This document shows positions 1 through 41,294 of a DNA stretch of 41,294 nt, piece after piece. The position numbers and the translations under genes are program-made. The notes under the pieces are model-generated. The model searched no databases and was not told the DNA's origin. It saw only the letters and a list, made by a program, of their open reading frames with translations. This DNA is from a virus. Taxonomy: Duplodnaviria; Heunggongvirae; Uroviricota; Caudoviricetes. The stretch is from the IMG/VR virus record IMGVR_UViG_645951847_000024; one strand, written 5' to 3'. Within the stretch, counting starts at the first letter, position 1; each line of letters begins with the position of its first letter.

Positions 1-3000
1 TTGCTCACCTTTACGGATTCGCGTCAGGGTACCGCTCGCATTTCAGCCCGCTTACAGCAGGATGCCGATAAAGCGACGTTGCGAGCTCTTTGTTACCAGG
101 AGCTGGCAAATATTACAGAGCCTTCAGCAAAACTCAGCCCGGCACACTGTGCACTGTTAGAGAAAGTTATTAGCCAGTTTTCTGTCCTCCCTTTAAAAAA
201 TTCCATCGACGCGCTGAAAAAAGCGATGGCTGCGAATGAGGAGCTTAGCCCGACGGACATTCAGGCACTTAAAATTATTGAGCCGATGGTGAGTTCCTTA
301 AGCACGGAGCATGCTGAAGCGATGCAAATACTTCAGGCTAACTCTGGCAATCAGCAGAAGAAAACCATGTCATGGCAAACGCTGTCTGAACAGCTGGTTG
401 GCAGTGTGGACCTTGCCGATAGAATGAGAGGCAGTTTTAAAGAATTGTCTGGGCTTGATCTTACTAAACAACAGTTTGCAGATTTTTGTTTATACAGCGA
501 GTTTGGTCGCCGCCCTAAAAATGCCTGGACCCTCGAAAGTCTGGGTCTGGTAGCCATTCACTATCCATTCATTGATAAAGTTACAACCTGCCCGCAGGAC
601 TGGAAGACATTATTACCCGATCCCGATAAGCAATTAGCGGAATGGCGTAATTTATTGAAGATTACTCTTGATTTCTTTATCCGTGAAAACAGTGCCGTTT
701 TTTACGAAAACGAGCAATACCCTCGCTGGATGGGGGCACGTTTCCCGGTAAAAATGCTCCAGGGGCCAGATAAAAAAAACAAAGGGCAGAAACGTGATCA
801 ACTTTGGCCACAAATACGCGATCGCCATTATAACCGGGTCATTAAGCTATTAATCGCAGTCTTTCCGGCAATACAACCTGAGCAGGCTCACTGGAAATCG
901 TTAGTTAACCACTTAATGATTGAGGTCTGGGATGCAATTCGACCCTGCTTACGTCAGTTTGAGTCGGGTTATCAGCTGGATATTAAACAACAAGCTGAAT
1001 TTTACAGTCCAAAGCAAGTGTGGCGTTGCCCCTATACTCGACGTGCGTTAGACGTCACGTTGCTGGGATACTCTCCGTATTTGCCGGGTAGCAAAGAAAT
1101 TGCACCTGAAAAAGCAGTGTTGATTGAAATGCCTGAGCTTCCTGTACGTCACTGGCGTTTGTCTGGTGGTGGAGAAATCGCCCGAGAAGAACGTCTGGAG
1201 TGGCTGGAAAGTAATGCGCTGATTCAACATGCCCGCGAGGAAGGATTATGGTCTACTCGCAGCGACCGACTGGCCCTGAAAGATAGCTGGTATCGTCTGG
1301 AGGAACACTCTGCGCAGAGAACGCCTGAGCAGAACCAGTTTAATGAAAAACAATTTAAGTCAGGCAAAGTTAATGTGCTGAACTGTTCCACGACCATGGA
1401 GATGGGGGTGGATATTGGTGGTATGAGTTTGGTGGCAATGAACAACGTTCCTCCAGCGCCGGCAAATTATTTGCAACGTGCAGGTCGCGCGGGGCGTCGT
1501 GGAGAGAGTGCATCTGCTGCCATTACGTTATGTAAAAACACGGCGCATGGAATGGAGGTATTCAAAGACCCCCTCTGGGCGTTCAACACTACTGCCAGTG
1601 CGCCACGGGTTCGTTTTGGGAGCAGTAGTATTGTTCAACGACATGTTAATGCCCTGGTTTTAGGTCTGTTTTTACGAGCTGAAGTTCCTGATGCGACAAA
1701 ACTGAGTTGCAAATGGTTCTTTGAAGGTGATGAGAGCCAGTGTCTTCGTTTTCTCCATTGGTTAAATCACCAGGCCGATCAGCTGGCGGATAAACTTAAA
1801 CGCCTTACTCAGGGAACCGTACTGATGTCATTGACGGCAACCCAGCTCTTGACCCGCACACAAGCAATGATGCAGCAGGTTGATATCCGCTGGAGAAGCC
1901 AACTTGCGATACTGTTGGAAAATATCGAAGCGTTGAAGGCGGATAACAGCGCGTGGGAAGAAACACCAGCAGGTAAAGCCATCGCTTATCAGCTTCGTGA
2001 TTATCGCGGTGCATATCTGTTTTCTAAACTCATTAGTGAAGCGTTCCTGCCGGGGCATGGTTTCCCGGTTGGCGTAGTCAATTTCAATTATCTGACGGCA
2101 GATGAGCTGGAAAAACGTCGCGCAATAAAAGCCACTCAGGCTGACCCTAATGAAGGGGGAGAAAGCTTTTCTCGTCGTATTGAAAAATTGCCCAGCCGTG
2201 ATTTGCCTACAGCATTACGCGAGTATGCGCCTGGTGCAGATGTGGTATTGGGCGGAAAAGTATATCGTTCCTCGGGCATTATGCTTGGCAAGGTGCTTGC
2301 CAGCGGGCAGGAGCTGTCAGGCGATCATCATATTCCGTGGTTCTGGCATTGCCGTAAATGTGGTGCGGGGGCAACCAGTACTACCCATCCTGTCGAATGT
2401 AGTCACTGCAAAGCGGATATACAGCAACTTGATGTGAAGCGTTATTTACAGCCTGTTGGTTTTGCGACAGATATTCGTTATCAGGCACATAATGATGTAT
2501 CCATGCCTGCACAACTTCCCTGGAAAGATCCACGTGTTCTTGTACCGTCTTCGGTGTGGGTTTCTTTACCCGATGCTGGGCTAGGACGTTACCGTTTTAG
2601 CCATAGTGGGGAATTGTTCCACTTCAGTGAAGGGGAATTTGGGCACGGCTACGCAATTTGCCTCTCATGTGGTCGGGCAGAATCTCAAACTCAACCCCAG
2701 CGTACCCCTGAAAATCTAAAGAACCCAGAGAGGGAAAATACGCATTACCTGTTGCGAGGGGGCAGTAACGATCGTCAGGGGAGCAATAAATTGTGCCACG
2801 GTCATGTGCATAAAGATCTGTGGTTGGGATATAGCAGTCGTACAGATATGGTTGAGCTGCAACTCAATGATGATAATGGCCTGTTGATCCGTGATGAGGT
2901 TGCCGCGCGTTCCCTTGCGGTCGCTTTGCGTGAAGGGTTAGCGCATAAATTGGGTATCGAAAATACTGAGCTGGGCGTGACGACGCAGCAAGCGCGCGAT

Positions 3001-3279
3001 ATCAATGGCTATACCGGATATTCCATCTTCATTTACGACAATAATGCGGGTGGTGCAGGTTATGCAGTGCAATTGATCGACCATTGGGCTGATGTCTTTA
3101 ATTACGCCAGAAAATTGCTCGATTGCAGTTGCGATAAATTCTGTCACCACTGCTTGCTCAGCTACGACAGTCAGCATTATGTCAACAGATTAGATCGTCA
3201 CCATGCATTAACCCTGCTTACCAATGTACGGTTGCAGCGACTTAACCTCGCGCCAGATATAGCGCGGCGATTTTTTTGA
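1..3279 (+). CDS. C-terminal part (5' end cut by window) of a large SF2 helicase with a Cys-rich DUF1998-like zinc-ribbon C-terminal domain; probably host-encoded
   Basis: Helicase C-domain motifs TMEMGVDIGG and QRAGRAGRRG in the translation; C-terminal Cys clusters (CRKCGAG...CSHC, CLSCG, CSCDKFCHHC). ORF starts at window position 1, so truncated. Family assignment from memory only. Confidence 0.6.
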   Translation: MLTFTDSRQGTARISARLQQDADKATLRALCYQELANITEPSAKLSPAHCALLEKVISQFSVLPLKNSIDALKKAMAANEELSPTDIQALKIIEPMVSSLSTEHAEAMQILQANSGNQQKKTMSWQTLSEQLVGSVDLADRMRGSFKELSGLDLTKQQFADFCLYSEFGRRPKNAWTLESLGLVAIHYPFIDKVTTCPQDWKTLLPDPDKQLAEWRNLLKITLDFFIRENSAVFYENEQYPRWMGARFPVKMLQGPDKKNKGQKRDQLWPQIRDRHYNRVIKLLIAVFPAIQPEQAHWKSLVNHLMIEVWDAIRPCLRQFESGYQLDIKQQAEFYSPKQVWRCPYTRRALDVTLLGYSPYLPGSKEIAPEKAVLIEMPELPVRHWRLSGGGEIAREERLEWLESNALIQHAREEGLWSTRSDRLALKDSWYRLEEHSAQRTPEQNQFNEKQFKSGKVNVLNCSTTMEMGVDIGGMSLVAMNNVPPAPANYLQRAGRAGRRGESASAAITLCKNTAHGMEVFKDPLWAFNTTASAPRVRFGSSSIVQRHVNALVLGLFLRAEVPDATKLSCKWFFEGDESQCLRFLHWLNHQADQLADKLKRLTQGTVLMSLTATQLLTRTQAMMQQVDIRWRSQLAILLENIEALKADNSAWEETPAGKAIAYQLRDYRGAYLFSKLISEAFLPGHGFPVGVVNFNYLTADELEKRRAIKATQADPNEGGESFSRRIEKLPSRDLPTALREYAPGADVVLGGKVYRSSGIMLGKVLASGQELSGDHHIPWFWHCRKCGAGATSTTHPVECSHCKADIQQLDVKRYLQPVGFATDIRYQAHNDVSMPAQLPWKDPRVLVPSSVWVSLPDAGLGRYRFSHSGELFHFSEGEFGHGYAICLSCGRAESQTQPQRTPENLKNPERENTHYLLRGGSNDRQGSNKLCHGHVHKDLWLGYSSRTDMVELQLNDDNGLLIRDEVAARSLAVALREGLAHKLGIENTELGVTTQQARDINGYTGYSIFIYDNNAGGAGYAVQLIDHWADVFNYARKLLDCSCDKFCHHCLLSYDSQHYVNRLDRHHALTLLTNVRLQRLNLAPDIARRFF

Positions 3280-3390
3280 TACCGATTTGCATTTCATTTG
3301 ATACCGCTGAAAAACGCCGATACGCAACTTATTTGATACTAAATCGGCGCTTTTCTTTTGAGTTTTAGAATGAGTTTTTAAGCGCTCATT
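3280..3390. mobile_element. Candidate prophage right-end region (transposase-binding repeats?); exact terminus not resolved
   Basis: Three TTTGATAC(C/T) motifs at about 3273, 3298 and 3343, and a 13-bp inverted repeat (GAAAAACGCCGAT / ATCGGCGCTTTTC, about 3309-3357) between the host stop codon and the mom stop. No match to the canonical Mu terminal sequence. Confidence 0.3.
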
Positions 3391-4123
3391 CACTCTCTTT
3401 CAAACCAGTTTTAACTGTTTGTGGTTTTGGGTAAGGCTGGACTTTGAATAGCTTTGTGTTGAGGCGTTTTCTGGCCCTCTTGTTCAGAAACCGGATGTAA
3501 CGAAACTGTCGGAACTTATGAACACTGGCTCTGTCAATATTAGCCCTCAGATGTTCACCTCGTTGTCCGCCTCGTTTAATGGCATTCCTGCAAATCTCGT
3601 GATACCACTCGCCATCAAGTTCATAGAATATTGATTCATGGCTGCCTACATAATCAAAATTGCTTGCCTGATACACGACACCAAGACAGCCACAACGCTC
3701 ATCTGCAAACGACTGAACCCACTGTACCTGCGGATAAAGCTGCCTGATTAGCTTGAGCGCGTAACTGATTGCCCTTGATTCGGAGTTTCTCGGCATACAG
3801 TCATGCAGCCATAGCCGGTTAAGCTCCATATATTCTCGGTTCTGCGTACCCGTTACGACGCGTGCACCACTGTTTGGGTTAAGGGCGTAACCCCATTGCA
3901 TTACGCCAACAAGTTCCCGTTCTGAAAATATGCCCAGATGAAGGTAGGAGTTATTTACGAAACGGTGGCTGTAATGTTTATTGACGATGACCAGTCTGGC
4001 CAGCCAGCAACTTATTGTCTCAACCCGCAACTCACGGGAGCCATAACCAACGATATTGTCGTTATAGCGAATAAGTTCAGGCGTGCTGATGATTCGGGAT
4101 GTGACTTGCTTTCTGTTCCCCAC
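3386..4123 (-). CDS. mom: Mom-like DNA modification protein (anti-restriction)
   Basis: Last gene before the prophage right end, directly downstream of and overlapping a clear Com homologue, as in Mu com-mom. Identity by synteny only; Mom sequence not recalled. Confidence 0.55.
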
Positions 4124-4277
4124 GACAGGATTTCCTTGTGTATGTGGGGTGCTCTGTGGCGCTCGGAGATGTGATTTGATTGAGGGTTTTACAGCGCGGA
4201 CATTTTACTTCCAGATAACTGAAACTGGCCCGTGCCAGTAGCTTATTGCAGTGTCGGCACCGTATGTTTCGATACAT
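4077..4277 (-). CDS. com: Com zinc-finger translational activator of mom
   Basis: [14 protein letters not shown]...EVKCPRCK...EHPT closely parallels Mu Com (IRCKNCNKLL...IRCPRCK...EHPT); overlaps mom start. Start taken at internal ATG (residue 16 of the 4077-4322 ORF). Confidence 0.7.
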
Positions 4278-4324
4278 GACCGCATAACCTCCTGCTTTGT
4301 TGTTGATGCCTTTCTCATGCAATC

Positions 4325-4341
4325 GATCGACAAAAACGATC
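4325..4341 (-). promoter_or_regulatory. Paired GATC (Dam) sites upstream of com-mom, candidate methylation-sensitive control region
   Basis: GATC at 4325-4328 and 4338-4341 within palindromic TCGATCGA / CGATCG, about 50-65 bp upstream of the proposed com start; Mu Pmom is controlled through clustered upstream GATC sites. Confidence 0.3.
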
Positions 4342-4688
4342 GATTCGATTTGTTTAATTGATACAACAAATAGATTGAAAAGTCATCAACAATGATTCAG
4401 GGAGGTGATTATTTACTTAAAGAAAACGAAGAGTTAGGTGGTGAAAACGATCATAAAATGATCATTTTATTGACTTTTTATACAGTGAAGGTAGGATCAC
4501 GCGTATATGTAGTATGTTTCAAATCAACAGGATACTACATAAAAGTGAAACCCAGCATAGCTGGAACTATGCTGGGTCAATCTGTAAAAACTTGCATCAA
4601 TGCTTTACTTCGAGCTCGTGGCGTATCCTATGATATTCCCCGGTCTCCTGTAAAGCAGAGATGCATAAAAAGGAGATCTTTATCATGG

Positions 4689-4856
4689 ATGAAAGAGCCT
4701 GTTTGCCCTGCCTGTAAGACTCCCTTACAGCTCATCTATCGCCGTTCTCGATCTCAAAATGGCAAGACATACAAACCCAAAAATGCTTCCTGTTTCAGGA
4801 TGCTGATATGTCCTGCCTGTTCTCCCAGGAGGGAAAATACACAAAACGTGCATTAA
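4689..4856 (+). CDS. Small 4-Cys zinc-ribbon protein (55 aa), function unknown
   Basis: MKEPVCPACKTPL...CFRMLICPACSP with CPxC...CPxC spacing; AAAAGGAG Shine-Dalgarno at 4669-4676 upstream of ATG 4689. The longer 4392-4856 ORF upstream looks non-coding. Confidence 0.3.
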   Translation: MKEPVCPACKTPLQLIYRRSRSQNGKTYKPKNASCFRMLICPACSPRRENTQNVH

Positions 4857-4894
4857 CAAACTCACCCGGCAGGGAAACCTGCCGGTCGGTATTG

Positions 4895-5140
4895 TTACAT
4901 CATAGTACCGTCAGTTCCGGGCTGAACCGGCTCTGGTTGCTCTACGGGTTGAGGATCATTTTCCGTGCTGTTTTCAGCCGGAGAACGGCCAACCATTCGG
5001 GCCAGCACTTCATCAACATATGCGTCGATTTGTGCCTCAAAATCCTTGCGAACCTGCGCCTTCAGCACGCGGTTCACTTCTTCAGAATAAAGTGCCTGTT
5101 TGACAAGCTCTTCAGTAACCGTGCCTTTAATCTCTGGCAT
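4895..5140 (-). CDS. Hypothetical acidic 81-aa protein with Pro/Glu-rich C-terminal tail
   Basis: Protein-like amphipathic N-terminal half; strong SD (AAAAGGAG) 8 nt upstream of the ATG on the minus strand. Confidence 0.5.
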   Translation of the reverse strand: MPEIKGTVTEELVKQALYSEEVNRVLKAQVRKDFEAQIDAYVDEVLARMVGRSPAENSTENDPQPVEQPEPVQPGTDGTMM

Positions 5141-5175
5141 GAATATTCTCCTTTTGCAGGTATATTGCCCCGTTA

Positions 5176-5358
5176 TCAGAGCGGGGTCGGGTCGTTTGGG
5201 GATGACGGTGCCTGTGCTGTTTTACTGAGTTTTTCAGCTGCCGCATCATCAATTTTACGGCGAATATAATTTCTGATGACCTTATAACCACCGCTCACCA
5301 GATATAACGCACTGACCACAGCGCAGAAATAAAGCAGCATTGTATGAACGAATGTCAT
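5176..5358 (-). CDS. Hypothetical small membrane protein (60 aa, single N-terminal TM helix)
   Basis: Hydrophobic stretch LLYFCAVVSALYLVSGG followed by a basic region; weak SD (AAGG) upstream. Confidence 0.45.
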   Translation of the reverse strand: MTFVHTMLLYFCAVVSALYLVSGGYKVIRNYIRRKIDDAAAEKLSKTAQAPSSPNDPTPL

Positions 5359-5426
5359 ATAAGCTTACCTTTGATATTGACTACATAATTCGTTATCGGG
5401 TAAAAACATCGAAGCGACTGATAACC

Positions 5427-5451
5427 ACTCCTTCGGGAGTATTTTTATTTT
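5427..5451 (+). terminator. Hairpin with UUCG loop followed by T-run (plus-strand terminator-like)
   Basis: ACTCC-TTCG-GGAGT at 5427-5440 followed by ATTTTTATTTT. Confidence 0.3.
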
Positions 5452-5469
5452 CCTTTATGGGTTAGGTAG

Positions 5470-5514
5470 CTCCCGCCAGCCATATCATGACCGGCGGGAT
5501 TTTTTTATTCTGTT
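5470..5514 (+). terminator. GC-rich hairpin followed by T7 run (plus-strand terminator-like), overlapping the esterase stop codon
   Basis: TCCCGCC (5471-5477) pairs with GGCGGGA (5493-5499), then TTTTTTTATT. On the minus strand the same hairpin is not followed by a T-run. Confidence 0.4.
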
Positions 5515-7544
5515 ACCGCTTTTTTCACTTCCACCACAATGCTGTCAATCAGCACCGGGTAAGTTGCATTTTTTGTGATATCCGTTACGCGGAGTTTGTC
5601 CACCGGGAAAGTTCCTACTGGTGACTGCGTCAGGGTAAACGCGGCACCATCCTGACCATCAATAACCGGAATAACCTGAAGGCTGTTATTTCCTGCAAAA
5701 CGGAAGGCCAGCGTATGCCATTCATTATCAAATGCACCAAAGGTTCCCAGTTTCTGGTTATTTGTTGCCACTTTTGCATTGTGGTACATCACATTCAGGT
5801 CTTTTGCGTCTGTCTGGATGTAGAACGATGCCAGCAGATTATTCCCTGCATCCCCTGTCAGGGTGACACCCTGCGGCAGAGAGGAAACCGGCCAGTAAAG
5901 CCCCATGACATACTGGTTTGCCACCAGGTCGCCAGGTACTTTAAAACGACAACTGATTAAACCACCATTTTTCAGCAGTTCAGCACCAGTACCGGCATCA
6001 TGATCCAGATACCAAGATGATTTACCTGTTTCCTTGGTCAGTTTCATTGCCTTACCACCTGTGCCTCCTGCATCACTGATAATTTCAGCTTTACCGCCAG
6101 CCGGCTCCCAGCCCTGGGCTTTCAGATTTCCTTCTGACTCACTGACACGATAAGACAGCAGTGTTGTGGTTACTGCTTCAGTTTCTGAAGGTGACGGCAC
6201 TGGTGCTTCAGTTTCAGAAGATGGAACATCGGCTTTTACTGTGGTTCGCCCCGCATGAGTCAGAACTGCCGTGGCCAGACGGTCGGAAATAATCCCACGA
6301 CGTGCCCATGAACTGAAATGGCTGGCCCGGTCCGCAGATGTCCAGGTGGCGGCACTGTTACGCCACGTTGAGCCGTAATAACCAATGGATTCAATATCCG
6401 GGTCTTCTGCCGGATTGTTGGTGGGTACATTCGCGTCATTTTCATCTGTCATTAATGGAACGAAATGAATGTTTTTATCTGTTTTGTTTTTGTAGCCGCC
6501 ATAGATTGCCTGGTATGCCGGTTCATTTTTCTGTTTCCAGAAATACGTGGTATCGCCACAAATCCACGGAACGCCAGCAGCACTGCCACCGGTACACTGT
6601 TCCGCCTGTTCAGCCAGGTCTGCGCGGAATTTTTCCACCATCGCCAGAAACAGCGCGGAATGCTCCGTCGGCTTCGCATCAATATCAAACTCGCCCTGCA
6701 TCCACACCACAGCAAGCAGGCGGTTTTTCGGGTTCTTCGCCAGTGCCGCTTTTGTCCGGCTGATTAAGTCCTTATACAGCGGCTTATCCACACCCCAGCG
6801 GGCTGAGTCCTCTGAAGCACCCGTGCTGTCACTGTACGTGCCGTCAGCACCCGCCGTGAATGCAGAACCACCACGGCAGCAGGGAACCAGCAGAATCCCC
6901 GCATCTGCCGGAATAAACGGCAGCAGTTTTTTGGCAATGTGAAGCCCCTGACCCACGGTGCCATATTGCCCTTTAGCCACATCCGCTTTCGGGTGATTTT
7001 TTCCACTCATATCCTGCACATCATGCAGACAGTGGTCGGCCAGAATGATGTCGTTATACTGACAGGCTTTACCTCCCGGCGTGACTGTACTGCGACGGGC
7101 TAACTGCATAATACGCGGTTCGGGGCGGTCATATGTCTCCGGCAGTGGCAGACCTTCACCGTAAGCCATACCGTTTGACTGACCAGCAAGAACCACCACG
7201 TAATACCAGGAAGGGGAGCTGGAAGCAGTTTCATTTCCTGACGGACGGGTATGTGTTTCAGCATTATCCCAGTCTGACGGTTCAGCAGTACCGGCAACAT
7301 CAGCACTTAACGGAATGACCGCACCAATACCCGCTCCGGTAATTTCCACACTCGGATCACCGGATACTGGCCTTACCCACAGGCAATCCCGTGTATTAAA
7401 ACTGATGAGACAGTCAGCAAATGTCATTCCTCCTTTTGTTTCGGCCGGAGGAAAGGGAGCCTCAAGAAATGCCGCTGTACCACCGGAAACTTTAACAGTA
7501 AAGTTTCCGGGCATTGATGATAGTTGAACCCATTTGGACGTCAT
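5505..7544 (-). CDS. Predicted sialate O-acetylesterase-like cargo protein (SGNH/SASA-type esterase with extra N- and C-terminal domains), NanS-p-like
   Basis: 679 aa; VVLAGQSNGMAYGEG resembles the GQSN catalytic-Ser block of sialic-acid-specific acetylesterases; sits between gin and com-mom, where Mu has no gene. Family from memory. Confidence 0.6.
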   Translation of the reverse strand: MTSKWVQLSSMPGNFTVKVSGGTAAFLEAPFPPAETKGGMTFADCLISFNTRDCLWVRPVSGDPSVEITGAGIGAVIPLSADVAGTAEPSDWDNAETHTRPSGNETASSSPSWYYVVVLAGQSNGMAYGEGLPLPETYDRPEPRIMQLARRSTVTPGGKACQYNDIILADHCLHDVQDMSGKNHPKADVAKGQYGTVGQGLHIAKKLLPFIPADAGILLVPCCRGGSAFTAGADGTYSDSTGASEDSARWGVDKPLYKDLISRTKAALAKNPKNRLLAVVWMQGEFDIDAKPTEHSALFLAMVEKFRADLAEQAEQCTGGSAAGVPWICGDTTYFWKQKNEPAYQAIYGGYKNKTDKNIHFVPLMTDENDANVPTNNPAEDPDIESIGYYGSTWRNSAATWTSADRASHFSSWARRGIISDRLATAVLTHAGRTTVKADVPSSETEAPVPSPSETEAVTTTLLSYRVSESEGNLKAQGWEPAGGKAEIISDAGGTGGKAMKLTKETGKSSWYLDHDAGTGAELLKNGGLISCRFKVPGDLVANQYVMGLYWPVSSLPQGVTLTGDAGNNLLASFYIQTDAKDLNVMYHNAKVATNNQKLGTFGAFDNEWHTLAFRFAGNNSLQVIPVIDGQDGAAFTLTQSPVGTFPVDKLRVTDITKNATYPVLIDSIVVEVKKAVTE

Positions 7545-7643
7545 AATAATCAGCCTGTTCCTGAATAAACTGAATTATCATATCCACAGACCGATAAACG
7601 CCATTTTGCGTTAATTCAGTAAAGGCCCAACAAAGGGAGCGTC

Positions 7644-8204
7644 TTATTTTTCCGAAACGCTCGCAGGATAATAACGATAAAGGGTTGAAAGGCCGATATC
7701 AAAAATAAGTGCCACCTGTCTTCGACTGACACCCCCGGCCAGTAAACGCCCGACCTGCTCGTATTGTTCCTGCGTGAGACGACGGGGTCTGCCGCCGGTT
7801 CGTCCCCTTTCACGGGCAGCTGCAAGACCAGCCCGTGTCCGTTCGACAATTAATTCACGCTCCATTTCTGCCAGCGCACCCATTATGTGAAAAAAGAAGC
7901 GCCCCATGGGGGTTGACGTATCAATGTTGTCAGTAAGACTACGAAAATTTATCCCCTGTTGCTGTAATTCATCTGTCAGCGCAACAAGGTGGCGCATACT
8001 GCGCCCCAGCCTGTCCAGTTTCCAGACCATCAGTGTGTCACCGGGTTTTAGTTTCTTCAGTGCCCGCTTCAGTCCCGGCCGCTGTGTCGTTTTACCACTC
8101 ATTTTATCTTCAAAAATCTGCTCACATCCTGCACATTCCAGCGCATTTCTTTGTAAACCTGTGTTCTGGTCATTTGTTGATACGCGTATATAGCCAATCA
8201 GCAT
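7644..8204 (-). CDS. gin: Serine DNA invertase (Gin/Hin/Pin/Cin family)
   Basis: MLIGYIRVSTNDQNTGLQRNALECAGCEQIFEDK...GRFFFHIMGALAEMERELI is near-identical in pattern to Mu Gin; catalytic Ser in RVSTNDQ; adjacent to an inverted tail-fibre segment. Confidence 0.93.
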   Translation of the reverse strand: MLIGYIRVSTNDQNTGLQRNALECAGCEQIFEDKMSGKTTQRPGLKRALKKLKPGDTLMVWKLDRLGRSMRHLVALTDELQQQGINFRSLTDNIDTSTPMGRFFFHIMGALAEMERELIVERTRAGLAAARERGRTGGRPRRLTQEQYEQVGRLLAGGVSRRQVALIFDIGLSTLYRYYPASVSEK

Positions 8205-8259
8205 GTATTTACCTTCCTTAAAAAGAGGTGGAAAGGCCTTTTAAAGCAGATATACGGCA

Positions 8260-8283
8260 TCCCTGAAACCTCGGTTTACGGGA
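8260..8283. other. gix/hix-like crossover site A (gin-proximal)
   Basis: TCCCTGAAACC-TC-GGTTTACGGGA: imperfect 11-2-11 palindrome of the AAACC-NN-GGTTT type used by Gin/Hin invertases. Confidence 0.5.
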
Positions 8284-8629
8284 TACTGTAAACAGGGCCG
8301 CGAATGCCCTGCCATCGAACGGAGCGGCTGTTGCAGCGAATAAACTCGCCACTCCAAGAAATATTAATGGTGTCCCATTTGACGGAACGCAGGATATAAA
8401 TATTACATCGGGGATGACGCAGTCTGTGGCTGACTCACGTTATGTTCAAAGCATTCGAAGAGGTTCAAGGTCAACGATTGGAATGCAATATAATATTTTT
8501 GAGGTTCCTGACGGATGCGTACTTACAGGGCTTGATGTCGCTGGTGATGGTAATGCAACGGTAACCGCATATTATCGACCTGTTCAGTTTCTGATAGATG
8601 GTTCGTGGAAAACAGCTTCCAGCGCATAA
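8273..8629 (+). CDS. Alternative tail-fibre C-terminal cassette (S'v), silent in this orientation
   Basis: Frame open from 8267; encodes GLRDTVNRAANALPSNGAAVAANKLATPRNINGVPFDGTQDINITSGMTQSVADSRYVQ, homologous to residues about 196-255 of the minus-strand tail fibre (GLRETVNKAADALPSGGTAVAANRLATPRNINGVPFDGTLDINITSGMTQSTADGRYVQ); both tips end YYRPVQ...W.T.SS. Confidence 0.6.
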   Translation, partial: GLRDTVNRAANALPSNGAAVAANKLATPRNINGVPFDGTQDINITSGMTQSVADSRYVQSIRRGSRSTIGMQYNIFEVPDGCVLTGLDVAGDGNATVTAYYRPVQFLIDGSWKTASSA

Positions 8630-8708
8630 AAGTGCAGTAGTTCAAAAAACAGATTATCTGAATAAATATATGATGATTTTGTCTTTTCAACAAAAACAAG
8701 GTGAAATA

Positions 8709-9230
8709 ATGGAGCTTATTAACGTAAAACGATATTACCCGGAACACAAACCCTATGGTGAGGATGTTCAGTATTTCCAGAGTGAGGACGGAAGGGATTT
8801 TTATGAATCTATCCCGCTTTTCACAAAGAAATACAAACTCTGTATTTCGCCTGTAACGGGTATTATCTGCTCTGTTGCTGAAGATGTCTCTGCTTTATAT
8901 CCGGCAGGTTTTACTGTTGTTGAAGTGGACGAACTGCCGGAAGGTGTGAATATTGACGGTAACTGGCAGTTTTCTGATGGCCTGATATCAAAGGTGCCGG
9001 TAAACTGGAAGACGGTTGCTGAAAAGCGCCGCTCATCGCTGCTCCAGGAAGCCAACGAAACTGTGGATGACTGGAAAACGGAATTAAAACTGGACATGAT
9101 TAGCGATGAAAATAAATTACAGCTGACGCGCTGGATGGCGTATATCCGACAGCTTAAAGAAATGCACTTTAATGATATTGCCAGTGAGGGGCATTACCAG
9201 GCGATTCCCTGGCCGGAAAAACCGGAATAA
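8709..9230 (+). CDS. Tail-fibre assembly (chaperone) protein, U'-like
   Basis: Follows S'v on the same strand; AAGGTGA SD before ATG 8709 (MELINVKRYYPEHK...); C-terminal ...IPWPEKPE resembles Tfa family ends. Family from memory. Confidence 0.65.
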   Translation: MELINVKRYYPEHKPYGEDVQYFQSEDGRDFYESIPLFTKKYKLCISPVTGIICSVAEDVSALYPAGFTVVEVDELPEGVNIDGNWQFSDGLISKVPVNWKTVAEKRRSSLLQEANETVDDWKTELKLDMISDENKLQLTRWMAYIRQLKEMHFNDIASEGHYQAIPWPEKPE

Positions 9231-9264
9231 TTCAGAGGGTGCATTCAGCACCCTTTTCTGTGGT

Positions 9265-10176
9265 TTACACTGAACTTACCGTTCTCCAGGCATTATTAAT
9301 ATAAATCTGAACCGGGCGATAATAGACCCCACCGATATTGTCCGCAGACCGGGAGCCGGTTTCCTGCACGTTAATTCCGGAAAGCATACAACCGGAAGGT
9401 GCGCTGTAATTCCATGACATTTCATTGCCTCCGGGTGAATGATAGCTCTGTGCTCCAAGCTGAACATTCTGTACATACCGGCCATCTGCGGTTGACTGCG
9501 TCATTCCTGACGTGATGTTGATATCCAGCGTTCCGTCAAAAGGAACACCATTAATATTTCTTGGGGTGGCGAGTCTGTTTGCTGCCACGGCGGTTCCACC
9601 CGATGGCAGGGCATCAGCAGCCTTATTTACCGTTTCCCGTAAACCAACGTTATCGATAAAAGCGCCTTTATCCGGAATGTCTGCGCCGTTCTGCTCCCTG
9701 CGCAGGTAACGGTTATCACCTTCGCTTTTGCTGTAAACATCCAGATTATTACGGGCGGTTCCCGCATTCTCCAGGTCGGCAAGGTTCTGATCCTTCGCCA
9801 GAGCATTAACGTCACCGGGACCAAGACTGTTTTTTGTGGCAAGCGCCCCAAGACCAAGATAACCACGGGCAAGACGCTGGGCTTCCGCACCGGCATCAGC
9901 AATTTCTTTCAGGTTGTTTTTCCGGGAAAAGGCATTCGCAGCGATAATGGCTTTAATGGACAGCGTAAGCTGGTTTAACTGCGCCTTATCCGGCTGAATA
10001 CTGGCTTCAGCCAGAATATTCAGCAGTTCGGCCTGGAGAATATTCAGCCAGTCCTGACCAATCCAGCTGATACCTTTTTGTCCGTCACCTTCGGTAAACC
10101 AGGTGGTGGTATTACTCTGCGCCGGTGCCAGCGCAGGCATATTCGCCACGCCGGAATTATTATCAACATGGAACAT
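9265..10176 (-). CDS. Tail fibre protein S (constant part joined to Sv tip in current orientation)
   Basis: Start taken at internal ATG (MFHVDNNSGVANMPALAPA) overlapping the upstream stop (TAATG); position after baseplate genes. Confidence 0.8.
   Translation of the reverse strand: MFHVDNNSGVANMPALAPAQSNTTTWFTEGDGQKGISWIGQDWLNILQAELLNILAEASIQPDKAQLNQLTLSIKAIIAANAFSRKNNLKEIADAGAEAQRLARGYLGLGALATKNSLGPGDVNALAKDQNLADLENAGTARNNLDVYSKSEGDNRYLRREQNGADIPDKGAFIDNVGLRETVNKAADALPSGGTAVAANRLATPRNINGVPFDGTLDINITSGMTQSTADGRYVQNVQLGAQSYHSPGGNEMSWNYSAPSGCMLSGINVQETGSRSADNIGGVYYRPVQIYINNAWRTVSSV
9635..9659. other. gix/hix-like crossover site B (inside tail-fibre gene S)
   Basis: TCCCGTAAACC-AA-CGTTATCGATA on plus; its inner arm is the exact reverse complement of the inner arm of site A (GGTTTACGGGA). 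S/S' homology begins exactly here. Confidence 0.5.
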
Positions 10177-10736
10177 TAAATATTCTCCTCTTCGTGACTG
10201 TTTGCATATACGTAAATAAACGTCTGCCATGCAGGCTTATAACGGTTCAGAATACATTCCAGCGCACCGCCTTCATAAATACGCAGCGGCGTGAGAATAT
10301 CATCCAGCACATTCATATTCCGGTAGCCGGTTTCACTGTTAATCGTGACAATACTGACCCACTGTGAATCCGGTGATGGCTGAATATCTATTTCATAACC
10401 AAACTCTGCCGCAAACCGGATATAAAATTCACGGTTAAGAGAGGGTTTCATCCGGTATTTATTCCCGGCATAACGCTGACGCTCCTGAATTGTTGCGCCG
10501 GTCATATCACATTCCGGTAACCCCAGATAACGCTCCCAGTCTTCCAGCAGCAGACGGGATGAATCAGGAAAACGTTCTGCCAGCATCTGGTTACCGGTCC
10601 AGGAAACACGCTCCGTGGAATGACTGAGGCCCAGGCACAAAGCCGCAAGAACGGATGACGGCCGCTTATCCCATGCCAGCCCGTCAGGCAGCAACTGCAA
10701 CAGGGCACGCTGATGCGGGGTCAGGGTTACAGCCAT
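10176..10736 (-). CDS. Baseplate/tail protein, Mu gp48-like
   Basis: Position between baseplate J-like gene and tail fibre; translationally coupled. Confidence 0.6.
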   Translation of the reverse strand: MAVTLTPHQRALLQLLPDGLAWDKRPSSVLAALCLGLSHSTERVSWTGNQMLAERFPDSSRLLLEDWERYLGLPECDMTGATIQERQRYAGNKYRMKPSLNREFYIRFAAEFGYEIDIQPSPDSQWVSIVTINSETGYRNMNVLDDILTPLRIYEGGALECILNRYKPAWQTFIYVYANSHEEENI

Positions 10737-11812
10737 GTGATTTCCCCCACGGTCAGCAACTCTGTATCTCCGGCCATCACGGACTTCAGCGGGCTGCGAA
10801 CTTCAAAATCCTCCAGTCCTTTCACCCCTGCAACAGCCCGCCAGAATGATGAAGGCAATACAAGTCCACCCGGCCGCGATTCGTTATAAAGCAGGTCCGT
10901 TAATGCCTGTTTTACGGCAGCCTGATTTTCCGGCGTTTTGGGTACAATCCTGATCTCAAACGCCACCGGCTTATTGGTCAGCTTAAACACGCTGATTGTC
11001 GGCCCAAGTGGCTGACCAACGGGCTGGCCCGTCGCCGGATCATCATGACTGCGGATATAATCCGCCACCCGCTTCACATCACCTTCTCCGGGGAAAATGT
11101 CAGGGTTATTATCCTGAACAAAAGTCACACCAACACTACCCGCCTCAGGCCATTCAGGCTTACACCATGCCCGCGTCACGCCCGGTACTTCCCGTGCCCA
11201 GCGTTCAAAATCATACTGTGTTCCCCCTGATGGCGGGTTCTGTACCCGGAATACCAGCCTGGACAGCAACTCCGGCACCGTTTCCACATCCGCACCACCG
11301 GTGAGTCCCGTGCCGGTGACCGTGGCTGTCTGGTTGATGCCCGCCTGTGGCGTGATAAAGGACAGGCGGGTTCCGGTCGGGGTATTTCCAGCGCGCCCCG
11401 CACTTTCCGCCTCCACATTAACATTCAGTGTTCCGGCTTTTCCGGTCGCAGAGCCGGTGATGCGGTACACAACACCATCGCTTCGCTGAAGGAGTACGCC
11501 TTCCGTGATCCCTGCATCCGTGGTCAGCATCAGTTGTACCGGTCCGTCAGCGCGGGAAGCCGGTTTACGGATGACACCCCAGAATGCGCAGTGTTTCAGG
11601 AGTTCGGCTTCATCAGCTTCTGTCGGAATTATCTGCCGGGAGATCCAGGCCAGATGTTCATGCTCCTGTGCTGACAGACCCGCCAGTGCATACGCAATGG
11701 CATTCAGGGTGGTTTCATTCACGCCCGGCTGCGAACCGGGCAGGCGCTGGCTGATATCCTGTTGTGTCTGTGTGATCAGTTGCGCCAGTGGTAAGGGCTG
11801 ATAAGGCATCAT
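10727..11812 (-). CDS. Baseplate J-like protein (Mu gp47-like)
   Basis: 361 aa, position and size in baseplate module. Confidence 0.7.
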   Translation of the reverse strand: MMPYQPLPLAQLITQTQQDISQRLPGSQPGVNETTLNAIAYALAGLSAQEHEHLAWISRQIIPTEADEAELLKHCAFWGVIRKPASRADGPVQLMLTTDAGITEGVLLQRSDGVVYRITGSATGKAGTLNVNVEAESAGRAGNTPTGTRLSFITPQAGINQTATVTGTGLTGGADVETVPELLSRLVFRVQNPPSGGTQYDFERWAREVPGVTRAWCKPEWPEAGSVGVTFVQDNNPDIFPGEGDVKRVADYIRSHDDPATGQPVGQPLGPTISVFKLTNKPVAFEIRIVPKTPENQAAVKQALTDLLYNESRPGGLVLPSSFWRAVAGVKGLEDFEVRSPLKSVMAGDTELLTVGEITWL

Positions 11813-12246
11813 TCCCCCTTCATATCAGCATAAAAAATCATCGGATGTCTGCTTCCGTCCGGCAGGGTGATTTTCACGGAAAGCGAAAGGCGAGCATGCC
11901 CCACACGCATGGCATGACATACCACGGATGTGGCAGCACCGCTTTTATGCAGCCACGCCAGCGCTTCATCAGCATAGGCCTGTGCACGGCTGACCACGGA
12001 GGACAGCGTCTTTTCACGGCTTAACAGCCAGAGACGGGAGCCAACGGGGCGCTCCCGGAAACTGTCTCCCCACCATCCCCGACGGTCACGGGTGCCGTCA
12101 GGGATTTCATCGGAATCCAGCGCCCGCCTGTCCGTAAACAGTGAAATAATGACCGCAGTCAGCAGGCTGTTATCCGTCAGAAGATCTGCGCCGTTCAGTT
12201 GCAGGGAACCGCAACCCTGATCCCAGACGACAGCAATATCAGCCAT
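11809..12246 (-). CDS. Baseplate protein, GP46/W-like
   Basis: Start at internal ATG (MADIAVVWDQGCG...) overlapping upstream stop; the longer ORF N-terminus lies inside the preceding gene. Confidence 0.6.
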   Translation of the reverse strand: MADIAVVWDQGCGSLQLNGADLLTDNSLLTAVIISLFTDRRALDSDEIPDGTRDRRGWWGDSFRERPVGSRLWLLSREKTLSSVVSRAQAYADEALAWLHKSGAATSVVCHAMRVGHARLSLSVKITLPDGSRHPMIFYADMKGE

Positions 12247-12853
12247 TCTCTGGTCCTCCCGTTTTGCTGCCTTCACCGTTATCGTGATGCACATGACCTG
12301 AATAGGTGATCCCGGCAATAACCGCTTCGGACATCGTGAACGTCCCCTGTGATCTTCCGGTGCCGTCAATGGACACATTGCCTTTGACATGCAGGTTCTT
12401 ATCCACTGTGACATTACCGGTAAAGTGAGCCTCCGGTGTATCCACCTGAACACCTTCATCGGCGTAAATCTCCAGCGTCTTACAGGTCACAATGATCCGG
12501 CCGTTCTTTGTCAGACGTATACGGTGCCCCTCATGGTGATACACGCCGGTATCTCCGGCGGTAAGTCCGGTCGGGCGACTGCGGCGGTCTTCCACCACAA
12601 GCACCACGGCCTGATCCCGTTGTCCGCCAGCACAGGCCAGAAAAACTTCCGCACCAGGCAGGGGGACGCTGATTTGCCCGTACTGCTGGGGGCGTTCAAC
12701 GTCATCAAAGGTTTCACCATCCATACCGGTGATTTGCACATTCTGGATTTTCAGCGTGTCCGTTGTGCCGGTCAGTACACCACGCCCGAACAGCAGACGA
12801 ACACCCCGCATCACGGGGGCCAGAAGGCGGCTGATGACTTCGTCATTCATCAT
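12239..12853 (-). CDS. Baseplate assembly/spike protein V-like (Mu gp45-like)
   Basis: 204 aa, position in baseplate module. Confidence 0.6.
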   Translation of the reverse strand: MMNDEVISRLLAPVMRGVRLLFGRGVLTGTTDTLKIQNVQITGMDGETFDDVERPQQYGQISVPLPGAEVFLACAGGQRDQAVVLVVEDRRSRPTGLTAGDTGVYHHEGHRIRLTKNGRIIVTCKTLEIYADEGVQVDTPEAHFTGNVTVDKNLHVKGNVSIDGTGRSQGTFTMSEAVIAGITYSGHVHHDNGEGSKTGGPENG

Positions 12854-13967
12854 TGAATTTAATCCCCTGTTTTTTCATCTGTGCCCGCACGAAGGCGTCC
12901 ACGTCACCCGCATTTCCGCTTCCGCTGTTTCCCGGCTCTGCCGGAACAATAAAGCCGTCACGGGGTGCCAGAATCAGACGGGTGGTTTCGCCGTGATTTG
13001 CATCCAGCGAAAACTCCACCTGACAGACAAGAAGATCACGCTCTTCCACTCCGGTGCGGGGAGCCGTGACAGCCGTCAGCAGGTTGATATCCCACAACTG
13101 GCCGTTCTCCCGAAACCAGTGCCGCACGGTGGCTGTCAGGCGCACAGAGCGGGCAACCGCCCGGCGCATTTCCCGGACAGCCCTCTGGCGTGCACCGTCT
13201 GCATCAACAGCATGATCCGCCAGCACAATTTTCGGTCTGTAACGGTGGATGGCACTGTCTGTCACCGTACCAACGGGTGCGGCCAGCGTTCCGGCTGTCA
13301 GTGCATCCCCGGCATGACCACCACCACGCCCGTGCCCCCGTACACGGTATTCACTGTGGCGCAGACGGTGATCCACGTTGTGATCCAAATCCAGCAGATT
13401 TTCGCCCAGCGTCAGCGTGTCGCCACGCTGACTGCCGGCCTGAGTGAAAACCAGTTCACCGGCGGCATTACTGGTTACCAGGACGCCTCTGTGTCTCGCG
13501 GCCCGTGTCAGCGCATCTGCCACGGTTTCTGAGTTTTCCAGTGTGAAGGTGGAAAAGGGCCGGGCTGCCGTTGCATCATTTACCTGCCAGCGCACCGTGA
13601 CCCCGAACGGAGCACACAAATCTGAAGCAATGTGCTCCAGCGTGCGGTTCCTCCACTGGCTGCCCGGATGAATGGCTGAACAGTCCACCAGGTCACCGGT
13701 TTTATCCCGTCCGCTGAGCGTGATCTGAAAACGCGTGGCGCTGATGCGCTGCCGGACCTGATCCAGCCAGCCAGTGATCACAGGCTGACCGTCAATGCGC
13801 AATTCCAGAGACTGACCGGCACGGACGGATGACGGAAGGCGTACACCGGGCATCATTACCCCCAGTTCAAAGGAGCCCGCCAGATGTTCAAGAGAGCGAC
13901 GAACACTCACCGTCAGCCAGCCGGAAAAAATCTCACCGCCCAGATACAGTTCAACCCTGCTGCTCAC
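12843..13967 (-). CDS. Baseplate hub / late control D-like tail protein (Mu P, gp44-like)
   Basis: 374 aa following the DNA circularisation protein gene, as in Mu. Confidence 0.65.
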   Translation of the reverse strand: MSSRVELYLGGEIFSGWLTVSVRRSLEHLAGSFELGVMMPGVRLPSSVRAGQSLELRIDGQPVITGWLDQVRQRISATRFQITLSGRDKTGDLVDCSAIHPGSQWRNRTLEHIASDLCAPFGVTVRWQVNDATAARPFSTFTLENSETVADALTRAARHRGVLVTSNAAGELVFTQAGSQRGDTLTLGENLLDLDHNVDHRLRHSEYRVRGHGRGGGHAGDALTAGTLAAPVGTVTDSAIHRYRPKIVLADHAVDADGARQRAVREMRRAVARSVRLTATVRHWFRENGQLWDINLLTAVTAPRTGVEERDLLVCQVEFSLDANHGETTRLILAPRDGFIVPAEPGNSGSGNAGDVDAFVRAQMKKQGIKFNDE

Positions 13968-15321
13968 TAATCACCTCCACTGAATGGCCTCCGGGAATGA
14001 ACAGCGGATCAACAATACCGTTACGGCGCACAAAACGTTGCCAGCCGGTACTGTTCCCGGTGGCACGGTACAGGGTCACCAGTGCAGGCTCGGTGGTACG
14101 TACAGTCACTACTGTTGCACCGGGTAGCTGAACTCCCCGTGTATTCAGATCCTCTGTCAGTGCCAGTCTGGCATCACGAAGCGTCAGCGCCGTGGCGGTA
14201 TACCCCTGCCCGGACAGTGTCATCACCTGCCGTTCGAGCGCTTCGCTTAAGTCACGGTTAATGCGCTGAAGATCAACTGAACTTTCCAGCCAGACAGGCC
14301 AGGTACGGTGGGCTGCGTCACTGTCCGGCAGGGTTTCCTGACTGAGAACCTGATCCAGCAGTTTTCCCACGGTCTGTGCCTGGGCCACCACGGCAGCACT
14401 CTGCATTACCGCCCGTATCAGACGAATATTCTTTTGTGCTGCCGGTGTCAGACCGATGAGAGTCTGCGGATTATCCTGCTCATCCAGCACGTAACGCAGG
14501 GAAGATAATGTCCTGTACAGTTGCGGCATTCCCTGAGAGAAGGCGGATGTCGTCCGGCCGATACTGCCACCGGGCCGGGTATTCAGGCCTCCTGAAGACA
14601 GTGACGGCAGCGATGGCAGGGTGATCAGGGCACTGAAAAGCCCCGCAAAAGATGAGGCCATGCGGGAAGGTGCTGTCAGTAATGCCGTGGCATTCCCTTT
14701 CAGCGCCGTGAACGTGGCAGTAAAGGCACTGATATCCTGTACAATCCCCATGCCGGAAACGGCATTTTCCAGGGCGGACACCTTATCGCTGATGGTTTCG
14801 GTCATTGCCTGGACATCGTGCATTCCGTCAGAAATCACCGTCCAGCCCGCTTCCAGGGTTTCAAAAACCTTCCCGAGCGCGGTGGTACTCTTCTGCTCCA
14901 GAATGGCGGCCGTGTCCTGTGTGACAGCAGGTGCGGTATCATCACTTACCGGCGTGACATTAATGGTGAACTCAACCACGCCCTGTTCAGCAGCGTTATA
15001 ACGACTTTCAAAGCTGTTTATCAGCACATTTAACGTGCCGTAATCCGGGTGAAGCAGCTCCCCGGCACCGGGAGCACGAAGGGCATCACGCAGACGATTT
15101 CGCTGTGTCTGAACATCATCCCCCATCACAAGTACACTGAACGTAAATTCAGCCAGTTTAGGTCCCAGATCGTCTGCACCACCGGTTTCCCGTAACGGAT
15201 ATTCCCGACGGACAATGTTTCGCCCGCCACGTTCGCGCTGCTCACGCCAGACGAGGAACGGCACACCACGGAACGCACCACGACCGTCACCAGAGGCCAT
15301 AATTCCCTCCGTTCCAGACAT
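13951..15321 (-). CDS. DNA circularisation protein-like tail protein (Mu gp43-like)
   Basis: 456 aa immediately downstream of and overlapping the tape measure gene. Confidence 0.65.
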   Translation of the reverse strand: MSGTEGIMASGDGRGAFRGVPFLVWREQRERGGRNIVRREYPLRETGGADDLGPKLAEFTFSVLVMGDDVQTQRNRLRDALRAPGAGELLHPDYGTLNVLINSFESRYNAAEQGVVEFTINVTPVSDDTAPAVTQDTAAILEQKSTTALGKVFETLEAGWTVISDGMHDVQAMTETISDKVSALENAVSGMGIVQDISAFTATFTALKGNATALLTAPSRMASSFAGLFSALITLPSLPSLSSGGLNTRPGGSIGRTTSAFSQGMPQLYRTLSSLRYVLDEQDNPQTLIGLTPAAQKNIRLIRAVMQSAAVVAQAQTVGKLLDQVLSQETLPDSDAAHRTWPVWLESSVDLQRINRDLSEALERQVMTLSGQGYTATALTLRDARLALTEDLNTRGVQLPGATVVTVRTTEPALVTLYRATGNSTGWQRFVRRNGIVDPLFIPGGHSVEVISEQQG

Positions 15322-17362
15322 TCACATCCAGTCCGTGACCGGACGTGTCATCAATATCAATACTGCGAGCCTGCCACCCTTCCGGGGCAACCAGCTCCAC
15401 ACGGGCAGAGGCTTTTTGTACCGCCTGTCCACTGCTTTCATCATCACTGCCCCGTAATTTCTGCCAGGCTTCAGTCAGCCATCCCCCCAGATAGTTACCG
15501 AGATAGCTGCCCACCGTAGAACCAATGGCAATCCCCACAGGTCCGGCTGCCGCCCCCAGCGCACCACCGGCAATACTGCCTGCAAGAGAGCCGACCGCTT
15601 CTCCCTTGTCTGTGGCACTGGCGCTGCCATCCAGCAGAACCGGGGCTGCCATCGCGCCAGCCCACAGGGCACCGCCACCCAGCCGGCCGGCCAGTCCACC
15701 GGCACTGCGGAAAAAGCCGGAGAAACGCCCCAGCCCCATGCGGCTACCGACAGACGAAAGTAACCCACCGGCGCGCCCCATCATGCGCCCCCAGAACCCT
15801 GCCCCACCAGAAGAGGGAGACGGTGGCACTGGGGACGGTGGCAGGGGAGGCGTGACCGGTCTTCCGCGCCCCGGTCCGCGTTTCCTGCGGCCCCGCCCCT
15901 GACGTCCGCCTGAGGAAGTATCGGTCGCGCCGGTGCCGGACAGTCCTCCTGTGGGCCAGTTTGTTACAAGTACTGGCTGAACGGCTGCCGGATTTACCCC
16001 GGTAAGAAAGTTTATAAAACGTTGCCCTCGTCCCTGAGATGTGCCTGGTGGTGTTCCGGCCGGAGGAGAGCGCCGGAAAGGTGAAGTCAGGAAGGCCGCC
16101 GCTGATAATCCGTATCCCAGCAATGCAGCACCCGGACGTATAATCCCCGTTCCGACAGCCCGCGCCATTTTCAGGGCACGGGTGGCGAGATACATGTACA
16201 GCAGGTATTTCGCGGCGGTCTGTGCCCCCTGACCAATGCGATCCAGCGCATCACCATAGCCCGCATCCCGCAGAGCCTGAAGCGTGTCGCGTACCTTTCT
16301 GATCGCCTGATAAAACCCTGTCACTGCATCACGGGCATACTCAAAGCCCTGGTTCATGGCTGATGCCGTGCTTTCCGCCAGGGAATGGTAACTGCCATCA
16401 GATTTGGCACTGTCAACCCATGAAAGAAATCCCCTGAGATTACCCTTCAGTTTTTCAAATGGCCCACTGTCCATCACATCCCGGGCAAACTGATCCCAGA
16501 CGTCACCCATCATGGCCGTCAGGCCACTCCAGGAATTCATTGCGTCCTTTTGTGCTCCCCTGGCCTGTTCCGCCAGCGTCTGAAATAACAGGCGAATACT
16601 GTCCGGCCCAAGCAGCCCTTTTTCACCAAGTTTTCTGACCACTTTCTGGTCCACACCCAGACGATCAGCCAGCACGCGGTAGGCATTAATGCCGTAGGTG
16701 GCAAGAATATTTGCATCCGCCGCCTGAATACTGCCTCTTGCATACATCTGTTTCAGTTGCAGGGATGCCCCCTGTGCATCGGACAGTGACCAGCCGCCCA
16801 CGGCACCCTGATCCTGAAGCATGGTGACAAAATTTCGGGCCTCCCTGTCACTCATACCAAAGCCCAGACTGGACGTATATTCCTGCATGACGCCAGCCAG
16901 CCCCCAGGTGGTTTCCTTCGCATTCTGTATTGCCCACCTGCGGACATCATCAGTTTTCGCCCGATCCCCTTTGTAAAGGGAGTTCAGGCGAATCATATAG
17001 GTTTCCATCTCCGCTGCCGGGCGAATAAATCCCCGGTTAAAGCCATATACAGCAGCACCACCGGCCAGCATTCCGTAAAGATTGCTGATCCGCCCGATGG
17101 TGCCGGTAATACTGCCCTGAAGACGGTCAAAATCAGAAGTGACATGGCGGATACTGCCCCGCACCCCGGCCAGCGTGCGCTGCATCCTGCTTCCGAGTAC
17201 ATCTGTTTCCTGCCCGGCACGGCGGGCAGCATTTCCCAGGCCACCCAGCCCCGCCTGGCCGGAGCGTGAGAATGCCCCCAGCTCCTGTGACCACTGGCGG
17301 GATTTGGCTGAGATATTGCCGAGCAAATCAACTATCAGAGATGCTCTGAGATTTCGGGCCAT
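15287..17362 (-). CDS. Tail tape measure protein
   Basis: 691 aa, helical N-terminal half, Gly/Pro/Arg-rich low-complexity centre, Gly-rich hydrophobic C-terminal segment; follows tube and chaperone genes. Confidence 0.8.
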   Translation of the reverse strand: MARNLRASLIVDLLGNISAKSRQWSQELGAFSRSGQAGLGGLGNAARRAGQETDVLGSRMQRTLAGVRGSIRHVTSDFDRLQGSITGTIGRISNLYGMLAGGAAVYGFNRGFIRPAAEMETYMIRLNSLYKGDRAKTDDVRRWAIQNAKETTWGLAGVMQEYTSSLGFGMSDREARNFVTMLQDQGAVGGWSLSDAQGASLQLKQMYARGSIQAADANILATYGINAYRVLADRLGVDQKVVRKLGEKGLLGPDSIRLLFQTLAEQARGAQKDAMNSWSGLTAMMGDVWDQFARDVMDSGPFEKLKGNLRGFLSWVDSAKSDGSYHSLAESTASAMNQGFEYARDAVTGFYQAIRKVRDTLQALRDAGYGDALDRIGQGAQTAAKYLLYMYLATRALKMARAVGTGIIRPGAALLGYGLSAAAFLTSPFRRSPPAGTPPGTSQGRGQRFINFLTGVNPAAVQPVLVTNWPTGGLSGTGATDTSSGGRQGRGRRKRGPGRGRPVTPPLPPSPVPPSPSSGGAGFWGRMMGRAGGLLSSVGSRMGLGRFSGFFRSAGGLAGRLGGGALWAGAMAAPVLLDGSASATDKGEAVGSLAGSIAGGALGAAAGPVGIAIGSTVGSYLGNYLGGWLTEAWQKLRGSDDESSGQAVQKASARVELVAPEGWQARSIDIDDTSGHGLDVNVWNGGNYGLW

Positions 17363-17488
17363 ACTTACTGCTTCGTTCTGATGATTTTTTCTGTCTGTCG
17401 GCAGTGCCGGTAAAGTTGCGACAGGGGGAGGTTAAGCGCCCATTCCGGACCGCTTTTTGTCACCATCCCCAGGATAATTGCCGCTTCT

Positions 17489-17983
17489 TCAATCTGATCC
17501 CGACACTGCGCCTGATCGCCCCCGGTCAGCTGCCAGCTTTCCGGCAAGCGCGGTATCCAGCAGGCTGACCGCTGCCATCAGGCGGGAGAGATCGCGCTCG
17601 CTTAACTGTCCAATCTGACGGGGTGACAACGGACCTTCAATGTCTCCCACTGCGGCAATCTGACGGCGCAGCAGTGCAACACCGCGTAACGACGGAGACG
17701 CTATCAGCATCGGGCCATTGTTTGTCTCCACCACGCGCTCGGCTTCTGCTTCTGCGTCAATACTGTCTTTCGCTGTCAGTTCCCGGAACGTGACACGATA
17801 TTCACGGGTCTCACCAAACGGCAGACCATCAAGCAGATCCACATATCCCTTTGCCAGTTGCTCTGTCAGCCCGGCAGTGCGTGGATCAGCCCCCTCAAGT
17901 GCTTCCCGGATTGCCTCCATCACGGCTGCCTCGGAAACTGCCGTTTTTTTCTTACGTGTGGTCATTTTATTTTTCCTGATCAC
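17489..17983 (-). CDS. Tail assembly chaperone-like protein (Mu gp41-like)
   Basis: Small gene between the tube and tape measure genes. Confidence 0.5.
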   Translation of the reverse strand: MIRKNKMTTRKKKTAVSEAAVMEAIREALEGADPRTAGLTEQLAKGYVDLLDGLPFGETREYRVTFRELTAKDSIDAEAEAERVVETNNGPMLIASPSLRGVALLRRQIAAVGDIEGPLSPRQIGQLSERDLSRLMAAVSLLDTALAGKLAADRGRSGAVSGSD

Positions 17984-18345
17984 TGAACACGGGTACTGGA
18001 GGCGCTGGCGAACTTCACGGAGATCTCCCCGCCACCGTCAAGCGAGGCCGGTTCACTGCTCCAGGCCTTCGTCATCATGTGGACTTCGCCGGTATCCGCC
18101 ACAAACTCGATAGTGACCGCAGTCCAGTTGTTGATTTCATCGGCGGCTGGTGAACCTTCTCCGCCTGCCGGAAATTTGCAGTCCAGCGTCGCTTCACGTG
18201 GTTTCTGGCGGTAACCATAGACTTTTGCGCCTTTCACCACTTCACGTTCAAAACCAGACGGAGAAAATGTAGCCCCCTCAAGCGTCTCGTATTCCTGACC
18301 GTTCACACGGATAGTGGCCGTACCCTGATACTGTTTTCCGCTCAT
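17980..18345 (-). CDS. Tail tube protein
   Basis: 121 aa directly after the sheath gene. Confidence 0.7.
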   Translation of the reverse strand: MSGKQYQGTATIRVNGQEYETLEGATFSPSGFEREVVKGAKVYGYRQKPREATLDCKFPAGGEGSPAADEINNWTAVTIEFVADTGEVHMMTKAWSSEPASLDGGGEISVKFASASSTRVQ

Positions 18346-18353
18346 GCCTTACC

Positions 18354-19856
18354 TCACAAAATGAAACGGATCTGTGCTGCCAGGAAGCGGAACTGGTTAA
18401 CCAGATCCGGCGTGCATAACACGTCAAGACGGTTTCGATCTGACGCATTACGCTCCACAAGCAGATTCTTTTTAAAGGTGTCCAGATTTTCGACCAGCCC
18501 GAGTTCCACCCACTCTTCACCCAGCGAAATTAACTGAAGCTTCATGATCTCCGGCGTCACGATATTCTGACCGGCACGAACGGGCGTCCCGTCATCAGCC
18601 AGTTTATGGCGCGGAAAACGTTGTGTGATAAAAGTACGCAGGGAATAACGCAGCCAGGAGAGGGTGTAGATGGTTTCCACATCCAGATAGCTGGGATCAC
18701 TTTCGCCGTACACGTTCTGGCGATACATGGTCACCTGACGTTCGATCTGAACCACATCACCGGCAGCCACACTGACCGTGGCAATCCCTCCCCACAGCAG
18801 ACTGTTACGCTCTTCACGCGTCAGACGATCGGCCGGAGCCGGGGCCATGCGTGACGGAAGCGCCAGCGTCTGAAGCGGACGCGCAGGATCTGCTCCCAGA
18901 GAGGGTGCACAGGTGGCACAGACCGCCGCTGCCCAGAGGTAATCCGGTTCAGGGGCTTTGGGAATGGATGTGCAGGTCGCCAGAAAATCATTGCGTTTTG
19001 CCCCGAATGCCTGCACCTCACCAAACGTGCCGGTATGTGCCAGCCACAGCACGCCGTCAGACATTTTGGCCGGTCCCCAGCGTTTCAGAAGCTCATCACT
19101 GATGATTTTCAGGTTTGCATCATCCTTATAGGGCATGACGACATAGTTGTACTGGCGATCGCCCATACCCGCCACGCTTCGGGTGATATCCGGGTTAGCC
19201 GCTTTTTGTTTCGGATAGGCTATAGCGACCTGTATTCCTTCCGGGGTTGCTTCCCCGTCGTGATAGTTCAGGCGCACATCATGAACGGAGCATTCACCGG
19301 TAAAGCGGGCGGTGATCCCCAGAGACCCTTTCAGACCTGCGCCATTATCACCACTTCCTGCACCAGAGGAGGCCGTGAAGGGCGCGTCAGGATCGGCATT
19401 GATCAGCGCGGCCAGCTCGTCGGTCAGTTCTTTGCCTTTCTTACCTTTTGGTGCCGGGAGTGTATAACGCCGCCCCCCCACGCAGGCATAAACAATCCCG
19501 TCACGGGTGACCGTTCCGGTCAGATTCATGGCCGCAGCCGTTGCCTGTCCGGTGCCGTTCCCCTGAGCAATGGCATACAGTTCAGCATCAGGATTGATGG
19601 CGATAAATTCCGCCACCATCAGGGCAATCATGGAGCCGCGCCCCCAGAGTTCTGTTGCCTGAGACGCACGGGTGATCCTGACCGGAACATCCAGAACACC
19701 GGCACCGTCCACGGCATTCTCTTTCATTCTCGCCTGACCAAACAGCAGCACACACTGACGCTGTGCCGGAGTGCCGGTGACAGCCATGGAGTTATTAAAC
19801 TCAACCTCAATCAGCGGTATACGGCGGTCATTACCGATCCCGTCAAAATTAATCAT
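18354..19856 (-). CDS. Contractile tail sheath protein
   Basis: 500 aa; position and size match Mu L. Confidence 0.8.
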   Translation of the reverse strand: MINFDGIGNDRRIPLIEVEFNNSMAVTGTPAQRQCVLLFGQARMKENAVDGAGVLDVPVRITRASQATELWGRGSMIALMVAEFIAINPDAELYAIAQGNGTGQATAAAMNLTGTVTRDGIVYACVGGRRYTLPAPKGKKGKELTDELAALINADPDAPFTASSGAGSGDNGAGLKGSLGITARFTGECSVHDVRLNYHDGEATPEGIQVAIAYPKQKAANPDITRSVAGMGDRQYNYVVMPYKDDANLKIISDELLKRWGPAKMSDGVLWLAHTGTFGEVQAFGAKRNDFLATCTSIPKAPEPDYLWAAAVCATCAPSLGADPARPLQTLALPSRMAPAPADRLTREERNSLLWGGIATVSVAAGDVVQIERQVTMYRQNVYGESDPSYLDVETIYTLSWLRYSLRTFITQRFPRHKLADDGTPVRAGQNIVTPEIMKLQLISLGEEWVELGLVENLDTFKKNLLVERNASDRNRLDVLCTPDLVNQFRFLAAQIRFIL

Positions 19857-20098
19857 TGCGGTTTCTCCTTATCGGATGCCGGTTGGGCGACCGGTTTTTC
19901 TGTCGCAGTCGTTGCATCCGCAGATACAGCCGGAGCCTCTTCAGCGGCTTTTTCAGCCTGAATGACATCGCCGTCATCAAGACGCCGACACCAGAACGGC
20001 GTAAAGGGCTTTTCCTCCCCCTCCTGTGCCAGCGGGCGCATTGTGTCGGGATCACGAATCAGGCGTCCCGGCGCGGGTTTGATAAAGATGGTTTTCAT
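19853..20098 (-). CDS. Small head-tail joining region protein (Mu gp38-like)
   Basis: 81 aa, Ala/Glu-rich C-terminal tail; position. Confidence 0.45.
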   Translation of the reverse strand: MKTIFIKPAPGRLIRDPDTMRPLAQEGEEKPFTPFWCRRLDDGDVIQAEKAAEEAPAVSADATTATEKPVAQPASDKEKPQ

Positions 20099-20659
20099 TT
20101 ACAGTTCCTCCGGCGGTTCGACCGCCGTTGTCGTGTTCCCCGGCAAATCAATATGTGCCTCAAACGGCGGCGTACCGGGCGGCTCCACAAAGGTTTCGTA
20201 ATGACGCAGGAAGTCGTCCAGCGAGCTGGTATCGGTCAGCGGTGCGATCATTTCCTCGCAGGAGAAATAAAGCGCATACATCACCGCACCACTGTCCGCC
20301 TGGGTTTCGGTGTAACCGTTGACCGCCTTTTCAAAGTAAAGCGGTGAGGTTTTTTCTGTTCTGAAGCCGTTAAGCACGGCAATCAGCCGGGCCACAATCT
20401 GATACAGTCCGGGACGGCTGGCCTCACGCCCGTTGAGCATGTCGCCGATGACGTAGAACACCCAGTGACTGACCAGGCGACCACGGGTACGGCCTTCACC
20501 GGCACCCAGCCAGGCAACGTAGATCGCCGGGGCGTTAATCAGCATGGTGCGCAGTACGCTGTCGCTCCAGTCGCCGGGATGCGTGTCAACAGACACCAGT
20601 TCATTCCCGAAATACTCACGGATACGGGCGATGTATGCCTGTTCGGTTTCCGTAATCAT
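20099..20659 (-). CDS. Mu gp37-like protein
   Basis: 186 aa; synteny. Confidence 0.55.
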   Translation of the reverse strand: MITETEQAYIARIREYFGNELVSVDTHPGDWSDSVLRTMLINAPAIYVAWLGAGEGRTRGRLVSHWVFYVIGDMLNGREASRPGLYQIVARLIAVLNGFRTEKTSPLYFEKAVNGYTETQADSGAVMYALYFSCEEMIAPLTDTSSLDDFLRHYETFVEPPGTPPFEAHIDLPGNTTTAVEPPEEL

Positions 20660-21075
20660 ATGAAGCCCTTCTGGTTGCGCCCGAATACCGCTGCATCAGA
20701 CTGAACCTGTGGTAAATCCCCGGATTCAGGGGCCGCACCGTTCGTATCCACACCGACCGGCACATTGCCGTTCATGACATCTTTCAGCCAGGCCAGCGCT
20801 TCACGGTAACGGTCACGCGCCTGATCGGAGGCTCGCTGATCGCACAGGTAATAAAAGGCAATCGCGCAACAGTGCTGAACAAGAACGGCCGGAATAACCT
20901 CCAGCGGCAACGTGTAACGGGCGGACAGATAGCTGTCGATAAGGGCTGACGCATCTGTCAGCGCCCGGTTCAGCTTGCGCGTGTCCGGCTCATCCGAACG
21001 GGGCACAGCCAGTAACGGCCTGAGCAAATCCTCGCGGTAACGCGCCCGCATATCGGTTTCAGTGGCGTAATTCAT
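20656..21075 (-). CDS. Mu gp36-like protein
   Basis: 139 aa; synteny. Confidence 0.55.
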   Translation of the reverse strand: MNYATETDMRARYREDLLRPLLAVPRSDEPDTRKLNRALTDASALIDSYLSARYTLPLEVIPAVLVQHCCAIAFYYLCDQRASDQARDRYREALAWLKDVMNGNVPVGVDTNGAAPESGDLPQVQSDAAVFGRNQKGFI

Positions 21076-21482
21076 GCACGGGCCTGTTCCGCTTTGTTAC
21101 CGGTCTTTTTCCGGGGAGCATCCTGTCCGGCTTCGGCTTCGGCTTCGGCTTCGGCTTCGGCTTCGGCTTCGGCTTCGGCTTCGGCTTCGGCTTCGGCTTC
21201 GGCTAAATCTGTACCGGCCACTGCATGAACCACACCCGCCACGCTCCCCGCATCATCAGCAGACGTCTGTAGTATTCGCACAGTGAGGCATGGCTCCTCC
21301 TCCAGTCGGGCAAGCTGCTCCGGGGTGACCTCAACCTGCTGACGTCCACGCGTGAACAGGAACCCCGCACGACGAAACGCCGAACGACTGCAACGCACTT
21401 CTGCCAGCACCGTGACAGAATTGTCACCACTGACCTGAAGACCTGAATCATCTGTTGCTGCCACAGTGTGATGTTCATTCAT
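21072..21482 (-). CDS. Small head-module protein (Mu gp35-like) with an internal (Glu-Ala)12 tract
   Basis: 136 aa after the major capsid gene; C-terminal tract AEAEAE... encoded by the hexanucleotide repeat. Confidence 0.55.
   Translation of the reverse strand: MNEHHTVAATDDSGLQVSGDNSVTVLAEVRCSRSAFRRAGFLFTRGRQQVEVTPEQLARLEEEPCLTVRILQTSADDAGSVAGVVHAVAGTDLAEAEAEAEAEAEAEAEAEAEAEAEAGQDAPRKKTGNKAEQARA
21131..21202. repeat. Perfect tandem hexanucleotide repeat (CTTCGG)12 on plus = (CCGAAG)12 on minus, in frame
   Basis: Twelve identical 6-bp units read directly from 21131 to 21202. Confidence 0.95.
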
Positions 21483-21525
21483 ATTTGCCCTCCGCAGGGG
21501 CCGGGCCGTAAGCCCGGCTCACCGT

Positions 21526-22473
21526 TTACAGATAATCCGCGACAACCAGCTCCAGCTTACCCTTCATCTCGTTAGAGACGGTTGCGTTTCCGTCTGCGAA
21601 CAGTTCACGCTCCAGCAGCTGCACCGCCTGTTTTTCCAGCGAGGTGGGGACAACAATATGGGTGGGTTTAATGCCGAGTTTGCGGCCACCGTCAGCGGTA
21701 AATTCGCGCATGGCTGACCAGCCGTGCCACAGTGCATCCAGCGTCAGCGGTGACTGCATCATGTAGGCCATCTGCCAGAAGCCGTAGCCCACATTGCGAC
21801 GGGCGGATGCACCAAACACAAATTCGTTATCGGTGAATGCGCGACCTTCATCGACTTTGGTCTGGGCAACCAGTTCAGCCTTACGGCGATCCTGATAAAT
21901 CAGCGGTTTTACCGCGCGGGAGCAGTCAAGCAGATACCAGGCCGGACCGCTGTAATCAGCCTGTGCGCCGACAGAGCCGGTTTTTGCCACAAACATATTG
22001 CTGACCATCTGCGCATCCCCGGAGCCATCCACTTTGGGGTAAACCGGATGTTCGGTATCAAAGAAGTTCTGACCGTCATAGCAGGCCGCACTGATCCCGT
22101 CACGCAGGGCAGCAAAGACCAGCTCATCCGGTTGTACCGCCGCAGCGCGCCCCATCTCCTGGAACAACGGGGAATAAATACCGAGGTTGTCGTCTTCGAA
22201 GTCATCGCGGCTAATGGCGACAGTGCCTTCAAAAGTTTTGTTCACGATGGCATAGCCATAGGCTTTCATCTTCTCGATGACGCGGGAGCCGATCCACTCA
22301 CGGAACTGCGGGAACTGCCCCAGCCAGCCGTAGGTGTTGGATTTCGATGTGGAGGGCACGGTCATCGCAATTTTTTTATACTGCGACGGGGCCATGGACA
22401 TCCCGGCCTGAAAATCAGAACGGTAGCCCGTCATCAGGGCTGTGATCATCGCCGGTGTAATCGGGGTAGGCAT
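21526..22473 (-). CDS. Major head (capsid) protein, Mu T-like
   Basis: 315 aa following the protease/scaffold gene; size and position match Mu T. Confidence 0.8.
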   Translation of the reverse strand: MPTPITPAMITALMTGYRSDFQAGMSMAPSQYKKIAMTVPSTSKSNTYGWLGQFPQFREWIGSRVIEKMKAYGYAIVNKTFEGTVAISRDDFEDDNLGIYSPLFQEMGRAAAVQPDELVFAALRDGISAACYDGQNFFDTEHPVYPKVDGSGDAQMVSNMFVAKTGSVGAQADYSGPAWYLLDCSRAVKPLIYQDRRKAELVAQTKVDEGRAFTDNEFVFGASARRNVGYGFWQMAYMMQSPLTLDALWHGWSAMREFTADGGRKLGIKPTHIVVPTSLEKQAVQLLERELFADGNATVSNEMKGKLELVVADYL

Positions 22474-23597
22474 TATTGCATTTCCTCTTTCATTTTCAGG
22501 AACTCGGCTTCGGTTTTACCCAGCAGTTTGGCGGCCGCGATATCTTCAGCCGACAGCGCAGCGGTGGCAGTCTTTTTATCCGGCACGGTCACGGTGTCGG
22601 TCTGAAGAGAGGTCAGGGCCGCAACCGGCTGGCGGGCGTCAAGCTGTGCAGAAAGTGCCGCAACGCCAATCTGCCCGCCCAGTTGTTCCAGATAGCCGCG
22701 TTCGCTTTTGAAGATGCGCCCTTCGGATTCAGCCTTGTCCAGCACCTGCTCCAGCGTGGTGCTGCCGTGCTGCGCCGACAGCGCAACGTATTCGGTACGC
22801 AGGGCGTTATACGTTTCAACGGGCACGTATTTCGTCAGATCAATAATGCCGCCAGCCGGTGTGCCTTTTGCGGTTTCCAGCTCTGCCGACAGACTGGCGA
22901 CCTGTGTTTTCAGGTTGTCGTGTGCATCCGCACGGGTTTTGATCCCGGTGAGGGCAGACAGCGCCGCCGTGCCCAGCTCCGGCGTAAATTCGTCACCGTC
23001 AGCCACGGTCAGACCGAGCGCCGTCAGCAACTGGCGTAATTGCTCATTCATGGAGGTATCCTTTAAAGGAGGGTTTAAGGCGTTATAAAGGTCATCCGCC
23101 GACAGCGCGGCGACAGGATTCATGCCGGTCAGACCGGGGTCACCGGTAATAGCCAGCATCCGAAGTTCGACAGGTTCGCCGGTGTTCTCGTCATAGCCAA
23201 TCACCGGTGAAAACCAGGGGAATTCGTTATTACGCAGATGTTCAAGGGCCGGAGGGTTCCACTTCGGGCGCACCTCGAAGCCACGCTCTTCACTGAAGCG
23301 AAAATTCTCCGGTGAGGCCATCACAAAACCGGCAGCCGGTGCCTGATGCCCCTTAATCAGGGTCTGGTGGTTGTAGTCAATTTTCACCGGCTGATTGAGC
23401 GCCACAACCCGGGATACCATGCGCTCAACGGTCGCACGGTTAATCAGCCAGCCCTCGGCCGGTTTTTCCGGGCGACCGTCACGGGCCTTTACCCGACCGG
23501 CTGGCATGATCTGACACCAGTCACCGTCCCCGTCTGCGGACAGGCTGATGGCATTCAGAATGGCATAAGCAAGTTTGGGCGTGTTTTTCGTCTTCAT
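22473..23597 (-). CDS. Head protease/scaffold protein, Mu I-like
   Basis: 374 aa, Ala-rich helical C-terminal half; synteny. Confidence 0.75.
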   Translation of the reverse strand: MKTKNTPKLAYAILNAISLSADGDGDWCQIMPAGRVKARDGRPEKPAEGWLINRATVERMVSRVVALNQPVKIDYNHQTLIKGHQAPAAGFVMASPENFRFSEERGFEVRPKWNPPALEHLRNNEFPWFSPVIGYDENTGEPVELRMLAITGDPGLTGMNPVAALSADDLYNALNPPLKDTSMNEQLRQLLTALGLTVADGDEFTPELGTAALSALTGIKTRADAHDNLKTQVASLSAELETAKGTPAGGIIDLTKYVPVETYNALRTEYVALSAQHGSTTLEQVLDKAESEGRIFKSERGYLEQLGGQIGVAALSAQLDARQPVAALTSLQTDTVTVPDKKTATAALSAEDIAAAKLLGKTEAEFLKMKEEMQ

Positions 23598-23773
23598 TCC
23601 GGCAGCATAAGCCGGGAATTTTCAGGGCGGGTTTTGCGGGATTTCAGGAAGTGCTTCCAGGGGAAAAATACAAAGGCGCTTCACGCAGATTTTAAAGCCC
23701 GTTAAATACAGGTTAGAAAATCACGACACGCGCCTGAAGGGGGTAAGGTAATGCATTTGCATACCTTAAACAA

Positions 23774-24247
23774 TTAAGGCGTTTCTGTGGCCTTTTTAAA
23801 GCGTTTTCTGATTTCGTCCATGATCTCCTGCTCTGCCACCTGATCAAAGCCCATATACGGGCGTGCGCCAATGGCCGCCGGTCCCGGTGGCATACCAGGC
23901 AGGCCACCCCACTGATGAATGGCCGCATAAGGCTCATTTGATCCAATCAGCGCCCAGGTATCGCCATAATCCGTGGTCAGGCGTCGGGCCAGATCGCCGT
24001 TCAGCGTCAGGATTTTGCCGGGCATGTATCCCTTACGGGTACGCCACTTGCGGTAAGGATCTGACCAGTCATGCCAGCGTTCGCCGTCCGGCTCTTTTTC
24101 CTGTTCAAACGCCATTTCTGACGATGACAGAAGACTCGCCGCCACACTGCGGGCCAGGTCTTTCCCTCCACCCACAAACTGAAGCCGGGCAAAGACCCGC
24201 TGGAGACGCGTAACGTCAACAACGACAGCGGCATCAATGGATGACAT
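23774..24247 (-). CDS. Virion morphogenesis protein, Mu G-like
   Basis: 157 aa between the F-like and I-like genes. Confidence 0.65.
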   Translation of the reverse strand: MSSIDAAVVVDVTRLQRVFARLQFVGGGKDLARSVAASLLSSSEMAFEQEKEPDGERWHDWSDPYRKWRTRKGYMPGKILTLNGDLARRLTTDYGDTWALIGSNEPYAAIHQWGGLPGMPPGPAAIGARPYMGFDQVAEQEIMDEIRKRFKKATETP

Positions 24248-24368
24248 ATTGCCTCCGCATAAAGGATGAATATAAAATAAACAGGCGGTCAGTGTACGCT
24301 TAACTGGTAAAGTCGGTGCCTGCCTCCGGGTGGATCATGTATGCGGGTTCAACCCCCGCCACTGACCG

Positions 24369-25700
24369 TTAATCAATATCTCCTTCCAGTACCTCAAGCA
24401 TTCCACCCCGGATATCCGATTTCAGCTTATCCATATTGATAACCCGGTAAGCATTCACAATCACATCCAGTTTATCCGGCTGACGCTTCAGGCTGTACGG
24501 CGCATTAACGGCAATCTGCACACTGCTATCCTTACTTTCCACGATATACATCAGATTGTTGTGGCGTTTGTCCCACAGCACCGCTTTTGGCTTTGCCAGC
24601 ATTGCCGGTAATCGACCGAAATCCTCCGGCGTCAGGGCGATACCGTCATTCTGATGTTTCATGCTGTCCGCATGGAGCACATTTTTACCGCTCATCGCCA
24701 GCAGGCGGGCCGGTGGCGTTCCCGTCCGGCTTTCCACCGCCTGCGCAATGCTTTCGGTCATAAAGCCCAGCGTGCGGATATCGTTACCGCCTCGCCGGGT
24801 TTTCATGATGTTTTTTGCCCAGATGCGGAACGCCAGCTGCCGCTCCGGGCTGTTGTTCATCTCCTGCACTACCATTTCCCGCAGCGCCGGGCTTTTCACC
24901 TCGATCAGTTTACGGATCAACGCCTGGTCTGTGCCGAACGCCGCCGAGCCGGGGTTATATGACCAGCCCACATCCGGTGTCATGGTTCTGGTGCCATCTG
25001 AATATGTGGTCACCGGCATTTCTCTGACTTCTCCGGTCTGCTTATCCACGCCAGCCTCAACATTGCGGGTGGAAAGATGATCCTGACCGGATGAAACGGA
25101 TAACCCCATTGCATCCAGACGGGTCTGAGACAATGGCCGGACACGGCAGCGGCAGTTCCAGCCATTGGGTGGGTAGTGTGTATTCCAGAACGGATCGTCA
25201 TAGCGGAATACCTGCCCGTTAAGGGCGGAATGCGCCGGGCGGGTGCGGCTGTCCATCACCGCCACATACTGCCAGAACGGATGCGTGTCCGTGTTGTTCA
25301 TCATCTGCGTGTAACGCCCGGCATTGTAAGCCACGCGGGTGTTCACGTTGTAAATCAGCGCCAGACGGCGGGGACTGCCCAGTTGCACTTCTTCTGCGTT
25401 ACCGGCGCTGTCCACCACAATCTGCTTTCCCCACCATCCCAGCTTTTGCAGGCGGGGTGTCAGTGTGCGGATAAATGCTTTCTGTGAAATCCCCTCATCA
25501 ACAGCACGCTGCACTTCCGCCTGTAGTGTGGTCAGTACGTCCAGGCGTGCCACTTTTGCCGCCGTGAATGAACGGGCATGAACATCCGCGTCTGTTTCGA
25601 ACCAGTTCCAGCTGATATGCGCCCCTTTGGCGCGGAAGTATGCCACCGCCTCTTTTGAGGGAAGCGTGGCGGCATAACCTAAATCAATCCCCTGTGCCAT
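24369..25700 (-). CDS. Head morphogenesis protein, Mu F (gp30)-like
   Basis: 443 aa directly downstream of and overlapping the portal gene. Confidence 0.75.
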   Translation of the reverse strand: MAQGIDLGYAATLPSKEAVAYFRAKGAHISWNWFETDADVHARSFTAAKVARLDVLTTLQAEVQRAVDEGISQKAFIRTLTPRLQKLGWWGKQIVVDSAGNAEEVQLGSPRRLALIYNVNTRVAYNAGRYTQMMNNTDTHPFWQYVAVMDSRTRPAHSALNGQVFRYDDPFWNTHYPPNGWNCRCRVRPLSQTRLDAMGLSVSSGQDHLSTRNVEAGVDKQTGEVREMPVTTYSDGTRTMTPDVGWSYNPGSAAFGTDQALIRKLIEVKSPALREMVVQEMNNSPERQLAFRIWAKNIMKTRRGGNDIRTLGFMTESIAQAVESRTGTPPARLLAMSGKNVLHADSMKHQNDGIALTPEDFGRLPAMLAKPKAVLWDKRHNNLMYIVESKDSSVQIAVNAPYSLKRQPDKLDVIVNAYRVINMDKLKSDIRGGMLEVLEGDID

Positions 25701-27282
25701 CCAGCATCCCCTTCATTTCCGCAGCAAACATGGCATCACTGAGCAGCGTCATCAGGCGGGAATCATCCATTTCACGGTAAAGGGCAGGCAGGTCTGCCAG
25801 TGCCTCCGCCAGCCCCCGCGTTCTGATGGCTTCAATGACCGGCTCCAGTACCGGGTCGATGGCCTCCTGTAACCGGCGGGCAGGCACCGCATCCCCCATG
25901 TCGTCCAGTTCATCTCGGGGGCTGCTCTTCGCTTCCGGCAGTCTGGCAGCCAGCGCTGTCTGCTCTGTCTTCTCCTGTTTTTCCGGTGGCATCTCTTTGT
26001 CTGTCTGAGCAGGTTCATTGCCACTCTGACGGACACGGAAGATGGCTTCACCGGGGGCAGGCTGTGGAATACCGGTCTGCTCCCGCACCCAGGGATCAGG
26101 AATATCCATCCCCGTACTGAGCTGCATCACCGCACTGGTGATTTTGGTGATATCCCCCGGCTCTTTTGTCTGGAAACAGATACGCGGCAGGCGACGGATA
26201 TCAATGGCGTGGGCGGTGTTCAGGGCATACAGCGGATACACCAGATCGCGGTTCAGCGTGGCGGCCAGCTGACGTAAATCAGAATCCCTGATTTCCCGGC
26301 GCACCTCGTTATGCACTTCACCCAGCGAACGTGCGCCCTTGTCTCCGGCTTCCGTGGTCAGCGTGCCGCCGAGGATAGCTTTGGAGATGGAACGCTCCCC
26401 CCACGAAATCATGGTTTCAAACGGATCGGCCTGACCGTTCGCTGCCGCCTGAAACTCCAGCGACATCCCGGCCGGGATGATCCCGCCTGTACGTCGCCCG
26501 ATATCCATCACCGCCCGCATCAGGGCGCTTTTCTGCTCCGGTGTTGCCCCGGACGGGTATTTACCGACCTTCATCGGCAGGCCGTACACCTCCAGAAATT
26601 CAGCCAGATCGCGCACGGAATAGTTTTTGAAAATGAACGGCCAGATAAGCGTTCTGACAAGCCCCGTCGCACCACCGTAGCCAGTGCGTGAACGCGACTG
26701 ATGCACTATCCAGCCAAAGGGCTGAAACGCCACCCCGGCATGGCTGCCGTCACGCAGCCGCAGTTCGCTCAAATCATCCGGGTTAAGGCAGAAATGCCCG
26801 CTGTCACGCCAGCGGATGGCGCGGATGATGTGCATTTTACCGAGCATCCCGTGCTCAATCTCCATGCAGGAATAGCCTTTCAGGATGGCATCGGTGGCAT
26901 CAAACAGCATGGCATCAAACCAGTCGGCGGAATGCAGGTATTCGTCGAGCATTTCCGCGTCCTTTTTCTCATTCGCGCTGGCGTTCGGGGGCGGCTCAAT
27001 ACTCCAGGGCACCCCCTGAATGGCAAGACGTCGCTTGCCCAGCTCTGCAAAAAGATGGGTATCCTTTTCTTCAATGTCAGCGGCCAGATCGGACTGGGCA
27101 ATCAGATCGCCACGTTCAGCCCCGCGAAGGCACTGTGCCGCCCGGTTCGGGGTGATACCCGAGGCCGGATGTTCAATATAACGGCTGGCAATCTGCGGAA
27201 TATCCAGCACGGCACTCTGCATCTCCGGGTCAAAGGAGAAAGGTTTTCCGTCAAGATCAATTATGCGTCCCACTACCAGCAC
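25684..27282 (-). CDS. Portal protein (Mu gp29-like)
   Basis: 532 aa overlapping the end of the large terminase gene. Confidence 0.8.
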   Translation of the reverse strand: MLVVGRIIDLDGKPFSFDPEMQSAVLDIPQIASRYIEHPASGITPNRAAQCLRGAERGDLIAQSDLAADIEEKDTHLFAELGKRRLAIQGVPWSIEPPPNASANEKKDAEMLDEYLHSADWFDAMLFDATDAILKGYSCMEIEHGMLGKMHIIRAIRWRDSGHFCLNPDDLSELRLRDGSHAGVAFQPFGWIVHQSRSRTGYGGATGLVRTLIWPFIFKNYSVRDLAEFLEVYGLPMKVGKYPSGATPEQKSALMRAVMDIGRRTGGIIPAGMSLEFQAAANGQADPFETMISWGERSISKAILGGTLTTEAGDKGARSLGEVHNEVRREIRDSDLRQLAATLNRDLVYPLYALNTAHAIDIRRLPRICFQTKEPGDITKITSAVMQLSTGMDIPDPWVREQTGIPQPAPGEAIFRVRQSGNEPAQTDKEMPPEKQEKTEQTALAARLPEAKSSPRDELDDMGDAVPARRLQEAIDPVLEPVIEAIRTRGLAEALADLPALYREMDDSRLMTLLSDAMFAAEMKGMLDGTGD

Positions 27283-28937
27283 CCCCGATCAAATTCATGA
27301 TATGCCTCATCGTCATCACGATAACCGCCCTCCATGGCCCGCGACCGCTCCGGCAGCGCCTGGCAGGCTGATTCATCCAGGATAAAGCCCTCCATGTATG
27401 ACGCCCGGTTTGCCATACAGAGCGCCACGGCAAAATCACCATGGCGGCGGGCGTTCACAGCTGTTGCGTTCTGGTCCTTCGTACGCCCCTTGTCGATTTG
27501 CGGGATACCGTTCACCACCTTCACATGGCGCAAATCATCAAGCGTGGTCTGATGGCGGGCGACGAGGATATTCTGATCCTCAAACTCGGCCTTCAGTTTT
27601 GGCATCCACTCGCCGTACCACTTCGGCGATAACATCACGCAGTCGATGATGTCCGGGCCAAAGGCCAGCAGCGCGGCTTCGGCCAGATAGCCGCCGTTAC
27701 CGGTGGCGTCGAACGCCGCACCGACCAGCGCCGGAACGCGGGTCAGGATGTACATCATCACCTGCTCCTGCTGGGCATACGGCAGGTTGCGCAGCTCCAC
27801 GCGAAACACCTCGCGTTTTGCCAGGGATTCAGTGATTTCCAGCAGCACAAAGCAGGAGAGGTCACCGGTGCGGGCAAAGTCTTCCCCGAAGCTGAAGCGG
27901 GAACGGGGATTTAACGCCTCTAAAAGCGGTTTTAAATGTTCTTCACACCAGGTTAAAACCTCCGATTCACGCAGCCATGCGGCACGGCTGATGAAGTCGT
28001 CCGGGGCTTCAAACGTCAGAATCGGGATGTCGCGGATCATCGCCATTTCAATAAGCGCGTGAGGAATATAGGCACCGCCGGATTTTTTCGGGATACAGCC
28101 GTATTCCTCGTCGGCATCCTCACGGGTCGGGGCGTTTTTGTAGAGATCATCACGCCACTTCTGCTCGCTTTCCGGTGACCATTCGCGGCCGGTGACATAA
28201 CAGATACGACGGTACAGCCCGTCCGCAATGGCATCATCCAGGGTTATGCGGTGGACACTGTAATCCTTGCGTCCCTCGCGGGCTTCCTGAATGTACTGAT
28301 TAAACAGATTATCGACGCCGTTATGCGTGGAGATAATACGCACGCGCGCGCCCCACATGGTGAGCGCCATTGCCGCCTTGAGAAGCTCATCCAGTGACTC
28401 GTGGAACGCGGCTTCATCAATCACCACATCCCCCTGAAGGCCGCGCAGGTTTGACGGACGGGAAGACAGTGCCTGAATTTTGAATCCACTGTTCGGAAAG
28501 CGGATCATGTAGGTCAGAATTTCTTCTTTTTTATCCCGATCCCAGAAGGTCTGCTCATACACATCAGCATCGGCCAGCTGGTTAAAGGCACGGGAGAACA
28601 GTGCGCAGGCAGAAATATATTCCAGCGCCATCTCCTGCTTTGACCCCACATAAAACACATTACGGCCACCACGACGCTTAGGCTTTGCGGCGGTAATGAC
28701 GTTACGCCCGGCTTCCGCCCAGGTAAGCCCGGTGCGGCGGGATTTTTCCGCGATGCAGACCTCACTTTCATCCTCAAACCAGCGGGCCTGATAATCCAGA
28801 AACACCGGCATATCACCGGGCAAATCAAGGCTGTCCGGCACATCCACGCCCAGCAGGGCTTTTTCACCGGCCAGATCAATTTTGCGGGTGGAGACGGTAT
28901 TCGTCAGTAAGGGGGAGAGTTCTTCGGCGTTATTCAT
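27273..28937 (-). CDS. Terminase large subunit (Mu gp28-like)
   Basis: 554 aa; position after the small-terminase-like gene and before portal. Confidence 0.8.
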   Translation of the reverse strand: MNNAEELSPLLTNTVSTRKIDLAGEKALLGVDVPDSLDLPGDMPVFLDYQARWFEDESEVCIAEKSRRTGLTWAEAGRNVITAAKPKRRGGRNVFYVGSKQEMALEYISACALFSRAFNQLADADVYEQTFWDRDKKEEILTYMIRFPNSGFKIQALSSRPSNLRGLQGDVVIDEAAFHESLDELLKAAMALTMWGARVRIISTHNGVDNLFNQYIQEAREGRKDYSVHRITLDDAIADGLYRRICYVTGREWSPESEQKWRDDLYKNAPTREDADEEYGCIPKKSGGAYIPHALIEMAMIRDIPILTFEAPDDFISRAAWLRESEVLTWCEEHLKPLLEALNPRSRFSFGEDFARTGDLSCFVLLEITESLAKREVFRVELRNLPYAQQEQVMMYILTRVPALVGAAFDATGNGGYLAEAALLAFGPDIIDCVMLSPKWYGEWMPKLKAEFEDQNILVARHQTTLDDLRHVKVVNGIPQIDKGRTKDQNATAVNARRHGDFAVALCMANRASYMEGFILDESACQALPERSRAMEGGYRDDDEAYHEFDRGCW

Positions 28938-29518
28938 CAGGCTTTACCCAACAGAATTCCCTTAATACGGGACTCAAGCTGTTCACTCATCCCGTCCACG
29001 CCGCGCAGCTCGTCGGTAACCGCGTTTGCCATCTCTTCAGCAAATGCAGCCCGGATTTCTTTTTCACGTTTAATGCTGCGCTCGGCGGCACTTTCCGCAC
29101 GCTGTGCTGACAGGAGGATGTCCTTAATAAGACGCATATCCACGTCGCTGTCACTGTTCAGGGATTCGGTCGCGGCACGCAGACGGCGGTACATCAGGGC
29201 GCGGGACATCTCCAGAATCAGTGCCGTGGTTTCACCGGTCGGCTTGTCCCCCAGTTCGGCCATCATGGCTTTTGTCTGCTCGCGTAAATCACGCAGGTTA
29301 CGGGCAATCAGCTCATTACGGGAGGCTTCCCGGCTGATGGCCGCCGGTGAAAGCTGCTGCTCTTCCGGCAGGCCTGCCTCGCGGATCAGACGGTTGATTT
29401 CCTCGCGGATCTGGACCTGCGTCAGACGTTTTTCACGCAGCATTTCCAGCAGTGGCTTACGGATGCTGTCGGGGAGCAAATCCACCTTGCGCACGCGGCC
29501 ACGCGTCGGCTTGTCCAT
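28937..29518 (-). CDS. Terminase small subunit-like protein (Mu gp27-like)
   Basis: 193 aa helical, basic; immediately upstream of the large terminase gene. Confidence 0.6.
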   Translation of the reverse strand: MDKPTRGRVRKVDLLPDSIRKPLLEMLREKRLTQVQIREEINRLIREAGLPEEQQLSPAAISREASRNELIARNLRDLREQTKAMMAELGDKPTGETTALILEMSRALMYRRLRAATESLNSDSDVDMRLIKDILLSAQRAESAAERSIKREKEIRAAFAEEMANAVTDELRGVDGMSEQLESRIKGILLGKA

Positions 29519-29520
29519 CG

Positions 29521-29811
29521 CTACCCCCTTGCGCGTGGTTTCTTCACACCCGGAACGGTGGCGCGGCCTTCCGCCACATCCTGACCCCGGCCGGTCAGTT
29601 CAGCGATGAAATAACCATTAACGAGCGTGCGCTTACGCACCAGCCCCTGCTCGGCAAGCCAGGCAATATGAGTATGAACGGTGTCGCGGGACACGCGGTG
29701 ACCGTAATCATCCAGACAGTCCTGGAGCACGGATTCACCCAGTTCGCCGTTGTAATCCGCCAGCGACCGCAGAATGACAAGACGCTGATCTTCAGTAATG
29801 AAATCACTCAT
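29521..29811 (-). CDS. Small winged-helix-like protein (Mu gp26-like)
   Basis: 96 aa; position before the small terminase gene. Confidence 0.45.
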   Translation of the reverse strand: MSDFITEDQRLVILRSLADYNGELGESVLQDCLDDYGHRVSRDTVHTHIAWLAEQGLVRKRTLVNGYFIAELTGRGQDVAEGRATVPGVKKPRARG

Positions 29812-30116
29812 TGTGTTTTTTTCCTTACCGCCTGCTCCAGCAGCAGTTCGTTCTGATAGGAGACAGAGCGGAGCGTGGCGTTCGTGGTTTTCAGTTCACC
29901 CCGCAGGGTCACGATTTCCACATTCAGACGGTTGACCTCGGCTTCTGTCGGCAGTGACGACAGGCGGGTTTCCACCTTCTCAACGCGGTCGGAGAGTTTT
30001 TCAAAGGCCTCGCGGGGGACAAACGTTTTGCGCATCAGCGCCATGAATATCCCGCCAGCGGTTGCCGTCGCCGAAAGGATCGGCACAACATAATCTTTAA
30101 CGATGCTGACCCACAT
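29808..30116 (-). CDS. Membrane protein with N-terminal TM helix and coiled coil (possible gp25/releasin-like lysis accessory)
   Basis: VVPILSATATAGGIFMALM hydrophobic segment then heptad-like region; lies in the lysis cassette. Confidence 0.4.
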   Translation of the reverse strand: MWVSIVKDYVVPILSATATAGGIFMALMRKTFVPREAFEKLSDRVEKVETRLSSLPTEAEVNRLNVEIVTLRGELKTTNATLRSVSYQNELLLEQAVRKKTQ

Positions 30117-30324
30117 GACGGGCCTCCATGATGTTCTGGCAGTTCACACAACGGATGGCATCCGGCACAGCAACAAGACGTGCGGCGGGGATCTCTCCGC
30201 CACAGTCCGCGCAGACACGTCTGCCCGGAGCATCCATTGCCCGGCGCTTACGTGTCAGCCGGTTACAAAGGGCGCGTTCTGATCCCCGCTCCATCACAGC
30301 CTGAGCACGATCTGAATCATCCAT
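30097..30324 (-). CDS. TraR/DksA-type C4 zinc-finger protein
   Basis: CADCGGEIPAARL...IRCVNCQ pattern; start taken at internal ATG (MDDSDRAQ). Confidence 0.55.
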   Translation of the reverse strand: MDDSDRAQAVMERGSERALCNRLTRKRRAMDAPGRRVCADCGGEIPAARLVAVPDAIRCVNCQNIMEARHVGQHR

Positions 30325-30334
30325 ACCTTTTTCC

Positions 30335-30661
30335 TTACTTCGTCTTTCCTGCCGGAACAGCAGGCGTTCCGGCCATATCAGTAAATTCATGTTGTCGCCG
30401 CGCCTCCAGACGACGAATACTGGCCTTGTCCACGTTGCAGTTCTTGATCACCGCCAGCAGTTGCAGGTTGTAAGTGACCGATGCCCCAAACGTGAACGGC
30501 TCCGGCGCAGGAGGGACCAGGCAGTCAGCCAGCCATTCAGCGGGGATCGGCACCGGCTTCACAGGCACGTATTTCACAGACGGCCCGGCGCACCCGATCA
30601 GCCACATCATCAGGAACAGGGGCAGAGGCCGCAGGCACTGCCTCCAGCGACCGGCGGACAA
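30335..30661 (-). CDS. Outer-membrane spanin (o-spanin lipoprotein), start uncertain
   Basis: Lipobox LIGC preceded by hydrophobic PLPLFLMMW and basic RWRQ; candidate TTG start at 30661; Pro-rich mature part. Nested out of frame in the i-spanin gene. Confidence 0.45.
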   Translation of the reverse strand: MSAGRWRQCLRPLPLFLMMWLIGCAGPSVKYVPVKPVPIPAEWLADCLVPPAPEPFTFGASVTYNLQLLAVIKNCNVDKASIRRLEARRQHEFTDMAGTPAVPAGKTK

Positions 30662-30935
30662 CGCTCTGCTGCCCCTCGCTGTGCTGAATGTTCTGTTGTT
30701 TTTCATTCGTGGCCGCCTCACTGATTTGTGAAATGAGTTGCAGGGTGTGCTGCTGATTTGCCAGCACCTGACGCGCCTCATCCCGCTCACGCACAAGCAC
30801 CTGATTATTGTCTTCAAGGCGCTGCGTCTTCTGGTGCATTCCCCATATAGCGGCAACCAGTACAGCGATAATCCCCAGCGCCGCCATGCACGCCCCGGCA
30901 ATCAGGGCCGGTAAGGCATTATTCACCGCAGCCAC
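30537..30935 (-). CDS. Inner-membrane spanin (i-spanin), start uncertain (GTG 30935 or ATG 30887)
   Basis: N-terminal TM segment ALPALIAGACMAALGIIAVLVAAIWGM followed by a Gln/Glu-rich coiled-coil region; directly after the endolysin gene. Confidence 0.5.
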   Translation of the reverse strand: MAAVNNALPALIAGACMAALGIIAVLVAAIWGMHQKTQRLEDNNQVLVRERDEARQVLANQQHTLQLISQISEAATNEKQQNIQHSEGQQSVVRRSLEAVPAASAPVPDDVADRVRRAVCEIRACEAGADPR

Positions 30936-30999
30936 AGGACACCCCGTAACAGCAGTACCGCACACAGCAGCGCTATCATGAGCGGTCGCCAGAAGCGGT

Positions 31000-31500
31000 T
31001 CAGACTTTCGGCAAGTCGTAGCGACATAACCATTCATCCGCCGAACGGCGGGCCTCAAGGCCGGGGAGTTTCACCCCCTTTGAATAAATCCAGCGGATAT
31101 ACTGCTTACAGGACGCGGGCATCTGCCCGGCATTGATCAGGCGCAGAAGCGTGGAGTTGCGAAAGTTCGTTTCACCGGCCCAGAAGATCCACGAAGCCAG
31201 CGCCACCGTCTGACCACGGGTAAGCGGCACCTGAACACGCCGATCAATGGCCGCAAAGGCCCATTTCATGTCCTTTTCCAGTAGTTCCAGGCATTCTTCA
31301 TCTGTCAGGGTCATACCCGGTTTCACATCCGGGCCGGTATGGCCGTAACAGATGGTGGGTGTACCGGTGGGATCGATATACGTGGAGTTTTCTTTCCCTT
31401 CCCAGTAACCGGTGTAATGCGTGGCAATCGTGAACGTCCCGGCACCGGCCAGAACAAGGGCAATCAGCTTTTTACGCAGTGGTGCGGGGAGTTTTGGCAT
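31000..31500 (-). CDS. lys: Endolysin, T4-lysozyme-like (GH24) with N-terminal signal-anchor-release (SAR) domain
   Basis: Catalytic-triad context YWEGKENSTYIDPTGTPTICYGHT; N-terminal hydrophobic KKLIALVLAGAGTFTIA. Confidence 0.85.
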   Translation of the reverse strand: MPKLPAPLRKKLIALVLAGAGTFTIATHYTGYWEGKENSTYIDPTGTPTICYGHTGPDVKPGMTLTDEECLELLEKDMKWAFAAIDRRVQVPLTRGQTVALASWIFWAGETNFRNSTLLRLINAGQMPASCKQYIRWIYSKGVKLPGLEARRSADEWLCRYDLPKV

Positions 31501-31571
31501 TGTTACGCTGTCTCATGATGTTCTCTGAGTCAGCGTAACGGTGAAGGAGAGGCGGCAGGCTTTGCGGAATA

Positions 31572-31997
31572 TCAGAAAAGTGGCGGTTGCGTTCTTACCA
31601 GATGCAGACGGCGCTGTTCGCGTATGACGGTATAAATCTGGGTTTCTGACATCCGGTAATGGCGGCGAAGGGATTCAATTTTCTCGCCCCGGTCCCAGCG
31701 CGAAAATATCTCATTGTTTCGCAGCTCGGCAAAGAGAGATTCCCCGACCGGCAGGTAATAACCCCGTCCGCCCATATAGGCGGCCTGAGCCGCAGCCACC
31801 TTGCGTGCCAGTTTACCGGCCAGTACCGGCTCAATCCCCTGACGCTGAAGTTCTGCGCCGGTGACTTCAACCAGTTCTGACAGGGTCCGCGGCCAGTTCT
31901 TTTTGAGAACATCATCAGGGATGTCATCAAGGCGGTCGATAAGGGCGTGCAGTTGCTCACTGTCACCACCAAACATGCTCATCTGAGTTTCTGCCAT
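31572..31997 (-). CDS. Mor/C-family transcriptional activator (middle or late gene activator)
   Basis: C-terminal HTH region ...SLRRHYRMSETQIYTVIREQRRL parallels Mu Mor (...TRYGVTFNTVYKAIRRMRRL); only one family member in the window. Confidence 0.75.
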   Translation of the reverse strand: MAETQMSMFGGDSEQLHALIDRLDDIPDDVLKKNWPRTLSELVEVTGAELQRQGIEPVLAGKLARKVAAAQAAYMGGRGYYLPVGESLFAELRNNEIFSRWDRGEKIESLRRHYRMSETQIYTVIREQRRLHLVRTQPPLF

Positions 31998-32027
31998 ATC
32001 AGCCTCCGGTTCTCGCGTTCCCGGTAA

Positions 32028-32062
32028 GTTTAAAATAAAAATCCCGCGTTGTGGCGGGATTT
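32028..32062 (-). terminator. Rho-independent terminator between gemA-like and mor/C-like genes
   Basis: Minus-strand AAATCCCGC-CACAAC-GCGGGATTT (9-bp stem) followed by TTATTTTAAA. Confidence 0.5.
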
Positions 32063-32066
32063 GGAG

Positions 32067-32576
32067 TTAACGGGGAAGTGATTTTTCATACTGCCTGCAA
32101 ACGGCGTCATACCCCATCAGCGTGCGTTCGGGCATTCCCATCGCGGCCAGCATTTTGCGGCGGTGCCATCGCTTGAGACGCTCCAGCACATCTGAGGCCA
32201 GGGCGGGGTGTTGCTCCAGCCACTGCCAGTTTGCCACACCTTCGCCGCCGTTCTGCGCGGCCGTCTGCGATTTCACCCAGCGGTTAAGGGCGGTTTCCGC
32301 ACCATCGGTGATAAAGCCCTGCCGGTGCATCACCTTCCAGATGGCGCGAATTTTGGCGGTCACCGTACCCGGTTTTAAGGCCCGGTTAACCGGGTTCTGA
32401 CGCACTTTAAAACCGCGTTTTTTGAAAACATCCAGCACGCGGGATAACTCATCCGGTGACATATCCCGGCAGCTGGTTTTGCCGGTAGCTGCCAGCAGCG
32501 CGGATGTATAAGTCTCATCATCCAGGGCAAGCTCGCGCTTTGCCACATGAATGGCGGATATCAGTTTTCCTCTCAT
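32067..32576 (-). CDS. GemA-like early regulatory protein (Mu gp16-like)
   Basis: 169 aa, position immediately upstream of mor/C; family from memory. Confidence 0.55.
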   Translation of the reverse strand: MRGKLISAIHVAKRELALDDETYTSALLAATGKTSCRDMSPDELSRVLDVFKKRGFKVRQNPVNRALKPGTVTAKIRAIWKVMHRQGFITDGAETALNRWVKSQTAAQNGGEGVANWQWLEQHPALASDVLERLKRWHRRKMLAAMGMPERTLMGYDAVCRQYEKSLPR

Positions 32577-32869
32577 ACCGTATTTACCTTTTTACGGACA
32601 TGGAAAGCCTTTTCTGCCTCATCCCACCGGGCATGGTGTGTTGGCGGAATAATCATTATGTGCCAGCCATCTCTGCTTGTTATTCGGCAGAAAAATTCAC
32701 CGTTATATAACACAATGGCCTGCTGAATGAGCGCATCAGCCGCCCGTTCAACCGGATGTCTTTTATCAAAAAAGCAGATGATTTTTCGACATAACCACCG
32801 GGTAATAACAAATGCGCCGAAAAAGGATGTGATATATAAGCACCAGAACAACAGAGAACTATTGTCCAT
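32573..32869 (-). CDS. Hypothetical small membrane protein (early region)
   Basis: N-terminal TM segment LLFWCLYITSFFGAFVITRWL; AT-rich gene. Confidence 0.4.
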   Translation of the reverse strand: MDNSSLLFWCLYITSFFGAFVITRWLCRKIICFFDKRHPVERAADALIQQAIVLYNGEFFCRITSRDGWHIMIIPPTHHARWDEAEKAFHVRKKVNTV

Positions 32870-33056
32870 TATCTTTCTCCTTATTCACTCTTCTGCGGCA
32901 TTCGGCACAGTCATCAGGGCTTTCAAATGTATCCGGCTCGCGATTATGAGCCAGATATAACCACCGTCCACATATACTGATATTTTCGCCTGTTTTAAAA
33001 AAATGATGCTTCCTGGCCATTAGTGGCCGCGCCCATCCAGCGGGTAGACTATTCAT
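32859..33056 (-). CDS. Hypothetical small Cys-containing protein (early region)
   Basis: 65 aa with ICG...CAEC; AT-rich. Confidence 0.35.
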   Translation of the reverse strand: MNSLPAGWARPLMARKHHFFKTGENISICGRWLYLAHNREPDTFESPDDCAECRRRVNKEKDNGQ

Positions 33057-33384
33057 TTGCTTTATCCTCCATGCTGGACAGAATCATATGTATTAATGTC
33101 GGGCGTGGAGATATACGCATTTCATTAAGCGTCTGAAGGGCAGCAACAGCTGCCTGTTTATCGGTGCCTTTGGCAATTTCAGCAAGAGAATGCACAATCC
33201 ATAATGGGCTTAACGCTACGGCTGAATGCAGAATCATGTCATCCATAATAATTTCTGGCATATCCCGTTTGTCACATTCTTTATCCATAAAAGAAACGAT
33301 TTTTTCTGCATCTTCCGGTTTCATGCCTCCGGCGATGAGAATTTTACGATATTCATAAGACGATCTTAATTCAATACTCATCAT
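33049..33384 (-). CDS. Hypothetical protein (early region)
   Basis: 111 aa, protein-like composition; AT-rich. Confidence 0.4.
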   Translation of the reverse strand: MMSIELRSSYEYRKILIAGGMKPEDAEKIVSFMDKECDKRDMPEIIMDDMILHSAVALSPLWIVHSLAEIAKGTDKQAAVAALQTLNEMRISPRPTLIHMILSSMEDKANE

Positions 33385-33396
33385 TCACCTGCCTGT

Positions 33397-33789
33397 TTAA
33401 TCAGTTTCCAGTGCTTTGCTACGGGCAACAGCCTCACACTCAAAAAATACCGACTCCGGCACACGCTCCTTTAATTCACGAACAAGAAAATCATTAACGA
33501 GTTCATGACGTCTTATATTTCTTTCCTTTTCCTCCTGGCGCAATACAGCAAGGCGGTATTCAACAGTCCGGCGTTGTTTCTGAAAGACAGCCAGTGCTTT
33601 TCTGGCAGAGTTACGCAATGTATCATCGCCACAGGGTTCGTATTCAAGCTGAAATTTAATCTCTTCAATGGTTTCTTTTATTTTTGCCAGCAAGCTAAGA
33701 CAGTCGCTGATTGTCTTCAGTTTTTCATTATCAATATAACTTCTCACGCATTCACCTCCCGTCATTCCGGTAAAGCTGAAATATGGCAC
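33397..33789 (-). CDS. Hypothetical coiled-coil protein (early region)
   Basis: 130 aa, Glu/Lys/Arg-rich helical; start uncertain. Confidence 0.4.
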   Translation of the reverse strand: MPYFSFTGMTGGECVRSYIDNEKLKTISDCLSLLAKIKETIEEIKFQLEYEPCGDDTLRNSARKALAVFQKQRRTVEYRLAVLRQEEKERNIRRHELVNDFLVRELKERVPESVFFECEAVARSKALETD

Positions 33790-34073
33790 CAGTGCGTCAC
33801 CTGTCCGTCCTCATCTTCAAGGCAGGCTCCGGTTTCTTCATCAATAAAAAAGCCTTCATACCCCATATGGCCGATGCGCAGTTCCTGTTGGTCACCATAC
33901 TGAACAATCAGCACGACAGCCTCCATATCAGGCGGGAAAGCATCATTCAGTGAATGCCAGGGATAACCGCGCAAATCCCCGAAATAAACACCGGTCAGCG
34001 TTCCGCCACAGACCGGCATTCCGACGGCACACACAAGGGGTTCATCTGATTCAACAAATAATGTCGTTATCAT
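33762..34073 (-). CDS. Hypothetical acidic protein (early region)
   Basis: 103 aa; overlaps neighbours by a few bp, consistent with an operon. Confidence 0.4.
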   Translation of the reverse strand: MITTLFVESDEPLVCAVGMPVCGGTLTGVYFGDLRGYPWHSLNDAFPPDMEAVVLIVQYGDQQELRIGHMGYEGFFIDEETGACLEDEDGQVTHWCHISALPE

Positions 34074-34621
34074 GGCATTAATTCCCGTAATACAACATCT
34101 TCGGCAGTCCGACGACGGTGATAAATAAAACTCACCGTGCCCTCGGATAATTCAAATTTCTCGCCGATTTCCCTAAAGGTAAGACGCCGTGGTGATTCAG
34201 CATCCCGTAATTCACGAATAAGACGAACATCATCGTCAGGTATGCGGGTGAAGGGCAGCAACTCTCCGTATTTTTTCATGCTTACGCCAATATATCGCGC
34301 CCGATTGTGGACAGAATCCCGGTCTCGCCCCAGATATTCTCCTATTTGCTTACCGGTCATTGTTCTGGCATTTTTTCGGATAAATTTATCTTCATCAGGT
34401 TTAAATCTGAGGCGTTTGCATTTGAGCAACTCCGGGTAAGTACCGCGTAATAAAACAATCCGGTTATGTACACCCCAGAAACTTCTTTTTATCCTGACAG
34501 CAATATCCTTAACCGGGGTGGATGGATAAAGCGCAATCAGCAGCGCATCTTCTTCAGGTGTCCATGCGCGAACATGAGCGGGTGCACGGCCTTTTCTCCC
34601 CATGGGTTGTAATATCATCAT
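34070..34621 (-). CDS. Hypothetical DNA-binding protein with three HTH-like repeats
   Basis: Three HTH-like segments (VKDIAVRIKRSFWGVHNRIVLL, MTGKQIGEYLGRDRDSVHNRARYIGV, LTFREIGEKFELSEGTVSFIYHRRR). Confidence 0.45.
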   Translation of the reverse strand: MMILQPMGRKGRAPAHVRAWTPEEDALLIALYPSTPVKDIAVRIKRSFWGVHNRIVLLRGTYPELLKCKRLRFKPDEDKFIRKNARTMTGKQIGEYLGRDRDSVHNRARYIGVSMKKYGELLPFTRIPDDDVRLIRELRDAESPRRLTFREIGEKFELSEGTVSFIYHRRRTAEDVVLRELMP

Positions 34622-34624
34622 GCA

Positions 34625-35140
34625 TCACCCCCTGACTCGCTTTTCAGCAGCATAAAACTCATCAGACAGAATTTCGGTCATTTTCTGATTTGCGGGTTTT
34701 ACGCCGCACTCAAGGTAAATCACATCGTCAACGCAGAACCACTTCACAGGGCCAAACATGATTGCCGAGAAATCAATACCCAGCCAGAACAACAGTGCAT
34801 CGGTTCTGGCATACGTGACGGGCGAATATTCACGCCACAGACTGTTAAGTTCGTCAGAGGCAACGCGCAGGGCTTTGGGAATACGTGATGTGCGCGGTGT
34901 GCAGCTCCAGCCATTCGACGCAGTCGGTTTTCGCCATAAGTCGCGATGAAAAGGATATTTGTCATCCATAAAGCGCAGCCCTTTAAAACAAAAGCCACTG
35001 ATACCGGATACAAATACCGACCGGCACGCAACATTCAGCACGGCCTCAAGGCGTTTTGCCTCATCCTTAACTTTCTGGCAGTCCTGCTGATATTTTTGCC
35101 ACGCGGCCAGCGCGGAAGGGTTTGATGTTTTAAAGAACAT
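34625..35140 (-). CDS. Hypothetical protein (early region)
   Basis: 171 aa; tightly packed with neighbours. Confidence 0.45.
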   Translation of the reverse strand: MFFKTSNPSALAAWQKYQQDCQKVKDEAKRLEAVLNVACRSVFVSGISGFCFKGLRFMDDKYPFHRDLWRKPTASNGWSCTPRTSRIPKALRVASDELNSLWREYSPVTYARTDALLFWLGIDFSAIMFGPVKWFCVDDVIYLECGVKPANQKMTEILSDEFYAAEKRVRG

Positions 35141-35673
35141 TACGCCACCTCCGCAGATATCCCGGCAGGCGCGGCCGTCCGGTCAACAATCAGGTAACGC
35201 AGAACGCGCGAGGTGATATTCCAGCCGCTTAAACCGCAGATAATGACACCCAGGCGTATGTCGATATACGCCATCACAAACTGGGGCACGCCTTCTTTCA
35301 TGGCCTGCTCATCAACTTCAGCCACCACATAAACGGTTTCACAGGTCAGAACGCCCTGAGCAAATTCCCACGCCATTGACGGAATATCATGCCCCTCAAT
35401 CCACGGCAGGGATTTTCTGAAGCTGCACCACTGAACATCATCAGCCGCACCTTCCTGGCTGCATTTGCGACGAACCGGCTGCACCGGGCGGGGACGCGGA
35501 ATATCATAAAAACCGTTACATTCCGTCAGCACCCCGGCATCGACCGCATCACGCAGAAAATAAACCATCGAGGATGGCGGCATATTCATTTTTTCAGCCA
35601 GAATGCCGCAGGTCAGACGCCCGTAAATACTCAGCCAGTTTTTAACCCCTTCAAGCACTTTTGCACCAATCAT
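35140..35673 (-). CDS. Hypothetical protein with N-terminal winged-helix-like segment (early region)
   Basis: 177 aa; MVYFLRDAVDAGVL-type helix near N-terminus. Confidence 0.45.
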   Translation of the reverse strand: MIGAKVLEGVKNWLSIYGRLTCGILAEKMNMPPSSMVYFLRDAVDAGVLTECNGFYDIPRPRPVQPVRRKCSQEGAADDVQWCSFRKSLPWIEGHDIPSMAWEFAQGVLTCETVYVVAEVDEQAMKEGVPQFVMAYIDIRLGVIICGLSGWNITSRVLRYLIVDRTAAPAGISAEVA

Positions 35674-35676
35674 GAA

Positions 35677-36219
35677 TTATTCCTCCGTCAGCGCCACATA
35701 TTCAGAATGTTTAATCTCCTGGCATTCTTCAGGAATACCCCCTTTTATTTCCCTGCCATAAGCGCCTACTTTAAACACCACGCACAGGGCATCACGGGAG
35801 AGCGACGGGGTCCACCAGGAGTCCATGTTAAACATGGAGGGGATTCTCATTACCCCCAGCTTTTCACAGAGCCAGACAAGGAAATCAGGACGCTTTCTTA
35901 ACTCGCGTTCAGCGGCTTCAATCATTGCGGCAATCGCCGGTCCTTCAGGGCATGACTCATCAGGTCTGGCAATAAAGCACGGTCCGTCCCCGATAAAAGC
36001 CACATCATCGCGCTTACGCCAGCCCGCAGGCAGAGCACCAGAAAAATAAAACTCACTGATTACGTCCATGGCAAACGGCTTTAAGCGCAATCCGGCAGCG
36101 CCTGTATTTTTCAGTAATGCCCGAAGAATACTGTTGCGTAGCGGTAAAACAGTCTGTTGATATTTGGTGAAATATTTATTTGTCTGCACACGGTCTAATT
36201 TGAAATAAAAATATGCCAT
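35677..36219 (-). CDS. Hypothetical protein (early region, downstream of gam)
   Basis: 180 aa. Confidence 0.45.
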   Translation of the reverse strand: MAYFYFKLDRVQTNKYFTKYQQTVLPLRNSILRALLKNTGAAGLRLKPFAMDVISEFYFSGALPAGWRKRDDVAFIGDGPCFIARPDESCPEGPAIAAMIEAAERELRKRPDFLVWLCEKLGVMRIPSMFNMDSWWTPSLSRDALCVVFKVGAYGREIKGGIPEECQEIKHSEYVALTEE

Positions 36220-36316
36220 ATATCCTGTTCCTTATTTTCAGTTTACAGGCGCAGGCAGTCCCCTGACGCGAGCGCCATACTTAAAACGATGTGATATTTA
36301 AAGATTTAATGCGGTG

Positions 36317-36847
36317 TTATTTATTCAGTCCGGCGTCCTGTTCAAAAGGCTCGACATAAAAACTTTCAGCGCCTTTATTCACCTTAATACCGGCAATGCC
36401 TTTCACTGCATCCGGCTCCGCTAGGACCGCTTCCTTGTTCACTTCCTCTTTCGTGCGGATGAATCGCTCAAGCCCCATACGGCGCAGCATTTCAATCACA
36501 CCTTCCACATCACGGCTGACGCTGCATGATGGATTTCCCAGCCGCCATGACACTGTTCCGGTGGTCAGATTGGCTGTTTTGGTTTTGCCGCCGTTCGTCA
36601 GCTCATCGCGGTTGGTTTTGCACCAGTCCTGAATCCCCTTAAAAAGCACTTTGATTTCTTTTTTAAGGTTTTCAATCTGCGGCGTATAACGGGCGGTGAT
36701 TTCTGCCACTTCATCATTCATCGCCGTTTCCAGCCGTAGCGCCTCTCGCTGAATATCGCCCAGGGTACGGATATCGCGGCTGACTTCTTCGCGGGTCTGC
36801 GGTGCAGCCTCGGCTGCGGCCTTTAATTTTGTAACACGTTTAGCCAT
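36317..36847 (-). CDS. gam: Gam, host-nuclease (RecBCD) inhibitor, Mu Gam-like DNA end-binding protein
   Basis: 176 aa; position and size as Mu Gam; recognised from memory of the family. Confidence 0.8.
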   Translation of the reverse strand: MAKRVTKLKAAAEAAPQTREEVSRDIRTLGDIQREALRLETAMNDEVAEITARYTPQIENLKKEIKVLFKGIQDWCKTNRDELTNGGKTKTANLTTGTVSWRLGNPSCSVSRDVEGVIEMLRRMGLERFIRTKEEVNKEAVLAEPDAVKGIAGIKVNKGAESFYVEPFEQDAGLNK

Positions 36848-36858
36848 TTTGTTTTTCC

Positions 36859-37152
36859 TTATTGCAGTGTGCCTGATGCTTTATGCACGCGGTGGCGTTT
36901 AATGATGGCATCCGCCCCAAAAGCCTGTACAGATGCCTGAAATTCCGCTGAGAGAAACTGAATAATTTCAGGACTGTGATACTGGAGAATACTTGCATAA
37001 ACGCCACAGAGTGACGTCGGCCTGTTATTCGTATCACGTTCTGTTTTTACATCCACACCAATCTTTTCATGCACTTCAACACAGTCATTGCCTGCCGGTT
37101 TTTCGTCATGCGAAACATGCTTAAATTCAAAAATAACGCGTACTTTGCTCAT
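36859..37152 (-). CDS. Hypothetical protein, tandem paralogue 2 (MSKVRVIFEFKHV...)
   Basis: Start at internal ATG; N-terminus shares MSKV-R-IFE-K with the upstream gene. Confidence 0.45.
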   Translation of the reverse strand: MSKVRVIFEFKHVSHDEKPAGNDCVEVHEKIGVDVKTERDTNNRPTSLCGVYASILQYHSPEIIQFLSAEFQASVQAFGADAIIKRHRVHKASGTLQ

Positions 37153-37156
37153 GGAA

Positions 37157-37429
37157 TTACCCCTGCTGATTAAATTCATTACCTTTAATAACCCCGGAAC
37201 GCATGCTCATATCTTTCATGAGCGCACTGGCTTTCATTGCCACAAGTTCAGCAAAGTCTCTGCTTTCCGCGAGCATAACCACCCCAAAAATCATGGCGGG
37301 TCCATCACCTTTCTGCTTTATCCCGGTTGAACGTATGTCCAGACTTACCCCCATGCGCACTGTTCCATCAGCGTTTTTATGGATAACGTGCTCCTTGTAT
37401 TCGAAAATAATGCGTACGACTTTACTCAT
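37157..37429 (-). CDS. Hypothetical protein, tandem paralogue 1 (MSKVVRIIFEYKEHV...)
   Basis: 90 aa; N-terminal 13 residues nearly identical to the downstream gene, remainder divergent. Confidence 0.45.
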   Translation of the reverse strand: MSKVVRIIFEYKEHVIHKNADGTVRMGVSLDIRSTGIKQKGDGPAMIFGVVMLAESRDFAELVAMKASALMKDMSMRSGVIKGNEFNQQG

Positions 37430-37707
37430 CCTCTGGTCCTCGTTCTGTTTGGATAACTGACCCGGCGTCTGACCTCACGGCAGAACCGAATCATGGCATT
37501 AAAGGCTTCTTCCTCCGTCACCGCTTCCGGTATCCCCGGAACCAGTAACTGCTCCTGTTCATCACGTCCATGACGCGCCATAACCTCAATCACATGCCGT
37601 ACCGTGGCAGGCTTTCCGGCAACTATCGGCAATGCACCTTCCGGCAGGACGTAACCAAACTCAATAAGACCACTCGACCACGCCCATGCAATGAGATTTT
37701 TTTTCAC
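37426..37707 (-). CDS. Hypothetical protein (early region)
   Basis: 93 aa. Confidence 0.4.
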   Translation of the reverse strand: MKKNLIAWAWSSGLIEFGYVLPEGALPIVAGKPATVRHVIEVMARHGRDEQEQLLVPGIPEAVTEEEAFNAMIRFCREVRRRVSYPNRTRTRG

Positions 37708-37708
37708 C

Positions 37709-37975
37709 TCACACCTCCCAGTAAACCGTGCAGCCGCTGATGCGGGTGGCCTTCACACGGCGGCGCAGGCCGTTGGTCTGTATGGTGATTTCAATTTCAC
37801 CGGTTCCCTGCACGTTGCCTACCGGCGGCGTGGTTTTCAGTGCAAAACGTTGCGGATAGCGCTTACTGCGTTCCAGTACCGCACCGGCAAGTTCGGTCAG
37901 ACGGCGCGCGCTGTTCAGGGAGTCGAATAAATTCATTTTGTTACCGCAGGATTGCATATTCATATAACACCTCAT
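37709..37975 (-). CDS. Hypothetical protein (early region)
   Basis: 88 aa; start uncertain. Confidence 0.4.
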   Translation of the reverse strand: MRCYMNMQSCGNKMNLFDSLNSARRLTELAGAVLERSKRYPQRFALKTTPPVGNVQGTGEIEITIQTNGLRRRVKATRISGCTVYWEV

Positions 37976-38203
37976 TTAGCTGACTTGTTTCGCACCAACA
38001 GAACGGCATATTCCGCTGTAAACGTCTGTCGCACCTTCGCGATCAAGTCCGGCAGATATCACCATTCGTGTGCGGTCATTAAATTCAAAAAGTAAATCGC
38101 CACATTCTTTATTTTCGGCCAGTGAAATCACCTTCACGTTATCGAAATTAACCAGGTAAAAGCGTCCGTAAATATCAGGAATATTAAATACCGCCATAAT
38201 CAC
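37976..38203 (-). CDS. Small protein immediately after B; Kil-like by position and size only
   Basis: 75 aa directly downstream of the B gene, where Mu encodes the 74-aa Kil; no sequence recall to confirm. Confidence 0.35.
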   Translation of the reverse strand: MIMAVFNIPDIYGRFYLVNFDNVKVISLAENKECGDLLFEFNDRTRMVISAGLDREGATDVYSGICRSVGAKQVS

Positions 38204-39132
38204 ACCTGTGAGAGTAATTCAGGGTTGGTATAAACCTCTTTAAAGGCCGCATTAATATGTTTTTCTGTCAGCGCCGCGCCTTCACCGCTGGCGGTGAGCC
38301 ACGCCTGGTTAAGCGTATGTGTCAGAACGCGTAACGCTCCCGGCTTTTCAGCGATAGCCTGCATGACGGCCAGCTCGGCCTCACCACTGATCCCCCACGC
38401 CCTGGCAATGGCCAGCACATCCGCCTTTTTGGCCTTGCGAAGTTGTTTTGTACGGGCAAGACGGCTGAACAGGCGCGATAAATCATCAAAGGCGCGGCGT
38501 CCACCTTTAAACAATCCGCGCGGGTTACCAATAAGCACCATCCCGATCCCCGTGGCGTCCTGAATTGCCCGGAGTTGCTCCAGACCGTCAATACCCAGAT
38601 GATCCGCCTCATCCACAATCACCAGTCCACGCGTTCCCATCAGGCGACGGCGGATGGCGCGGGATAATGCCCCTTTGTTCGCGCGGGTGTAATCAATCCC
38701 CAGCGCATCGGCCAGCTCCAGCAGACACTCCGTGACGCTGGAGTGCGCGGGTGACAGGGTGATCATCCAGGTGTTTGGTTGCTCCTGGCAGTAATTACGG
38801 GCAGTGGCCGTTTTACCCACACCCGGTACGCCCACAATAACGTTAATACAGCCCATCAGACGAACCGCCTGAAACAGTGCGCGCAGCTCCTGGACTGTCT
38901 GCGTTTCCACAAACTGCGGCGGTTCCGGCAGTGCGCTTTGTTTATTCCAGTTTTCATACCAGGAACGCAGGGAAGCAGCCACAGCGGCGTTATCGCCTTT
39001 ATATTTCCCCTTGCGGAAAGCCGATAATGTGCCGTCGGAAATTCCCGCCTCTCTGGCGATGGCATACTGCGTCAGTACGCCGCCATCAATAAGTTCATCA
39101 ATGGTCTTGATTACATCGTTAATATCAGTCAT
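38200..39132 (-). CDS. B: Transposition ATPase B (MuB-like AAA+ target DNA activator)
   Basis: 310 aa; N-terminal HTH (VLTQYAIAREAGISDGTLS), Walker A GVPGVGKT, Walker B LVIVDEADHL; follows the transposase gene. Confidence 0.9.
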   Translation of the reverse strand: MTDINDVIKTIDELIDGGVLTQYAIAREAGISDGTLSAFRKGKYKGDNAAVAASLRSWYENWNKQSALPEPPQFVETQTVQELRALFQAVRLMGCINVIVGVPGVGKTATARNYCQEQPNTWMITLSPAHSSVTECLLELADALGIDYTRANKGALSRAIRRRLMGTRGLVIVDEADHLGIDGLEQLRAIQDATGIGMVLIGNPRGLFKGGRRAFDDLSRLFSRLARTKQLRKAKKADVLAIARAWGISGEAELAVMQAIAEKPGALRVLTHTLNQAWLTASGEGAALTEKHINAAFKEVYTNPELLSQV

Positions 39133-39203
39133 ATTATTAACCTCTCATTTGATACCTTGTTTAATCAAATAACCTGAGTCGCCGCTCGGGTTATTTTTTT
39201 ATT

Positions 39204-41294
39204 TCAGGCCAGCGGGTCATTTTCTTTTAATTTCGCTTCCAGCAACTGCAATCCCCGCTGGAAATTACGCTCGTATTCTTCATCAGGTTCATCGTCAGCG
39301 ACCGGTTGCTGAACGGTCACCGTATTACCCACAGGGCGGTATATGTTTTCCAGCCAGGGCTCCTGCGGCTTGTGCTCCAGCACGTTGACAACCTCATCCT
39401 CGGCATCACGGATTTTTTCCTCTGCGCGTTTACGCATGCCTTTAAGGCGTTGCTGCTGTTTGTAGTATTCCGCGCTGACCGGGAAGGCTTCGCGTTTATT
39501 GCCGTCCCATACCGCCTCGCAAATCACGCTGCCATCCAGGCGACGTACGGTAATTCGTTCGGCATCATGAATGTCATAGCTGATAAGCACCTTACGGCCA
39601 TGCTCGTCACGCAGCTCGGGCGCGTAGTAAATATTATTCAGCCAGCGTATTTCACAGCGTCTTACAGGGCGTTCCACCATCGGCCGGAACATATCCCGCA
39701 GCTCAACATCGGACAGCCATTCAATTTCCGTGTCCTCTTCCGCCAGGCGTTTTTTTCTGAACTCCGCCGGGCTGTAATGCTTGCCGTTCGGCTTCACCGG
39801 TAATTCATCGTGCGGCCGGTTGTTGTACCACTCAACACCGTCACGAATGGCATCAATCAGTTCAGACCAGGACGGTAAATCACGCATCGCTGACTGCTGC
39901 CGGGCGTTCAGCCGTTTGCCCTGTTGCAGGGCAGTAAATGCCGAGCGTAAATCGCGGTTGGTTTTGCGTAACGTCTCGCGATCTGCACCTTTCCCGAAAT
40001 AGGTGCGGTATTTACGGGCTATGCGCATCGGTAATGTGCGGTTAAGCCGTTCGATAATGCCTCGTCCCTGCGGATTACCGGCAATCCCGGTCGGGTGATT
40101 AATCCCCAGTCGCGGCAGTATCCCCACAACCTCCTTATCCAGGATGTCGGCGGTTTCCCCGGAGCCGTTATCCGAGTAATACAGAAACGGTTTGCCGTGA
40201 TGGCGAATGCCGTGCTGTATGGCACCGGCTACGGCGAAAACATTTTCAGCCAGGTCAAGGCTCCAGCCCACCACAAAGCGCGTGCCACCGTCGATAACAA
40301 AGGTCACTTCCGGTGCAAATGGCCGACCGTGAACCGGGTGTGCGCATTTCAGCTTCATGCCGTGACCGTCACCAATCCAGACATAATTCACCGGCATTCT
40401 GGACCAGTCGCGGCGCGTGAATCCCTCAAGCTGGCGGTATTCACTGCCGGTCACCCGGCCTTTTTGTTTCACCACTTCCGGCAGTTTCTTCATTGCGCGG
40501 CGAATGGTGTCATAAGACGGCATGATATCGAGCATATAAGGCTCATCAGCGTGCCGGTGCTGCCATTCAGCGACAAAATCCTCGTAAGCCTCGGTCATTG
40601 GTCGGCCGTTTGACTGGCGATACTGCGCCAGAAATTCGGGCAGCCAGTTAATATCTTCGGCTTTTATTTCCTGGCGCTTACCCGGTGCCAGTAAAAGCAG
40701 GCGTTCAGCGGCGTTCTGCGCCTTGTTAAAGGCCGCAATCCAGCGTTTCAGCGTGATTTCACTTAACGCGCGGCTGTTTCCCTTTTTGGCGTTCGCCGTC
40801 TCAACCATTGCCACAATGCGCTCGTCCAGCTGCGAACGTGCCAGGTTGTCAACGATAAACCGGATAGCCTTCGCACAGCTGAAACCAGGTTGTTGCGCGA
40901 CTTTCAGAACTTCGCTGACGATCGCGATTCGTGCATCAGCCACCTGGCGCTGGTTTTCAGTCAGGGCATTAAGGCGTTCGACCATCAGTTGTGGTGATCC
41001 GCGATATGCCTCCACCGCATCAACCACGGCAGGCGAGCGTCTGGCCTTTGTCACCACTGGAGCCGGTGATTCATCGACTTTTTGAGTCATCAGTTGCAGG
41101 GCGTAGCGTTCACGTAATGCCTGCTGCGTCACTTCAGGTAAACAGTCGATGCTGTATTCAGTTGCTTTAGAGCCTGAGCGACGACGGGAACAACAGCTTT
41201 TCCCTTGTACGTAACGTTGTAATGCCTGGCGAATACCTTTTGTTGTAGCAGGCATTCCGGGCGCGCCAATCAGTTCTTTTGCAATGACATACAT
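39204..41294 (-). CDS. A: DDE transposase A (MuA-like); start at or near window end
   Basis: 696 aa upstream of B; large multi-domain protein of the size and position of Mu A. Confidence 0.85.
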   Translation of the reverse strand: MYVIAKELIGAPGMPATTKGIRQALQRYVQGKSCCSRRRSGSKATEYSIDCLPEVTQQALRERYALQLMTQKVDESPAPVVTKARRSPAVVDAVEAYRGSPQLMVERLNALTENQRQVADARIAIVSEVLKVAQQPGFSCAKAIRFIVDNLARSQLDERIVAMVETANAKKGNSRALSEITLKRWIAAFNKAQNAAERLLLLAPGKRQEIKAEDINWLPEFLAQYRQSNGRPMTEAYEDFVAEWQHRHADEPYMLDIMPSYDTIRRAMKKLPEVVKQKGRVTGSEYRQLEGFTRRDWSRMPVNYVWIGDGHGMKLKCAHPVHGRPFAPEVTFVIDGGTRFVVGWSLDLAENVFAVAGAIQHGIRHHGKPFLYYSDNGSGETADILDKEVVGILPRLGINHPTGIAGNPQGRGIIERLNRTLPMRIARKYRTYFGKGADRETLRKTNRDLRSAFTALQQGKRLNARQQSAMRDLPSWSELIDAIRDGVEWYNNRPHDELPVKPNGKHYSPAEFRKKRLAEEDTEIEWLSDVELRDMFRPMVERPVRRCEIRWLNNIYYAPELRDEHGRKVLISYDIHDAERITVRRLDGSVICEAVWDGNKREAFPVSAEYYKQQQRLKGMRKRAEEKIRDAEDEVVNVLEHKPQEPWLENIYRPVGNTVTVQQPVADDEPDEEYERNFQRGLQLLEAKLKENDPLA

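Follow-up and report, generated by a model that had tools for sequence, protein, structure and literature searches.

What do the nine open reading frames (ORFs) that separate gam from gemA in a Mu-like prophage encode, and do they belong together? The window, by which we mean the whole 41,294-nucleotide stretch of viral DNA that was analysed, contains these ORFs (o1 to o9) in a block that makes up the distal part of a semi-essential early operon, and the operon belongs to an Sp18-type Mu-like prophage of E. coli O157. With a probability of roughly 60%, we read this distal part as having three layers: a module consisting of a leader element with o1, o2 and o3, a regulator encoded by o4, and a series of cassettes, o5 to o9. 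The comparative set on which this reading draws comprised about 120 related loci.

Organization of the block

The block at 32573-36219 is filled exactly by nine minus-strand ORFs with spacings of -28 to +12 nt between neighbours, in agreement with the tight packing described in the first-pass annotation. Its neighbours on either side are members of the Gam (Pfam 1.5e-41) and GemA (3e-30) families. The features, in the order of the minus strand, are:

36242..36324, minus strand: conserved non-coding leader element, from the gam stop codon towards o1 (nhmmer)
35677-36219, minus strand: o1, 180 aa; by homology a divergent DUF5420 superfamily member; variable slot A
35140-35673, minus strand: o2, 177 aa; homolog of phage Mu gp11 (Mu_11, formerly E10-E12)
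34625-35140, minus strand: o3, 171 aa; homolog of phage Mu gp12 (Mu_12, formerly E13)
34070-34621, minus strand: o4, 183 aa; basic, pI 10.2; tandem helix-turn-helix (HTH) repeats
33762-34073, minus strand: o5, 103 aa; acidic, pI 4.1; restricted to this phage lineage
33397-33789, minus strand (33397-33747 with the RefSeq start): o6, 116 aa from the RefSeq start; accessory cassette
33049-33384, minus strand: o7, 111 aa; homolog of SfMu ORF14
32859-33056, minus strand: o8, 65 aa; invariant His-Cys3 signature
32573-32869, minus strand: o9, 98 aa; one predicted N-terminal transmembrane helix; lineage-restricted
32039..32062, minus strand: terminator-like hairpin, 9-bp stem with 5 G-C pairs, then TTATTTT

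All nine ORFs are real genes, since the dN/dS values against related alleles are 0-0.35 in every case. RefSeq has the same genes in E. coli O157:H7 genomes with 100% identity, where eight are named 'hypothetical protein' and one (o4) 'DNA-binding protein', and each of the nine matches a PHROG family (E 1e-32 to 1e-104). Searches of Pfam, NCBIfam and PADLOC gave no match for seven of the nine, the exceptions being o2 and o4; none of the nine could be given a function from a PDB fold match, a defence-system match, an RNA family or a publication. The earlier statement that the block has no recognisable function is thus nearly right: it stands for those seven, and needs correction for o4, which has HTH repeats, and for o2, which has the uncharacterised Gp11_C domain. 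The biochemical roles discussed below are our proposals.

The GC content of the block is 0.473, compared with 0.570 for the structural module (10-32 kb), so the lower GC noted previously holds, whereas the picture of a uniform AT-rich unit does not. In particular, o2 has a GC content of 0.536, and o5-o9 together have 0.444, which falls within the lowest 2% of 1.5-kb windows; low GC3 is found in o4 and in o6-o9 (0.37 in o6 and 0.36 in o7). Windows of equal size with a GC as low as that of the block, or lower, make up about 7% of the total and lie at the tail-fibre/mom end. The insertion site of the prophage is druE, a Druantia gene.

The terminator-like hairpin lies 5 nt beyond the gemA stop codon and is the probable end of the early transcription unit. 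In consensus scans, neither promoter-like sites (6 found, 7.1 expected) nor terminator-like sites (9 found, 6.8 expected) were enriched. From these scans and the gene spacing we infer that o1-o9 would be co-transcribed with ner-A-B-gam on one long early transcript ending after gemA, and their products would be made in the first minutes following induction or infection.

The leader element and the genes o1, o2 and o3

Judged by homology and gene order, the leader, o1, o2 and o3 are a conserved module inside the block, which is found in phage Mu as well. All 28 of the close relatives carry o2, the product of which is 67% identical to Mu_11 over the full length. The match to Pfam Gp11_C (PF25754; 8e-40, 135.5 bits against a cut-off of 27) spans the entire profile (1-78/78) and places the domain at residues 90-167, in the C-terminal part of the protein, with the N-terminal ~80 residues lying outside it; o2 also matches phrog_1949 (2e-104). 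An HTH in the N-terminus was tested and is not supported. The product of o3 is 54% identical to Mu_12 across 169 aa (E 4e-67), and it belongs to the gp12 family (PF26885), a domain that is precomputed on 46 of 46 homologs.

We assign o1 to DUF5420 by full-length homology, although it lies below the threshold of the Pfam model (PF17457), which gives no match even at E 10. On its own, o1 retrieves a Salmonella 'DUF5420 family protein' (E 2e-22, 38% identity, 100% coverage), and a profile built from the window sequence and its database matches retrieves PF17457-bearing proteins with E values of 1e-35 to 1e-60. The allele o1b, from relatives, itself matches PF17457 (50.3 bits against a cut-off of 26). 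The protein shares with the family its length, its secondary-structure pattern, an N-terminal YFK, an FxxW helix and a C-terminal IKHSEYVALTEE, but has lost the basic PDRRxKEGK loop. No paper mentioning DUF5420 was found in a literature search.

Profile comparison further indicates that o1 and o3 are remote paralogs, a relationship that is new here. Profile-profile alignment (hhalign) of the o3 family with DUF5420 is full-length and co-linear, with P = 8e-5 and a probability of 61%, short of 90%; none of 100 shuffles reaches the score, and the reversed control scores 13.7 compared with 31.3. The signal appears only with deeper alignment, earlier profile tests with shallow alignments having been negative. 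AF2 models of o1 and o3 have the same order of secondary-structure elements, order alone being compared. We therefore propose the DUF5420 and gp12 families as one putative superfamily, with a common alpha/beta fold for which no related structure has been solved.

The arrangement of these genes follows a simple rule. Among 62 gp11 genes, 43 are in the order DUF5420-gp11-gp12, 11 (including that of Mu) in the order gp11-gp12, and eight (including that of SfMu) in the order DUF5420-gp11. It is also new here that gp11 is never found without a DUF5420/gp12-type partner: it stands alone at 0 of 62 loci and has at least one such partner adjacent in 62 of 62, the loci being mutually related, about 10 of them being contigs that were retrieved a second time, and 39 loci in the set having been retrieved via DUF5420 itself. 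Near-identical gp11 proteins occur with either partner type. Remote DUF5420 genes occur without gp11, so the DUF5420 fold has no need of gp11. The 3-nt gaps and the 1-nt overlap within o1-o2-o3 (the latter between the o2 stop codon and the o3 start) suggest coupled translation, and from adjacency a physical partnership between gp11 and DUF5420 may be expected.

The leader element is ~80 nt long, with an AT-rich 5' half followed by a core, TTTTAA(G/T)TATGGCGC..CGTCAGGGGACTGC..GCGCCTG, that has hairpin-forming potential. Exactly one copy was detected by nhmmer in each of 73 gp11-module sequences, including Mu (6318-6404) and SfMu, and none in 39 distant Mu-like loci or in the remote DUF5420 loci. 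It is retained where a DUF3164 gene replaces gam. In the proposed hairpin, 90.7% of cells are paired, as against 29-58% in slid controls. Rfam 15 gave no covariance-model match up to E = 1 in 31000-38500, the leader included; no promoter or terminator was called in the element, and its fold z-score is -0.06.

It could be argued that the leader is a recombination joint for the exchange of mosaic modules rather than a regulatory RNA or an operator. The gene upstream of it varies (gam or DUF3164), as does the gene downstream (o1, o1b, an SfMu-type DUF5420 or gp11), and in one locus an extra gene separates the element from a second, weak copy of it. In addition, the identity to Mu is 73% for the leader, 65% for the gam coding sequence and 70% for o2, so that the element is conserved about as well as the coding DNA around it and not far above it. 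However, pairing in the stem has survived a single compensatory C-G to U-A change as well as some G.U variants, albeit in few independent events, and the loop CGTCAGGGGACTGC is near-invariant over four lineages, a constancy that points to selection for the sequence as such. We consider a recombination joint a possible but less favoured account.

On the three-layer reading, gp11 and its DUF5420-fold partner would form a non-enzymatic binding complex, whose target would be either DNA or a host protein of enterobacteria, and which would aid lytic growth without being essential. The term non-enzymatic is here an argument from absence; the conserved polar motifs YFK, PDRRxKEGK and C-terminal EIKKSEFIALTEE could just as well mark an active site. 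A bolder version, which we put forward only tentatively, is that the leader, a DUF5420-fold protein (o1 and/or o3) and gp11 make up a self-contained and so far unrecognised early module of enterobacterial Mu-type phages. Such a module would have its own cis-regulatory hairpin, two interchangeable paralogous partners and a specific host-directed function, for example a block of a host nuclease or immune sensor alongside Gam, or a boost to replicative transposition (the old, never-cloned 'arm' phenotype).

A related proposal makes o1-o2-o3 a counter-defence or DNA-end-protection adjunct to Gam, in which an Enterobacteriaceae-specific nuclease or immune sensor would be neutralised and the DUF5420-fold proteins would serve as decoys or inhibitors. 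We regard this as unlikely. Across the whole block, PADLOC gave nothing for eight of the ORFs (o7 reaching a chance-level E of 0.035) and only a chance-level HTH hit for o4 (E about 0.01); no known anti-defence fold was found in o1-o9, and no literature ties them to anti-defence. An anti-defence role of genes in the block is possible, but the link drawn in the first-pass annotation finds no support from any of these sources.

o4 and the cassettes o5-o9

The product of o4 is predicted to be a multi-HTH DNA-binding regulator. It matches phrog_323 ('transcriptional regulator, D5-like', 6e-58), with sub-threshold Pfam HTH matches in each repeat (Sigma70_r4 4.5e-5, HTH_11 and Myb), and the internal repeats are significant: only 3 of 1000 shuffles reach the R1-R2 score and 10 of 1000 the R2-R3 score. 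Residues 66-166 resemble Mu E8/Mu_9 (E 3.5e-8). Two alleles occur, with about 72% and over 90% identity, and the gene is missing from some lineages.

The five remaining genes look, from their sequences and distribution, like small AT-rich cassettes that are gained and lost independently. Subsets found in relatives include [tm60 o7 o8 o9], [o5 zn46 hel100], [o5 o6 o7] and [o5 o9]. The first gene, o5 (phrog_6925, 2e-52), is found among deposited phages only in Mu-like inserts of two Stx phages and is common in enterobacterial relatives, where it adjoins gp12 or o4. A similarity of o5 to Gp11_C was rejected, as 55 of 100 shuffles reach its score. The match of o6 to phrog_6158 (4e-56) begins at residue 15 of the longer ORF; the protein, which reads by eye as helical or coiled-coil, shares ~40% identity with hypothetical proteins from unrelated phages (Aeromonas AsXd-1 and Escherichia Fraca) and occurs in some relatives only, each time with o5 and o7. 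The o7 protein also reads by eye as helical; it matches phrog_1988 (6e-45), and is 34% identical to SfMu gp14 and to proteins of Yersinia Mu-like phages.

The o8 family (phrog_2358, 5e-34) extends over 197 phage records. Residues H18, C29, C50 and C53 are invariant in homologs from Klebsiella, Pantoea and Pseudomonas PB1-like lytic phages, and o8 is probably a small zinc-binding protein. A weak match of o8 to the repressor of the prophage was rejected, since it involves a charged, cysteine-free linker. In o9 (phrog_17269, 7e-32), the maximum of the 19-residue Kyte-Doolittle profile is 1.82, at residue 5. It has two alleles, with 97% and 49% identity; no further phage homologs were found, and the o9 slot in relatives may instead carry an unrelated membrane protein of ~60 aa (tm60).

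These cassettes would have come from diverse phages, and each would most likely work on its own, its product being a small binder involved in host takeover, exclusion or counter-defence. Low-level transcription from the early promoter over the semi-essential genes has been reported in Mu lysogens, and it has been proposed that some of these genes may benefit the host (PMC3820752). Some of o5-o9, and especially o9, might by the same token serve the lysogen through superinfection exclusion or defence at low-level prophage expression; the alternation of the slot between two small membrane proteins, o9 and tm60, and the AT-rich, horizontally acquired appearance of the genes are in line with this. 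Against it, PADLOC matches are lacking, the signal for a dedicated promoter is not above chance, and o8 has homologs in strictly lytic PB1-like phages, to which a benefit to the lysogen cannot apply. We think service to the lysogen quite improbable.

The distribution of the genes also bears on a reading that follows the hint of the first-pass annotation at an undescribed small system, namely that all nine are one undescribed multi-gene system. Tight packing on a single strand in a single apparent transcription unit would fit such a system, but relatives carry many different subsets, with o1 present, replaced or absent and o4 sometimes missing; Mu has only o2 and o3, and the genes differ in GC3 and in closest relatives. 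We consider a nine-gene system very improbable. What survives of the idea is a smaller conserved unit, leader-o1-o2-o3, that was invisible from the sequence alone, the sub-blocks occurring independently in relatives.

Comparison with Mu, SfMu and accessory genes of other phages

Mu is a founding model for the study of transposition, and to our knowledge most of its semi-essential early genes have been without an assigned function for ~40 years. The present analysis narrows this problem: DUF5420 and gp12 appear to share one fold, gp11 is always partnered, and the trio comes with a leader element. Taken together, these three points predict redundancy, and redundancy could be the reason why deletions of single genes have revealed so little. 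The cassette slot adds a series of small early proteins, among them a putative zinc-binding family shared with lytic Pseudomonas phages, and screens for host takeover or counter-defence could reasonably include these proteins. The region is of an ordinary kind, yet it opens a way of testing long-standing unknown genes of Mu. Should the predictions fail, it would be no more than a mosaic accessory segment of the sort typical of temperate phages.

The phage 'morons' and the early accessory genes of Pseudomonas transposable phages are small, AT-rich and polymorphic in presence, lie between conserved genes and are expressed early. Cassettes o5-o9 may be their functional analogues, a lead only; no homology of an o5-o9 protein to a characterised moron or anti-defence protein was found.

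Phage SfMu is near-identical to Mu apart from ORF11 and ORF14, neither of which has a Mu homolog, ORF14 also lacking one in D108 (PMC4406740). ORF11 belongs to DUF5420, shares 40% identity with o1 and, like o1, occupies the slot that follows gam; ORF14 is the 34% relative of o7. In SfMu the gp12 frame is broken by a frameshift, and o4-o6, o8 and o9 are absent.

The first-pass annotation was right to place the block among uncharacterised early genes of a Mu-like phage; in Mu itself, the semi-essential genes are described as 'largely unknown' (PMC3820752). Nor are the nine ORFs all homologs of characterised housekeeping genes: o2 and o3 alone have Mu counterparts, themselves uncharacterised (PMC3820752). 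Five genes are present in the region in Mu and nine in this prophage. Mu lacks o1, o4 and o5-o9, having only a shorter E8-like relative of o4 upstream of gam, while Mu_13, Mu_14 and Mu_54 have no homologs in this prophage, although some of its close relatives have the first two. The Mu SEE region (kil, gam, Mu_11-Mu_14, Mu_54 and gemA) nevertheless resembles the block in its position between gam and gemA, its place in a long early operon, the pairs Mu_11/o2 (67%) and Mu_12/o3 (54%), and the leader element that follows gam.

Organization of the prophage and its early region

The window holds a Mu-like transposable prophage, which lies on the minus strand. Its main features, in prophage order, are the following:

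39204-41294, minus strand: transposase A, the first gene in prophage order
38200-39132, minus strand: B, after A; five small genes then separate it from Gam
36317-36847, minus strand: Gam-family gene (Pfam 1.5e-41)
32067-32576, minus strand: GemA-family gene (Pfam 3e-30), after the nine ORFs discussed here
7644-8204, minus strand: Gin-type invertase, at the right end of the prophage
5505-7544, minus strand: SASA-esterase/DUF6645 protein of 679 aa, at the right end
4392-5269, plus strand: two overlapping ORFs of about 150 aa each, with no Pfam or PADLOC match
3386-4123, minus strand: Mom (Pfam 4e-77)

Downstream of gemA come, in order, one Mor/C-type activator, the lysis genes and the structural genes, and the far end is formed by the Gin-type invertase, a tail-fibre segment and Mom. 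The activator (31572-31997, minus strand) is the sole Mor/C-family member in the window; it shares 39% identity with Mu C (E 2e-25) but only 26% with Mu Mor, and is directly followed by the lysozyme gene. A single C-like activator followed by lysozyme suggests a simpler transcription cascade than the early-middle-late succession of Mu.

Beside the mom end, at window positions 1-3279 (plus strand), the host DNA belongs to a helicase gene, druE of Druantia type III, of which only a part is present (PADLOC DruE3, 1156 bits). The profile, 2055 positions long, is matched as far as position 1684, and the host sequence ends near 3260, at the host-prophage junction. In an O157:H7 genome that lacks the insertion, druE has 2,104 codons, continues for a further 1,137 nt, and is preceded by a gene of the STY4851/ECs_5259 family. 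The ending of the match and the longer gene in the insertion-free genome thus indicate that the prophage transposed into druE, a defence gene, and truncated it. The exact junction is found in no complete genome of the collection; the same prophage occurs at other sites in other genomes.

The nine ORFs between gam and gemA (o1 to o9) are as tightly packed as the first-pass annotation described: all lie on the minus strand and together occupy the whole of 32573-36219, neighbours being separated by -28 to +12 nt, and RefSeq annotates the same nine genes. The block is 100% identical in the prophages of many E. coli O157:H7 genomes and is present in 233 of 5,426 complete E. coli genomes; the Mu-like prophage of O157 Sakai has been named Sp18 and predicted to be intact (PMC2669165). 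All nine genes are under purifying selection (dN/dS 0-0.35 against related alleles), and internal promoters and terminators show no excess over chance. Two genes 5' of gam, e5 and e4 (36859-37179 and 37157-37429, minus strand), are weak mutual paralogs (33% over 55 aa, E 0.02); no dN/dS measured in this analysis exceeds that of e5 (0.51), whose alleles in relatives are about 60% and more than 90% identical.

The lower GC content ascribed to the block relative to the structural module is real on average (0.473 versus 0.570 for structural and lysis genes) but uneven, with o2 at 0.536 and most of the drop due to o4 and o6-o9 (GC3 0.36-0.46). The tail-fibre/mom end of the prophage is just as rich in AT. 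The description of the ORFs as having no recognisable function is nearly right: scans of Pfam, NCBIfam and PADLOC returned nothing for seven of the nine, the exceptions being o2, which carries the uncharacterised Gp11_C domain, and o4, which has weak helix-turn-helix (HTH) matches. Each ORF matches a PHROG family, of unknown function except for that of o4 ('transcriptional regulator'). Sequence searches of the PDB, with o1-o4 as single sequences and with profiles of the o1 and o3 families, gave chance matches only. The semi-essential genes of Mu have themselves been called 'largely unknown' (PMC3820752). The best-supported reading is that of an unexceptional semi-essential early region of the Mu type, in which a conserved module is joined by a DNA-binding regulator and a slot for cassettes. 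An anti-defence role of the module or the cassettes is possible, with no positive evidence for it; literature searches on DUF5420 (PF17457), PF25754, PF26885, the Mu locus tags and anti-defence in Mu-like phages found nothing relevant.

The DUF5420-gp11-gp12 module

The conserved module comprises o1, o2 and o3, of which o2 and o3 are homologs of Mu gp11 and gp12. By itself o1 retrieves Salmonella proteins that NCBI calls DUF5420 (E 2e-22), and its allele o1b clears the Pfam threshold for this family. An exhaustive HMM search yielded 124 cluster representatives, almost all of them single-domain proteins of 180-200 aa. Almost every superfamily member ends exactly in EIK(K/H)SEF(I/V)ALTEE (o1 residues 165-180), a motif kept even at about 20% overall identity in the superfamily alignment; the o3/gp12 branch ends instead in EILSDEFYA followed by a basic tail. 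A free C terminus conserved to this degree points to a docking motif.

Shallow alignments gave a negative result for o1 against o3 (probability 0.1%; the score was attained by 13 of 200 shuffles and exceeded by the reversed control), and the comparison turned positive only with the diverse superfamily alignment (124 clusters, Neff 7.4). In the latter, hhalign aligned o1 4-180 with o3 1-168 co-linearly over the full length (P 8e-5, score 31.3), a score reached by none of 100 shuffles (mean 12.1 +/- 2.3) and compared with 13.7 for the reversed sequence. The features that coincide in this alignment are the N-terminal (Y/F)FK and C-terminal EI..(S/D)E(F/Y).A motifs, together with the P(D/R) loop and the central helix. 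Because of this score, its controls and the matched motifs, o1 and o3 are treated here as remote paralogs, an assignment made at the level of sequence profiles.

The arrangement of the module was counted over all loci at 62 gp11 genes with at least 700 nt on each side, a set of interrelated loci in which about 10 represent contigs already fetched once and 39 were obtained via DUF5420 itself. The order DUF5420-gp11-gp12 is found in 43, gp11-gp12 in 11 (Mu among them) and DUF5420-gp11 in eight, including phage SfMu, where gp12 is frameshifted; gp11 without either partner does not occur (0/62). Near-identical Mu-type gp11 proteins occur with either partner, constituting a natural swap. The converse rule fails, as remote DUF5420 genes of other phages have no Gp11_C neighbour; a genome-wide scan for distant DUF5420 contexts, whose confirmation step used the divergent o1 sequence, led to one locus. 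We infer that gp11 works jointly with a DUF5420-fold partner and that o1 and o3 can, at least in part, stand in for each other, a redundancy that would explain the resistance of the region to genetics.

In SfMu (NC_027382), an unannotated gap of 515 nt (4443-4968) corresponds to a gp12 gene 95% identical to Mu_12 and frameshifted after codon 19, although a sequencing error is also possible. SfMu has gained a DUF5420 gene while its gp12 is split, which fits redundancy of the two paralogs. Another locus (L097, 5473-6602) has two tandem DUF5420-superfamily genes upstream of gp11.

A conserved element between gam and o1

The gam-o1 spacer (97 nt) is the sole real spacer in the region and aligns with its equivalents in Mu and SfMu. 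It contains a conserved non-coding leader element, which nhmmer located once, and only once, in every one of 73 module-bearing sequences and nowhere else. The element still precedes the module in a lineage that carries a DUF3164 gene instead of gam. This enterobacterial Mu-like lineage (loci L088, L092-L094 and L096-L099, including Citrobacter braakii ATCC 51113) has no detectable Gam homolog at the gam position and keeps both the element and the DUF5420-gp11-gp12 module; in L094, the one locus checked, the ORF at the gam position (6273-6911) encodes a DUF3164 protein (Pfam 8e-77). In L095, a weak second copy lies directly after gam, and an extra gene stands between the two copies (4482-4557 and 5105-5177), an arrangement that resembles the insertion of a cassette at the element.

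Identity to Mu is 73% for the element, 65% for gam and 70% for o2, so that the idea of an element far better conserved than the genes is ruled out. It can form a hairpin, in which 90.7% of cells pair overall versus 29-58% in slid controls, a difference built on few independent events. The outer stem, longer in two lineages, has undergone a single compensatory change (C-G to U-A); the inner stem has G.U variants. The fold of the spacer as a single sequence is unremarkable (z = -0.06), and the element matched no Rfam family and no promoter or terminator consensus. Its possible roles are those of an operator or of a hairpin for mRNA processing or stability, or it may be no more than a recombination joint.

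Cassettes and the comparison with Mu and SfMu

Every ORF of the window was mapped onto 80 loci fetched via Gam, among them 28 close relatives that have both gam and gemA. The genes o2-o3-o4 are present in all 28. A first slot, between gam and o2, is occupied by o1 in 16 and by the 23%-identical allele o1b in seven, and is empty in five. After o4, a second slot is filled among these relatives by a small membrane protein with o7, o8 and o9; by o5 with a zinc-ribbon peptide and a helical protein; by o5, o6 and o7; by o5 and o9; or by complete o5-o9, as in the window. None of o1-o9 is found in 39 more distant Mu-like loci, in which Gam is about 55% identical.

For o6 and o8 the nearest relatives come from unrelated phages, among them, in the case of o8, about 170 lytic Pseudomonas PB1-like phages, while o5 and o9 are restricted to this phage lineage. 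The His-Cys3 signature of o8 is invariant in very distant phage homologs, o9 has a single predicted transmembrane helix, and o4 is a basic protein built of tandem HTH repeats. Two other assignments were rejected: o8 as similar to the repressor of the prophage (E 0.003), the matched stretch being a charged linker without cysteines; and o5 as a Gp11_C-like or DUF551-like domain, since 55 of 100 shuffles reach the score and Pfam gave no match. A winged helix at the o2 N-terminus was not supported, the only matches being to MIF (E at least 0.35).

Given the variable slots, the varied relatives and the absence from the 39 distant loci, the nine genes taken together are a mosaic and do not form a single system.

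Only two of the nine genes have counterparts in Mu, o2 matching Mu_11 (67% identity) and o3 Mu_12 (54%); in addition, residues 66-166 of o4 are similar to Mu E8. The zinc-ribbon and helical cassettes of the relatives are homologs of Mu_13 and Mu_14. SfMu is in essence Mu plus two cassette insertions, of which one is a gene of the o1 type following gam and the other a gene of the o7 type, in agreement with the remark that ORF11 and ORF14 of SfMu have no Mu homologs (PMC4406740).

What the first reader, a model, noticed from the sequence alone, without database searches (positions are those of the whole stretch)
36859..37429. Tandem divergent paralogues in the early region
Two adjacent small genes begin with nearly identical N-termini (MSKVVRIIFEYKEHV / MSKVRVIFEFKHV) but diverge afterwards. 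This suggests duplication and diversification of an early, possibly host-targeting or anti-defence, protein next to gam.
Basis: seen in the sequence. Interest (0 to 1): 0.45.

Follow-up and report, generated by a model that had tools for sequence, protein, structure and literature searches.

The report
Tandem paralogous Mu-like early accessory genes
Two small adjacent genes just upstream of gam in an E. coli Mu-like prophage are true, anciently diverged duplicates of one fast-evolving early accessory gene of unknown function, which makes this a real but fairly ordinary piece of phage accessory-gene evolution.

Summary
On the minus strand, gene A (37157-37429, 90 aa) and gene B (36859-37152, 97 aa) lie between a 93-aa gene and gam. 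They sit in the early operon of an Sp18-type Mu-like prophage of E. coli.

Pairwise similarity is confined to about the first 17 residues (BLASTP E=8e-4; 6 of 5000 shuffles reach it). Profiles extend the homology to about 76 columns (hhalign 91%, E=1e-6). An HMM built only from distant B-like proteins picks A as the best non-B hit among 1505 six-frame ORFs (E=6e-4).

B is the conserved positional orthologue. B-like genes (phrog_2230) occur once, directly upstream of gam or DUF3164, in all distant Mu-like prophages examined. A (phrog_4107) is an extra, more divergent copy seen only in the E. coli lineage.

Both copies are under purifying but relaxed selection (dN/dS 0.30 and 0.35, against 0.06-0.12 for neighbours). 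Both show deep allelic variation, and their alleles assort independently.

Function is unknown: no Pfam, NCBIfam or PDB match, and the AlphaFold models are low-confidence. One weak, unproven lead links the family to Mu gp7 (E6, "Gnarl2"), an O-antigen-altering accessory protein. I read them as small non-enzymatic host-binding accessory proteins. Interest is modest.

The parts
37157..37429 (-). Gene A, 90 aa (WP_000049432.1; phrog_4107). It is the lineage-specific, more divergent paralogue. Its ATG overlaps the stop of the upstream 93-aa gene (ATGA).
   Evidence: ORF; RefSeq CDS; phrog_4107 E=1.1e-61; dN/dS 0.30; homology to the B family.
36859..37152 (-). Gene B, 97 aa (WP_000049306.1; phrog_2230). 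It is the conserved positional orthologue of a gene found once upstream of gam or DUF3164 in other Mu-like prophages. The mechanical ORF runs to an ATG at 37179, but the conserved start is 37152.
   Evidence: ORF; RefSeq CDS; phrog_2230 E=6.2e-40; distant homologues with contexts; dN/dS 0.35.
37394..37417 (.). Copy 1 of the 24-nt direct repeat, covering codons 5-12 of gene A. It encodes the shared VRIIFEYK strand.
   Evidence: the repeat finder D1, 83% identity, spacing 274 nt; codon comparison.
37120..37143 (.). Copy 2 of the 24-nt direct repeat, covering codons 4-11 of gene B. It encodes VRVIFEFK.
   Evidence: the repeat finder D1.
37426..37707 (-). Upstream flanking gene, 93 aa (phrog_1518). 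In distant prophages its homologue is followed directly by the single B-like gene.
36317..36847 (-). Downstream flanking gene gam (Mu Gam, host-nuclease inhibitor). It anchors the conserved position of B.
   Evidence: PF07352 E=1.5e-41; phrog_491.

Best explanation
Genes A and B are genuine tandem paralogues in the semi-essential early operon of an Sp18-type Mu-like prophage of E. coli. The gene order is MuB, 75-aa gene, Kil-like gene, 93-aa gene, A, B, Gam.

The ancestral state is one gene of the phrog_2230 family placed immediately upstream of gam. In the E. coli lineage that gene was duplicated in tandem. B stayed close to the family consensus. A diverged asymmetrically until only the N-terminal beta-strand motif (MSK-V-R-[IV]-IFE-[FY]-K) is recognisable by eye.

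Both copies are co-transcribed with the transposition genes and are closely spaced with their neighbours: an ATGA overlap upstream of A and a 4-nt gap between A and B. Each encodes a small soluble protein of about 90-97 aa, predicted at low confidence as a long N-terminal beta-hairpin followed by a C-terminal helix. Across the family no set of conserved polar residues is present that would suggest catalysis.

Inferred, not shown: they act as stoichiometric binders of host (or phage) macromolecules. On this reading they are dispensable host-takeover or counter-defence accessory proteins, and the duplication plus deep allelic classes supply alternative specificities. If the weak similarity to Mu gp7/Gnarl2 is real, the target pathway could be O-antigen/LPS biosynthesis.

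I put paralogy at about 0.85-0.9, in-situ duplication rather than import at about 0.6-0.7, a host-binding accessory role at about 0.4, and a Gnarl2-like role at about 0.15.
For: Identity and context:
- The region is 100% identical to O157:H7 chromosomes, and the pair is present in 232 of 5426 complete E. coli genomes.
- RefSeq calls both CDSs.
- MuB, Kil-like and Gam neighbours are confirmed.

Homology between A and B:
- BLASTP E=8e-4 and 6 of 5000 shuffles.
- hhalign of the A family against the B family gives 82%, E=1e-5 over 44 columns.
- Against B plus distant homologues it gives 91%, E=1.1e-6 over 76 columns.
- An HMM of the distant group alone ranks A first after the B-like ORFs among 1505 six-frame ORFs (E=5.7e-4; the L054 allele 4.3e-5; next hit E=6). 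It aligns A residues 1-73/77.

Single copy elsewhere:
- All distant homologues (25-35% identity) are single-copy directly upstream of gam or DUF3164.
- No third copy exists in the window.

Both copies are functional:
- Both are intact in 38-40 IMG/VR contigs with constant spacing.
- dN/dS is 0.30 and 0.35, against 0.06-0.12 for MuB, kil, the 93-aa gene and gam.

Accessory character:
- Amino-acid identity ranges 79-100% for A and 58-99% for B, while neighbours stay at 92-100%.
- One single-copy variant (L082), an A-B deletion fusion (P0036) and frameshifted copies are seen.

Other points:
- There is no minus-strand promoter or terminator inside the pair.
- Secondary structure agrees between the two models: strands 4-18/24-38 with helix 57-73 in A, strands 4-19/25-39 with helix 61-78 in B.
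- N-terminal residues K3, R, E and K are shared by A and E. coli B but not by the distant group (MSNKxQVIFTFE).
Against: - Pairwise identity outside the first 15 aligned columns is only 10-13%, so homology of the C-terminal two-thirds rests on profile methods with small, shallow alignments.
- Both AlphaFold2 models are low-confidence (pLDDT 54.9 and 53.7). They disagree in the 44-57 segment, and their fold searches share no hits, so there is no independent structural confirmation.
- The A-family HMM scores some distant B-like proteins slightly higher than E. coli B (14.5 against 7.0 bits). That fits import of A, or very asymmetric divergence, as well as a recent in-situ duplication.
- The functional inference has no direct support. 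There is no Pfam, NCBIfam or PDB hit, and the Gnarl2 link is not significant by hhalign (E=0.047-0.46).
Confidence: 0.7

Rival explanations
1. The shared N-terminus is a chance match or a low-complexity artefact, and the two proteins are unrelated.
For: Outside residues 1-17 the pairwise local score equals the shuffle mean (21 against 21.6).
Against: - hhalign gives 91% and E=1.1e-6 over 76 columns.
- An independent HMM of distant homologues hits A at P=2.4e-7 over A residues 1-73.
- A is the top non-family hit of 1505 ORFs.
- The two models share the same predicted secondary-structure order.
Confidence: 0.05
2. A and B are homologous, but A was not made by duplication in place. It was imported by recombination from a divergent Mu-like phage, and the striking N-terminal identity reflects later 5' gene conversion or nucleotide-level constraint.
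For: - The A-family HMM scores distant B-like proteins (14.5 and 10.0 bits) above E. coli B (7.0 bits).
- Excluding the first 15 columns, A is 10-13% identical to B but 11-20% to the distant group.
- Eight of 11 identical residues in the N-terminus use the same codon, against 4.75 expected (P=0.04).
- The region is visibly mosaic, and A and B alleles assort freely.
Against: - No lineage with an A-like gene as sole copy was found in 5.8 billion proteins, IMG/VR or GTDB genomes.
- Every complete A gene lies next to B.
- The score differences are tiny.
- The synonymous differences AGT/AGC, TTC/TTT and CAC/CAT argue against recent conversion.
Confidence: 0.25
3. A and B form an obligate heteromeric pair: a homodimer that became a heterodimer after duplication and acts as one unit.
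For: The two genes are always adjacent with fixed 4-nt spacing. The predicted long beta-hairpins could pair between subunits.
Against: - A and B allele classes occur in all combinations, for example A 99% with B 58%, and A 81% with B 93% or 59%. This argues against a co-adapted interface.
- L082 carries B alone.
- All distant lineages function with one copy.
Confidence: 0.12
4. The proteins serve the phage's own DNA transactions rather than host takeover. Candidates are the genetically defined but unassigned arm or cim functions of the Mu semi-essential region, or a nucleic-acid-binding module with a partial RNase H-like/HicB-like beta-beta-beta-alpha fold.
For: [quoted passage not shown]
Against: - No conserved acidic catalytic residues are present.
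- High allelic turnover and raised dN/dS are atypical for core replication factors.
- The gene is frameshifted in some prophages.
Confidence: 0.15

Closest known systems
PHROG families phrog_2230 (B) and phrog_4107 (A), both uncharacterised
   Same: Full-length, highly significant matches: B to phrog_2230 at E=6.2e-40 and A to phrog_4107 at E=1.1e-61. The distant B-like proteins also fall in phrog_2230 (E=1e-14 to 1e-24).
   Different: PHROGs keeps the two as separate families with no function. Here they are shown to be remotely homologous and to form a tandem pair in one lineage.
Mu gp7 (Mup07/E6, NP_050611.1), named Gnarl2 by Silas et al. 2025, Nat Commun (PMC12373910)
   Same: - It is a small (87 aa) protein of the Mu early region between kil and gam.
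- Its motif register is similar: M-[AS]-K-V-x-[IV]-x-[IF]-K at the N-terminus and S-x-x-I-I at the start of the helix.
- gp7 hits phrog_2230 at E=0.009 over gp7 1-78 against profile positions 1-80 of 89.
- A superfamily HMM ranks gp7 first among about 2020 non-family ORFs.
- Gnarl2 is an experimentally supported accessory protein: its expression downshifts O-antigen bands and sensitises wild E. coli to T5.
   Different: - Homology is not established: hhalign gives E=0.047-0.46, the HMM scores are 1.7-6.8 bits, and tblastn finds no match in Mu.
- The Mu gene order differs, with gp8 and gp9 between gp7 and gam.
- A and B were not in the published accessory-gene set, so no phenotype is known for them.
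Mu semi-essential early region accessory genes (kil, gam, sot, arm, cim, gemA/B)
   Same: A and B lie in the same operon and region. They are non-structural, small, variable between Mu-like phages and largely uncharacterised (PMC3820752; PMC4553209).
   Different: A and B match none of the molecularly assigned genes. Kil and Gam are the neighbouring genes.
Fast-evolving phage accessory genes that expand by tandem duplication, such as anti-defence loci (from general knowledge)
   Same: The genes are small, have a raised dN/dS and cassette-like allelic classes inside otherwise near-identical genomes. They show lineage-specific duplication and occasional loss.
   Different: No defence system or host target has been identified. 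There is no similarity to any described anti-defence protein in the libraries available here.

Membership tests
phrog_4107 (gene A) | Full-length match to the family HMM | tested here: met
   E=1.1e-61, 206 bits, residues 1-90 against profile 1-90.
phrog_2230 (gene B) | Full-length match to the family HMM | tested here: met
   E=6.2e-40, residues 3-97 against profile 1-88 of 89.
phrog_2230 (gene B) | Conserved position immediately upstream of gam or DUF3164 in a Mu-like early operon | tested here: met
   This holds in the window and in loci L084, L086, L088, L090-L102.
A as a remote member of the B (phrog_2230) superfamily | Significant collinear profile similarity over most of the length | tested here: met
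   hhalign gives 91% and E=1.1e-6 over 76 columns. The distant-only HMM gives E=5.7e-4 in 1505 ORFs and P=2.4e-7. A direct hmmscan of A against phrog_2230 gave no hit at E<=10 for the window allele, although 1 of 11 A-family members matched.
A as a remote member of the B (phrog_2230) superfamily | Same three-dimensional fold | tested here: inconclusive
   AF2 pLDDT is 54.9 and 53.7. The beta-hairpin and C-terminal helix agree, but the middle segment differs. The fold searches share no hits.
Gnarl2 / Mu gp7 (phrog_10252) | Sequence homology to NP_050611.1 | tested here: inconclusive
   gp7 against phrog_2230 gives E=0.009. hhalign gives E=0.047-0.46. The reciprocal HMM ranks are 1st and 2nd, but at E=0.89 and 2.4.
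Gnarl2 / Mu gp7 (phrog_10252) | Expression alters the O-antigen ladder and sensitises wild E. coli to T5 | not testable with these tools
   The phenotype is described in PMC12373910. A and B are absent from that screen's gene list.
Any curated protein family (Pfam-A, NCBIfam) or solved structure | Match above the curated threshold | tested here: not met
   No Pfam family matched A, B or any of 38 family members beyond scattered E>0.05 noise. NCBIfam gave none. The PDB sequence profile search gave only spurious hits.
RNase H-like / HicB-like beta-beta-beta-alpha module | Structural match of a confident model, with the same topology in both paralogues | tested here: inconclusive

The most novel reading that the evidence does not exclude
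A and B, together with the whole phrog_2230 family, are remote relatives of Mu gp7/Gnarl2. They would be small stand-alone effectors that bind enzymes of O-antigen/LPS biosynthesis and remodel the cell surface, serving for example superinfection exclusion or avoidance of readsorption. On this reading, the tandem duplication and the deep allelic classes in E. coli prophages track the diversity of O-antigen pathways among serotypes, including O157.
Probability: 0.13. Interest if true: 0.6.

Novelty: new member of a known kind. Interest (0 to 1): 0.35.

Why it matters
The semi-essential early region of Mu-type transposable phages is still mostly unassigned, although Mu is a classic model phage. 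This work shows that phrog_4107 and phrog_2230 are one superfamily with a fixed position upstream of gam, that the gene is duplicated only in the widespread EHEC-associated Sp18-type prophage, and that it evolves 3-4 times faster than its neighbours. That marks A and B as candidate host-interaction genes. They are cheap to test by expression in wild E. coli, followed by LPS gels, phage-sensitivity panels and pull-downs. If the tentative link to Gnarl2 holds, a newly described class of non-enzymatic O-antigen modifiers would extend to a prophage present in about 4% of complete E. coli genomes. If it does not hold, the pair remains an ordinary example of accessory-gene duplication.

Tried and rejected
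- Pairwise tests alone (BLASTP and shuffles) could not decide homology beyond residue 17. I needed distant homologues from the 1.84-billion-protein HMMER search.
- Word-indexed searches of 5.8 billion proteins found only E. coli sequences at 56% identity or more.
- tblastn against 50,697 phage records found only two Stx-phage records that carry an inserted Mu-like element, and nothing in Mu itself.
- AlphaFold2 on the shallow family alignments gave pLDDT of about 54.
- Pfam, NCBIfam and PDB sequence searches were negative.
- Rfam found no RNA family in 35000-41294. No internal promoter or terminator was found on the coding strand.
- The genome-contig scan failed with the full alignment. With the distant group it returned one Citrobacter braakii locus. 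The metagenome scan returned nothing, and the P0077 scan returned only itself.
- Mu gp7 as a family member was tested several ways and remains inconclusive.
- The pseudogene idea is rejected by dN/dS below 1 and intact ORFs across contigs.
- A third paralogue in the window is rejected.
- The literature has no study of these two proteins.

Full report
**What the window is.** The region around the finding lies on the minus strand of the early operon of a Mu-like prophage. The order is MuB (38200-39132; PF09077 plus an AAA domain), a 75-aa gene (37976-38203), a Kil-like 88-aa gene (37709-37975, phrog_2679), a 93-aa gene (37426-37707, phrog_1518), gene A (37157-37429), gene B (36859-37152), Gam (36317-36847, PF07352 E=1.5e-41) and then homologues of Mu gp10-gp12. 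The 571-bp interval is 100% identical to many E. coli O157:H7 chromosomes and occurs in 232 of 5426 complete E. coli genomes. RefSeq annotates both ORFs as hypothetical proteins, WP_000049432.1 (90 aa) and WP_000049306.1 (97 aa). This is the Sp18-type Mu-like prophage of EHEC; the name comes from the literature.

**Checking the observation.**
- BLASTP aligns 18 of 55 residues at E=8e-4 for the single comparison.
- The Smith-Waterman score of 45 is reached by 6 of 5000 shuffles.
- After residue ~17 the pairwise score (21) equals the shuffle mean (21.6).
- The similarity is visible in DNA as a 24-nt direct repeat, 83% identical and spaced 274 nt.
- The mechanical ORF for B starts 27 nt further upstream. 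Every homologue begins at MSKV or MSNK, and in a natural variant that lacks A the upstream extension is different. The 97-aa reading is therefore right.

**Is it more than an N-terminal coincidence?** Both families are narrow in a word-indexed search of 5.8 billion proteins: only E. coli, at 56% identity or more. A profile of the A family against the B family gives hhalign 82% and E=1e-5, but only over 44 columns.

The exhaustive HMMER search of 1.84 billion representatives with the B-family profile found six distant relatives, P0071 and P0074-P0078, at 25-35% identity. Their sequences help to bridge the two families. They share with A a G-[LI] turn after strand 2, a G-P motif before a hydrophobic Y/F-[AG]-x-[IV]-[LM] segment, and the start of the helix.

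With them added, hhalign of the A family against B plus the distant group rises to 91% and E=1.1e-6 over 76 columns. I searched it against all 1505 six-frame ORFs of at least 40 aa from the window and eleven related loci. After the B-like ORFs, the next hits are the A genes (E=4.3e-5 for the L054 allele and 5.7e-4 for the window allele), and the next hit after those is noise at E=6. The alignment spans A residues 1-73/77 and HMM positions 1-77/80 of 97, with P=2.4e-7. The reciprocal A-family HMM has a distant B-like protein as its best non-self hit (E=0.0023). I conclude that A and B are homologous over about three quarters of their length. Identity is about 20% overall and 10-13% outside the first 15 columns.

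**Which copy is ancestral.** Every distant homologue sits as a single gene directly upstream of gam, or of a DUF3164 gene that replaces gam, and downstream of the Kil-like gene, with or without the 93-aa gene's homologue. This is seen in L084, L086, L088, L091-L094, in Citrobacter braakii L090 and in eight IMG/VR contigs. No second copy was detected in any of them.

- The distant-group HMM scores B at 57 bits and A at 17-20 bits. B is therefore the conserved positional orthologue, and A is the extra, faster-diverged copy.
- A was never found without B, except at contig ends.
- One IMG/VR contig (L082) has B only. In it, the sequence normally upstream of A is joined to B exactly at ATGAGYAAAGT. 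This is either the ancestral layout or a deletion between the two 5' repeats.
- A and E. coli B share N-terminal residues that the distant group lacks: MSK-VR-IFE[FY]K against MSNKxQVIFTFE. That favours duplication within the E. coli lineage.
- Outside the N-terminus A is no closer to B than to the distant proteins. In addition, 8 of 11 identical N-terminal residues use the same codon, against 4.75 expected (P=0.04). Import of a divergent allele followed by 5' conversion therefore cannot be excluded. I give it about 0.25.

**Are both genes functional, and how do they evolve?** In 38-40 IMG/VR contigs both ORFs are intact with invariant spacing.
- Pairwise dN/dS among alleles is 0.30 for A and 0.35 for B. 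The values for MuB, kil, the 93-aa gene and gam are 0.06-0.12. Both are therefore protein-coding and constrained, but 3-4 times more relaxed than their neighbours.
- Amino-acid identity to the window spans 79-100% for A. For B it spans 58-99%, in two deep allelic classes. MuB, kil, the 93-aa gene and gam stay at 92-100% in the same contigs.
- A and B allele classes occur in all combinations. This argues against a co-adapted obligate A-B complex.
- Loss events exist: the L082 variant, an A(1-49)-B(77-97) deletion fusion (P0036) and frameshifted B-like genes in three distant prophages. The gene is therefore dispensable.
- There is no promoter-like or terminator-like site on the coding strand within the pair and no Rfam hit.
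- The ATGA overlap with the upstream gene and the 4-nt and 11-nt spacers fit co-transcription and closely linked translation within the early operon. This is inference from the sequence.

**Structure and function.**
- AlphaFold2 on the family alignments gave low-confidence models (pLDDT 54.9 and 53.7). The secondary-structure order is the same in their better parts: a long beta-hairpin (A 4-18/24-38; B 4-19/25-39) and a C-terminal helix (A 57-73; B 61-78). The segment between differs and is below pLDDT 50.
- Pfam, NCBIfam and PDB sequence searches are negative for all family members.
- Across B plus the distant homologues, the invariant or near-invariant positions are hydrophobic residues, one Gly and a single Glu. 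That Glu aligns to Lys in A. Nothing suggests catalysis.

Putting this together, my best reading is a small non-enzymatic binding protein of the host-takeover or counter-defence type. The supporting features are small size, no catalytic signature, an early accessory-region position between kil and gam, raised dN/dS, cassette-like alleles, duplication and sporadic loss. I rate this reading at about 0.4.

**A functional lead.** Mu itself has no tblastn-detectable homologue. However, Mu gp7 (Mup07/E6, 87 aa) lies two genes after kil and looks similar by eye.
- It hits phrog_2230 at E=0.009 (library-corrected) over gp7 1-78 against profile positions 1-80 of 89.
- An HMM of A plus B plus the distant group ranks the gp7 ORF first among about 2020 non-family ORFs, but only at E=0.89. 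The gp7-family HMM ranks window B second at E=2.4.
- hhalign is not significant (E=0.047-0.46), although it always finds the same register.

Mu gp7 is orf63, named Gnarl2, in Silas et al. 2025 (PMC12373910). Its expression in wild E. coli (ECOR1, ECOR22) downshifts O-antigen bands and raises T5 infection 10^5-10^6-fold, and its target is unknown. A and B were not in that screen. I treat membership as inconclusive, with homology at about 0.4-0.5 and a shared function at about 0.13-0.15.

**Comparison with what is known, and novelty.** The two genes are already catalogued as hypothetical proteins and as two separate PHROGs of unknown function. The Mu semi-essential region is known to be variable and largely unassigned (PMC3820752; PMC4553209). 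Four points are new here:
- phrog_4107 and phrog_2230 are one superfamily.
- B is a positionally conserved gene upstream of gam or DUF3164.
- The tandem pair is specific to the E. coli Sp18-type lineage.
- Both copies evolve faster than their neighbours.

This is a new member of a known kind, namely fast-evolving phage accessory genes that expand by duplication. It is not a new kind of system.

**Verdict.**
- The duplication-and-diversification interpretation is supported.
- The anti-defence or host-targeting idea is plausible but untested.
- Interest is modest at 0.35. It would rise if the Gnarl2 connection or a host target were demonstrated.

Noticed in passing
L082 2860-3060 (IMGVR_UViG_2654587996_000001); equivalent to window 37140-37470: A natural variant carries B only. 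The sequence normally upstream of A is fused to B exactly at the shared ATGAGYAAAGT start. This is either the ancestral single-copy layout or an unequal crossover between the two 5' repeats.
   Followed up: partly
P0036 (E. coli protein, 67 aa); equivalent to window 36859-37429: A chimeric ORF made of A residues 1-49 joined to B residues 77-97. It reflects an in-frame deletion between the ...IFG of A and the ...AFG of B.
   Followed up: no
window 36859-37152 and loci L005, L012, L018, L021, L022, L036, L037, L074-L082: Gene B exists in two deep allelic classes of only 58-60% amino-acid identity. The flanking gam and the 93-aa gene stay at 94-100% identity. One protein (P0046) is a recombinant between the classes.
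   Followed up: partly
window 37430-37510 and L054/L078 2643-2725: Prophages that lack the 93-aa gene (phrog_1518) still keep its last ~80 nt upstream of A. This stretch is in frame with A, so gene callers produce 116-117-aa versions of A (P0001, P0013) beginning MKLLHGSALSS....
   Followed up: partly
L084 5303-5941, L092-L094, L095-L099, L101, L102: In related Mu-like prophages the gam slot directly downstream of the B-like gene is occupied by a DUF3164 (PF11363) gene instead of Gam. This is a functional-cassette replacement at a fixed position.
   Followed up: no
window 35677-36219 compared with L011, L013-L015, L018, L028, L037, L038, L054, L078: The 180-aa gene downstream of gam (phrog_2260) is replaced in many otherwise near-identical prophages by an unrelated-looking 196-aa gene (23-24% identity). 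In other loci that gene is DUF5420-like.
   Followed up: no
L098, L099, L101 around 2410-2795: The single B-like gene is frameshifted, split into two ORFs, in three IMG/VR Mu-like prophages. This suggests it is dispensable.
   Followed up: no
First 12 codons of B-like genes in window, L074, L084, L086, L090-L094: The codons GTT ATT TTT encoding V-I-F near the start are the same in most lineages that are otherwise only 25-35% identical at the protein level. This may reflect a nucleotide-level constraint at the 5' end, or simply common codons.
   Followed up: partly
L089 1485-1748 (phage Mu Mup07/E6): Mu gp7 is the Gnarl2 O-antigen-altering accessory protein of Silas et al. 2025. It gives a weak full-length hit to the B family (phrog_2230, E=0.009).
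   Followed up: partly
window 37426-37707: The 93-aa gene upstream of A belongs to phrog_1518, which PHROGs labels 'host nuclease inhibitor'. It has no Pfam or NCBIfam match, and the basis of that label was not checked.
   Followed up: no
LC727881.1 69429-71379 and LC727895.1 10358-12482: The only phage-database records that contain this region are two Stx-converting phage records. Both are annotated as carrying an inserted Mu-like phage, which means a Mu-like element transposed into a Stx prophage.
   Followed up: no
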